Virus record (IMG/VR): IMGVR_UViG_3300027419_000013
Span: 1 to 41,657 of that record
DNA length: 41,657 bases
Source of the DNA: a virus
Direction: 5' to 3' (one strand)
In this document: piece by piece, positions 1-41,657 of the stretch
Layout: each line of letters begins with the position of its first letter
Position numbering within the stretch: the stretch's first letter is position 1
Notes under the pieces: model-generated
Database searches by the model: none
The model's input: only the letters and a program-made list of their open reading frames with translations
What the model was told of the DNA's origin: nothing
Made by a program: the position numbers and the translations under genes

Positions 1-127
1 TCTTGCCGTACTTCTCGGAATACTCACTCACCCAGGAGTCTATTGTTTCCGGAGCGGGTAAGAGTTCTCCAACTAGGGGCTCGTGTAAGGGCGTTTCTCG
101 TAATGCTTTAATCTTTGGAGCCCAGAT
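1..127. repeat. 127-bp exact direct terminal repeat, copy 1 (identical to 41531..41657)
   Basis: Base-by-base comparison of the first and last 127 nt shows identity. This implies a circular or terminally redundant genome with 41,530 bp of unique sequence. Confidence 0.97.
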
Positions 128-196
128 AAGCATAGCCAGTAACAGCCCGAACATAATCAGGAGTGTGGCCATTTCCTTAGTGAATTTGTGTTTCAT
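1..196 (-). CDS. 5' part of the membrane-anchored lytic transglycosylase gene (wraps the junction and continues at 41530->41259)
   Basis: ATG at 194-196 overlaps the stop of the upstream ORF (ATGA). Translation is MKHKFTKEMATLLIMFGLLLAMLIWAPKIKALRETPLHEPLVGELLPAPETIDSWVSEYSEKYGK..., with a hydrophobic N-terminal anchor. It joins in frame to the ORF ending at 41259, giving 155 aa in total. Confidence 0.7.
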   Translation of the reverse strand, partial: MKHKFTKEMATLLIMFGLLLAMLIWAPKIKALRETPLHEPLVGELLPAPETIDSWVSEYSEKYGK

Positions 197-462
197 ATAA
201 AGTTAAGTTGTTGCGGTTCTGTATGTAGGATGTAGTGTCCGGAAAAGTCCTCTCTTATGTCCCAACCCCTCTTTCTTAAATCGAATATCCTGGCACTGTA
301 GCGTAAGATGTGAAACTTATTAGCAAACTCGAAGTTATACACTCCTTCCGGGTGATCTTTTAATTCGTTAAGTATTAAGTTTTGTTGTGTCATTTTAGTT
401 TGCGTCCAGGCTAGTCTTTGGCGAGAACTCATTGAGGGGTTCTCGTGAAGGTTGAGATGCAA
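193..462 (-). CDS. small winged-helix-like DNA-binding protein (putative)
   Basis: 89-aa ORF. 'RYSARIFDLRKRGWDI' resembles the recognition helix and wing found in many small phage wHTH proteins. ATGA coupling to the next gene. Confidence 0.55.
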   Translation of the reverse strand: MHLNLHENPSMSSRQRLAWTQTKMTQQNLILNELKDHPEGVYNFEFANKFHILRYSARIFDLRKRGWDIREDFSGHYILHTEPQQLNFI

Positions 463-472
463 CCTTCTGAAC

Positions 473-703
473 TCAAGCCATGATTAACCTGGACTGGTCC
501 TCTGATCTAGCCATCCTGTCAAGCTCAAACCCATAGAAGTACCGCTTGAGGCACAGCCTATGAGTTTGTCGGCTAAACCTACCAGCTATCACTCCGGCAC
601 ATTCCGGACAGATCTCGTGATCCTTTACATCAGACCAATCTATTTGCTCGGACTTGATCCGCTTAATCTCTTTGTTAGTTAGTCTTAGAATGCTTTTCCA
701 CAT
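473..703 (-). CDS. hypothetical protein
   Basis: 76-aa ORF in the minus-strand gene chain, containing a CPEC motif. Confidence 0.5.
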   Translation of the reverse strand: MWKSILRLTNKEIKRIKSEQIDWSDVKDHEICPECAGVIAGRFSRQTHRLCLKRYFYGFELDRMARSEDQSRLIMA

Positions 704-840
704 ATTTGACAGTTGGGGATACCCCCGATCATTTCAGTAAAGGGATGTCTGCAGGTTTCCCAGGGCTTCTTGATCTTCTTTACCGAGTCCTTTAAGACCT
801 TCTCAAGGGGTACTATTTCGGTGGTTTTGTATTGTGGCAT
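685..840 (-). CDS. hypothetical small zinc-finger-like protein (51 aa, below the ORF-track cutoff)
   Basis: Hand translation: MPQYKTTEIVPLEKVLKDSVKKIKKPWETCRHPFTEMIGGIPNCQICGKAF. Its ATG overlaps the stop of the upstream gene (ATGA at 840). Confidence 0.4.
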   Translation of the reverse strand: MPQYKTTEIVPLEKVLKDSVKKIKKPWETCRHPFTEMIGGIPNCQICGKAF

Positions 841-1181
841 CATATTTTCCTTTGAGCAGCCGCCCGGCAGAAGGTTCCGTCCGGATTTAATGTAGGACAG
901 GACCAGAAGGCGTAGGGCTTGTTAGTTGTCTTTGAGGTGCCGGTCTTCCAAACCAGGGAAGATCCGTGTAGAGGACACTTACCGCCCTGCCCCTTCTCAC
1001 CGTCTATGCTTAGATCAGGAGGAGCTACGTTCGGTACAACGGTTTGTGCTTCGGGGTGGATCTTGCTCTGGATGTAAGTGACCAGTTGTTCAAACTCTTC
1101 CTTGTCGTCAGTCCTGACTACATACTGTCCATCGTGTCCGTTCCGGACAAACTCGCTGTATTGGAATTTAGGGTCTGTCAT
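840..1181 (-). CDS. hypothetical protein with C-terminal Cys/His zinc-ribbon-like segment
   Basis: The track ORF is 840..1208. The ATG at 1181 (MTDPKFQY...) is preceded by AAGAGG at about 6 nt. The C-terminus reads 'CPLHGSSLVWK...WSCPTLNPDGTFC'. Confidence 0.6.
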   Translation of the reverse strand: MTDPKFQYSEFVRNGHDGQYVVRTDDKEEFEQLVTYIQSKIHPEAQTVVPNVAPPDLSIDGEKGQGGKCPLHGSSLVWKTGTSKTTNKPYAFWSCPTLNPDGTFCRAAAQRKI

Positions 1182-1308
1182 AATTGACCTCTTTCTTGCT
1201 TTCGACAATAATTTCCTGCAGCTTTAAGAGAGCCTCTACATCATCCGTTCCTGCCCTGCCCAGAGAGACTCCGTAAAGGAAGATCTTGATGATGGTTTCC
1301 ATCTTCAT
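1168..1308 (-). CDS. hypothetical small protein (46 aa)
   Basis: The ATG at 1306-1308 overlaps the stop of 1305..1526 (ATGA). Sequence begins MKMETIIKIFLYGVSLGRAGTDD... Confidence 0.3.
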   Translation of the reverse strand: MKMETIIKIFLYGVSLGRAGTDDVEALLKLQEIIVESKKEVNYDRP

Positions 1309-1526
1309 ATGTTGATGTAATGGAGAATCTTGTCTCCTTCTCTGACTGGAATAGCTGGGTGTGAGCAAAGCCGGGGAAGGGAGGCCATAAACTGATCTGA
1401 TTCGTACCCTTCAAGTTTGGGAAGAGCCATCCTGGCCACAATCCCTCTGTGGGTCTTCTTCAAGACGGGAGGGTAGAAGCCCCCGATCTTGGCTAGTCTA
1501 TGAAAGGTCTTGGCGTGTTCTGTCAT
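1305..1526 (-). CDS. hypothetical protein
   Basis: 73-aa ORF, ATGA-coupled at both ends. Confidence 0.45.
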   Translation of the reverse strand: MTEHAKTFHRLAKIGGFYPPVLKKTHRGIVARMALPKLEGYESDQFMASLPRLCSHPAIPVREGDKILHYINI

Positions 1527-1693
1527 ACCTTATCCTTATTTAACCAGGCAACAGCTAATATCCGTTGTCTTGAGAGTTCCGGGTAATCCTTGCGGATTTC
1601 AGTAATAGAGAGGTCTTCTTTGAAGTACATCCTGGCGATGTTCTGGTTCCGGAGTTCCTTGGTTACTTTAGTCAGGTAGGTTTTGCGATCCAT
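1523..1693 (-). CDS. small HTH-like protein (56 aa, below the ORF-track cutoff)
   Basis: Hand translation: MDRKTYLTKVTKELRNQNIARMYFKEDLSITEIRKDYPELSRQRISAVAWLNKDKV. 'LSITEIRKDYPELSRQRIS' looks like a helix-turn-helix. The stop overlaps the next ATG. Confidence 0.45.
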   Translation of the reverse strand: MDRKTYLTKVTKELRNQNIARMYFKEDLSITEIRKDYPELSRQRILAVAWLNKDKV

Positions 1694-1724
1694 AGTGCTA
1701 TACTACTCCTCTATAAACCCCTTG

Positions 1725-1928
1725 TCAAGTACCCATAATAGCCTCAATCTCTGTCGTTGTCATCTCTCCAACGGTTTTTTCGATAATCCCTCCAACGGAT
1801 TTATTTTCCTGAAGGTTTTTTAAGTTTGCCGCCGATTTTTCTATCTGTAACATCCATCTGGTATTATTCCGACTCTTAGCCAAAGTCCATAGTTTCCTTA
1901 ATCTCTTTAACTTCTCTTGTAGTTCCAT
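1725..1928 (-). CDS. hypothetical protein
   Basis: 67-aa ORF in the gene chain. Confidence 0.5.
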   Translation of the reverse strand: MELQEKLKRLRKLWTLAKSRNNTRWMLQIEKSAANLKNLQENKSVGGIIEKTVGEMTTTEIEAIMGT

Positions 1929-1930
1929 AA

Positions 1931-2176
1931 CTATCCAAGGAGGTTAATATAACCTTTTTCTCTCGCCAACCTCCAGTGTTCTCTTGAATGACAAGATTGA
2001 CATAAAGTAAGTAAATTTTCAGTCGAATTGTTAGATTTGGTGTGTTTGTGATAATCGCCGGATAAGTCCAAGTGGTGTATTCCTAGTTTCTCTCTAGTTC
2101 CACAACCTTTACATTTAAACGAATCACGACTCCAAACCTCGTTTTGTATTCTTTTCCATTTTAAAGTTGACGGCAT
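1931..2176 (-). CDS. HNH endonuclease
   Basis: 'CKGCGTREKLGIHHLD...NLLTLCQSCHSREH' gives a CxxC...HH...N...CxxCH HNH signature. Confidence 0.85.
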   Translation of the reverse strand: MPSTLKWKRIQNEVWSRDSFKCKGCGTREKLGIHHLDLSGDYHKHTKSNNSTENLLTLCQSCHSREHWRLAREKGYINLLG

Positions 2177-2473
2177 AGTGTAATCTTAAAATATATCAAA
2201 CTTAGTCTACCCCCCCCTTAAACCCCCTTGGCCCCTTATTAACTAACACCATCCTCTCTTCGGTAGACTAGGACACGAATCAACCCACGAAAGAAAGAAA
2301 AGGGTAAAAGAAAGAAAGACAAAAACGGAGAAAATTGTGCATATTGAAGTAATTAACAATTTAAAACTTTTCGGCAAAAAAATCAACTGCCACTTAATGT
2401 ATCAAACGATATGATTTGATCCAGTATGATATACTTATAGTCATAGGGGAGAGCGGATTGCTCGTTTACGAAC
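2177..2473. other. largest non-coding region (297 bp): C8/C5/C4 tracts, 9-bp inverted repeat, 46-nt polypurine tract and an AT-rich segment
   Basis: No ORF in any frame. C-runs at 2210-2217, 2223-2227 and 2232-2235. tagtctacc (2203-2211) pairs with ggtagacta (2262-2270). The purine tract at 2289-2334 has only 3 pyrimidines. Confidence 0.6.
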
Positions 2474-2797
2474 TCACTCGTTACTCCCTATACCTACTTT
2501 AGGAAACTTACCAACCCCGATGAAGTGTTTCTTCTGCCACCTCAAAGCCCTTACTACTTCACAGGTGTTTCTGTCCTTCTCGGTGTGACAAGCCCTACTC
2601 AACCACTGTTTATTTGATTTCCGTTCTATTTGGTTGTGACTCCACCCTAATTCTCTGGCGATTGCCTTTCCTGTTATGTGGTCGCAGTTGACCTCGTTAC
2701 AGTGGGAACAGTTCTTTTTTTTGCATCTCTGACAAGCACAGTTCTCTACATGAAATTCCGCTTCGCAGGGGTTTTTCGGCTTGAATATCTCCTTCAT
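2474..2797 (-). CDS. Cys-rich HNH-like nuclease (putative)
   Basis: The N-terminal cluster has many Cys residues (CACQRCKKKNCSHCNEVNC). It is followed by 'DHITGKAIARELGWSHNQIE...LSRACHTEKD', a DH...N...CH pattern. Confidence 0.6.
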   Translation of the reverse strand: MKEIFKPKNPCEAEFHVENCACQRCKKKNCSHCNEVNCDHITGKAIARELGWSHNQIERKSNKQWLSRACHTEKDRNTCEVVRALRWQKKHFIGVGKFPKVGIGSNE

Positions 2798-3045
2798 ATA
2801 AATCCCACCCCCTTCTTCCTTAAAATCTCAAATTCCAAATCTCCGTCTTCTATGTAATATTTGACTCTCAGGTTCTCTTCTTCTGCCTCGTGCAGGAGTT
2901 CGATGTTGCACTTCATGACAGCAGCTTTATTCAGGAAATCTACCTCAGTGGTAGCCCCCGTCATAAACTCTTTCATCCACACCAGTTTTATGTTCAGGAG
3001 TTCTTCAAAAAAGACGTCCCTGCTTATACTCTCTCTTTCTTTCAT
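2794..3045 (-). CDS. hypothetical protein
   Basis: 83-aa acidic ORF. ATGA overlap with the downstream gene. Confidence 0.55.
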   Translation of the reverse strand: MKERESISRDVFFEELLNIKLVWMKEFMTGATTEVDFLNKAAVMKCNIELLHEAEEENLRVKYYIEDGDLEFEILRKKGVGFI

Positions 3046-3211
3046 TGAGCAGTTTCTTTACTTCAATTAACGGAATACAGACCTTCTCTTTACAGGACTC
3101 CATCGTCTGAACCGCCTCTATGGTCGATTCCATTCTTTCTAAGACACCGGGCTTGGGACTCTCCTCGTAGTGAGCCATGAGGCCGATACAATTCATGCAG
3201 ATTTCTTTCAT
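3005..3211 (-). CDS. hypothetical protein (CxxC-containing)
   Basis: The track ORF is 3005..3229. The ATG at 3209-3211 (MKEICMNC...) overlaps the stop of the upstream small ORF (ATGA). Confidence 0.5.
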   Translation of the reverse strand: MKEICMNCIGLMAHYEESPKPGVLERMESTIEAVQTMESCKEKVCIPLIEVKKLLNERKREYKQGRLF

Positions 3212-3372
3212 TTGTCCTCCTCCCCGCACTCATCACAGAAGTACCGACAATGACCCCAGTATGAGAGCCTTCCGTTACATTTCTTACATCTGGGTTCGGC
3301 AGAGATTAAGAACAAAATCCCCAAGTATGTTATGAAGAGAACACTTACGATTATTGCCACAATGGTCATCAT
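3208..3372 (-). CDS. small membrane-anchored zinc-ribbon protein (54 aa, below the ORF-track cutoff)
   Basis: Hand translation: MMTIVAIIVSVLFITYLGILFLISAEPRCKKCNGRLSYWGHCRYFCDECGEEDK. One TM helix plus CxxC...CxxC. Confidence 0.5.
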   Translation of the reverse strand: MMTIVAIIVSVLFITYLGILFLISAEPRCKKCNGRLSYWGHCRYFCDECGEEDK

Positions 3373-3374
3373 GC

Positions 3375-4277
3375 TCACCCCGATTCGTACACTTTGTTAT
3401 TAAAGGCAAATTGTTCTTTTTGAACCATTACTAGACACGGGTGCATGATCTTTGTTTGCTTGTCGTAAATTCCCACAGCAAAACCTTTAACCCAATCTGA
3501 GTCTTTTACATATTGAGGGGTGGGGTTGTAGTTACACAACGAGCCGGTTTCAAGCCAGAACTTTTCATCCCCGCCCTGGTTTCGAGTAATGAAGGCTAGT
3601 CTGTGGGTGTGCCCGGAGAACCCTGAGTGTCCTCTACGATCTAGCATGGCGTGGGCGGTGTACCCTGACTTCGATCTGACAATATCTCCGTGTTCTATTT
3701 CTACTGAACCTATTTTTTTATGCTCGTAATATGGAATCCACTTAATATCGTGTTCTTTTAAATTCATCAAATGAGGGATAGTTATTACCCTGTCCCCGTA
3801 TTCATCAAAGATCTCAGCTAAGGCCTGAGCGTTTCTTGCCAGATACTTTTGTAATCTAAATTCGTGATTCCCTTCCCTCCACTCTATTTCACAATCAGGG
3901 TTGGCTTTCCGGGCGGCCTTTTCCAATCCGTATACTACTTCTTTGGCTTTGTTAAGTTCATCTCCTAGAGTCACGTCAAAATCTAAAGGTAGGTCGTATT
4001 TCCCGGCTTCGGAGAAGTTCATAATATCCCCGTCCAGGTGAATGACATCGGGTTTAAGATCGGGTATTAATTGGGTTCTTATTATTTCGGCCAGACCGAC
4101 ATCGTGATCCGGAATTTGATAGTCAGAGAGGATTAAATGACGCTCAAATCTCTCCCGGTTCTCCACCGCTTTAGGTAACTCCGCTTTGGCAATTTTTCTC
4201 ATAAGTTCGGCTGTCTCCACCGCCCGGTAGGAGTTTTCTGTCGATCCGTAATACAGTCCTCTTTCATCTTCTTTCAT
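3375..4277 (-). CDS. calcineurin-like metallophosphoesterase
   Basis: Ordered motifs 'PDHD', 'HLDGDIMNF', 'REGNHEF' and 'GHTHR' are typical of Mre11/SbcD/PP-type phosphoesterases. Confidence 0.85.
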   Translation of the reverse strand: MKEDERGLYYGSTENSYRAVETAELMRKIAKAELPKAVENRERFERHLILSDYQIPDHDVGLAEIIRTQLIPDLKPDVIHLDGDIMNFSEAGKYDLPLDFDVTLGDELNKAKEVVYGLEKAARKANPDCEIEWREGNHEFRLQKYLARNAQALAEIFDEYGDRVITIPHLMNLKEHDIKWIPYYEHKKIGSVEIEHGDIVRSKSGYTAHAMLDRRGHSGFSGHTHRLAFITRNQGGDEKFWLETGSLCNYNPTPQYVKDSDWVKGFAVGIYDKQTKIMHPCLVMVQKEQFAFNNKVYESG

Positions 4278-4343
4278 GAAACCCCTCTGCCTGATAAATA
4301 ACCTGGTTGACCGCCCTCTCTTCGGCCACCATCACCCCCCATA

Positions 4344-4370
4344 GAAAAAGCCCCAGTTCTTTCGGGGCTT
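4344..4370 (-). terminator. intrinsic-terminator-like hairpin
   Basis: Minus strand reads AAGCCCC-GAAAGAACT-GGGGCTT followed by TTTTCT. It lies in the 156-nt gap between 4434..4691 and 3375..4277. Confidence 0.5.
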
Positions 4371-4433
4371 CTGTATCCTTGGGATTTAGTAATCCTTTTT
4401 TATATTCCCGCCATTTGACGATGTTGTATTCGT

Positions 4434-4691
4434 TCATGGTTCAATACGCTTGAAAGCAAAATCAAATAACCTGTCCTCTTCGTGATCTGAGTGGTAGTGA
4501 CCGTTTATCCTGTCATCCTCTTCTTCCCATTTGAGATACGATTGATCTGCCTGATGGTTGCATTGACTACAACCGCACTTCTCTGCTGAATGTAAATCCT
4601 GACACGCCTTCACCGCCAACCATTTAAGGTTTGTCTTCTCGTCCTTTAACAGACGCTCGACTGTTTTCTCGTAAGGGTCACGTTCGGTCAT
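4434..4691 (-). CDS. hypothetical protein (CGCSQC motif)
   Basis: 85-aa ORF in the chain. Confidence 0.6.
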   Translation of the reverse strand: MTERDPYEKTVERLLKDEKTNLKWLAVKACQDLHSAEKCGCSQCNHQADQSYLKWEEEDDRINGHYHSDHEEDRLFDFAFKRIEP

Positions 4692-4692
4692 G

Positions 4693-4923
4693 TTAGAAAC
4701 CTGTTAATCCTTTCAAACCCAATAACCCATCGTTCTGTTCTTTAACAGGAAGTTCCTTCTCGTATTCGTGGAGGAACTTATCCAGAAACCTCAATACCAG
4801 AATGGCAAAAGCTGCCCATTCGTAAGGTAAAGAAGCGAAGTATGAAATCGCCAGAGGAAGAATGGAAAGTACCAGTATCCTCAGGGGTTCTTTCAAAGCT
4901 TCTAAAATTGCTTCTTTTGTCAC
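4693..4923 (-). CDS. holin candidate (two predicted TM helices)
   Basis: Hydrophobic stretches 'LRILVLSILPLAISYFASL' and 'WAAFAILVLRFL'. It lies immediately downstream of the endolysin. Confidence 0.55.
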   Translation of the reverse strand: MTKEAILEALKEPLRILVLSILPLAISYFASLPYEWAAFAILVLRFLDKFLHEYEKELPVKEQNDGLLGLKGLTGF

Positions 4924-4924
4924 A

Positions 4925-5800
4925 TTAATTCACCACCTTTTTATAAAGTCGGAAAAGTAATGAATAAATCGTCCAAGATTTTATAAAGGTGTACCCTGAG
5001 GGTTGTTTGACGTCTGCCAACTTCTGTAAAAGATCTGTGACTTGCTTAGATAGTGCGTCCTTGTCGCTCTTGACGGCGTGTAGTGCCTCTAAAAGGGCTG
5101 AATCCGTCTCGAAAGCCCCAACTACACCTTCTATACCATCCCGGTACTTCTGAAGGGTGTCCTCTAGGCTTAAAAGTTTTGCCATCTCTCCCTCGACATC
5201 GACTAAAGACGATCCTGTTGGGAGATTCCACTCTGTTACCCACTTTGAAATAAACCCATCTAATTGTTTACCCTTCTCCAACGCCGAGGTGAGACCTATT
5301 GCGGCGTCTTTTAACATCGACTTGATTGCCTGTACTTCCTGAACTCCCCACGGCTCTCCGAGGTCTATTTTTACCTTATCCGGGTCTATAGAGGGGACGC
5401 TTTTGGGGCGAAGCCATCCTAAGACTCCTGTATAAGTGTGGGGTTGGAAGTGACACCGTGATTTATACGGGTCGTTCTGGTCGAAGGAAGTGAAACCTGT
5501 CGTTGAAGCAATATCGGTACAGATAGCAATGTGTCCGTACGTTCCATACTTAGTCCCCCAGACTATTACATCTCCTAATTGAGGAACCCCCGTTGGGGTG
5601 TTTACTATCTTCTCGTAGAAATCAGTCGGATAGTTTGTAAAGTAATCCACCGCATTTCCGGATGTATTAGGACCGCCCACTACACGGTTGTTATAGACCT
5701 GAAACAAATCAACACATTGGTCGGTCGTGGCTACATTGGCAATAGAGGAGTACTCCACCCAGAGGTCTAGGTATGAATCAAAAAACTCTAGTATGGTCAT
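4925..5800 (-). CDS. CHAP-domain endolysin (amidase/endopeptidase) with a C-terminal helical region
   Basis: 'DQCVDLFQ' supplies the catalytic Cys. 'GDVIVWGTKYGTYGHIAICTD' supplies the His, followed by 'FDQN'. This is the typical CHAP motif order. Confidence 0.85.
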   Translation of the reverse strand: MTILEFFDSYLDLWVEYSSIANVATTDQCVDLFQVYNNRVVGGPNTSGNAVDYFTNYPTDFYEKIVNTPTGVPQLGDVIVWGTKYGTYGHIAICTDIASTTGFTSFDQNDPYKSRCHFQPHTYTGVLGWLRPKSVPSIDPDKVKIDLGEPWGVQEVQAIKSMLKDAAIGLTSALEKGKQLDGFISKWVTEWNLPTGSSLVDVEGEMAKLLSLEDTLQKYRDGIEGVVGAFETDSALLEALHAVKSDKDALSKQVTDLLQKLADVKQPSGYTFIKSWTIYSLLFRLYKKVVN

Positions 5801-6045
5801 ACTTCAAACTTCTTTTTGAACCAGTCGATAGCCATGTTGACTACGAAAACAAGAACAAATGAAACAATCGCCACCCTGCCCATGATGTTTGCCTTCCACA
5901 CTTCCAAGGCCGAAACCCTGACATCGTACTTTTCCACAGAACACTGCATCTCTGACAGTCGGGTGTTTATCTCTCCGAACTTCTGCTCAAAGTATTTCTC
6001 AAAATATGGGGGGAATTTGTTGCTACTCATGTTGGAAAAGACCAT
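5797..6045 (-). CDS. lysis-cassette membrane protein with a C-terminal TM anchor (holin or spanin-like, putative)
   Basis: The track ORF extends to 6132 through a terminator. The ATG at 6045 directly follows the terminator T-tract. A coiled N-terminus is followed by 'GRVAIVSFVLVFVVNMAIDWF'. ATGA overlap with the endolysin. Confidence 0.55.
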   Translation of the reverse strand: MVFSNMSSNKFPPYFEKYFEQKFGEINTRLSEMQCSVEKYDVRVSALEVWKANIMGRVAIVSFVLVFVVNMAIDWFKKKFEV

Positions 6046-6070
6046 AAAAAAAGCCGCCCTTTTGGGGCGG
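6046..6070 (-). terminator. rho-independent terminator
   Basis: Minus strand: CCGCCC-CAAAA-GGGCGG followed by C TTTTTTT, then the ATG. Confidence 0.8.
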
Positions 6071-6137
6071 TTCTTGCCGTTAGCGGCTGGACCGAATACA
6101 TTCATTTTACACCCGTTTGGGGTGCAAAACAAGATTT

Positions 6138-9100
6138 TTACAACCTTCCGTCTCTTTTCATCTGGAGAAGCTGTTTTTTTACGTCATCAGTGATAATCCC
6201 CAACTGTGTATACCTTTTTACTAGAACGTTTTTCTCTTCACGGGTGGAAAGTTTATTGAGTTCATCTGCTACTTTAGTTGCTCTCTCTAAGATATTGAGG
6301 TTAATGTACTTTTCTTCCCTTCTAGATACTCCCAAATTAGCCTGTTTTTTGATTTTAACAAGGTTTGAGTAGAGGGTGGGGTTCTGTTGTTTAATGATCT
6401 TTGAAATACGATTAGCCTCTTCTGGAGAGAGCTTCTTGAGTGAGTTATATGTCTGTTTTGCTGTCTGGCCACCAAGGTATAGATACATATTCTTTTCCTG
6501 AGTCTTTTCGGTTGTAACTTTCCCGATGGGTGTTATGGCGTTGAATAGTCTATTTTGGTTCTCAATGGGTTGTCCTGATTGGTCTAGTCTTGCGGGGACA
6601 GTTTGAGAGAGAAGCGGAATTTGAGTAGAGAGTTGTTGCAATTGTTTCTCTAATACGTTTCCGGTCGTGTCAATCTTCCTCTGGTAGGGGTCGATTATTC
6701 TGGTCACCCAACCCATCAAAGCCCTAAAAGGAATTAATTGCTGTGGGTAGTTTGAAAGGTATCGACTAATCCCTTCAGCGTCTCCCTTGGCAGAGGAGAC
6801 AAAATCTCCAATATTTTTGACGTAAGACATATCCGCGTAGAAATTCACCCACTTAGCTGCACCATTAAGTACCGTTTCCACCTCGGAATCTGATAATGAT
6901 TTATTTCTCTCGGCATCTCTCACAGCTGCAACCAGAGCCATATTAAAAGCTATCGCCGGGTGGAGCTTGGAAAAAGAAATCCATTTATTTCCGACCTTGA
7001 CTGAATACGGTTGCATACCAGCTGCCCGGAACATTGATTTCTTCTTAGGATCAGTGGGTTCAGACCATGTCATTCTGTCCGAACCAACCAGCATGGCGGT
7101 TCCCAGCCCAATTGATGTCCCGAGGATCGCTTTGGAAACTTGCTCAACTTTATTCTTAGCTCCGGGGAGGGTTAAAACGCCCAAGGGAGAGTACTCAACT
7201 GAGGCTTTCAGTATATTTGATGGAATACGCACAAAAGGAAAGGTGTATTTTGCGACAGTCCTGACGACAGGGTTGTTGCTGTTTCTCGCCTCTGCCACCT
7301 TCATGGGAAGGTATTCAAGAGCTTTAAGTACAGGCCCCTCTTCATCCAAGTTAAAAGGAGCATTAAACAGTCTTTTTCTGGCTTCTGCTGTTGCTTTTAT
7401 TTCAGGGAATCTTGTTTTTACCCCTCGACTAGCCCTGTATTCCAAAGATTTCATCACGGCACCCTCCGTCAAAGTAGTGAAAAATTCATCCGACGCCTGT
7501 AAGAGTCTGGGGAAGAAGTTTTGGGTGTTTTCAACCTTGCGTCCGGTTGTCCCTGGTGCGGTAAGAGGAAGGTTATGTAACTCCTGGGCAGTGGAAAACT
7601 TCCTTCCACTCATAACATCAGCAAAATTCTGGGAGGCTTCATGGAGTTTACTCCAATACCCCCTCATATAGGCCACCCCTTCTCCAGTAAAAGCTGATCT
7701 CTTCTTCCCCGTAACAGTACTTTTGAGGAAATCCACCATACCTGTGATGGTTTTTTCTATGGGGGCGATCAGTGCTGTCCCCTGGAAGTTGCTCATGGTG
7801 TTGTTAATATGAGTATTAGGAGACGAAAGCATTGACGTGTAGCGGATTTTTTCAATCCAGTCTCCCGCGTTCGGTTTGACAAACTTCCTATAAAAAGCAG
7901 CAGTTTGTTCGTAGTTGTTAAAATCCACCCCCTTTGATTCTTTTAAGATCTTCTCGGCATCGTCTGTTACTTTAAGAATAGCTTCGAGTATTGCCCCTTT
8001 TGCGTTGTTTAGCTTGGGGTCAGCACCAATAGAGAACGATTGGAGTTTCCTTGCCGTATCCGATCCAAGGGACTTTATTGCCAAAAGGTTGTCTAGGTAT
8101 TCCTTTGTCATTGTCCCACTCACGGCTTGTGAAGATAGGATTTGACGAGCTTTCAGTAAAGCTGCCTCCCATTCTAGTGTCTGCTGGCGGTCAACGGCTT
8201 TATGGAGGACACGCGAACTGACATTGGAAAAATCTACGACTTCTTTGTTGGAAAGTTTCTTGCCCACCACTTCTTCTATCTGGGGTTTAATCTCCGAGAC
8301 TGTTTGTCTGACCACGGTTCTTGTTTCATCACTCACATTTAGACGATTCGTGTTAAAATAGGGTTGTGAAGCGACTACCGATGGCTTTGCAGATTTTGAT
8401 TGAGATGGTGAAGGAATTGTTTCTGGTTGGGGTTGGAATAGTTGCTGTTTTGTTGTCCGTAGGGATGCTTTTGGGGCCGATAATTGGCTAGATGAAACAC
8501 TTTTTTGACCATTGGGTAACGTACCACCCGCTCCTCCTACTCCTTTAGGTTGGGTGGGATCAAGTTTCTTCATCGCTCTTGTACCCAACCCCACATTTAC
8601 TTCGGGGTGATTGGCTATAACTACCCTGTCCTGAAGGAAGGTTGAAACGAGTTGCATCCACTTTCTTGGATTAAGTGTGGACATTTCCTTCATTTCCTTG
8701 GAATTTACGACCTGTGGGATGTATTTCTTTGCTACGGCTGTGACATCATCAATTATTGTCATCTGTGAACGGGGATTAAAGGTGTCGTAAGAGTTGACAT
8801 CTCTTATTAGTGCTTCTATTTCAGGTTGGGCTTTCTTGATTAAATTATCCGCCTGATTGCTTCTAACCATTTTGCCGCCAAAAAAGAGCATTAACGGAAG
8901 TTCTGCGATATTTCCTATTGTCTGTGTAGTTGGATTGGTGGAAAGCGCCTCACCCAAACCTACAGGTTTCTCTAGGGTCATCGCTTTTATCTGAGTGTCC
9001 AGTGACCCCAGAAAGCCCTTCTTTTCCCTTTGGGCTACTCCCGTACCTTTTAAGAAGTTCAAACCTCCGTAGAGTACATCTGTGGGGTCTGGAATGGCTC

Positions 9101-9509
9101 CTAATACATCCAGCCCCAGTTTCCCGACTCTGGCAACAGGGTTGAGGGCTTTGGGTATCTGATACCCTCCTATATTTACAGGTTTGTTTGAAACAATATT
9201 TGATATGTCCTGGGGGAGTTGTTTAGCTGAAGCAACATACATATTTTGTATATAATTACCCATCCTTTGGCCTGCGTAATCTATGGGTTTGATTCCAGTA
9301 CGCAATTTCCCCTGCGCTAGAGCCTGGGGATACCAAAGATTCTCTTCAGGCTTTTGGATCGCCTGCGCAACTCTTTGTGATCCCTGCAACAACCTACCCG
9401 CCAGAGAGTTGTTCCTTATAAGTACGTTTCCGTTTTGTGTCCCGGCAACACCAAGAGAATTTCCTATTCCGTAAAAGAGGTCTCGTGCTTTTTGTAGTGC
9501 GTTAGGCAT
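6138..9509 (-). CDS. very large virion-associated protein (putative internal/ejection protein; function from position only)
   Basis: 1123-aa uninterrupted ORF at the end of the tail module, which is where T7-like phages encode large internal core proteins. I recognised no catalytic motif. Confidence 0.6.
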   Translation of the reverse strand: MPNALQKARDLFYGIGNSLGVAGTQNGNVLIRNNSLAGRLLQGSQRVAQAIQKPEENLWYPQALAQGKLRTGIKPIDYAGQRMGNYIQNMYVASAKQLPQDISNIVSNKPVNIGGYQIPKALNPVARVGKLGLDVLGAIPDPTDVLYGGLNFLKGTGVAQREKKGFLGSLDTQIKAMTLEKPVGLGEALSTNPTTQTIGNIAELPLMLFFGGKMVRSNQADNLIKKAQPEIEALIRDVNSYDTFNPRSQMTIIDDVTAVAKKYIPQVVNSKEMKEMSTLNPRKWMQLVSTFLQDRVVIANHPEVNVGLGTRAMKKLDPTQPKGVGGAGGTLPNGQKSVSSSQLSAPKASLRTTKQQLFQPQPETIPSPSQSKSAKPSVVASQPYFNTNRLNVSDETRTVVRQTVSEIKPQIEEVVGKKLSNKEVVDFSNVSSRVLHKAVDRQQTLEWEAALLKARQILSSQAVSGTMTKEYLDNLLAIKSLGSDTARKLQSFSIGADPKLNNAKGAILEAILKVTDDAEKILKESKGVDFNNYEQTAAFYRKFVKPNAGDWIEKIRYTSMLSSPNTHINNTMSNFQGTALIAPIEKTITGMVDFLKSTVTGKKRSAFTGEGVAYMRGYWSKLHEASQNFADVMSGRKFSTAQELHNLPLTAPGTTGRKVENTQNFFPRLLQASDEFFTTLTEGAVMKSLEYRASRGVKTRFPEIKATAEARKRLFNAPFNLDEEGPVLKALEYLPMKVAEARNSNNPVVRTVAKYTFPFVRIPSNILKASVEYSPLGVLTLPGAKNKVEQVSKAILGTSIGLGTAMLVGSDRMTWSEPTDPKKKSMFRAAGMQPYSVKVGNKWISFSKLHPAIAFNMALVAAVRDAERNKSLSDSEVETVLNGAAKWVNFYADMSYVKNIGDFVSSAKGDAEGISRYLSNYPQQLIPFRALMGWVTRIIDPYQRKIDTTGNVLEKQLQQLSTQIPLLSQTVPARLDQSGQPIENQNRLFNAITPIGKVTTEKTQEKNMYLYLGGQTAKQTYNSLKKLSPEEANRISKIIKQQNPTLYSNLVKIKKQANLGVSRREEKYINLNILERATKVADELNKLSTREEKNVLVKRYTQLGIITDDVKKQLLQMKRDGRL

Positions 9510-9518
9510 GTCATGGTC

Positions 9519-10715
9519 TTAGAAAGACAACTCTTCTTCTTCGTTGCTCTTCTGATATTTAGGCGTGATCTTTACGTACCCCTGTCTGGCGTCTTCGTAG
9601 TTTGGTACTGCGGAGAACCCTCCGACTGCGGGGAGAGAACTGATACCTTGGATGGCCTGTTGCTGTCCCGCCCAATCAGTAGATTTGTAGGCATACTTTT
9701 CGAAGTCTGTTAAAGTGGCGTTCTTTTTTTCGTACCACTCTTTAAGTGCTTGTTGGGATTTAGCGAAGTTGACTTGGATCTCGTTTAAGGCGTTCTGGGC
9801 GGTCTGCCAGATCGAAGCTCTCCTGTTAGCTTTATCCGCGGCTGCTTGATTCTTGGCGTTGTTAATTTGGGTTATACCAGTAAGGAGACCCGACTGGACC
9901 TCTTTGATGGCGAGGTCAAGGTTGTCCTTTAAGGTCTGGACTCTATCTTGGAAGTAGTTGACCACGTTTGTTTTCTCTTTGGCTAGATTCTGAATAACTT
10001 CTTGTGTTGAACCAGTAATCCCTGAAACTCTTCTTGCTGTCTCAACTCCCAACTTTTCAGCAAGGGCTTCGGATACAGATGAACTGGATATACCTAACCC
10101 TGAAAGCTGGGCGATATTGTTTTGCTGAACCTGTCTGAAGAGGTCGCGGGCAGTCTGAAGACCTGATGTTTCGTTCTTTCTTGCTGTGGACTCTTCTCCT
10201 GCGATGCTTGATAATTGTGAAGCCTGTTTTTGCTCTGCCAACCCTTGTCCTTGTTTGTAGGCTAATTGTGCACTCTGTTCCGCAACTCCCGCTTGTGATC
10301 TCAACCCCTCTTCCTGCCCCGATAAACTCTGCATTGTAACGTTGTAATCGTTGTCAACTTGGTCATAACCTGTTTCCATGTTCTGGTTGATATTTCCAGA
10401 CTGAAGATCGTTTACTGTTTGGTTGTTACTTGGTGCTTGGTAACCTGAACCGCTGTTACTAGTAGGCTTGTAGGGCCCGGGATAAGCAGGACCCTGCTGT
10501 GGATAACTGACGGCATCAGAATAGCCGAGAACCTGCGCGTTATTACTGGGGGGAACATAGACATAATTACTTCCTGGCCTGGCTCCACCATAAGCCTGAA
10601 GGGACTCACTTAGATTTGTTTCAGGACCACGGATTCCAATTCTTGAAAGTCCGCCTCCGACAACATCAATTGCTCTTCCTGTTTTTCCGGCTACTTGTTG
10701 TAGAAAAGTTGGCAT
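9519..10715 (-). CDS. virion-associated protein with a Q/N/Y/G/P/S-rich N-terminal region and a Q/A-rich coiled region
   Basis: 398-aa ORF. Residues about 40-130 are low complexity (GSNYVYVPPSNNAQ...YPQQGPAYPGPYKPTSNSGSGYQAPSNNQ). Confidence 0.6.
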   Translation of the reverse strand: MPTFLQQVAGKTGRAIDVVGGGLSRIGIRGPETNLSESLQAYGGARPGSNYVYVPPSNNAQVLGYSDAVSYPQQGPAYPGPYKPTSNSGSGYQAPSNNQTVNDLQSGNINQNMETGYDQVDNDYNVTMQSLSGQEEGLRSQAGVAEQSAQLAYKQGQGLAEQKQASQLSSIAGEESTARKNETSGLQTARDLFRQVQQNNIAQLSGLGISSSSVSEALAEKLGVETARRVSGITGSTQEVIQNLAKEKTNVVNYFQDRVQTLKDNLDLAIKEVQSGLLTGITQINNAKNQAAADKANRRASIWQTAQNALNEIQVNFAKSQQALKEWYEKKNATLTDFEKYAYKSTDWAGQQQAIQGISSLPAVGGFSAVPNYEDARQGYVKITPKYQKSNEEEELSF

Positions 10716-10734
10716 AAGGGCTTATAATGTATTT

Positions 10735-10959
10735 ATGAGAGTTGTACGAATAATTTGTGATTTATATATGGGTTTCATGCTCCTTGCGGGCATGGGATTG
10801 TTTGCTCTTTTTTGGTTTAACAGCACACATACTCTTCCTGGGATGAAAGCTTTTTTGTACCCGAATATGATTGTTGTTGCGAGCTGGGCACTTATTGCTT
10901 CCGCCTGGTTTGTTGTGAAATTGTTAAAGAAACGTCGACAAGCACGCTTAGGGCAATAA
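10735..10959 (+). CDS. small two-TM membrane protein; the only credible plus-strand gene
   Basis: 74 aa with helices 'MGFMLLAGMGLFALFWF' and 'MIVVASWALIASAWFVV', then a basic tail KLLKKRRQARLGQ. A perfect TATAAT at 10723-10728 lies 6 nt before the ATG. The stop abuts a hairpin. Confidence 0.55.
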   Translation: MRVVRIICDLYMGFMLLAGMGLFALFWFNSTHTLPGMKAFLYPNMIVVASWALIASAWFVVKLLKKRRQARLGQ

Positions 10960-10980
10960 AAAAACCGCCCTTCGGCGGCT
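10958..10980 (-). terminator. rho-independent terminator (possibly bidirectional)
   Basis: Minus strand: CCGCC-GAAG-GGCGG + TTTTTTT, downstream of the LamG gene. On the plus strand the same hairpin follows the stop of 10735..10959. Confidence 0.8.
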
Positions 10981-11042
10981 TCGTCTTCAAGACTAGCTTG
11001 TGTTGGTATTTTACGCCTTCTGTAAAGGTTATTCAAGAGAAA

Positions 11043-11708
11043 TTAAAGGATTTTTGCGAATCTCCCCAAAGACCAGTTGTAGTAGTCTTTAATCTCCTTA
11101 GCAGAAAGAGCTTTGTTATAAATACCAACCTCGTCAAGTTCTCCATCGTAAAAAACTCCTGAAATAGCGTTGTCGCTGAACACCCAAGGGGAATTTCCTG
11201 AGGTACTCGGAGACCCGGTAATGGCGTTGCTTTGCAATAAGGCTCCATTGAGATAAATATCTCCCGTTGAACCCGACCCCCCGAACACAAAAGAAAGATG
11301 ACACCACTTCCCTGCGGTGTAAACAACACTAGCAGTAGTTTGATTGTAATTATTCCCAGCATCTGTATAGACCTGAATCAGGGCAAGTCCAGAGTCTAGG
11401 ACGCGGACAATGACGTAAGCTTGCCCTCCTGCGGCCTTACTAATCCAATCCATATTATTGGTTAAAACCCTTGGTTTAACCCACCCTATGACAGTAAAAG
11501 CTCCCGTACCAAACTTCAAAGTAGCAGAATTGGGGAGTGTAACAACTGAGGAAGTGCCATTAAACAAGGCAGATTGGGCAAACTTTCCACTAGGATAAGA
11601 CATGTTTGCATCCACACCGTTTAATCCACTACCACTTAAGTCATTGGAATTTCCGTTGAAGTGCCACAACCCCACCAGATTTGCTTGGGGCATCAATTCT
11701 CCGACCAT
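11043..11708 (-). CDS. LamG/concanavalin-A-like lectin-domain protein (tail accessory)
   Basis: 'LVGLWHFNGNSNDLSG...', 'GTGAFTVIGWVKP' and 'GELDEVGIYNKALSAKEIKDYY' are hallmark Laminin_G_3 motifs. Confidence 0.8.
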   Translation of the reverse strand: MVGELMPQANLVGLWHFNGNSNDLSGSGLNGVDANMSYPSGKFAQSALFNGTSSVVTLPNSATLKFGTGAFTVIGWVKPRVLTNNMDWISKAAGGQAYVIVRVLDSGLALIQVYTDAGNNYNQTTASVVYTAGKWCHLSFVFGGSGSTGDIYLNGALLQSNAITGSPSTSGNSPWVFSDNAISGVFYDGELDEVGIYNKALSAKEIKDYYNWSLGRFAKIL

Positions 11709-11710
11709 AT

Positions 11711-12571
11711 TTAGGTTGCTCTCAATAACACTGAAAGGTTTTGCGAAAGTGAAGCCAGACTGTTTATATCCATAGTCAACACATCACCAGCTACAAGAGC
11801 GGCTGAGGCAATGGAGGCTGAGGAAGCAAAAGTTGCTCCTCCTGGGATGGCAACAACTCCGTATACCGAGAAGTTTTTGTTTACATGGATGTTAATTGAA
11901 GCAACTGAAGCGGGTGTTTGCACGTAGGCTTGTATGAATTGTCCTGTGAATGCCGTGGGGATGGGAATAAGTCCGCCAATGTTTGTTTGAGAAGCCAGTC
12001 CTCCGGGAACGTGGAAATAAGCATTTAATCCACCTGTCCCACTTGAAGTTTCCCAACCGACAATCGAGGCTCCTGAGGCTTGGATGTGGGTCGTTATAAA
12101 AAGTGTCGAAACAGTTGAGGGAGAAGCTAAGCTCAACTTGTTTGCCGACAGTTGGGCTATAGTAGCCACTGAGGCTAAATTCATCCCCGCTATAGTCATT
12201 GTTCCTGTTATTACATGCCCTCCGGCGGAGTCGTGTTCAGGGTTTAATACGTTGTACCAATCCTCAAACATTGAAGAGGTGATAACAGCCTCAACTACCG
12301 CACCTGATGAATGAGCCTGGGCTGTTGATCCGCCCTGTCCTCTGGTAGTAGTTAGGTCGTTTCCCGAAACATTAGTAACTTTAACGTATTCCCAAAGAGA
12401 TGTTGACTTGAACGTCCCAGCGGAGTCAACCCTGTCTATTACCAAATAACACGGAGAAACGATCTTAGACCCATCGGCAACCGACATCGACGTGGCCACA
12501 TCAGTAATACCGCTACTTAAAGCAGTGGCGATATTCTCGTCAACTGAGGGTCGGGGTATGTTTGCTCCCAT
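11711..12571 (-). CDS. tail fibre/spike-like protein
   Basis: 'WEYVKVTNVSGNDLTTTRGQGGSTAQAHSSGAVVE' is a motif common at the N-termini of phage fibre proteins. The C-terminal half is S/T/A/G-rich. Confidence 0.65.
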   Translation of the reverse strand: MGANIPRPSVDENIATALSSGITDVATSMSVADGSKIVSPCYLVIDRVDSAGTFKSTSLWEYVKVTNVSGNDLTTTRGQGGSTAQAHSSGAVVEAVITSSMFEDWYNVLNPEHDSAGGHVITGTMTIAGMNLASVATIAQLSANKLSLASPSTVSTLFITTHIQASGASIVGWETSSGTGGLNAYFHVPGGLASQTNIGGLIPIPTAFTGQFIQAYVQTPASVASINIHVNKNFSVYGVVAIPGGATFASSASIASAALVAGDVLTMDINSLASLSQNLSVLLRAT

Positions 12572-12593
12572 AAAAAAACCGCCCGTTAGGCGG
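12572..12593 (-). terminator. rho-independent terminator
   Basis: Minus strand: CCGCC-TAACG-GGCGG + TTTTTTT, running directly into the ATG at 12571. The 23-nt core is identical to the terminator at 15855-15877. Confidence 0.85.
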
Positions 12594-12652
12594 TTGCTCT
12601 TTCAAAGATAACCTTACTAATTTTATACCTTCTGTCCACAAAAAGAAAGACT

Positions 12653-14620
12653 TTAGGATGTACTCCAGGACTGGGGGATAATACCTTCTCCCAATTCCTG
12701 AGCCAGTATCTGGACACTTAGTAATTCATACCTGTCGTTATTACCCGTGGTTGTAATCTCCAACTGTAAAGTCCGGGCAGGTTTGTTTATACGCGTTCTT
12801 CTGGCCAAATCGTTAGAGTTAGCCGAGAGCCCCGCACCCGAAGTGTTTCCCCACTTAACATTGCCCCACTTATCAAATCCCCAACCTATGCCCGAATTTG
12901 AAGCGGAGACGGTAAAAGATTGGGCTGATCCCACCGCACCATCTCTTTGTTCTAATATGATATTAACGAAAGGTGTACCGTAAACATTTCTCCAGTTTGA
13001 ATACAAAGTCTTGAACATTTTAAACCTGAAGGAGTTTTTAAGAGCGGTTTTCTTCGTTAACAAGGAGGTTTGGATCTTCACTCCCTTGTCGTTGGAATAC
13101 CCAGATCCCATTTTGGTTACATAAGTGTCGTTTGAATCTCCCCAGACTAAGTTCTCCTGATTCTCTCCGTCGTAGTAGACCTCATAGATTCCGGGTGTGG
13201 CGGCGTAAGTATTTGGTCCCATCCAGGCTAGTCTCTCGCGGTCGTAAATGATCTCTTTATTGTTAAACAAACTCCCTCCTGCGGGGTAAGACAATCTGTA
13301 CTTTGAGTCTTGATATGCAGCACAAGCCTTCTCTAATTGAGAGGGTGAGAGGGTTAAGAATGTTGGTCTGACCTTGGCTGAGATTTCATTCGTCCTGAGT
13401 ACATTCCCCAGGTATTGAGCTTCATTTCCCAATGAATAGACCCCTTTTCTTGAAAGGAAAAAGACATCGTTTTCAACGTGTTTGATTGTGCGATGGGAAA
13501 CCGCTCCCACCCCTCTTACGATTAAGGAAACAGTGGGAACGACGAGGCTTCCCGAAGAAGCAAGTGTGACTTTCCAAATTGACCTCTGTTTGAAAACTAT
13601 GATGGCCTCCTGGAACTCTATAATTCCTGTCACAAAATCTCCGGAGTCCTTATCAAGATCAATGTATCCTCCACCGTATCGCCAGTTGAACTTGTCTACA
13701 TTCGACCCTCCCCCTGACCACATAATTCTTGAGGGATAACTGTCGATATTCCCCAATACAATTTTGTCCTTATACGAGCAGATATATTTAGCTTTCGGTC
13801 CTGCGGTGGTATCAGCTTCCTGCGGAAAAACAAGCATTGAAGGGTCTGGTGTCCCTACAAAGTCATAGCGCAGAGTGGAAGAATCAAGTGAAGTAATAAA
13901 TCTTTCATCTCCCTGGTCGTACCCATACACGCCGTATCCGGCAACTACAGAGGCGGGAGAAGCGGTTGCCCAGGTGATTCTTAGGGAAGTTTCAGTTAAA
14001 TCTTGTGGTGTGTTGGTTATAAGGACGGGTTCGGATGCTATTGTCTCTCCTACGGCGTTAAAAGCCGAAACGCGGAACGACCTTGTAAAAGTCCCTGATA
14101 CTCCTGACAGATTGGTAACGGCCACCCCCGTGGGGCGGGAAATCTGGGTGTAGGGAAAAACAGTGACTCCGTTGTATTTAGTGAGAGTGTCGATCCCATT
14201 GACGATATAAACATTGTTATAGAGTTGAATCATCTCGGCGTTATATCCTGAAGCGTAAGAAAAACCCCCAACCATAGAATAGGAAGCAGACGCTTTTTTA
14301 ACCAAGTATCCCCAGTCTGATATAGCCAAGATCTCGTTTACTCCAGAAGCCCCCGAAGCGAACAAAACTCCTTTCAACCCTCTTACTCTTTGCGACCCTG
14401 TAGCCACTGAGGGTGCGGTTAGGAAGTAGTTATCTGTTCCTTCCCTTTTAGTAGGAACGCCCAAACCCACAAGTTTGAGGTTTTCAGCCTGAGCAAGTTC
14501 GTTGTCTTTGATTTCCGTCTGCCGAAGAAGTGTATTTACCCCACCTTTCCAGTTAGCCCAATCCTGTTGCAAGGTTTGTGGTTGTTTGTATTGAGGTTCT
14601 TTGAAATCGAAATTGGGCAT
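12653..14620 (-). CDS. large tail (nozzle/tubular-B-like) virion protein; function from position only
   Basis: 655-aa ORF following a 225-aa ORF, as with gp11/gp12 in podoviruses. No motif recognised. Confidence 0.5.
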   Translation of the reverse strand: MPNFDFKEPQYKQPQTLQQDWANWKGGVNTLLRQTEIKDNELAQAENLKLVGLGVPTKREGTDNYFLTAPSVATGSQRVRGLKGVLFASGASGVNEILAISDWGYLVKKASASYSMVGGFSYASGYNAEMIQLYNNVYIVNGIDTLTKYNGVTVFPYTQISRPTGVAVTNLSGVSGTFTRSFRVSAFNAVGETIASEPVLITNTPQDLTETSLRITWATASPASVVAGYGVYGYDQGDERFITSLDSSTLRYDFVGTPDPSMLVFPQEADTTAGPKAKYICSYKDKIVLGNIDSYPSRIMWSGGGSNVDKFNWRYGGGYIDLDKDSGDFVTGIIEFQEAIIVFKQRSIWKVTLASSGSLVVPTVSLIVRGVGAVSHRTIKHVENDVFFLSRKGVYSLGNEAQYLGNVLRTNEISAKVRPTFLTLSPSQLEKACAAYQDSKYRLSYPAGGSLFNNKEIIYDRERLAWMGPNTYAATPGIYEVYYDGENQENLVWGDSNDTYVTKMGSGYSNDKGVKIQTSLLTKKTALKNSFRFKMFKTLYSNWRNVYGTPFVNIILEQRDGAVGSAQSFTVSASNSGIGWGFDKWGNVKWGNTSGAGLSANSNDLARRTRINKPARTLQLEITTTGNNDRYELLSVQILAQELGEGIIPQSWSTS

Positions 14621-14625
14621 ACATA

Positions 14626-15303
14626 TTAATCTCTACCAATGCGGAAGGCGTAACGTGATTCTTCCCACCTTTGCACCCGATTATCATTGTGAGCCTGCCC
14701 CAATACGTTTTCGTTTTCGATCATCCTGGCCAACATTCTGTCCGCTTCTACCTTAGCTTCGGGAAACCTCCCGTCCTCCCGGCCTTTGTAGATGAGGTAG
14801 AGACTCCTCTGTACGATGTAATTGGGGTCGGGGCACTCCGTGACGTTTGTGGGGGAGGCCAGGGAGGCGGGGGATGCGTAATATGTAAACTGGACAGACG
14901 CTCCTGAACACAAAGTAGAGGCGTGTATGTACAGGGTTTTACTATCCCTGTCATTCCCTAAGACATAGGTATACCTGTCCGAGTCGTTATACTGGGTGTA
15001 TTTGGTAGGATCAATCACCGGGAAACTATCCGTTGTCTCACCATCCCAGGTAACAACAGGATAACCGTCAATCTTTTGAAAATCTGTCGGTAATCCATAC
15101 GTAGCAAACCCCGCCGTAGTAACCCGGCCGTTGTGGACCTTCAATAAGGCCTTCCATTCATAGGTGTTACCCCAATCTTGGATTGCCCTATTGATTAAGT
15201 TCATCCGGATATTCCAGTCATCCCCACCAATCGTTGGATAGGTGTCAGACTGGTCAACCTCGTTGGCGATTGCCGTTTGAAGGTCTGTTAGTGTCCAGGA
15301 CAT
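14626..15303 (-). CDS. adaptor/tail-tubular-A-like virion protein; function from position only
   Basis: 225-aa ORF immediately upstream of the 655-aa tail protein. Confidence 0.45.
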   Translation of the reverse strand: MSWTLTDLQTAIANEVDQSDTYPTIGGDDWNIRMNLINRAIQDWGNTYEWKALLKVHNGRVTTAGFATYGLPTDFQKIDGYPVVTWDGETTDSFPVIDPTKYTQYNDSDRYTYVLGNDRDSKTLYIHASTLCSGASVQFTYYASPASLASPTNVTECPDPNYIVQRSLYLIYKGREDGRFPEAKVEADRMLARMIENENVLGQAHNDNRVQRWEESRYAFRIGRD

Positions 15304-15343
15304 AAGTGTTCAAAGAAACATGGGACCGAAGCGGTCATGTTCC

Positions 15344-15829
15344 TTATGCGAACACCGCTCCGCCTACTAATCCAGAACCTTTAATTACGGGGATATAGCG
15401 TGCCTCACCGTTGAGTTCAACGGGAATCACGTAGTCAAAATGAGCCGCTGAAGTCAAAAGGATTGAAGTTAAGGAAATGAATCCCCCCTTAAATCCCATG
15501 ATTGCACCAGAAGCTGCTGAAGTTCCGAGGAACTGCAAAGCTCCAATTGAAGCGGTTGCATTGACCGTTCTACCAACCGTTAAAGCTGGTCCTGTGGTTG
15601 CTCCTGATCTGAAATCTCCTGCTGCGTGAGTCGTGCTGACTGAGTCAGCGTCAACACCTACACCGGAAATAGCTGTTACTTTAATAACTGATCCTGAAGC
15701 TGTCGACAGTAAAGCTAAAGCTGGTTGTCCAGCTGCGTTGGAATTAACCTGCAAAGCAGGTCCACCCGTATTAGAGTCGGACAGAATTTGTCCACCCCCT
15801 TCATTGTCTAGGTCATAGATAAATGCCAT
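15344..15829 (-). CDS. S/T/G/A-rich virion protein (putative, probably highly expressed)
   Basis: 161-aa ORF preceded by a terminator and then a consensus SD (GGAAAGGAGGTG at 15840-15850). Confidence 0.6.
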   Translation of the reverse strand: MAFIYDLDNEGGGQILSDSNTGGPALQVNSNAAGQPALALLSTASGSVIKVTAISGVGVDADSVSTTHAAGDFRSGATTGPALTVGRTVNATASIGALQFLGTSAASGAIMGFKGGFISLTSILLTSAAHFDYVIPVELNGEARYIPVIKGSGLVGGAVFA

Positions 15830-15854
15830 GTTTCTTTTTCACCTCCTTTCCAAT

Positions 15855-15877
15855 AAAAAAACCGCCCGTTAGGCGGT
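15855..15877 (-). terminator. rho-independent terminator
   Basis: Minus strand: ACCGCC-TAAC-GGGCGGT + TTTTTTT, downstream of the LamG gene 15941..16657. Confidence 0.85.
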
Positions 15878-15940
15878 CACATCGTTAAGATTAACCAGAC
15901 TACATTTTACGCTACCCCACAATAGATTTTCAAGGGATTT

Positions 15941-16657
15941 TTACCAGAATTTAGAATTGGTCGTCATGTGGCGACCTCCCCCTGAGGTAGGCCAGGTTCC
16001 ATTCGCAAGATTAGTAATTTCTGTTGGGGTTAAGACTCTTGAATAAAAAGCCACATCGTCTATTCTTCCCGCACAATAAACTCCTGAAAACTGGTGGTCA
16101 CAAATGGTAAAAAAGGTGGCGGCATCAAGAGTGGGGTTTCCCGTTACAGCCCCCGTGGTATTTTCAGAACCATTTACATAAAGCCTTGAAATACTGTTAG
16201 GTCGGTCAAAAACTACGGTGATGTGAAACCAATTACTGTCCGAGGATATAGGGGTTCCAGAAGAAGTATAATTAAAAAAATTACTACCGTCCTGGTAGAT
16301 TTGAACGAGTATAGACCCGTTGGTGTTTATTCTTGTGATATGGTATCCACCACTTCCTCCTGCCCTTCCTAACCAATCCTGTGCTCCAGCCGCTCTGTTT
16401 GTGGGATAAACCCAGAAGGCAACAGTCCAACTCCCTGTACCAAAATCCAAATTTGCATCAGAAGCCAGATCTATTGTGGTGGAACTTCCGTTTGAAACAA
16501 CAGCATTGCCAAATTCCCCAGTATTATATGTTACGTCTGTCCCTGAAGCAGAAATTGAATTTGGTCCAGAGTCAGTTAAATTATTTTCAAGCCTTACATA
16601 GTACTCTAGGTTTGCATCCGTAAAGAGAGGTGTTGAATAAAGTTCTATGGCTGCCAT
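15941..16657 (-). CDS. LamG/concanavalin-A-like lectin-domain protein (paralog of 11043..11708)
   Basis: 'LENNLTDSGPN', 'DFGTGSWTVAFWVYP' and 'GRIDDVAFYSRVLTPTEITNL' give the same motif order as the other LamG ORF. Confidence 0.8.
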   Translation of the reverse strand: MAAIELYSTPLFTDANLEYYVRLENNLTDSGPNSISASGTDVTYNTGEFGNAVVSNGSSTTIDLASDANLDFGTGSWTVAFWVYPTNRAAGAQDWLGRAGGSGGYHITRINTNGSILVQIYQDGSNFFNYTSSGTPISSDSNWFHITVVFDRPNSISRLYVNGSENTTGAVTGNPTLDAATFFTICDHQFSGVYCAGRIDDVAFYSRVLTPTEITNLANGTWPTSGGGRHMTTNSKFW

Positions 16658-16658
16658 G

Positions 16659-16835
16659 TTATATTAAGATCCTTTCTTCTACTGAGTCTCTGGTATCAAC
16701 AATTTCCCTTTCGATTTCACCACTCCTGTCACACAAGTCTCTCCCCTGAGGGGCTGTGGTTACTCCTTTGATGATTTTATTTGAGTCTTCCTGAAGAAGA
16801 AAACCTCCGTCTTCTGTAAGCAGAAAGTCGTTCAT
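16659..16835 (-). CDS. small tail-fibre-associated protein (58 aa, below the ORF-track cutoff)
   Basis: Hand translation: MNDFLLTEDGGFLLQEDSNKIIKGVTTAPQGRDLCDRSGEIEREIVDTRDSVEERILI. It exactly fills the gap between two genes. Confidence 0.5.
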   Translation of the reverse strand: MNDFLLTEDGGFLLQEDSNKIIKGVTTAPQGRDLCDRSGEIEREIVDTRDSVEERILI

Positions 16836-17426
16836 TTAAGCGGTACGCTTGAACATATAAACCACAATATAGGGTTGAACCACGCTTGTGGCAGCACCCG
16901 GAGTGTTAGTACCCACTGGGGTGTAATCAGCAGCTCCTCCTGTTGGGTTGGAAGTAGAAACTGCCGTTACGTTACTTCCCGCTGTTCCCCCTGTCCCTCC
17001 TGAACTTGTATCAACAACGGCAGAGGTGGTGAAATTTCCTGTTGCTGGAGTACCGTATCTTTGAACGTGAACGTGGTTTACTACCGTAGTAGAAGCCGTA
17101 CCAGCAAAAGTCTGAGCTGAAGATTGAACGGTTTTTGCTCCCCCTGTTTCCTCTACCGTATCAAAACTGGTATCCCCGCTATCAAGTCCCACTAAAACTT
17201 TCCCTGCACCAAAAGCCGCCCAAGTTCCGAATCCCAGTAAAGTGTTAGGATTGGTTGAAACAACTGATATAAATACCGCTCCGACAGGCCAGGCAGCTTT
17301 CAGTAAGTTAACTAGGGTAGTTTTCTTTGTTGTGGGTGTTCCTGCGGGATCATCTACCATGGCAAGGACATCATCCACAGTGGGACTGACCAATTCAGTC
17401 AATTCTGAGATTTTTGCATCAGCCAT
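16836..17426 (-). CDS. tail fibre protein (short)
   Basis: The track ORF starts at a TTG (17447). The ATG at 17426 gives 'MADAKISELTELVSPTVDDVLAMVDDPAGTPTTKKTTLVNLL', a typical fibre N-terminus. The C-terminal part is G/T/S-rich. Confidence 0.7.
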   Translation of the reverse strand: MADAKISELTELVSPTVDDVLAMVDDPAGTPTTKKTTLVNLLKAAWPVGAVFISVVSTNPNTLLGFGTWAAFGAGKVLVGLDSGDTSFDTVEETGGAKTVQSSAQTFAGTASTTVVNHVHVQRYGTPATGNFTTSAVVDTSSGGTGGTAGSNVTAVSTSNPTGGAADYTPVGTNTPGAATSVVQPYIVVYMFKRTA

Positions 17427-17427
17427 A

Positions 17428-19158
17428 TTACTCTTGGAAGTAAACAACCTTTCCGCCGATTTTTGCTGAAGTCCCTGTCATGTCAAACTTCTGAACAACA
17501 ATCGAACCTGAAGGACATCCTATGTACACAGGAGAGTCTGGGGAGCCTGATTCAACCCATCCTCCTCCGGGGTTAAGGGTGATTCCTATGGAGGCATTAC
17601 CAGTAAGATACGTCACCCCTGAAAGAATACTCACCCTCACGGTGGCATCGGAATTAAGTACTAAGTTTGTTATATATATGGTATTGGCGTTGGTTGGCAC
17701 GGCAAGAGTAGCCTGGCTACTTGTAGACAAAGTAATAGGCATTCCCAAAAGAGTTTTGTTTGTCCCTGCGTTTTTTGTGGCAATTGAATCTGTCGCGGAA
17801 GCCAATCTCGTTCCCAATGTGACCGTAGCCATCCCGGCACTCAAGGTTACTGTGGCAAATCCTATGTTGTTAACCCCCGCATTTATTCCTATTCCGCCCC
17901 CAAGGATAGAGACTGACCCAATATTGGCCGAACTTGCTATGAGAGCAGGTTGGTTTAGCAAGGTGACACAACCAATATTTGCAGTTCCCGCTATTAATGC
18001 CGGCTGATTGAGAAGAGTAACGCATCCGATATTGGCAGTGCCCGCGACTAAAGCTGGTTGGTTAACAGTATTGACCGTAGCAAACCCTATTCCTGCCACC
18101 CCGGCAGTTAAAGCATGCGCGGCGACCGTAACAGTATGCCCGACAGTCACTAATCCTAGGTAAGTCTTAGGGTCAACCCACGCCTTTATGGTTCCCACAT
18201 CCACCGTGGCCAGACCGACATAAGCAGCACCAGCGACCAAAGCGGGTTGGTTTACCACATTAATTGTAGCGAAACCTATTCCGTTAACCCCAGCGACCAA
18301 ACCCACGAGTGATCCATCATCTAGGGTAACATTACCAGAAAAAGAAGTGGAAACAGTATTGGCGACCGTGACTAAACCAATGTAAGTTTTTGGATCAGCC
18401 CAGGCTTTAATTGTCCCTATGTCAACAGTTGCTAATCCAATATAAGCCGCTCCTGCAATTAAACCCGTTAACGACCCATCATCCAAGGTGACATTTCCGG
18501 AGAAGGTAACAGGCACCGTGTTGGTGACAGTGACCATACCTATGGCATTTGCTCCTGCGGCAAGTCCCACTGTCCCGCTAACTGAAGCCAGACCTATGTA
18601 TCCTTTGGAATCTGAAAGAGTAATGTTTCCAGAGATTGTTCTTGAGATCGACGTGGGTGTGACGGTAGCGAAACCAATGTTGCTTACTCCGGCAGCCAGG
18701 CCGACTGTTCCCGAAACTGAGGTCAGGCCGATGTATGTTTGGGGATCTGGCCACGAAGCAACGGGGGTAACTGAAGCAAATCCGATGTTGTTGACTCCTG
18801 CTAACAATCCAACCAAACTTCCGTCATCAAGCGTTACGTTGCCGGAAAAAGTAACTGGAACAGTGTTAGCGACAGTTACTATGGAATTGGTTATGCCCAC
18901 GGCTCCCGTATTAACAACGGCATACAAAGTAGGGGTAGAAACAGCGACAGTAGCAAAGCCAATGTTGTTTAGCCCTGAATCCAATACGATAGAAGCCTGA
19001 CCCGCAGCAGAAGTGTTCACCACTGCATAAATGGTGGGTGTTCCGTATAAAGTTACAGTTGCCTGACCCGCAGCGGTAATCGTCCCGGCGACAACATTTA
19101 CCTTCAACCCCTTATTGGAGTCGTCGTATGATTCTCTGATTACGTCTTGGAAATTCAT
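17428..19158 (-). CDS. repetitive tail fibre/spike protein
   Basis: 576 aa built from iterated 'AG(V/A)xNIGFATV' and 'TVxNTVPVTFSGNVTLDDGSLxGL' modules and three 17-aa tandem repeats. Confidence 0.75.
   Translation of the reverse strand: MNFQDVIRESYDDSNKGLKVNVVAGTITAAGQATVTLYGTPTIYAVVNTSAAGQASIVLDSGLNNIGFATVAVSTPTLYAVVNTGAVGITNSIVTVANTVPVTFSGNVTLDDGSLVGLLAGVNNIGFASVTPVASWPDPQTYIGLTSVSGTVGLAAGVSNIGFATVTPTSISRTISGNITLSDSKGYIGLASVSGTVGLAAGANAIGMVTVTNTVPVTFSGNVTLDDGSLTGLIAGAAYIGLATVDIGTIKAWADPKTYIGLVTVANTVSTSFSGNVTLDDGSLVGLVAGVNGIGFATINVVNQPALVAGAAYVGLATVDVGTIKAWVDPKTYLGLVTVGHTVTVAAHALTAGVAGIGFATVNTVNQPALVAGTANIGCVTLLNQPALIAGTANIGCVTLLNQPALIASSANIGSVSILGGGIGINAGVNNIGFATVTLSAGMATVTLGTRLASATDSIATKNAGTNKTLLGMPITLSTSSQATLAVPTNANTIYITNLVLNSDATVRVSILSGVTYLTGNASIGITLNPGGGWVESGSPDSPVYIGCPSGSIVVQKFDMTGTSAKIGGKVVYFQE
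17911..18063 (-). repeat. 3 x 51-bp tandem repeat inside the fibre gene
   Basis: Encodes NQPALVAGTANIGCVTL / LNQPALIAGTANIGCVTL / LNQPALIASSANIGSVSI. The DNA copies are clearly similar by eye. Confidence 0.8.
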
Positions 19159-19652
19159 TTTTTGTTAAGTTCAAGATGGGCAAAAAGATATAACTCTTCG
19201 ATACGTTTAGCTTGGCCGAAAGAGGGAACAGAACGACTCTTTTCTCCAATCCAACGTATTAATTTAGTAAGGTCATCTGTACCGCTTTTCCACTTCGCCC
19301 ATTCCACAATTTCAAAAACCCTGTCGGAGTATTTGTTCCACTCGTGGACAGTGTCTACTCCCAGGAATTTACCCACCGTATTGTAGGTGGGGTTGGTTAT
19401 CATTTGTTCCGATGTTTGAGTAGCGACAACAGACGCCCTTTTCTTTTCAGCCATCCTTTTAACCACCTGATTAAACGAGTAAGGATTCTCCGTGTATACA
19501 CGAGGCTTTTTGTCAAACTTCTGGATATTTTTTGATAATTCGATTTTTTCGACTTCATACTGTTTGGGTTTGGCTTCCAGGTGTCCCTTAACAGAAACCT
19601 CCTCATGTGGGGTTTCATCTGAGGGAATTTCAATAACATCTGGTTGAGCCAT
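19155..19652 (-). CDS. hypothetical protein (first gene of the fibre operon)
   Basis: 165-aa ORF. The ATG directly follows a terminator T-tract. ATGA overlap with the fibre gene. Confidence 0.6.
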   Translation of the reverse strand: MAQPDVIEIPSDETPHEEVSVKGHLEAKPKQYEVEKIELSKNIQKFDKKPRVYTENPYSFNQVVKRMAEKKRASVVATQTSEQMITNPTYNTVGKFLGVDTVHEWNKYSDRVFEIVEWAKWKSGTDDLTKLIRWIGEKSRSVPSFGQAKRIEELYLFAHLELNKK

Positions 19653-19676
19653 AAAAAAAGACCGCTTTCGCGGCCT
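19653..19676 (-). terminator. rho-independent terminator (downstream boundary of the glyco-island)
   Basis: Minus strand: GGCCGC-GAAA-GCGGTC + TTTTTTT, then the ATG. Confidence 0.8.
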
Positions 19677-19695
19677 GCACCTTTAGAGTTAGGCT

Positions 19696-20472
19696 TTATA
19701 TATTATACCCCGACAGGCAACCGACATTCAAGGGACGCTCCCCGTTAAGCAGGTCTTTTATATGCTTTGTGAACAAGGGCGCAGTTACACTAAAGTATTT
19801 TTCATCCCAGTCTTCTGTCAGTCTCCCGTGCTTGACTCCCCTATATTCAATGCTCTGGTCAATATACAAGTCATAACCCAGTTTCTCCACGCGATGGCTC
19901 AATTCCTTCTCTCCGACTCCCGGACCCTTGTCGTATTCTTCATCCATCCCACCGCAGTCAATTATGGCTTGTTTGGGGATAGAGCAGACGCACATCTCCA
20001 TTTCAGAAGGGGAAACCTTGTAGAAAGTACCGATGTCCATTCTCGCCCTAGGGTCTTGCCAGACCAGATTTGAAGGTTTCCCAATAGAATCGATGTCGGA
20101 GTAGTGATGCCCCACCGCCGTCACTAGAGCTTTGGGGTTGTTTTTGTAGTGTTGCCAGAACCTTGAAAGAGTATCGGGGGGCAACCAGACCATGTCCTGG
20201 ACGTTAACAATGAGTTGTCCTTTTGAAAAAGCATAGGCTTTGTTCCAAGCTTTACTTAAATTCCAGAAATCACCCTCTCTTTTGGGGGGCTCAGGCACGA
20301 AAATGTGAGGCTGTGAGACCGTGTAACCCTCTACATCGGCTCTTAAATGTTCAGGTGCGACAATCAACCATTCAAAATCACGAAAATCCTGTTTGCGAAG
20401 ACTTTTTGCGACAATTTCACAACCTTGGGGTCTGACAGTGGGGGTTATGACTGTTAAGGAAAAGGTTTCCAT
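19696..20472 (-). CDS. glycosyltransferase, GT-A fold (family-2-like)
   Basis: The N-terminal 'LTVITPTVRPQG...LRKQDFRDFEWLIV' resembles the GT2 beta-alpha-beta start. An acidic 'NVQD' sits at the expected DxD position. Confidence 0.6.
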   Translation of the reverse strand: METFSLTVITPTVRPQGCEIVAKSLRKQDFRDFEWLIVAPEHLRADVEGYTVSQPHIFVPEPPKREGDFWNLSKAWNKAYAFSKGQLIVNVQDMVWLPPDTLSRFWQHYKNNPKALVTAVGHHYSDIDSIGKPSNLVWQDPRARMDIGTFYKVSPSEMEMCVCSIPKQAIIDCGGMDEEYDKGPGVGEKELSHRVEKLGYDLYIDQSIEYRGVKHGRLTEDWDEKYFSVTAPLFTKHIKDLLNGERPLNVGCLSGYNI

Positions 20473-21146
20473 GGTTTTGCCAACTCTCCGGGGAATAAAT
20501 TCTCAAATTCTTCCTCGGCAGTCATCCCGTGTTTAATAATGTAGTATTTTTTGTTCGCTTCATTGATGGCTTCATGCTGGGGGTCTCTTCTTACTGTAAA
20601 GGAATCAAGGTGTTGGTACTCGGCTTTGTTAGTGTAGGCTGTCGTATAACCCTTTTCCCTCATTCTTGACCAGAAATCCCAATCATCGTAACTGTTGCGA
20701 AAGTTTTCGTCGTACAACTGAACGTTCCTGACAACAAAAAACGATGAAGTACACCATCTCTCCTTTCCCGATGGCCAAGTCTCATTACTAGGGTTGAAAG
20801 GTTGGTCGTAGGGAATCATCCGATAATGCAAACTCCCAATCTTTGGGTCTTCCAGCACGTCTTCCGCTATCGGCAGCCATTGTGGGGGAACCCTGATGTC
20901 ATTGTTCGCCACGGCCACGATCTTACCGGCTAGTTTAAGCCCTTGGTTTACGGCTCTGGCGTACCCAATGTTTACTTTGTCATAGATTAACAGGTCAGCC
21001 CACTCTCTTAATTGCCCATGACCCATTACTGATCCGTTATCAATTATTATCAACTTGATGTCGTTTTCCCTTAAAGACTTAACCGCACTCTCCGTAACAG
21101 CCATTGTCTCAGGATCGAGTATATAGGCGGGCATGATTACGTCCAT
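20454..21146 (-). CDS. glycosyltransferase family 2
   Basis: 'KLIIIDNGS', 'NIGYARAVNQG' and 'VANNDIRV' form a classic GT2 (rhamnosyltransferase-like) motif set. Confidence 0.8.
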   Translation of the reverse strand: MDVIMPAYILDPETMAVTESAVKSLRENDIKLIIIDNGSVMGHGQLREWADLLIYDKVNIGYARAVNQGLKLAGKIVAVANNDIRVPPQWLPIAEDVLEDPKIGSLHYRMIPYDQPFNPSNETWPSGKERWCTSSFFVVRNVQLYDENFRNSYDDWDFWSRMREKGYTTAYTNKAEYQHLDSFTVRRDPQHEAINEANKKYYIIKHGMTAEEEFENLFPGELAKPWKPFP

Positions 21147-21955
21147 GTCAGTCCTTTCTTAATTTGGTTTGCGTAAATAACATGACTATATCTTTCTAGT
21201 ACAAACTGTCTCGGACTTGTAAGACCAGATTGTTTGTATTCTTGGATGTAACTCATGGCTCTTATGTTTTGGGGGTTGATTACCTCAGGGAGGACGTCGC
21301 AACTCATGGCTTCAAGGACTGTCCTTTCAGATCCGTGAACTGCTGGGATAATTACAGACTGGGACCTCCGATAATAATCCCTTATTTTTTCCGCAGGAAA
21401 GTAGCCGACTTCAACTTTTACCCCTTCATCACAGCACTCTTCATAAATCAGGTGTCCGTCAGGTTGGATTGTCCCCACACATAGAAGGTCACTCCCATAG
21501 TGGGCAATCAAATCTTGCCTCTTCCAGGGAGAGAAAGTGGCGGGGTAGAAGTATTTGATGTCTTTAGATACACTTTGATCTGGTGTAAAGAAGTCAGTGT
21601 CTGTTCCGAAAGCTTTTATTGCCGGTAAACCCGCCATTTTTACATGATTGTAAATGGGTTCGGACTCACAAAACACAACATTAAGTTTTCTTAAGTTGTC
21701 CATGTTCATAGGAGCGGTGGTGAGACAAAGTCCTTTCCAGCAGTCAAACTGGTTTAATTTACCAAAGACTTCTGAATTTGAGTCATCCCAGAACAACAAG
21801 TAGTCCGGAGTGTAGTCCGGAAGCCTCTTACCAATGATCCAATCCACTTCATATTCCTTTTCCAGTAATTCAATTGCCGCCCTCAACCCGTCCCTCCAGT
21901 TCTCATAGACGAGGGGGGCTTTGTCGAAGTACCAGCAGAAAGATAGTTTTTTCAT
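21137..21955 (-). CDS. glycosyltransferase, GT-B fold (group-1-like)
   Basis: The C-terminal 'PAVHGSERTVLEAMSCDVLPEV' matches the GT1/GT4 E-x7-E region. Confidence 0.6.
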   Translation of the reverse strand: MKKLSFCWYFDKAPLVYENWRDGLRAAIELLEKEYEVDWIIGKRLPDYTPDYLLFWDDSNSEVFGKLNQFDCWKGLCLTTAPMNMDNLRKLNVVFCESEPIYNHVKMAGLPAIKAFGTDTDFFTPDQSVSKDIKYFYPATFSPWKRQDLIAHYGSDLLCVGTIQPDGHLIYEECCDEGVKVEVGYFPAEKIRDYYRRSQSVIIPAVHGSERTVLEAMSCDVLPEVINPQNIRAMSYIQEYKQSGLTSPRQFVLERYSHVIYANQIKKGLTWT

Positions 21956-22653
21956 AGCAATTTCCTTATCTTTTCAGGAATAGGCTGTCGGTTGACTTTG
22001 TACCTACCAATATCTCCGTGCGTCCCCGTGTGGTGTCTGGGGTAGTCAAACTCCCTCATGGGATCAAGGTATTTCAGATGCAGAAGATACAGTCCAGTAT
22101 CTTTAACATCCTTTACATCCTGTTCGTGTCCTTTAATGTAATGAAAGCCTTCACCCCAGTCAGTAGGAATCCTTGAGAGAGCGGGTTTGTTGTAGCTTGC
22201 AGTGTCGTCCTTACACCACCACTTCCTCTGCATAAGAATGGGTTGGTCATATAGAATCGGGTTTTCATCATCCTCCTGATACACATCGAACCCCTCGCAG
22301 TAAGTTTGAGCCAGATCACATTTGCTCATAAAGTGCCTCAACCCGTCATATTTTTCCGGATCAGCCACAATAATCTCATCGGAATCCGAGTAAAGCACCC
22401 ACCCATGATCAACCAATAACTCCCTCTGTTTTTCGAAAACCTTCTGGTGGGAGTTCATGTTGTAGAACTCGTCTTTAAGATCGATATAAGTGAAAGGGTA
22501 TTTCTCCTTTAGGGCTTCGAATGTTCCAGGAGCGTTTCCGTTATACGTTCCGGCGAACACAAATAGGTCTTCAAAGTATCTAGAGTAGTACCTTAACCAC
22601 ATCTCCAAAAAGATCTCGCACCTGAAGATTCTGGTCATGGCAGCGTTTTTCAT
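21952..22653 (-). CDS. glycosyltransferase, GT-A fold (GT2/GT92-like)
   Basis: 'EIFLEMWLRYYSRYFEDLFVF' and 'LYSDSDEIIV' (DxD) are as in Glyco_tranf_2_4/GT92-type enzymes. Confidence 0.55.
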   Translation of the reverse strand: MKNAAMTRIFRCEIFLEMWLRYYSRYFEDLFVFAGTYNGNAPGTFEALKEKYPFTYIDLKDEFYNMNSHQKVFEKQRELLVDHGWVLYSDSDEIIVADPEKYDGLRHFMSKCDLAQTYCEGFDVYQEDDENPILYDQPILMQRKWWCKDDTASYNKPALSRIPTDWGEGFHYIKGHEQDVKDVKDTGLYLLHLKYLDPMREFDYPRHHTGTHGDIGRYKVNRQPIPEKIRKLL

Positions 22654-23138
22654 TTCTTAAACTTCAATTTCCTTAACACCTCTTCCACACACTCAAAGTA
22701 CCGGGGAAGTGCGAGATTGTAGTATTCTCCAAAAGTCTTAACCCTGGGCGTTTCAAAGAACACCGAGTGAATCAACGGTCCTTCATCTACGTCAGCCGTC
22801 ATGAAGTGACACTGTATGGAAGCCTGAGTGTCTTTGTTGTCCATGTATCTTTGAACGGGAGTCTGGCCTTTGTATTTGTAGAGGCAGTCGTGAAAGTTAA
22901 TACACGGTCCTTTGAGATACTCCATGGGGATGATTCTTTCGCCGTGACAGGACACAAACAGGTCGTACTTACCCATTACTTCCCGGTTAACCGTTTCCAA
23001 TCCAAAAGCCTTAGCCGCCGACCTGGTAATGTCATCATTTGGAATAACCTTAACCTTGAACCCGTTGGCCAAGAGGTCTAACAGAACCACCAGTCCTACT
23101 TGGGACTTACCATAGAAGATGGCCGTCTTTTGTTTCAT
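22650..23138 (-). CDS. formyltransferase catalytic domain (sugar N-formyltransferase-like, compact)
   Basis: 'INFHDCLYKYKGQTPVQR' and 'HFMTADVDEGPLI' correspond to the N/H and D catalytic motifs of the Fmt/PurN/ArnA N-terminal domain. It is only 162 aa, with no C-terminal domain. Confidence 0.6.
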   Translation of the reverse strand: MKQKTAIFYGKSQVGLVVLLDLLANGFKVKVIPNDDITRSAAKAFGLETVNREVMGKYDLFVSCHGERIIPMEYLKGPCINFHDCLYKYKGQTPVQRYMDNKDTQASIQCHFMTADVDEGPLIHSVFFETPRVKTFGEYYNLALPRYFECVEEVLRKLKFKK

Positions 23139-23734
23139 TTGAAAGCTGCGAATTTAGATAAATCGGGGTAACCTTGGGATTCTCTGGGGAGATCAGCTAA
23201 CTCCTTGTCTTTAATGAAGTGGAACTGTAATAACCCTCTGGCAGCCTGTTCGGGGGTCATGTAGGCGTTGTATCCCACAATGTCTATGTTGTCTTCAGCT
23301 ATGGATACACCCTCAGTTCTTCCATCAAACCTAGCCTTCCTTATCCAATCCGCCGCTTCTTTGTCATCGGTAAGCACCATTCCTCCTCTACCTATAGGGC
23401 AGAGCTTTCTCATGTGGAAGGAAATGCCATAAAGCGTTCCGGGGATGTACATTCCTCTTTTGAAACGCAAAGCGCTATCAATAATTCCATAGGGTTTCAG
23501 TTCATAACATCCTTCCCAGTCTTCATCTCTCCATTTAATCGTTCCTCCGGCGTGGATAATCGAAGCAGGGACGCTGATATAAGTTCTCCGGGGGATCTCT
23601 ACCTCTTTGACCTTCTTATACAGACATGACAATAGCAAAGCCATGGTTAATGATTCTGTCGAAACCCCGTACTTTGCCCCTGCAAATTCGGCAATGTTAT
23701 TCTCAAAGTCCCTAACAACCTGAAAAGCATCCAT
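23135..23734 (-). CDS. DegT/DnrJ/EryC1-like PLP sugar aminotransferase, unusually short (199 aa)
   Basis: 'VRDFENNIAEFAGAKYGVSTESLTMALLL', 'IIDSA' and 'SFHMRKLCPIGRGGMVLTDD' (PLP-Lys motif SFxxxK...GEGG) occur in the family order. The protein is about half the usual length. Confidence 0.55.
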   Translation of the reverse strand: MDAFQVVRDFENNIAEFAGAKYGVSTESLTMALLLSCLYKKVKEVEIPRRTYISVPASIIHAGGTIKWRDEDWEGCYELKPYGIIDSALRFKRGMYIPGTLYGISFHMRKLCPIGRGGMVLTDDKEAADWIRKARFDGRTEGVSIAEDNIDIVGYNAYMTPEQAARGLLQFHFIKDKELADLPRESQGYPDLSKFAAFK

Positions 23735-24542
23735 AAAACTCCTTCACCGCTTCTTCAATGGAGTGGTGGGCGGTAAAATCCAACTCCTTGACGCGGTCGT
23801 AATTAATCGTGTAACTTCTGTTGTCTGCCCCATCTTCCTTGTAAACAATACTCGCCCCTGTCGCTACGGAAATCCTGTGTCCGATTTCGTCAATCGAGAG
23901 GTTTTGTCCGTTTGTCCCCAAGTTATACAGCCTGTGGGGAGGATCTTTTACCGCCAGAGCCAACTTTATACCATTAACAACGTCTTTTACGTGTAGTAAT
24001 GACCTTCTTTTGTCTTTTCCGGCGATGGTAATCTTTCCTGTATCGTAAGCTGATTTTGTCATTCCATTTACGATGGTGTCAAATCGCGTAAAGGGTGCAA
24101 GTCCGTAACAGGTGGCAAAACGGAAGACGACACTGTTGACATCGGGGTGTAAAAACAATTCCTCTGAAAGGTGTTTTGTTTTGGCGTATAAGGTTAAAGG
24201 CCTCACATTACCATCTTCTGTACAAAGACCTTCCTGAGAGCCGTACACCGACCCAGATGAAGCGTAAACGATGCGCTTACCAGTATTTCTAAGGAATTTG
24301 GAGATTAAATCATTGGCTAAGTAATTGGTCTGCCAGGTAAACTCAGGATCTCTATCCAGTAGAGGGTCCATTGATGTCCCCGCCAAGTGAACGATAGCTT
24401 CAGCGTTCTGGAGAGCTAGCATAATAGTCCTGACATTTCTTATGTCCTGACCTTGTTTCAGGTCGTAAACCTCAAAATCTTCCAGATCGTCACAAAGAGC
24501 CGACCCTACATACCCTAATCCTCCCAAAACTAATATTTTCAT
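23712..24542 (-). CDS. NAD-dependent epimerase/dehydratase (extended SDR)
   Basis: 'MKILVLGGLGYVGS' is a GxxGxxG motif, with 'ASSGSVYG' and the catalytic 'YAKTK' (YxxxK). Confidence 0.85.
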   Translation of the reverse strand: MKILVLGGLGYVGSALCDDLEDFEVYDLKQGQDIRNVRTIMLALQNAEAIVHLAGTSMDPLLDRDPEFTWQTNYLANDLISKFLRNTGKRIVYASSGSVYGSQEGLCTEDGNVRPLTLYAKTKHLSEELFLHPDVNSVVFRFATCYGLAPFTRFDTIVNGMTKSAYDTGKITIAGKDKRRSLLHVKDVVNGIKLALAVKDPPHRLYNLGTNGQNLSIDEIGHRISVATGASIVYKEDGADNRSYTINYDRVKELDFTAHHSIEEAVKEFYGCFSGC

Positions 24543-25093
24543 ATCTTTTTACATACTGCGATTCCCTGTTCGATTTGCACCGAAGAGAAGAATCTATCAG
24601 ATAATTTATTGATTGCTCGTTTGACAGTAAACCTCAGTTCTCCCCTAAGACCACGGCCGTGACATTCGGTGTTGTAGTCATGAAACAGCACATAACTGCC
24701 ACTCCTGACGCAGGGGACAAACAACTCGATGTCTTCCATGACCTGTTTGAATGAATGATCGCCGTCAATAAATAACAAGTCGATGGGTTGTATCCACTCC
24801 GCGCCTGCTTCACTTGAGTGTTTTCTGATGAAATCAACCCTTAACCCTTTGATATTTTCCATTAACTCTCCCTCAACGTTTCCCATTGCCATTGAATCTA
24901 TTGTTGTTATCTCACTTTTGGGGGAGGAGAGAGCTAATAGAGTTGTCGACCTTCCGGCGTAACACCCAATCTCAACAATAGTCCCCTTTACCTTTGAAGC
25001 GTACTTATGAAGAACCTCACAGTCTTCAAATCCCATCCAACCGGGGATGTCTTTAATAGAATCGAAAATCTCATCAAAAGTCATAGTACGCAA
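24539..25093 (-). CDS. class I SAM-dependent methyltransferase (Methyltransf_24/CmcI-like)
   Basis: 'IVEIGCYAGRSTTLLA' is motif I, and 'DLLFIDGDHSF' is also present. Confidence 0.75.
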   Translation of the reverse strand: MRTMTFDEIFDSIKDIPGWMGFEDCEVLHKYASKVKGTIVEIGCYAGRSTTLLALSSPKSEITTIDSMAMGNVEGELMENIKGLRVDFIRKHSSEAGAEWIQPIDLLFIDGDHSFKQVMEDIELFVPCVRSGSYVLFHDYNTECHGRGLRGELRFTVKRAINKLSDRFFSSVQIEQGIAVCKKI

Positions 25094-25680
25094 AAGCCAA
25101 ACCCTGAATAATGACAGGGGTCACTAATATCGAGCTTGTCGTGAAAGAGTTCTTCCCACACCGCTTCCATTCCCTCATTTAGGTGTATGTCATCGAAAAT
25201 AAGTATCGACCCCCTCTTCATAAAGGGTGAATAAAGTAAAAGCTCTCTCCTTAATTGAATCTCCTCATGCAGGGTATCAATGAACCACACATCTGTCTTT
25301 TTGAGGTCAATCCCTTTCCAGATGTCCAAGTCCAGATCGTCACTCAGAATCTTCTTTACTTGGGGGTAGTCGTGCTTCATCCACTTCCAGGCTATTTCAG
25401 GATCATTGTCGACTGAGTAGAGAATGGAATCTTCAGGAAGAGCCGTCGCCATGAGGATGGTCGAGATACCTGAAGCTGCGCCCAACTCGACTACTTGTTT
25501 GGGTTGTAAAAGTTTCATCAGGCAGTGAAGCCACTGGTAGTACTGATTGGGTTTTCCGGAGATATTCTTAACCTCCAACTGTTGTCCCCAACCGACATTG
25601 GCAATATGATCCTGTAATGGAACCAGATCCAACTCTTTCACTAGCTCCATTACTTTCTCGTTCAGTTCTACCGCTTTCAT
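25081..25680 (-). CDS. class I SAM-dependent methyltransferase (second, CmcI-like)
   Basis: 'VVELGAASGISTILMA' and 'DVWFIDTLHEE' give the same architecture as the neighbouring methyltransferase. Confidence 0.7.
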   Translation of the reverse strand: MKAVELNEKVMELVKELDLVPLQDHIANVGWGQQLEVKNISGKPNQYYQWLHCLMKLLQPKQVVELGAASGISTILMATALPEDSILYSVDNDPEIAWKWMKHDYPQVKKILSDDLDLDIWKGIDLKKTDVWFIDTLHEEIQLRRELLLYSPFMKRGSILIFDDIHLNEGMEAVWEELFHDKLDISDPCHYSGFGFCVL

Positions 25681-25823
25681 TTTTTGAACCTTTCTTTGTA
25701 ATTAGCTGCTGACTCGCAAATCTTTGAACAATACACTTTTGGCAAGTCACCCCTTTTGTTCTGGGCGAAGGTAAATAAGATTTTCCCGCACCCGGCACAT
25801 TTTGTCGTATACATTCCGCTCAT
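25677..25823 (-). CDS. 48-aa zinc-ribbon micro-protein inside the glyco-island (not in the ORF track in this frame)
   Basis: Hand translation: MSGMYTTKCAGCGKILFTFAQNKRGDLPKVYCSKICESAANYKERFKK. ATGA overlaps at both ends (25820-25823 and 25677-25680). Confidence 0.55.
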   Translation of the reverse strand: MSGMYTTKCAGCGKILFTFAQNKRGDLPKVYCSKICESAANYKERFKK

Positions 25824-27136
25824 ATTTTCACCTCCAGTAGATAACAACCTTCAGCGTCTAAGCCGAAGTAAATAATTTCGTGGCCTTTTACCATTTCTAT
25901 CAGTTCTTCCTTGGTGAAGATTCTTAAGTGTCCTGAGGGCAATCCGTCATCCCATGTCCCATGTTCTTCTGTCTTGTGCTGCAAGATCCCGACGTGTTCA
26001 GGTGAGGGGGTGGTTAGAAATAACGTCCCGCCACTTCTCCCCAGTGTCAGGGCGTGGTCGATCGCCTTTTTAGCGTCAGGGAGGTGTTCTATGACCTCCG
26101 CCATCACTACAACGTCATATTTACCCTTGTGATCCATTAAGTCTTCACAAACAAACTCTGCTGGTACCGAAAACTTCTTTGACCTTTCGTTGGCTAAGTC
26201 CACAGACGGTTTGAATAAATTGACCCCGGTGCAGCGGACACCTTTACCGGCCAGGGTTAGGCAAAGGTACCCGTCCGCACAACCGAGATCAACCAGCGTC
26301 TTGGGTGAAAGTTCCTGTATTCTTTTGACCAGCCATTTGAACCTGGGGTGGGTTTGATCTACTTGAAAGGCAAGGTCTTCGGGCATAGGTGTTTCTTTGA
26401 GGTCTTCCCCGTAGTATTTCTTGTAGTCTTCTGGGTTGAAAGCGTGTTTGACCCTTAACCACAACCTGTCTTTTCTCGGCCAATCGGTGTCTTTTACTAA
26501 TTCCCAGGCTTTTAGGGCTTGGTTGTTCTCAAGCAGATCTTCTACTTGCCGATCAAGTGACATTTCAGACTTAAATTCCTCATTCCACTGCCTTGCCACA
26601 TTCTCCCAACTGAATTTCTTCGCCCATTCCATCATTTTTGGACGGATGAACTCCTGTTGCTTCTCGTCTTTGAGTAACGAGGTTAAAGATTTTACATACA
26701 GATCCCTAACTTCGGGGTCATAAATGTCTCCGTCAACCTTTATCCCATACTGAACGGTTTCTGTAAGCGCGGCGTAGTTTATAACCACAGGAATGGCTCC
26801 CCAGGCCTGAGCTTTCATCGCTGTAATGCAGGAAATTTCACCAAAGTGGGTGGGGTACGCCCAGATAGCGGCGTTTTCCATCTCCTTCCTTACTGCTTCG
26901 TGGGAGATCCTCCCTAGATGGGTAATACCGGGCTGGGACATTAATTCATTCACCTTACGTTTCCACTCCTGTCTCTCCGGATTGTCGTGATAAACCTTGT
27001 CAAATAGATTCCAGCCGTAGAAAACCCTCAGTTGTGCATCGGGGACTTCCTCTTTGACCTTTGGCCACATCTTCAACAGATGCTCCAAGCCCCTATCGTA
27101 TGAAGACCCATATACCATCAGGTGTGCGTTTCTCAT
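25820..27136 (-). CDS. bifunctional protein: GT-B C-terminal half plus class I SAM methyltransferase
   Basis: The N-terminal part has 'LMVYGSSYDRGLEHLL...PDAQLRVFYGW' and 'GEISCITAMKAQAWGAIPVV' (GT1 C-domain). The C-terminal part has 'LVDLGCADGYLCLTLA' and 'VVVMAEVIEHLPD' (methyltransferase). Confidence 0.7.
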   Translation of the reverse strand: MRNAHLMVYGSSYDRGLEHLLKMWPKVKEEVPDAQLRVFYGWNLFDKVYHDNPERQEWKRKVNELMSQPGITHLGRISHEAVRKEMENAAIWAYPTHFGEISCITAMKAQAWGAIPVVINYAALTETVQYGIKVDGDIYDPEVRDLYVKSLTSLLKDEKQQEFIRPKMMEWAKKFSWENVARQWNEEFKSEMSLDRQVEDLLENNQALKAWELVKDTDWPRKDRLWLRVKHAFNPEDYKKYYGEDLKETPMPEDLAFQVDQTHPRFKWLVKRIQELSPKTLVDLGCADGYLCLTLAGKGVRCTGVNLFKPSVDLANERSKKFSVPAEFVCEDLMDHKGKYDVVVMAEVIEHLPDAKKAIDHALTLGRSGGTLFLTTPSPEHVGILQHKTEEHGTWDDGLPSGHLRIFTKEELIEMVKGHEIIYFGLDAEGCYLLEVKI

Positions 27137-28881
27137 AGATTAATGCCGTTCGCTGTAATTAACACTTTATCTTCAGCCAGGGAAGGGACATTATCCCTAT
27201 GCCACTTTGAAAGGAACATAACTCTGTCTACTTTTTCGACTCTTTCTTTGGTGTAGTGGAGAGGACTTTGGATGTCGTGGTTCCAGCAGTATTTCTTCAT
27301 GGCCTTAATGGGGAAATCGAACAACCCAATCTGTCTCCAGGCGATGAATACATTGAAGTAATCTTTGAGGTTGAGATGGTAGTGGGGAAGCCAGTGCGCC
27401 CCGTCATAATCACCCGCTTCTTCCATGGGGTCAGCATAGATCGTAACTTCCCATCCCAGTTTCGTTAATTCTCTAGCCATATTTATAACTGCCTCTTCCG
27501 AACCCCCCACACCTTTGGCGACACTCTTTGGCGACCACTGTTCAAACCCCGGACCGCAATAGATAGCAATCTCGTTACCCCTCCACTCTCTGGGTGGCAT
27601 GTACTCTGCTCTCATTTGTACAAGAGCTGGTTCATTGGCGATCTCCTTGGGAATAGCATTGATAATGGCTTTGAGTTTTTCAACCTGCCCGGTTGATTTC
27701 AGGTGATAGGCTAGTTTGACTGTCCAGTGGGCTATGTCATTTCTGTGTTTCAAGTCTTCAACCTCTTTAACCCGGCTGACGTTTATATCGGTAGGCATAA
27801 TCCTGACTAACTCAGTGGCGACCTTGTGACACAATTCAAGTTGTCCCGTGTTTAAGTAGATATGGAACAAGGCTTCATAGATCATGGACTTATAATCCCT
27901 GGGGTTTATAACGAGGGTTGTTTTGGGGATGTCTACCCGGTCAACCAGTTTGATCCAATGTAAAGCTCTTCCCCAGTCTTTTTGCACCACATAACAGAGG
28001 GCGAGTTGGATATAGATTGAGGGGAATTTGGGATCTTCATGTAAGGCTTCCAGGAGGGCGTAAACCGCTTTGTCGAACTCTCCCATCTCGCGGTGGATCA
28101 TGGATATGTATTCCCAACATTGTGCCCTTTCCTCCTGCCAGCCCGACTTACGGATGTAGTCCTTCATCAGTTCTAACGTTAAAGAGCCAAGACCCTCTCC
28201 TATTGGTTCATAAAGAAGCTCAGGCAACCTTGTATCAAAGTACGCCTTTGCGAGGTAATAAATAGGCCGAGGGTCTTCGGGGATGCGCATGACTTCTTCT
28301 TCTAAGATCTCTATGTTTCTAAACATGGATTTCTCCATATCTTCAGGTCTGATTAAGTGCACCACCATAAAGCCCTTGAAATCGGTCTTATCTGATGGTA
28401 CTTTTTCTATTAATGTTTCGTGTATGGGGGCGATCCACTCATACGTCCCGTCGTTTCTCACCAGTCTTTCTCTCAAGTGTTCTATTAGTATATTTTTGAC
28501 GTTTCCATTTTCATCCAGCTCCACTTGGTACAGGTAGCGAGTGAAGATGGCCTTTATGTTATTAGCCTCTGCCAACTGAACGGCCTGTCTGAAAGTCTCC
28601 GCTCCTACCACTACATCATCTGCGTCACACCAAAATATCCATTCATAACCCTTGGCTTGTTGGAAGTTGAAGTTTCTGGCTGCGGAGAAGTCTTTAATCC
28701 ATGAAAACCACGACCATTCTGCGTTGTACTCTTTACAGATCTTCTTAATCTTTTTCTGGGGTTCCTTAGTCCCTGTTATGAATATCTTATCTACATGTTT
28801 GGCGAAGGAATTTAAACACCTCCGCAGTTCCTCTGCCTCGGAATCATCCTTTATTATGAGACAAGCCGCTATTTTAGACAT
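27133..28881 (-). CDS. GT2 glycosyltransferase, helical TPR-like region and GT-B N-terminal half
   Basis: 'IAACLIIKDDSE', 'DFSAARNF' and 'IFWCDADDVV' mark the GT2 domain. A helical repeat-like middle follows ('YYLAKAYF', 'ALLEALHEDP'). Then 'IAIYCGPG...GVGGSEEAVINMARELTKLGWEVTIY' is a GT4 N-domain. The track ORF starts at 28914, inside the terminator. The ATG at 28881 follows the T-tract. Confidence 0.7.
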   Translation of the reverse strand: MSKIAACLIIKDDSEAEELRRCLNSFAKHVDKIFITGTKEPQKKIKKICKEYNAEWSWFSWIKDFSAARNFNFQQAKGYEWIFWCDADDVVVGAETFRQAVQLAEANNIKAIFTRYLYQVELDENGNVKNILIEHLRERLVRNDGTYEWIAPIHETLIEKVPSDKTDFKGFMVVHLIRPEDMEKSMFRNIEILEEEVMRIPEDPRPIYYLAKAYFDTRLPELLYEPIGEGLGSLTLELMKDYIRKSGWQEERAQCWEYISMIHREMGEFDKAVYALLEALHEDPKFPSIYIQLALCYVVQKDWGRALHWIKLVDRVDIPKTTLVINPRDYKSMIYEALFHIYLNTGQLELCHKVATELVRIMPTDINVSRVKEVEDLKHRNDIAHWTVKLAYHLKSTGQVEKLKAIINAIPKEIANEPALVQMRAEYMPPREWRGNEIAIYCGPGFEQWSPKSVAKGVGGSEEAVINMARELTKLGWEVTIYADPMEEAGDYDGAHWLPHYHLNLKDYFNVFIAWRQIGLFDFPIKAMKKYCWNHDIQSPLHYTKERVEKVDRVMFLSKWHRDNVPSLAEDKVLITANGINL

Positions 28882-28911
28882 AAAAAAAGCGGGCCTCTTT
28901 CGAGAACCCGC
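28882..28911 (-). terminator. rho-independent terminator (upstream boundary of the glyco-island)
   Basis: Minus strand: GCGGG(T)TCTC-GAAA-GAGGCCCGC + TTTTTTT, then the ATG. Confidence 0.75.
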
Positions 28912-28961
28912 CATAGGCCTTCAAAGCCGTACGAGATTAGTTGCTCGTATTATATCACAAT

Positions 28962-29270
28962 TTACGGGTTGGTGCCTGAGGCGACAGTTGTGAAGAAATT
29001 GAACTTACACTCATTGATTGACTTACCTACCGTGACTGATTGGGCAACACATGCCGCACACCATAGCTCGTAAGGGTTATTACTTGTCGAAGACCCTACC
29101 GTTTGAAGCCAGCAACGTTCAATTTCGCTCAAAGGTTTCTGTCCGTCTTGTCCTTTGGCAACGTAATAAGCCCTCTTGTGGTCTTCCAGGGGGGCGTTAT
29201 TAGCCACTCCACTCCTGGTGGCGTACCAATCGTGTTCTGCTCCGCTTAATGTTGTTGATTGTATGGCCAT
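28962..29270 (-). CDS. hypothetical virion-module protein
   Basis: 102-aa ORF downstream of the capsid genes. Confidence 0.6.
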   Translation of the reverse strand: MAIQSTTLSGAEHDWYATRSGVANNAPLEDHKRAYYVAKGQDGQKPLSEIERCWLQTVGSSTSNNPYELWCAACVAQSVTVGKSINECKFNFFTTVASGTNP

Positions 29271-29719
29271 TAATTAAATTCACCTCCGACTTTAAAGATT
29301 TTGAAACGTTTAACAAACTTATTTACAAAGGTTTTATCAAATTGCTGTAAAGGGAAGGCGATTTTTATGATTTTGTTCAGTCTTAGGGGGAAGGCTCCCA
29401 CATACTTTGTTTCCTTTGACTTAGAATATCCACCTTGCCCTCTGGTTTGTCTGATGTCGGGAATGGTTTTTGTAAATTTATCCCATTCATTGGGCCATCT
29501 CTCGGCGAAAAACTTAATTACCCCCTCCAAAACCACCCAGTCTGTTTCGTTTGTTACAGACATTCTTCCTCTCGAAAGTTGAACGAGTCTGTCTACTGCC
29601 TGTACGTCGTTTTTCTTGTACTGTTTCCACACCAAATTAGCCGTTGGGTTGACGGTCTTCTCGTATTTATACAGAGCCTCGTACTGATCTGGTGTAATTA
29701 TGGTGTTCATGGTGCTCAT
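29270..29719 (-). CDS. hypothetical virion-module protein
   Basis: 149-aa ORF directly after the capsid gene. Confidence 0.6.
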   Translation of the reverse strand: MSTMNTIITPDQYEALYKYEKTVNPTANLVWKQYKKNDVQAVDRLVQLSRGRMSVTNETDWVVLEGVIKFFAERWPNEWDKFTKTIPDIRQTRGQGGYSKSKETKYVGAFPLRLNKIIKIAFPLQQFDKTFVNKFVKRFKIFKVGGEFN

Positions 29720-29721
29720 CC

Positions 29722-29742
29722 CAGTCCGTGAGGGACGGACTG
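29722..29742 (-). promoter_or_regulatory. perfect 8-bp stem-loop without a U-tract, between the capsid stop and the next start
   Basis: cagtccgt-gaggg-acggactg. The 3' arm ends 2 nt before the ATG at 29719. Confidence 0.6.
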
Positions 29743-29755
29743 AGTGAACCGGCTA

Positions 29756-30670
29756 CTAACCGTTTACGTTGTAGCCTGATCGGGCGACAGAAGTTCTTTC
29801 ACCAAGGTATTCCAAAGTGAACTCTCCCACGATTTGGCCGTTTTCACGGTCACCGTCCTTGGCAAGCATCTCCTTGAAGGGCTTGCGTAGGTAGGCAACG
29901 CGGTATTTGTCCTCTTTGATACCGATGAAGAACGGACCCGGTGTCGCGGCTGCGGACGGAACGTACCTGTGTTGCATAATTCTATGCACACCGGCAGAGG
30001 TTTCGTAGATAGCCACTGGCTGGGTCAGTTTCTTGTCTGATTGATCCACGTATTTTGTGGCACCGGCTGTGAAGCCGTCAATCTTCCTCTTAAGACCGAA
30101 GGGAACCAGGACGAGGTCGAAGCTGTTGTCAGTTCCACCTTTATCCCAGGAGGCTTGCGCCATATCCTGAAACTCGGTTTCTGATAACGAGGTACCAGAG
30201 TTGCGAGCGGTGTAAAGGGTGGTAATGACTGACTTCAGACCCGCCATGGACGCACCTGTTCCGGAGACTCCCGAAGAGAGTGCACCTTGTACCAGGGCGT
30301 ATTCCTGTTTCATCTTCCAGGTTCTAAGAGCTTTCGCACTCTGGTAATTCAGAGGGTCCTGTCCACTTCCTGGATCAGTTGCTCTTTCAGTACCGGAGAC
30401 GCGGAAGGTTTCCGTCAAGATGGCCGTCAGATTGACGATTCTTGAAGGCTGGGTCAAAGCCGAATATGTTGCGGCGGCACCCTCACCTGCGAAGGTCACA
30501 GAAGAAGGAGGAGTAATGTAATCCTCCAACCACTGATGGATCGTGTCTTTTGCCGTGGAGGTCTTAAGCATTGTTGCCAATGGAGTATCATCCGGCGTTA
30601 CGTCGGCTACGATACTCAATAAGTCCTCACGTCGTGAGACATCATCAAATGTTACTAGCATGTTATTCAC
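29756..30670 (-). CDS. major capsid protein (DUF5309/SU10-like family)
   Basis: The N-terminal 'RREDLLSIVADVTPDDTPLATMLKTSTAKDTIHQWLED' matches the conserved start of DUF5309-type coat proteins. It follows the scaffold gene and has a good SD (GAAAGGAGTG). Confidence 0.8.
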   Translation of the reverse strand: MNNMLVTFDDVSRREDLLSIVADVTPDDTPLATMLKTSTAKDTIHQWLEDYITPPSSVTFAGEGAAATYSALTQPSRIVNLTAILTETFRVSGTERATDPGSGQDPLNYQSAKALRTWKMKQEYALVQGALSSGVSGTGASMAGLKSVITTLYTARNSGTSLSETEFQDMAQASWDKGGTDNSFDLVLVPFGLKRKIDGFTAGATKYVDQSDKKLTQPVAIYETSAGVHRIMQHRYVPSAAATPGPFFIGIKEDKYRVAYLRKPFKEMLAKDGDRENGQIVGEFTLEYLGERTSVARSGYNVNG

Positions 30671-30682
30671 ACTCCTTTCTCA

Positions 30683-30710
30683 GCACGGATTCTTACCTCC
30701 CAATCCGTGC
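30683..30710 (-). promoter_or_regulatory. 9-bp stem-loop between the scaffold and capsid genes
   Basis: gcacggatt-(10 nt)-aatccgtgc with no U-tract. It sits just upstream of the capsid SD. Confidence 0.55.
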
Positions 30711-30725
30711 CGTAGATTGGTGAGG

Positions 30726-31523
30726 CTACTTGTTAGCCCAAGGTATAGAGTTCATGCGGGCAGCGATTGCATCAACTCCCGTATCTCCTCCCCTCCGGGT
30801 CAATTCCCTTAGTCGTTCCATGTCAGCTTGTGACTGCTGGGTACGAGACTGGGAAGAGGTTTGAGTGTTGGCTTGCAAAGCCGCCTGCTCTTTCTCTGTT
30901 ACCTCTTGCAACGCCTTCTCCGCACCTGATTTCTCAGCTTTGGAAACAGCTTTGCTGTACTTCTTCGCAATGGAGTCAGCAATGTCAGAGACGGTCACGT
31001 TCTCCCCTTTCCATTTTCGGAAGAGCCATTTACTGGCTATTTCATCCTCAATTTCAGGGTCGGCAAACAATTCAGGGTGTCTCTCGCGAGCTTTATACTC
31101 GTCGATCTGTTCAGCCACTGATTGTTCTGCTCTTACAGATGCTTGTCTTGCTGATTCAGCATGTAGGGCTGCGTTGTAAGCTGGTCGGTTAATCTCGCCC
31201 GTGATAGGGTCTGTAAAATCTTCAGTCCTTATCTGTTGAGCCAAATTAACTTGGTTTACTGGCGGCCTGAAAGCCGAAAAGGCAGACTCGTTCTTTGAAC
31301 GTGCTTTGCGCTCATCCTTAAGCCGTTTGATCTCCAGACGTTGTTCTTGGAAAGCCCTCCGCTGTCCCTCGACATCTTCTGGAAAATCATCTGTTGTTGC
31401 GCTTACGGTTGCGTCCGTAGTTTGGGTTTGCTCCTCAGTAGAAGGAGCTTCAACTACTGGCGGGGTAGTCTGGGTAGTTTCCTCTACCTCTTTTTGTTCA
31501 GCCACTTGTTTCAAATCGTCCAT
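30726..31523 (-). CDS. scaffolding protein
   Basis: Acidic, helical, Q/E/A-rich protein of about 265 aa between the portal-side genes and the capsid gene. The ATG at 31523 lies 8 nt after AAGGAGGTG. The track start at 31532 is a GTG. Confidence 0.7.
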   Translation of the reverse strand: MDDLKQVAEQKEVEETTQTTPPVVEAPSTEEQTQTTDATVSATTDDFPEDVEGQRRAFQEQRLEIKRLKDERKARSKNESAFSAFRPPVNQVNLAQQIRTEDFTDPITGEINRPAYNAALHAESARQASVRAEQSVAEQIDEYKARERHPELFADPEIEDEIASKWLFRKWKGENVTVSDIADSIAKKYSKAVSKAEKSGAEKALQEVTEKEQAALQANTQTSSQSRTQQSQADMERLRELTRRGGDTGVDAIAARMNSIPWANK

Positions 31524-31612
31524 TTTCATCACCTCCTTTCTTCAGCCTGATAACGTTGGCGAGACGAAAAATGGGTCCAGCCTTATGAGCTGGTCTCGAC
31601 CTTAAGCCGGGA

Positions 31613-31864
31613 TCAGATCACAAGAGTGCCTTTTTTGTCATATAAATGACCCTCGATAATCTTGTCGCCAGGATCGAGGGCGAACCCCCAGTCGCAGTGG
31701 TTACACTGTGCTTCTCTCCCGGCAATCCTTATGAAAAAGTGCGGTTCTTCCTTATGAATCTTCTGGGGTGTGAGATTTGTGATAACCTCAGCTTCGCCCC
31801 AAAATTCCTTATCTGCGCTTTCGGGCAGATCGGGAAGATCTTTTTTTGAAACCGTTTGTGGCAT
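31613..31864 (-). CDS. hypothetical protein (CNHC motif)
   Basis: 83-aa ORF in the head module. Confidence 0.55.
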   Translation of the reverse strand: MPQTVSKKDLPDLPESADKEFWGEAEVITNLTPQKIHKEEPHFFIRIAGREAQCNHCDWGFALDPGDKIIEGHLYDKKGTLVI

Positions 31865-31880
31865 AGATATAGGACATAGA

Positions 31881-32150
31881 CTAATACCTGATGTAAGATA
31901 ACGAGGCGTTAGCGTAGGCAGCTACACCGTCGGGTTGACCGGCATATTGAAGCCGTGCATCCTGAGCCTGTAAAGCAGCTGCTATTCCTTCATCAGAGAA
32001 AGTCTTGGAATCATTAGGACCGAACACGTATTCAATCCCTTCATAGATAACCCTCACTGTCCCCTGATCGCCCTGAACTGCTCCCAGTGCCTTGGTATCA
32101 ATTCCGGATCGATTTGCCAGACTACCAATGTTTTTTAATGTGACACTCAT
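31881..32150 (-). CDS. hypothetical head-module protein
   Basis: 89-aa ORF with consensus SD AAAGGAGGTG at about 8 nt. Confidence 0.65.
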   Translation of the reverse strand: MSVTLKNIGSLANRSGIDTKALGAVQGDQGTVRVIYEGIEYVFGPNDSKTFSDEGIAAALQAQDARLQYAGQPDGVAAYANASLSYIRY

Positions 32151-32166
32151 GCAATGTTCACCTCCT

Positions 32167-32472
32167 TTAGTTAATTGTTTTGGGAACGAGTTCCCCTTTT
32201 TCTTTTTTAGTTAACATTTCAGCTTCTTCGATGTTTTTCTCCATCCAGGCAAGAATAGAATCAGCAGCCGAGGCGAAAGCCCAAGCTGTCTTCATAGCGT
32301 ACGAGTATTCCTCGTCGTTTTTGAATTTACGCGGGTCTACCCATGAGTTACGGATTTGCGACTGGAGCCATGGGAGGAGGTGCTTGTGCCACCCCTCCGT
32401 TGCCGCCATTTCCTTGAGGCGGAACCCCTGCTCCTGCAACTCCTGCTCCTGGGGGGAGAGTTTGTTGGACAT
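32167..32472 (-). CDS. hypothetical protein overlapping the portal 3' end
   Basis: The track start at 32487 is a TTG. The first ATG is at 32472 (MSNKLSPQEQ...). It is helical and globular-looking ('WHKHLLPWLQSQIRNSWVDPRKF') and overlaps the portal gene by 125 nt. Confidence 0.5.
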   Translation of the reverse strand: MSNKLSPQEQELQEQGFRLKEMAATEGWHKHLLPWLQSQIRNSWVDPRKFKNDEEYSYAMKTAWAFASAADSILAWMEKNIEEAEMLTKKEKGELVPKTIN

Positions 32473-34351
32473 TTTGTAGGTCTTCAAATAACATGTCAGC
32501 GTCTTTGATTACGTGGGTAGCTTCGACTATTCTTTGCAACAGTTCTTCGACATTTACAGCTCTGCCCTTGGCAGCAAGTTGCTGAGAAATAACAGGATTG
32601 GTGCTGATTTCCAACAGAGCCATCAATTTATTTTCAATATTCTCGTCTGAAGGATTACCCATGGACTCAATGTCGGGAATGTAGTCGTAAGTACCAAGAA
32701 GGTCACCTTCTTCTATGATTAAGTTTCCTCCTTCACCACCACTGTCTGGTTGGAACTTGGGCACTTCCAATCCATCACCCAAATCTACAGGGTAGCGCGG
32801 TCCGGGAGGAACGTCTGCTTCCTGAAGTTGCCCCGTCATCATCTGTTGAAGATCAATATCTGTCGGTCGAATATCTGAAAGACCTTGGTTTTCAAAGTAT
32901 TTGATGGCATCTCTTCCCACAATCCTGATAACCCTTTTCTTCTGAACCGATCCTTGGAACATGTATTGGCGATTGAGGGCGTACCAGAACATGATTTGCT
33001 TCTTTAGCGCCTCTGAAAGGTAGATTTGATTCATATTGTCCCTGACACTTCTCGTCTGGGCGGAATCCTGTATCTCTGTTGCGGTGACCCTTCCCTGATC
33101 CTGAAGAGGATTCTGGGAACTCATGCCCTGGGAGTTTTCTCCCCAGGCTGAAAGCAAGGCCCCAACCAAAATGTTGTAGATTTGAGCGAAAGCCGTGTCC
33201 TCTCCCGACTCCATCTTCATTGTCTGGACATCTACGTTGGGGTTGTTCATCAACCATTTGGCTTCCGGTGCCCAGTCCAGAGTGTGCATACGGACATTTA
33301 CGGGATTTACGTGCAGGGGAGGACGCAATCTTAGGGCTACGCGGTCACAGTAGGCTGATACGTGAGCGTTTATTGCCCTAATAAGCTTTGATACTGGTTC
33401 CAGTTCTGAAAGACCGTACAGATCGTCACCCGTGTCGTAGTATTTCAGCAAAACTACTGGAATCTCGCTGTGTTTATAGGGATTAGGGATGTCTCGAAGA
33501 ATGACTCCATGATTGGGGGCGTAGGTAATCCACCTGCTGGGACGGTACTCGGTACAGACTTCGATTGTTTTGTACAGTTCATCCTCACCCAGAGTGTCAT
33601 CCAATCCCTTGAGTGTTTTGTTGATAATTTGGTAATTTGACGATCTTTTGTCCGCAGAAGGCTTGCTACCGGCTTTTTTTTCCTTGATGGCATCCTTTAG
33701 CAGGTCGAGGTTCTTGTAAATAGGAGCTGTCCGGGCTGAGTCGTTGACTCTTTCCAGTTCTTCAAGTGTCAGGTATTCACGATGTTGGAACCATTTGTTG
33801 ATGTGTTCATAAGAAGGATTGGCTAATACATCCCTGGGGTTACAGACAATAAAATCAGGCCCATCATAAATAACTTCCTTCTTGGCTCCGTTTTCACCTT
33901 TAACCGCTTTGGTTTCGTATCTCCACTTAACTAATCCGAAGGAAGCTCCGTATTTCCTAGTGTTCAAATCCATAGTTATCCATTTGGAAATCATGCTCTT
34001 ACCCAAGCGTGTGTTGTCGTCCCACTGAAAAGAAAGAAGTTCGTTGTTTATATACGCACCAAGAGAGTCCCCGCCCTCACGTGGTACGAGCTTGCCCTTA
34101 GGCTTTCGACCGACTAATCTCGCGGCCTTCTCTAGTATCACGGTATATGGGCGGGGGTCGAAGATCAGCGACTGGTAAGGCCATCCTGATTCATCGAGGT
34201 AGGAGGAGAACATCTTGTCAGCATCATCGAAGCCGTTCTTCCTTGAAATTCTCTGTTCCAAGTCATCTGAAGCCATTTGGTAATGGTCAACCAACTCCTC
34301 AAACTGCTTGATTTCTGATTTTGTTCCTTTGACTGTGATCTTGTTTGCCAT
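32348..34351 (-). CDS. portal protein
   Basis: 667-aa ORF downstream of the large terminase, in the size and position typical of portals. It has a low-complexity G/A/P-rich C-terminal tail. Confidence 0.75.
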   Translation of the reverse strand: MANKITVKGTKSEIKQFEELVDHYQMASDDLEQRISRKNGFDDADKMFSSYLDESGWPYQSLIFDPRPYTVILEKAARLVGRKPKGKLVPREGGDSLGAYINNELLSFQWDDNTRLGKSMISKWITMDLNTRKYGASFGLVKWRYETKAVKGENGAKKEVIYDGPDFIVCNPRDVLANPSYEHINKWFQHREYLTLEELERVNDSARTAPIYKNLDLLKDAIKEKKAGSKPSADKRSSNYQIINKTLKGLDDTLGEDELYKTIEVCTEYRPSRWITYAPNHGVILRDIPNPYKHSEIPVVLLKYYDTGDDLYGLSELEPVSKLIRAINAHVSAYCDRVALRLRPPLHVNPVNVRMHTLDWAPEAKWLMNNPNVDVQTMKMESGEDTAFAQIYNILVGALLSAWGENSQGMSSQNPLQDQGRVTATEIQDSAQTRSVRDNMNQIYLSEALKKQIMFWYALNRQYMFQGSVQKKRVIRIVGRDAIKYFENQGLSDIRPTDIDLQQMMTGQLQEADVPPGPRYPVDLGDGLEVPKFQPDSGGEGGNLIIEEGDLLGTYDYIPDIESMGNPSDENIENKLMALLEISTNPVISQQLAAKGRAVNVEELLQRIVEATHVIKDADMLFEDLQNVQQTLPPGAGVAGAGVPPQGNGGNGGVAQAPPPMAPVANP

Positions 34352-34362
34352 GTTTTTGCCAC

Positions 34363-34389
34363 AAAAAAAGACGGCTCTTTCGAGCCGCC
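34363..34389 (-). terminator. rho-independent terminator between the terminase operon and the portal gene
   Basis: Minus strand: GGCGGCTC-GAAA-GAGCCGTC + TTTTTTT. Confidence 0.8.
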
Positions 34390-34442
34390 ATTAACGTTTC
34401 CGTTGTTCGGTACGCTGTAATTATACCACTTTTTACAACAAG

Positions 34443-34757
34443 TTAGAACTTACTTCTTATTTCTCCGTCTGTTTCCCTTGTACTTACGTTCACAGTCTCT
34501 GAATTTACGTGCACAATTACCTGGCCTACGCCTGTGCCTTCAATGATGTTCGCTACCCCCCTGATGACCTTGGGTAGTATTTGGGCGTTAATCTTTGTCT
34601 CTTCTAAGTATGAGGCGATCTGATAGAGATACCCATACGGCACCTGAAGATCGGGGAATAGGATTTTCATCATACCCTCCATCTTGGTATTGTTGTTCTC
34701 CATCTGGCCGTTATATGAGTAAGGGTCGATGGTGGGCAGGGATTTCATATTCTCCAT
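34443..34757 (-). CDS. hypothetical protein
   Basis: 104-aa ORF overlapping the terL stop by 13 nt. Confidence 0.6.
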   Translation of the reverse strand: MENMKSLPTIDPYSYNGQMENNNTKMEGMMKILFPDLQVPYGYLYQIASYLEETKINAQILPKVIRGVANIIEGTGVGQVIVHVNSETVNVSTRETDGEIRSKF

Positions 34758-36070
34758 TTGTTTTTTAAGTGGACATTAATGTTTTCGTAATTCTGGCCAT
34801 AATAAACCTGATTCTCTTTTGTGTAACCTTGAACGTTACTTACAGCAAAATACCTGAAACTATCGGCTCCATTTGAACTCCAGTCATGCTCCGGATGATT
34901 GCGGTAGCATTTATTGTCTTCATCCCACTCCTTGTGATAGCTTTTGAGAGCGTTTAAACCTCTCTCACACTTTATTTTGTCAAACCAACACCTTGAAAGA
35001 ATGTTGCGGCCGGCATCTATCCCATCCTCTATTGAGAGTTTTGGCGCGATCCTGAAGTTTATACCTAAAGATTGAGCGGTCTCTTTGCGCGATTTACCAC
35101 TACCCAACTCCCGGACTTCAATGTCATGCGGAGCTACGTGCTCCCCAAAAATGTATCCCTTGTCCTGGAGTATCTTGACGTAATGCGGCAGCCCCTCTCC
35201 TGAGGTCTCGTAGTAGTCTACAAACCTTACTTCAGCCCCCGTGAGCTGATAGAACCAGATGGCGGTGGAATCGCCTATTCCTAAGTCCCAGGTGGTGTGT
35301 ACTGGCAAAGCAGAATCTACTGGGACTACCGTTATCCGATTTTCCTTTTCGGCTGATAGCAGCTGCGACCCGTAATAGGCTCCCTGGATGGGAACTTCAA
35401 ATGAGCAATAGTATTCCTGTTGAAACAAAGCATCGTTTCCGTCTTTCTTTATAATTTCCAACCTCTCCTGTTCCAAAACCTCGGGAGGGATTACTTTTGT
35501 GTCGTCGACAGTAAGTAACTGACAGAACCAATTTGGTGAACTTTTGGCCAAATCATAAATCTGCTTGCCGTGGTTATTCCCCCTGGGAGTGTAGTTAAAC
35601 ACTGCCCAACCACCATTCTCAGCAAGAATAGGCCTTACAAAGTCCCAGGCCTTGGGGTCCTGAAGAGAATATTCTGAAAAGATACACCCCACAGGATTTG
35701 TTCCTACCACAGAGTCAATGTTGTCAGTCCCTATGACTTGGAATATTGAGTTATTAATTGCCTCTATGAGCATTTCGCCGTTGTCCGTTCTCTTGCGAAT
35801 CTCTTTTGGTATGTGGTCGGTAAACTTGAACCCATCCCTATCCATTCCATTCCAGAGGATCTTTTTACCCTGTTTGTAAGTTGGAAAGAAGTAGAAGTAA
35901 GACCCCACTCTCTCAAACATCTTCTTTCCTACCAAATTGATTAGGGTTTTATCCTTTCCCGCTCTTCTATGCCAGACTGCGACAGCCCTGTTCACCCCAC
36001 TATCCAGGGCTTCGAGTAGAGGAATCTGGTAATCCCTCGGTGTGTATTTATACGGCAGGCTTATTTCCAT
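34745..36070 (-). CDS. terL: terminase large subunit
   Basis: 'AVWHRRAGKDKT' is a Walker-A-like motif. 'TWDLGIGDSTAIWFYQ' belongs to the RNaseH-like nuclease domain. At 441 aa it has the typical Terminase_6 organisation. Confidence 0.9.
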   Translation of the reverse strand: MEISLPYKYTPRDYQIPLLEALDSGVNRAVAVWHRRAGKDKTLINLVGKKMFERVGSYFYFFPTYKQGKKILWNGMDRDGFKFTDHIPKEIRKRTDNGEMLIEAINNSIFQVIGTDNIDSVVGTNPVGCIFSEYSLQDPKAWDFVRPILAENGGWAVFNYTPRGNNHGKQIYDLAKSSPNWFCQLLTVDDTKVIPPEVLEQERLEIIKKDGNDALFQQEYYCSFEVPIQGAYYGSQLLSAEKENRITVVPVDSALPVHTTWDLGIGDSTAIWFYQLTGAEVRFVDYYETSGEGLPHYVKILQDKGYIFGEHVAPHDIEVRELGSGKSRKETAQSLGINFRIAPKLSIEDGIDAGRNILSRCWFDKIKCERGLNALKSYHKEWDEDNKCYRNHPEHDWSSNGADSFRYFAVSNVQGYTKENQVYYGQNYENINVHLKNKWRI

Positions 36071-36470
36071 AATTTATAATGTTGATGGTTACGTCTCCAA
36101 AAGTGCTTCCCTGTTCTTTGTTCTCAGCCAACCCAAAGTCTTTCCTTACAAATTCGGCCGCTTTTTGCTGGGTTTGATAATCCGGAACCATTTTATCCGG
36201 CTCTGTGTGTGAAGAGAAGGGTTTGGTTGCTTCAAGCCACTCGGCGGTTTTCTTCACCATGTAACCTGGAGTGATACCTACCTTTAAATATTCTGCTTTG
36301 TATCGGTCAATTATTGATTGTGCGCCCTCAGTTCGTAGTAGGTTCTCGCTTGGATGCGACGCTGATGCCACGCTATATCCAGCCTTCAACATTGACTGTC
36401 TCAGTGTCTCACCGTCTTTAATTAATTGCATTGCTTTAGATTGTTTTTCTGTCGGTTTTACCTTATTCAT
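36048..36470 (-). CDS. terS: terminase small subunit
   Basis: 'EKQSKAMQLIKDGETLRQSMLKAGYSVASASHPSENLL' is an HTH typical of small terminases. It overlaps terL by 23 nt. Confidence 0.75.
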   Translation of the reverse strand: MNKVKPTEKQSKAMQLIKDGETLRQSMLKAGYSVASASHPSENLLRTEGAQSIIDRYKAEYLKVGITPGYMVKKTAEWLEATKPFSSHTEPDKMVPDYQTQQKAAEFVRKDFGLAENKEQGSTFGDVTINIINYGNKPAV

Positions 36471-36597
36471 TGTTTTTTGGATGAGTGTCGCTATGGTTTT
36501 GATCGTCTTCGAAGATTAGGCCATTCAGTCGTGCGTTTCGGAGATAATCCTTTAGTTTCAATTCCTTACCTACACCAAAATTCGCAGCTGTTTTCAT
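36463..36597 (-). CDS. possible 44-aa ORF upstream of terS
   Basis: Hand translation: MKTAANFGVGKELKLKDYLRNARLNGLIFEDDQNHSDTHPKNNE. GAAGGAA lies upstream, and it overlaps the terS start by 8 nt. Confidence 0.3.
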   Translation of the reverse strand: MKTAANFGVGKELKLKDYLRNARLNGLIFEDDQNHSDTHPKNNE

Positions 36598-36625
36598 GTG
36601 TTCCTTCGTAATCTTTACCGCTTCT

Positions 36626-36922
36626 TTATATTTCATTCTTTCTCTCCCTTCTTTCCTTTCTTGCTCTGGCGGCGAGTTTCTTCTTACGGGATGGTGTTTC
36701 TTTTAAGCCGAGTGGATAATTTAATATTTCTAACCCCCAATTAACAATTCCGCCGTGTTTTTCTATCATATCCCGGAAAAACTCACGACCCTCCTCCATC
36801 TTCTTCCTCTGTATGGCTTTGGATTCCTTATAGCTTCCTCTTTTAGGTTTCATTTTTTCGTATTCCTTTCTTACTCCCGGCTTTTTAAGTAATTCTTTTT
36901 TATAAACTTTCCAAGATTTCAT
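36626..36922 (-). CDS. hypothetical highly basic protein
   Basis: 98-aa K/R-rich ORF. Confidence 0.55.
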   Translation of the reverse strand: MKSWKVYKKELLKKPGVRKEYEKMKPKRGSYKESKAIQRKKMEEGREFFRDMIEKHGGIVNWGLEILNYPLGLKETPSRKKKLAARARKERRERKNEI

Positions 36923-36965
36923 TCTTATATAAACTCATATAATCTTATGTAATTAATTTCTCCAG

Positions 36966-36991
36966 ACTTACCTTGGGTTAGCAAGGCAAGT
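36966..36991 (-). promoter_or_regulatory. 10-bp stem-loop (one G-U pair) without a U-tract, in the 78-nt intergenic gap
   Basis: Minus strand: ACTTGCCTTG-CTAACC-CAAGGTAAGT. An AT-rich segment follows before the ATG at 36922. Confidence 0.5.
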
Positions 36992-37000
36992 CCCGGGAAA

Positions 37001-37222
37001 CTACAGAGTTAATTTTGCATCAACCTCACGCAGTAAGGTTTTTGCATATTGAAGAGATTCTATATTCCCATCTATCACGTTGGTTGCGGCCAATTTGTTT
37101 ATTTGTTGCCCGGTTGTCGGGGGGGTTCCATTAACCTTACTCAATATTTCTTGAGCCACCTCCACAACCTCACTCACAACCATTGATAAGGTCTTTTTTT
37201 CTCCTGCTATTGGTTCATTCAT
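37001..37222 (-). CDS. hypothetical protein
   Basis: 73-aa ORF. TAATG overlap with the upstream gene. Confidence 0.55.
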   Translation of the reverse strand: MNEPIAGEKKTLSMVVSEVVEVAQEILSKVNGTPPTTGQQINKLAATNVIDGNIESLQYAKTLLREVDAKLTL

Positions 37223-37548
37223 TATTTCTCACCTCCTTCAAAGATTACTTTTCTCATATGATTTAATAATTCATCAGTCTTAAAAGTCCGTTGTTTTTCC
37301 TCATGTACGGCCATCCACGCTTCAAGTTCAATTTCTAATCTATTTAAGATTTCTCTTTTCTCTTTCATTCGGCCATAATCATGTTCCTTCTCCAATTCAA
37401 AATGTTTAAAAATACATTCCTTATGAAACCAGCCGCCGCAACCTGTACAGCGGTAAGCGTCTTTTAGTTCTAACTTCTGCATACACCCACCCTTAAAAGT
37501 CAAGGCGACATTTCCCTTTGGATTAGCGTTTCCACACTCAACTTTCAT
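37222..37548 (-). CDS. hypothetical zinc-finger-like protein
   Basis: 108 aa, containing 'CTGCGGWFHKEC'. Confidence 0.55.
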   Translation of the reverse strand: MKVECGNANPKGNVALTFKGGCMQKLELKDAYRCTGCGGWFHKECIFKHFELEKEHDYGRMKEKREILNRLEIELEAWMAVHEEKQRTFKTDELLNHMRKVIFEGGEK

Positions 37549-37814
37549 TTCATCTCCTCTTTCATTTGAGCTAATTTATCTGCATTTTTAATATTGCTTT
37601 TGAGTAGACGAATCATGGGGTCAAGAGATAAACAGGTACAAGCTACGCTGTGGTTATAAGTTCCATTCCCATTTCCGCATCTTAATTCCTTTTCGTGTTG
37701 GAGTTTAAGCAATAATGCAACCCTCGCTTTTTGTTCCTCCCTTAGCGTAGGTTTCATATCTTTGTTTACATTGGGTTTACAATGCGATTTCGGGTAGTTT
37801 ACATTAGGTTTCAT
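37545..37814 (-). CDS. hypothetical protein with a duplicated KPNVN / DMKP N-terminus
   Basis: The track start at 37829 is a TTG. The ATG at 37814 gives MKPNVNYPKSHCKPNVNKDMKP... Confidence 0.5.
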   Translation of the reverse strand: MKPNVNYPKSHCKPNVNKDMKPTLREEQKARVALLLKLQHEKELRCGNGNGTYNHSVACTCLSLDPMIRLLKSNIKNADKLAQMKEEMK

Positions 37815-37825
37815 ATCTGGTGTGG

Positions 37826-37999
37826 TCAATTTTTGTGTATAAGGGTTTTACAGCCACAATTTGTACAACGCTGGTAATAAAGATAGTCAGCAGCTTTTTC
37901 CCCCTTTGGCACTTCCATTTCTAAACCAAAGAACTCTCCATTCCCACAGTTGGAACAATATACTTTAATCGTGTAGGTTTCTGGTCTTTGTGGTTTCAT
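37826..37999 (-). CDS. zinc-ribbon protein (57 aa)
   Basis: The ATG at 37999 overlaps the upstream stop (ATGA). Sequence: MKPQRPETYTIKVYCSNCGNGEFF...RCTNCGCKTLIHKN, with CxxC...CxxC. Confidence 0.55.
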   Translation of the reverse strand: MKPQRPETYTIKVYCSNCGNGEFFGLEMEVPKGEKAADYLYYQRCTNCGCKTLIHKN

Positions 38000-38187
38000 A
38001 TCTTTAGTTTGGTGAGTAATTCGCACAAAATTATATGTTGTTCTGCCTTCCAATCTTTCCCAGCCATCCGTTCGTAACTTGCCTCCCAAATCTTCTCCAT
38101 CGCATCTTTCCTTCCCTGTTGGTATCCTTCCTGATGAATTTTATAAAGGAATGGACAGTTTGTCTCCATGAAGGTTTTATTTGTCAT
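37996..38187 (-). CDS. hypothetical protein
   Basis: 63-aa ORF, ATGA-coupled at both ends. Confidence 0.5.
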   Translation of the reverse strand: MTNKTFMETNCPFLYKIHQEGYQQGRKDAMEKIWEASYERMAGKDWKAEQHIILCELLTKLKI

Positions 38188-38930
38188 TCTTCTCCTTTCA
38201 AATCAGTTGTTGTCACAGTTCTTTCTCCCTCTAAATCAAACAAGTCTGAAATTAGACTAATGGATTGGTTATATCCAAACATCGCCCCCTTATCAAACTC
38301 TGGGGTAATTGAGTCAAGCGGATGCGATAGATTTTTCTTCCACCTAATAGCTTCAATTAAATGTTCGGCACTTCTAGTTAAGATGTAAACCATCCTGTCT
38401 ATGTGTTTTTCTTTGTGTTGGATTACTCCGAGAGTGGGGGTAGATGGAAAGACAGCGTGGACAAGTTCTGCCTCTATAATTCTTCGCATCCTTTTGCCTG
38501 TTTTGGTGTTTTCTGTAGCTTGATTACAAGGGCTACTTATTAACCCCAAACGACTTGCTGTTGGCATTTTTTCGTATCCACATTTATCGCAGTATTCGTG
38601 AACTCTCTCATCCGACCACCATTTGAGTTCTATTCCGCATTTAGGACAGGGTGTTTCTTTAACACCACCGCCTTTGGCTATTTCCTTCGCCCGTTTAATT
38701 TCATGGGTAGTTACTGTTTTTTGGTTTAACCGACCCTCTTTCCAGCCTTTTAGATACCATTTCTCTTTAACGGTTTCTTTATTCCTGAGCGGATTATTTG
38801 GACAATTACAAGGTTTTTTATGGTTAGCTGAACAATTGGAGTTCGTACAACAGAATTTGTTTTTACATTTACATTCCGTTTCTTTATTCCTGATGGGTTT
38901 GGTGGTCATGCAGTTTTTCTTTTCAAACAT
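38184..38930 (-). CDS. Cys-rich protein with an internal zinc ribbon (unknown function)
   Basis: 248 aa. The N-terminus reads 'PIRNKETECKCKNKFCCTNSNCSANHKKPCNCPNNPLRNKET'. Then comes 'CPKCG...CDKCG'. The C-terminal helical domain is unrecognised. Confidence 0.65.
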   Translation of the reverse strand: MFEKKNCMTTKPIRNKETECKCKNKFCCTNSNCSANHKKPCNCPNNPLRNKETVKEKWYLKGWKEGRLNQKTVTTHEIKRAKEIAKGGGVKETPCPKCGIELKWWSDERVHEYCDKCGYEKMPTASRLGLISSPCNQATENTKTGKRMRRIIEAELVHAVFPSTPTLGVIQHKEKHIDRMVYILTRSAEHLIEAIRWKKNLSHPLDSITPEFDKGAMFGYNQSISLISDLFDLEGERTVTTTDLKGEE

Positions 38931-39039
38931 TTAATACAGTAAAAGGTACGGGCAACGCCAAAATTGTTTACATTAAAACATGACCAGTCAATTAACTGCC
39001 GCCATTCGTGTTTACATTTCCTTTCTTTATTCTTCTTTG

Positions 39040-39228
39040 TCATATATCTTTTGGGTTTTCTGATGTAACACCAAACTCATCTATCTTTCCTAAAAGATTG
39101 CCTCGCTCGTCATGCACATAATAGACTAATGAAATTGGGCATTCTGCGTCACCTTCACCTTCAGCCACCTCAATAGCAAAACACCTAATGACTCTGTGAA
39201 ATCTAGGATAATAATTCTTCTTTGTCAT
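39040..39228 (-). CDS. hypothetical protein
   Basis: The track start at 39240 is a GTG. The ATG at 39228 overlaps the upstream stop (ATGA). Confidence 0.5.
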   Translation of the reverse strand: MTKKNYYPRFHRVIRCFAIEVAEGEGDAECPISLVYYVHDERGNLLGKIDEFGVTSENPKDI

Positions 39229-39410
39229 ATTTTCTTCCACGAATTTTGGATAACACCCATATACCTAAAACATTTATGCTCTATTTCTTCATCAAAATCA
39301 TTCCACTTGCCTATAAGGGTTGTATACGCTCCATCTTCTATTTCTCCTATATATTCAACAATATGCTTTCCAGCGTGATTGGTATATTCAAGTAAATTTC
39401 CCTTTGTCAT
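39225..39410 (-). CDS. hypothetical protein
   Basis: 61-aa ORF, ATGA-coupled. Confidence 0.5.
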   Translation of the reverse strand: MTKGNLLEYTNHAGKHIVEYIGEIEDGAYTTLIGKWNDFDEEIEHKCFRYMGVIQNSWKKI

Positions 39411-39520
39411 ACCTTCTCCTTTAATAATTTATCTAAAATCATATCCAGAACTCTCATGAAAATTGTATAAATTAATAGTCCGAAAAATGAAACCTTTGGT
39501 TCTATTAAAAATTCCCTCAT
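39407..39520 (-). CDS. 37-aa hydrophobic micro-protein (below the ORF-track cutoff)
   Basis: Hand translation: MREFLIEPKVSFFGLLIYTIFMRVLDMILDKLLKEKV. ATGA overlaps at both ends. Confidence 0.4.
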   Translation of the reverse strand: MREFLIEPKVSFFGLLIYTIFMRVLDMILDKLLKEKV

Positions 39521-39732
39521 ACCTTCCTCCTTTTATTCTTTGGGGTCAAATTTCTGCTGATACTAAGCCATCGGTCTTTGCCGTTCCAACCGTAAACGCT
39601 GTTTTCCGTTGCGACCACCAGAATCTTCCCGAATGAAAGAGTAGCGACAATCGGTTCTCCAAAATCATAGTAAGAACCATCACCGATTCTATTTGCCAGT
39701 TTCATTAACAGGTTTCTGATTTTGTTTCTCAC
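39517..39732 (-). CDS. hypothetical protein
   Basis: 71-aa ORF. Its GTG start overlaps the upstream stop (GTGA). Confidence 0.45.
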   Translation of the reverse strand: MRNKIRNLLMKLANRIGDGSYYDFGEPIVATLSFGKILVVATENSVYGWNGKDRWLSISRNLTPKNKRRKV

Positions 39733-39923
39733 TTCTTTCCTTTCTTTTTAGCCTTTTGTGTAACATATATCGTTGTTCTTACTTTCAAACATCCATAGCA
39801 GATTTGAGTTAAAGCGTCATGGAAGGTTGAGTAGATGGCTTGTTGGGTATGTCGCCCCTCACACTGTCGGATATGGATTCTGACTTCCTGTTGGGTATTA
39901 AAATGCTCGTATTGAAAGTTCAT
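39729..39923 (-). CDS. hypothetical protein
   Basis: 64-aa ORF, ATGA-coupled to the pentapeptide-repeat gene. Confidence 0.5.
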   Translation of the reverse strand: MNFQYEHFNTQQEVRIHIRQCEGRHTQQAIYSTFHDALTQICYGCLKVRTTIYVTQKAKKKGKK

Positions 39924-40618
39924 ACGACCTTCCTGTTCTTAAACTTGGTTAATTCTTTCTCCGGCACTCTTCGGATAACTTTTAATTCTCTGAGCCTGAA
40001 CTTGCCGTCGGTGTTGTACGGAATGCTTACAATATCCTTAGGATTGAACTTCACCTCAATGATGGGATTGTCTGAGTTTCTGTTTAATAGACACCATTCC
40101 AGGGTCGCAACATGGATACCCTCACTGCACTCAATCAATTCTGAGTAATCACACTCGTCCTTTTTGAGCCGGACTGTTTTACCTATTGAGTAATCAAGAC
40201 CGCCCTGCTGTGGACTTGTTAATTCTTTGGTTACATATTTGTAGGCGACTAACTTGTTCTTTTGCTGTTTAAGGAGGGAAAGCAAAGAACCCGTTAATGG
40301 ATTGAGGTTTTTGGCTCCCCATAGGTTGGCTCCCCGTAGGTTGGCTTCCCATAGGTTGGCTCCCCGTAGGTTGGCTCCCCATAGGTTGGCTCCCCATAGG
40401 TTGGCTCCCCATAGGTTGGCTCCCCGTAGGTTGGCTTCCTGTAGGTTGGCTTCCTGTAGGTTGGCTCCCCGTAGGTTGGCTTCCTGTAGGTTGGCTCCCC
40501 GTAGGTTGGCTCCCCGTCTAACCGCTTCTTCTAAAGTATCCTTGATAGTATTATCTTTCTTTTCAAATTCAAAAAGCAAAGAACCCCAGATTGATATTAT
40601 TTGTATTTTAGTTTTCAT
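39920..40618 (-). CDS. pentapeptide-repeat protein with an unrecognised C-terminal domain
   Basis: About 14 consecutive A(N/D)LxG-type pentapeptides ([15 protein letters not shown]...). A domain of about 125 aa follows ('...[24 protein letters not shown]...'). Confidence 0.9.
40311..40520. repeat. 15-bp tandem repeat array (~14 units) encoding the pentapeptide repeats
   Basis: Units ttggctcccc(a/g)tagg / ttggcttcctgtagg recur with exact 15-nt periodicity. Confidence 0.95.
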
Positions 40619-40702
40619 TTCTTTCCTTTCAGTTTGTTTTTAGCCTTATCAACATTAGACTGCATCAAAGCCCTTAATTTCTTGGCTTCTCCTTTTGGTA
40701 CG

Positions 40703-41104
40703 TTAGATTGTTTTTGTCCCATGTTTATACGCTGATTTAATTAACATCAGTTCTTCGTACATAGCTTGTAGGTCGAATGTTTTGTAATGGGTTGTGGTGC
40801 GGTGCAACTGTACGAGCTCTTCGTACATCTCTTTACCAAAGTGTTTGAGAAACCAGAGGGTGTATTTTTCCGGGTGCATCTCGTGAGAAAAGTTATCCGC
40901 CCAGCACTGACAGTTACAGTTAATCAGGTTCCACCTCGTAGCGTAAGCTCCCCTGGTAAGCAGGTGTCCGCAGCCCAGTTTCTCTTTACTCCCGCACACT
41001 ACGCACTGTCCGTCCCTTGCCACTACTATCTCGCTCACTAATTTATCGAGCTTCTTGATCCAACCTTTTCTTGTGGTCCTGTCTTTTCTTAATTTGTTAA
41101 TCAT
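40703..41104 (-). CDS. ninG: NinG/Rap-like recombination protein
   Basis: 'KLVSEIVVARDGQCVVCGSKEKLGCGHLLTRGAYATRWNLINCNCQCWADN' matches the NinG-family CxxC...GH...R...N...C.C pattern. Confidence 0.7.
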   Translation of the reverse strand: MINKLRKDRTTRKGWIKKLDKLVSEIVVARDGQCVVCGSKEKLGCGHLLTRGAYATRWNLINCNCQCWADNFSHEMHPEKYTLWFLKHFGKEMYEELVQLHRTTTHYKTFDLQAMYEELMLIKSAYKHGTKTI

Positions 41105-41262
41105 ACTTTGAAATTATTGGGTAAATTGGTAAACCCGTTGGCTTTAAGTAACTTCAGAACCGTAGGGGGAGAGCAACCGATAATCCCGGCAATAACGGGA
41201 GGGGAGTGGCCTCTGGCTCTTAATTTAATGGCTTGTGTTTTTTGTATTTCAGTTAGAATCAT
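41101..41262 (-). CDS. small HTH DNA-binding protein (53 aa, below the ORF-track cutoff)
   Basis: Hand translation: MILTEIQKTQAIKLRARGHSPPVIAGIIGCSPPTVLKLLKANGFTNLPNNFKV, a resolvase/HTH_23-like helix-turn-helix. ATGA overlaps at both ends. Confidence 0.55.
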   Translation of the reverse strand: MILTEIQKTQAIKLRARGHSPPVIAGIIGCSPPTVLKLLKANGFTNLPNNFKV

Positions 41263-41657
41263 TTACACTCCTTGCGTAATATGGGACCCCAGTTATTACC
41301 CCTGTTATTGGCGAGTGCCCAGGCGGTTGTCTGGATTGAAGACTCCATGTCGTAACGTGAACCTCTTTCAACTCCCATTAGCTTACGAAACTGATTCCAG
41401 GTTGCTTGATGAAATTGAAGCGGTCCTCCGGCGAGTCCTCCGTCACCGTGCCCCTTATTCGACCCATACCCTGATTCTCTGAACAGTAAACAGTGTAAAA
41501 GGACTTTGATATGATTTCGTTGAGAGTTAGTCTTGCCGTACTTCTCGGAATACTCACTCACCCAGGAGTCTATTGTTTCCGGAGCGGGTAAGAGTTCTCC
41601 AACTAGGGGCTCGTGTAAGGGCGTTTCTCGTAATGCTTTAATCTTTGGAGCCCAGAT
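41259..41657 (-). CDS. lytic transglycosylase (SLT/lysozyme-like domain); the 5' end runs off the window in this copy
   Basis: 'FRESGYGSNKGHGDGGLAGGPLQFHQATW' matches the SLT-type catalytic Glu-Ser and G-L-x-Q motif pattern. The frame stays open to the window end. The stop overlaps the next start (ATGA at 41259-41262). Confidence 0.75.
   Translation of the reverse strand: MWAPKIKALRETPLHEPLVGELLPAPETIDSWVSEYSEKYGKTNSQRNHIKVLLHCLLFRESGYGSNKGHGDGGLAGGPLQFHQATWNQFRKLMGVERGSRYDMESSIQTTAWALANNRGNNWGPILRKECK
41531..41657. repeat. 127-bp exact direct terminal repeat, copy 2
   Basis: Identical to 1..127. It lies entirely inside a minus-strand ORF that reads through the junction. Confidence 0.97.

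Follow-up and report, generated by a model that had tools for sequence, protein, structure and literature searches.

A core predicted glycosylation module within the virion gene block of uncultured phages

The analysed window is a 41,657-nt stretch covering the whole of IMG/VR record IMGVR_UViG_3300027419_000013, the ends of which overlap by 127 bp, giving a complete uncultured phage genome of 41,530 bp. Between an SU10-type capsid gene and the fibre/tail genes, on the same strand inside the structural gene block, 9.26 kb (about 22% of the genome) is occupied by a gapless array (28881-19696) of 12 minus-strand ORFs overlapping start to stop, flanked by two hairpin+T7 elements. These ORFs encode six glycosyltransferase units, three SAM methyltransferases, an SDR, a compact DegT, a compact N-formyltransferase, and a 48-aa zinc-ribbon-like protein. 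The features, in order of transcription, are as follows.

28882..28911 (minus strand), hairpin (28911-28889) and T7 run (28888-28882) resembling a terminator, dG -13.8, ending directly at the ATG of ORF A
27133..28881 (minus strand), ORF A, 582 aa, GT2 (GT-A), TPR superhelix and the N-terminal Rossmann half of a GT4 (GT-B)
25820..27136 (minus strand), ORF B, 438 aa, C-terminal Rossmann half of the same GT4 and a class I SAM methyltransferase (Methyltransf_23)
25677..25823 (minus strand), 48-aa CxxC...CxxxC zinc-ribbon-like ORF, overlapping the stop of B and the start of C
25081..25680 (minus strand), ORF C, 199 aa, Methyltransf_24 / O-methyltransferase (CmcI-like)
24539..25084 (minus strand), ORF D, 181 aa from ATG 25084 (184 aa from TTG 25093), Methyltransf_24 / rhamnosyl O-methyltransferase-like
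23712..24542 (minus strand), ORF E, 276 aa, extended SDR (GGLGYVG, YAKTK)
23135..23734 (minus strand), ORF F, 199 aa, compact DegT-type PLP sugar aminotransferase, large domain only
22650..23138 (minus strand), ORF G, 162 aa, compact sugar N-formyltransferase
21952..22653 (minus strand), ORF H, 233 aa, GT-A (Glyco_tranf_2_4)
21137..21955 (minus strand), ORF I, 272 aa, small GT4-like GT-B (HGSERTVLEAM)
20454..21146 (minus strand), ORF J, 230 aa, GT2
19696..20472 (minus strand), ORF K, 258 aa, SpsA-like GT-A
19653..19676 (minus strand), hairpin (19676-19660) and T7 run (19659-19653) resembling a terminator, dG -10.0, ending directly at the ATG of the next (165-aa) gene

The observation made in the sequence-only reading, namely a terminator-bounded run of co-directional sugar-enzyme genes, was confirmed with corrections. 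All 11 ORFs that it listed exist, and the 48-aa ORF, which it had missed, fills the only apparent gap. ORF A most likely starts at ATG 28881 rather than at 28914, because the hairpin lies inside the longer reading. Both terminator-like elements are real, and elements of this strength occur 7 times on the coding strand, 0 times on the other strand, and 0 times in 100 dinucleotide shuffles, indicating that they are not due to chance. However, they punctuate the whole late region and are not specific to this module. The hairpin-T-run-ATG arrangement upstream of A is conserved, with different stem sequences, in the close clade.

Pfam searches placed the GT2 domains of A (N-terminus), J, and H above the family cut-offs, whereas K is a weak GT2 (22.2 bits, just under the 23.3 cut-off), although a profile built from K hits SpsA at E 5.7e-5. 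ORF I gave no Pfam or PDB hit on its own, but its profile weakly hits the GT4 enzyme PglA, and some homologues carry PF13692. The second GT-B of the earlier reading is one GT4 split in its interdomain linker between the C-terminus of A (Glyco_transf_4) and the N-terminus of B (Glycos_transf_1), and A and B align collinearly to single fused proteins of 784-852 aa in more distant relatives (1200 aa in the relative L030). However, the canonical second Glu of the GT4 EX7E motif appears, on direct reading of the sequence, to be replaced in B. The three methyltransferases (B C-terminus; C, E 2.5e-13; D, E 8.8e-19) and the SDR were confirmed by Pfam, as were the DegT (F) and the formyltransferase (G), although in compact forms. 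ORF A has more than 1237 homologues, nearly all about 583 aa among the 120 listed, with invariant D13 and D86xD88D89, the catalytic DxD being retained. Its AlphaFold2 model (pLDDT 86) is structurally closest, by Foldseek against the PDB, to the SunS/ThuS peptide S-glycosyltransferases, followed by the TPR+GT-B protein O-glycosyltransferases SPINDLY and OGT. The 48-aa ORF and ORF D are both supported by gene calls, and the family of the 48-aa ORF is conserved after B in both clades, with only faint zinc-finger Pfam hits.

The E-F-G trio is a rare but coherent cassette, in which E orthologues always accompany F and G, and the same order and lengths recur in loci L121, L122, and L123. The best PDB sequence match of E is 6vo6 (E 3e-25), and it carries SSGSVYG in place of the dehydratase acid pair. 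ORF F belongs to a family of 140 representative clusters at E<1e-30, mostly 197-215 aa, in which D86 and K110 (the PLP lysine) are invariant, with K110 aligning with the catalytic Lys186 region of GDP-perosamine synthase. Its AlphaFold2 model (pLDDT 97) matches GDP-perosamine synthase and ArnB by Foldseek, and a mini-DegT fused to a GNAT acetyltransferase exists elsewhere. However, F lacks the C-terminal small domain of characterised DegT enzymes, and its activity is therefore only inferred. In ORF G, the catalytic N81/H83/D118 triad is invariant, the best PDB matches are sugar N-formyltransferases, and the best NCBIfam hit is dTDP-4-amino-4,6-dideoxyglucose formyltransferase, so that F and G are closest to 4-aminotransferases and 4-amino-sugar N-formyltransferases.

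Comparison with related loci indicates that the module is not an accessory island. The lead gene A follows the capsid gene in 70 of 70 unique loci with at least 2.5 kb of flank, across capsid identities of 33-99%, including the set retrieved by capsid alone, whereas cultured LUZ24-like and Ss1-like phages lack it at this position. Among the 49 loci with at least 9 kb of flank, A and B are present in 49, K in 46, and H in 8, while I is part of the frequent core. The centre of the module varies between relatives like an O-antigen locus, with full-length DegT+WbqC, hexapeptide acyltransferase, C-methyltransferase, RGP/GT75, and extra methyltransferase genes being swapped between conserved ends. 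One relative carries an intein inside the GT4 and others carry HNH endonucleases at the A/B junction, and such elements usually persist in conserved, important genes. Chimeric assembly, which had been named as a possible refutation, is very unlikely, since the contig closes on itself, the same gene order occurs in a separate assembly, and the order recurs in at least 70 relatives.

The interpretation in the sequence-only reading, a self-contained, terminator-insulated island that glycosylates virion proteins, was only partly supported. The enzyme assignments hold, no integrase or hm-base enzymes were found among ORFs of 90 aa or more, and the suggestion that GT2+TPR points to a protein or peptide acceptor is backed by predicted structure. 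However, "island" and "terminator-insulated" are not supported by the synteny and the seven elements. Nor is "self-contained", as there is no sugar-1-phosphate nucleotidyltransferase and no clear 4,6-dehydratase, so host NDP-sugars are needed and the sugar cannot be named. The neighbouring fibres had been proposed as obvious acceptors, but the fibre p576 is found in only some relatives, while A and B are universal, making a universal protein (capsid, portal, adaptor, or nozzle) the more economical acceptor.

Collectively, the best explanation (probability roughly 0.6) is a late-expressed, cytoplasmic, multi-enzyme protein-glycosylation module that forms a core part of the virion gene block of a large uncultured podovirus clade, and the phage probably coats its own particle proteins with a variable methylated, formylated glycan. 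The domain and fold assignments, motifs, and gene order are shown by the analysis, whereas the reaction steps, enzyme activities, acceptor, presence of a glycan on any protein, and biological role are all inferred, and late expression is inferred from position only. In this view, the SunS-like GT2 domain of A, positioned by its TPR superhelix, would place the first sugar on a Ser, Thr, or Cys of a phage structural protein, probably a universal one such as the major capsid protein. The GT4 formed by A and B, together with units I, H, J, and K, would extend a short heteroglycan, which the three methyltransferases would O-methylate. The cassette would supply a formamido sugar, with E oxidising a host NDP-sugar to a keto sugar, F transaminating it, and G N-formylating the amine. 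The hairpin+T7 element after the capsid block would lower transcription, so that the enzymes are made in catalytic rather than structural amounts, and the variable middle would give different relatives different glycans. The glycan probably serves as a surface coat for stability, shielding, or attachment. A cytoplasmic site is indicated by the absence of any hydrophobic 19-mer typical of a membrane helix in the 11 larger proteins, and by the absence of flippase, polymerase, or polyprenyl-phosphate transferase domains in the Pfam searches.

An alternative, though unlikely, scenario is remodelling of the host envelope, in which the soluble glycosyltransferases act at the cytoplasmic face on a glycopolymer intermediate (wall teichoic acid, lipopolysaccharide, or capsule precursor), for example to block superinfection or to stop progeny sticking to debris. 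GT2, GT4, and terminal O-methylation are also the standard toolkit of polysaccharide synthesis, the soluble wall-teichoic-acid glycosyltransferases TarP and TarS appear among the weaker fold matches of A (E about 2e-7), and the groundwater virus literature treats phage glycosyltransferases as envelope-directed auxiliary genes (PMC10980836). However, no membrane segment, lipid-carrier transferase, integrase, or other sign of lysogeny was found, the position within the late structural block and universality in the clade are unusual for a surface-conversion accessory, and the best fold matches are protein and peptide glycosyltransferases by about ten orders of magnitude in E-value. Slightly less likely is glycosylation of a protein outside the virion, either a host protein (pilin, S-layer, flagellin, or receptor) or a non-structural phage protein, for takeover or receptor masking. 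The SunS/OGT-like architecture does not say which protein is the acceptor, and bacterial GT2+TPR enzymes such as Listeria GmaR glycosylate flagellin, but the fixed position next to the capsid gene over deep divergence argues against this reading, and six glycosyltransferase units plus tailoring enzymes would be elaborate for an inhibitory modification.

A glycocin-like product, with A glycosylating a small peptide such as the conserved 4-Cys ORF just after B, as SunS does with sublancin, is very doubtful, although SunS and ThuS are the top structural matches. The CxxC...CxxxC pattern in a Lys/Arg-rich protein looks like a zinc ribbon rather than the nested Cx6C disulfide hairpin of glycocins, no leader-peptidase ABC transporter or thiol-disulfide oxidoreductase was found by Pfam, and five further glycosyltransferase units would be superfluous. 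DNA glycosylation is the least likely, since, although phage glycosyltransferases can build glycans on hydroxymethylated bases (Pyle et al. 2024, as cited in PMC12619734), no hydroxymethylase, thymidylate-synthase-like enzyme, DNA polymerase, or base-modification gene was detected among ORFs of 90 aa or more, and a TPR-bearing SunS-like enzyme and CmcI-type sugar O-methyltransferases do not fit DNA substrates.

Among known systems, the SunS/ThuS glycocin S-glycosyltransferases (PDB 7MSN, 7MSK) share with A a GT-A domain followed by a TPR-like helical domain and are its best structural matches (E 1e-17, about 400 aligned columns) and best NCBIfam family. However, identity is only 16-17%, the NCBIfam score is far below the family cut-off (28 vs 350 bits), no glycocin precursor, transporter, or disulfide enzyme is present, and A carries an extra half GT-B. 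The GT41 enzymes OGT and SPINDLY (E 1e-10 to 1e-7) likewise have a TPR superhelix immediately N-terminal to a GT-B unit, but by Pfam the GT-B here is GT4-like, split over two polypeptides, and preceded by a GT-A domain. In split GT-B enzymes such as Alg13/Alg14, the two Rossmann halves also lie on separate polypeptides, although these belong to a different GT family, and here the split coincides with a homing-endonuclease insertion site and each half is fused to other catalytic domains. As in the amino-sugar N-formylation pathways (VioA/VioF, ArnA/ArnB, WlaRD, WbkC), which provide the closest solved structures and NCBIfam families, an SDR, a DegT aminotransferase, and an N-formyltransferase are encoded side by side, but F keeps only the large PLP domain (199 aa, against about 370), G is 162 aa against about 240-260, and E is closest to 6vo6, the C4-dehydrogenase Cj1427, rather than to a 4,6-dehydratase. 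Giant viruses (chlorovirus PBCV-1 capsid glycans, mimivirus fibrils) also encode cytoplasmic multi-domain glycosyltransferases with methyltransferase domains and amino-sugar pathways that decorate capsid proteins, and their GT2+helical proteins appear among the BFVD matches, but they belong to a different virus realm and host domain, and the resemblance shown is one of fold only. In mycobacteriophages (Che8, Corndog, Myrna; Freeman et al. 2023, as summarised in PMC12619734 and PMC12582341), phage-encoded glycosyltransferases, with methyltransferases, are proposed or shown to decorate capsid and tail proteins, including the tail tube (PMC12619734), in the cytoplasm, which provides a precedent for what is only inferred here. 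However, the mycobacteriophage genes are accessory, few, and found in siphoviruses of Actinobacteria, whereas the lead enzyme described here is universal in a podovirus clade, fixed next to the capsid gene, and combines a GT2+TPR+GT4 architecture with a variable tailoring cassette.

Eleven co-directional minus-strand open reading frames (ORFs), designated A to K, were confirmed between two hairpin elements, and a twelfth of 48 aa, which the sequence-only reading had not listed, was predicted by an independent gene caller and is conserved in relatives. This small ORF fills the only apparent gap, so that the block forms one unbroken array of ORFs whose starts overlap the preceding stops. The observation made by the sequence-only reading holds, with corrections. 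The features of the window referred to here are as follows.

1-127 and 41531-41657, window ends, identical over 127 bp
39920-40618 (minus) and 37222-37548 (minus), early region, encoding a pentapeptide-repeat protein and a RING-like zinc-finger protein
30726-31532 (minus), 268-aa scaffold-like protein
29756-30670 (minus), capsid gene
28911-28889, hairpin, followed by T7 at 28888-28882 and directly by ATG 28881, upstream boundary
28881-19696 (minus), array of twelve ORFs
25677-25823 (minus), 48-aa Lys/Arg-rich CxxC...CxxxC zinc-ribbon-like ORF between B and C
23135-23734 (minus), ORF F, compact DegT-like protein
19676-19660, hairpin, followed by T7 at 19659-19653, abutting the ATG of the next gene, downstream boundary
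11043-11708 (minus) and 15941-16657 (minus), tail region, encoding two Laminin_G_3 (ConA-like lectin fold) proteins

ATG 28881, rather than ATG 28914, is the likely true start of ORF A. A general scan of the region for sigma-70 and terminator consensus sequences was not enriched over shuffles overall, and only the strict hairpin+T7 class was significant. A strict search (T run of at least 7, preceded by a hairpin of dG -9 or lower) found seven such elements on the coding strand, with T-runs starting at 34369, 28888, 19659, 15861, 12578, 10964 and 6052, compared with none on the other strand and none in 100 dinucleotide shuffles. The terminators are therefore real, but they punctuate the whole late region and, contrary to what had been proposed, do not specially insulate this block. 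Six of these GC-hairpin elements read TTTTTTTAT. Four run straight into an ATG start codon with no Shine-Dalgarno sequence, and the one before the portal gene is followed by GTG. They may act both as attenuating terminators and as translation start regions. In the closest clade, the hairpin-T-run-ATG arrangement upstream of A is kept while the stem sequences differ. Because the window ends overlap by exactly 127 bp, the contig is a closed circle or terminally redundant, with a unique length of 41,530 bp, of which the block makes up about 22%. The possibility of a chimeric assembly was rejected on the basis of this closure and of the recurrence of the same arrangement among relatives.

Pfam assignments of the eleven larger ORFs
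A: GT2 + TPR + Glyco_transf_4 N-terminal domain
B: Glycos_transf_1 C-terminal domain + Methyltransf_23
C, D: Methyltransf_24 / CmcI-like O-methyltransferases
E: extended SDR
F: DegT, only 199 aa
G: Formyl_trans_N, only 162 aa
H: Glyco_tranf_2_4
I: no hit
J: GT2
K: GT2 just under the cut-off

Profiles built from relatives place K with SpsA (E 5.7e-5) and place I, weakly, with the GT4 enzyme PglA through the 'EGFPRTVLEAM'-type motif, and several I homologues carry PF13692, whereas a single-sequence search of the PDB with I returned no hit. In total, six glycosyltransferase units were identified by Pfam, profile or fold. None of the eleven larger proteins has a hydrophobic stretch typical of a membrane helix. 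A megablast search of the block against GenBank phages gave no match, PHROGs searches with the unknown flanking proteins and with I and K gave nothing useful, and tRNA and Rfam scans of the window found nothing. The rest of the genome is that of a small podovirus, with an SU10-type capsid and adaptor, a portal, TerL/TerS, an internal virion protein, a Gp10_C fibre, the two Laminin_G_3 proteins, a CHAP lysin, NinG and a metallophosphoesterase, and no integrase, DNA polymerase or hydroxymethylase was detected in it. The 48-aa zinc-ribbon-like ORF is conserved after B in both the split and the fused clades (protein families f30, f16 and f48).

The two Rossmann domains of a GT4 (GT-B) glycosyltransferase lie on two polypeptides, with the N-terminal Glyco_transf_4 domain at residues 458-522 of A and the C-terminal Glycos_transf_1 domain at residues 12-162 of B. 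A ends in ...ITANGINL followed by the stop codon, and B starts 'MRNAHLMVYGSSYDRGLEHLL'. In more distant relatives, one protein of 784-852 aa aligns collinearly with A (residues 1-582) and then with B (residues 2-207), and the break is therefore in the interdomain linker of a GT4. Of the EX7E motif, the first Glu is present ('FGEISCITAM'), and the second position appears to be substituted when read by eye without alignment to reference sequences. A frameshift or sequencing error was rejected as the cause of the split, because nearly all of the 120 closest homologues of A listed (more than 1237 in total) are about 583 aa and stop at the same place, and because other genes lie between the halves in some relatives. 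These include HNH homing endonucleases in the relatives designated L007, L039 and L042, a 96-98-aa ORF in relative L005, and a genuine Cpn60/GroEL-type chaperonin gene (Pfam E 1.6e-48) in GenBank relative MW202497.1 (L001; locus 3472-7791), where the A-like gene (567 aa) and the B-like gene (196 aa) lie between the terminase and portal genes. In relative L030 (8884-12486), the fused A+B protein (1200 aa) contains a Hint+LAGLIDADG intein of about 360 aa inside the GT4 C-terminal domain. We infer that endonuclease invasion split the gene and that the enzyme now works as a two-chain GT-B. In addition, the large terminase appears as two adjacent ORFs (about 263 + 214 aa) in several relatives (L003, L004, L007, L029, L034, L043 and L044), suggesting another split or interrupted core gene in the clade.

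The block had been described as an island, but it does not show the variable presence among close relatives expected of a mobile or accessory element. Using A as probe, 41 IMG/VR loci were recovered, and using only the capsid protein as probe, 80 loci were recovered. After removal of duplicates, 70 of 70 loci with at least 2.5 kb downstream of the capsid gene carry A, which starts 0.4-4 kb (median 0.6 kb) after the capsid gene across 33-99% capsid identity. Only the central tailoring genes vary, and in relatives this centre holds full-length DegT plus WbqC, hexapeptide acyltransferases, TylC3-type C-methyltransferases, RGP/GT75, Glyco_trans_1_2 and further methyltransferases. Cultured phages with distantly related capsids (Cronobacter Ss1, Pseudomonas tf) go from the capsid gene to the tail genes with no such module, and in GenBank only four uncultured Manatee Spring phages carry an A homologue. 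The resulting picture is one of conserved ends with a swappable middle, much like a surface-polysaccharide locus, fixed inside the virion gene block.

Loci in which each protein of the window was found, among 49 loci with at least 9 kb of flank (tblastn, E 1e-4)
A: 49
B: 49
K: 46
I: 33
J: 31
C: 22
E: 14
D: 11
H: 8
F: 3
G: 3

The AlphaFold2 model of A, built from 28 sequences, has a mean pLDDT of 86. Foldseek comparison with the PDB gave as top matches SunS and ThuS (7msn and 7msk; E 1e-17, about 400 aligned columns, TM 0.57-0.68 on the target), which put sugars on Cys or Ser of peptides, supporting a predicted GT-A domain followed by a TPR-like substrate-binding domain. Next came SPINDLY and OGT (TPR + GT-B protein O-glycosyltransferases, E 1e-10 to 1e-7), whereas the wall-teichoic-acid enzymes TarP and TarS followed at about 2e-7, alongside the weaker OGT entries. 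NCBIfam independently ranks the SunS family (TIGR04195) first, but at 28 bits against a cut-off of 350, so that A does not qualify as a family member by sequence score. In BFVD, the best match is an uncultured-phage 'GT2-like' protein (TM 0.75), followed by many giant-virus GT2 proteins.

F belongs to a large uncharacterized family of DegT-like proteins that keep only the large PLP domain (140 representative clusters at E<1e-30, mostly 197-215 aa; P0241-P0390 in our protein set), some members of which are fused to a GNAT acetyltransferase or to a GT4C+FkbM protein, or lie next to HNH endonucleases. The pyridine-N Asp (D86) and the PLP-binding Lys (K110) are invariant, and K110 aligns with the Lys186 region of perosamine synthase. 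The predicted model of F (pLDDT 97) superposes on the large PLP domain of GDP-perosamine synthase, ArnB, PseC and similar enzymes (TM-score on the query 0.7). However, the C-terminal small domain of DegT/DnrJ/EryC1 sugar aminotransferases (full length about 360 aa) is absent from F and, as the whole family is about 200 aa, it constitutes a distinct compact subfamily. G has twelve homologues, of which the eleven full-length ones are 160-175 aa, and the Asn-His-Asp triad (N81, H83 and D118) is invariant in 11 sequences. Its nearest structures and families are sugar N-formyltransferases, including dTDP-4-amino-4,6-dideoxyglucose formyltransferase. Against the curated cut-offs, G scores 27.6 against 26.1 bits in Pfam, just passing, and 33.9 against 238 bits in NCBIfam, not passing. 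The hypothesis that the short DegT and formyltransferase genes are pseudogenes was rejected, because both belong to length-conserved families with invariant catalytic residues.

E is closest to PDB 6vo6, which appears to be Cj1427, although a literature search for 6VO6 returned nothing relevant. Cj1427 is a C4-dehydrogenase that makes a 4-keto sugar (PMC10680097). E lacks the acidic pair of 4,6-dehydratases. E, F and G recur in the same order in three relatives (L121, L122 and L123). The inferred route runs from a host NDP-sugar to a keto sugar, then an amino sugar and then a formamido sugar. In L121, a 74%-identical relative, a short (127-aa) SIS_2 sugar-isomerase-like gene (9621-10004) sits between the mini-DegT and the mini-formyltransferase, and an extra GalE-like SDR lies upstream; together with the resemblance of E to 6vo6, this hints at a heptose or other unusual sugar. 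No nucleotidyltransferase is present, so the system is not fully self-contained, contrary to what had been proposed.

Collectively, the fixed position in the structural gene block, the universality across the clade, the resemblance of A to protein and peptide glycosyltransferases, the soluble enzymes without lipid-carrier machinery, and the lack of any sign of lysogeny or of a DNA-modification pathway best fit cytoplasmic glycosylation of a virion protein, with tailoring by methylation and a formamido sugar (probability about 0.6). The gene array, the domain, profile and fold assignments, the conserved residues and the gene order rest directly on the analysis, whereas the attachment of a glycan to capsid or tail proteins, the acceptor, the enzymatic activities, the two-chain action of the split GT-B and the biological role are inferred. 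The interpretation offered by the sequence-only reading, a self-contained island that glycosylates virion proteins, with the neighbouring fibres as obvious acceptors, is partly supported. Because A and B are universal while the fibre p576 is not, a universal protein is the more economical acceptor. An alignment of the capsid with those of cultured relatives that lack the module revealed Ser/Thr motifs shared within the clade and absent from these relatives ('RNSGTSLSE', 'AATPGP'), and the scaffold-like protein begins with a Thr/Gln/Glu/Pro-rich stretch ('TTQTTPPVVEAPSTEEQTQTTDATVSATTDD'); these are possible acceptor sites and no more than a lead.

Among the alternatives, remodelling of the host envelope, for which the fold matches to TarP and TarS might speak, is unlikely, as no membrane segments were found in the eleven larger proteins, and no Pfam domains for membrane proteins (flippase or Gtr-type) or lipid-carrier steps and no integrase were found. 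Glycosylation of another protein target is slightly less likely still. A glycocin-like peptide product is improbable, since no glycocin precursor, ABC transporter/peptidase or thiol-disulfide oxidoreductase domains were found in the genome by Pfam and the small ORF is zinc-ribbon-like. DNA glycosylation is the least likely.

Relatives come from Manatee Spring and from a contig whose name points to the 0.1-µm fraction of Hainich groundwater well H43. Whole-genome-sized relatives are co-binned with MAGs of Candidatus Peribacteria, Patescibacteria and Dojkabacteria, and relatives also with one of Spirochaetes (L046, L048, P0040 and L123 are the relatives concerned in the co-binning and the groundwater contig), which is a weak hint of ultra-small CPR bacterial hosts and not a finding. 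A more far-reaching scenario, which is not excluded but remains tentative and less likely than not, is that an entire, widespread but uncultured podovirus clade, found in groundwater and spring samples and possibly infecting ultra-small Patescibacteria, obligatorily coats a core virion protein (probably the capsid) with a strain-variable, O-methylated and N-acylated heteroglycan, a viral counterpart of an O-antigen. This glycan would be started by a SunS-like O- or S-glycosyltransferase fused through TPRs to a GT-B that homing endonucleases have split into two polypeptides, and it would be diversified by swapping tailoring cassettes that include previously uncharacterized half-size DegT and formyltransferase enzymes.

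Virion glycosylation in phages has been documented only for some mycobacteriophages, where it is an accessory trait. If the present reading is right, glycosylation is instead a core, ancient and diversifying feature of a whole phage lineage that spends about a fifth of a small genome on it, which bears on how phage surfaces evolve and on how phages are recognized by hosts or immune systems. The locus also offers testable enzymology, including a putative SunS/OGT-like bifunctional protein glycosyltransferase, a naturally split GT-B with fused, endonuclease-interrupted and intein-containing versions available for comparison, and a large family of roughly 200-aa single-domain DegT aminotransferases. 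In addition, it cautions against labelling phage glycosyltransferases in metagenomes as host-envelope auxiliary metabolic genes by default. No paper describing this clade or module was found in our literature searches, although systems of a comparable kind exist. By function, the nearest is mycobacteriophage virion glycosylation (PMC12619734; PMC12582341). By architecture, the nearest are SunS/ThuS and OGT/SPINDLY, and by logic, giant-virus capsid glycosylation is similar.
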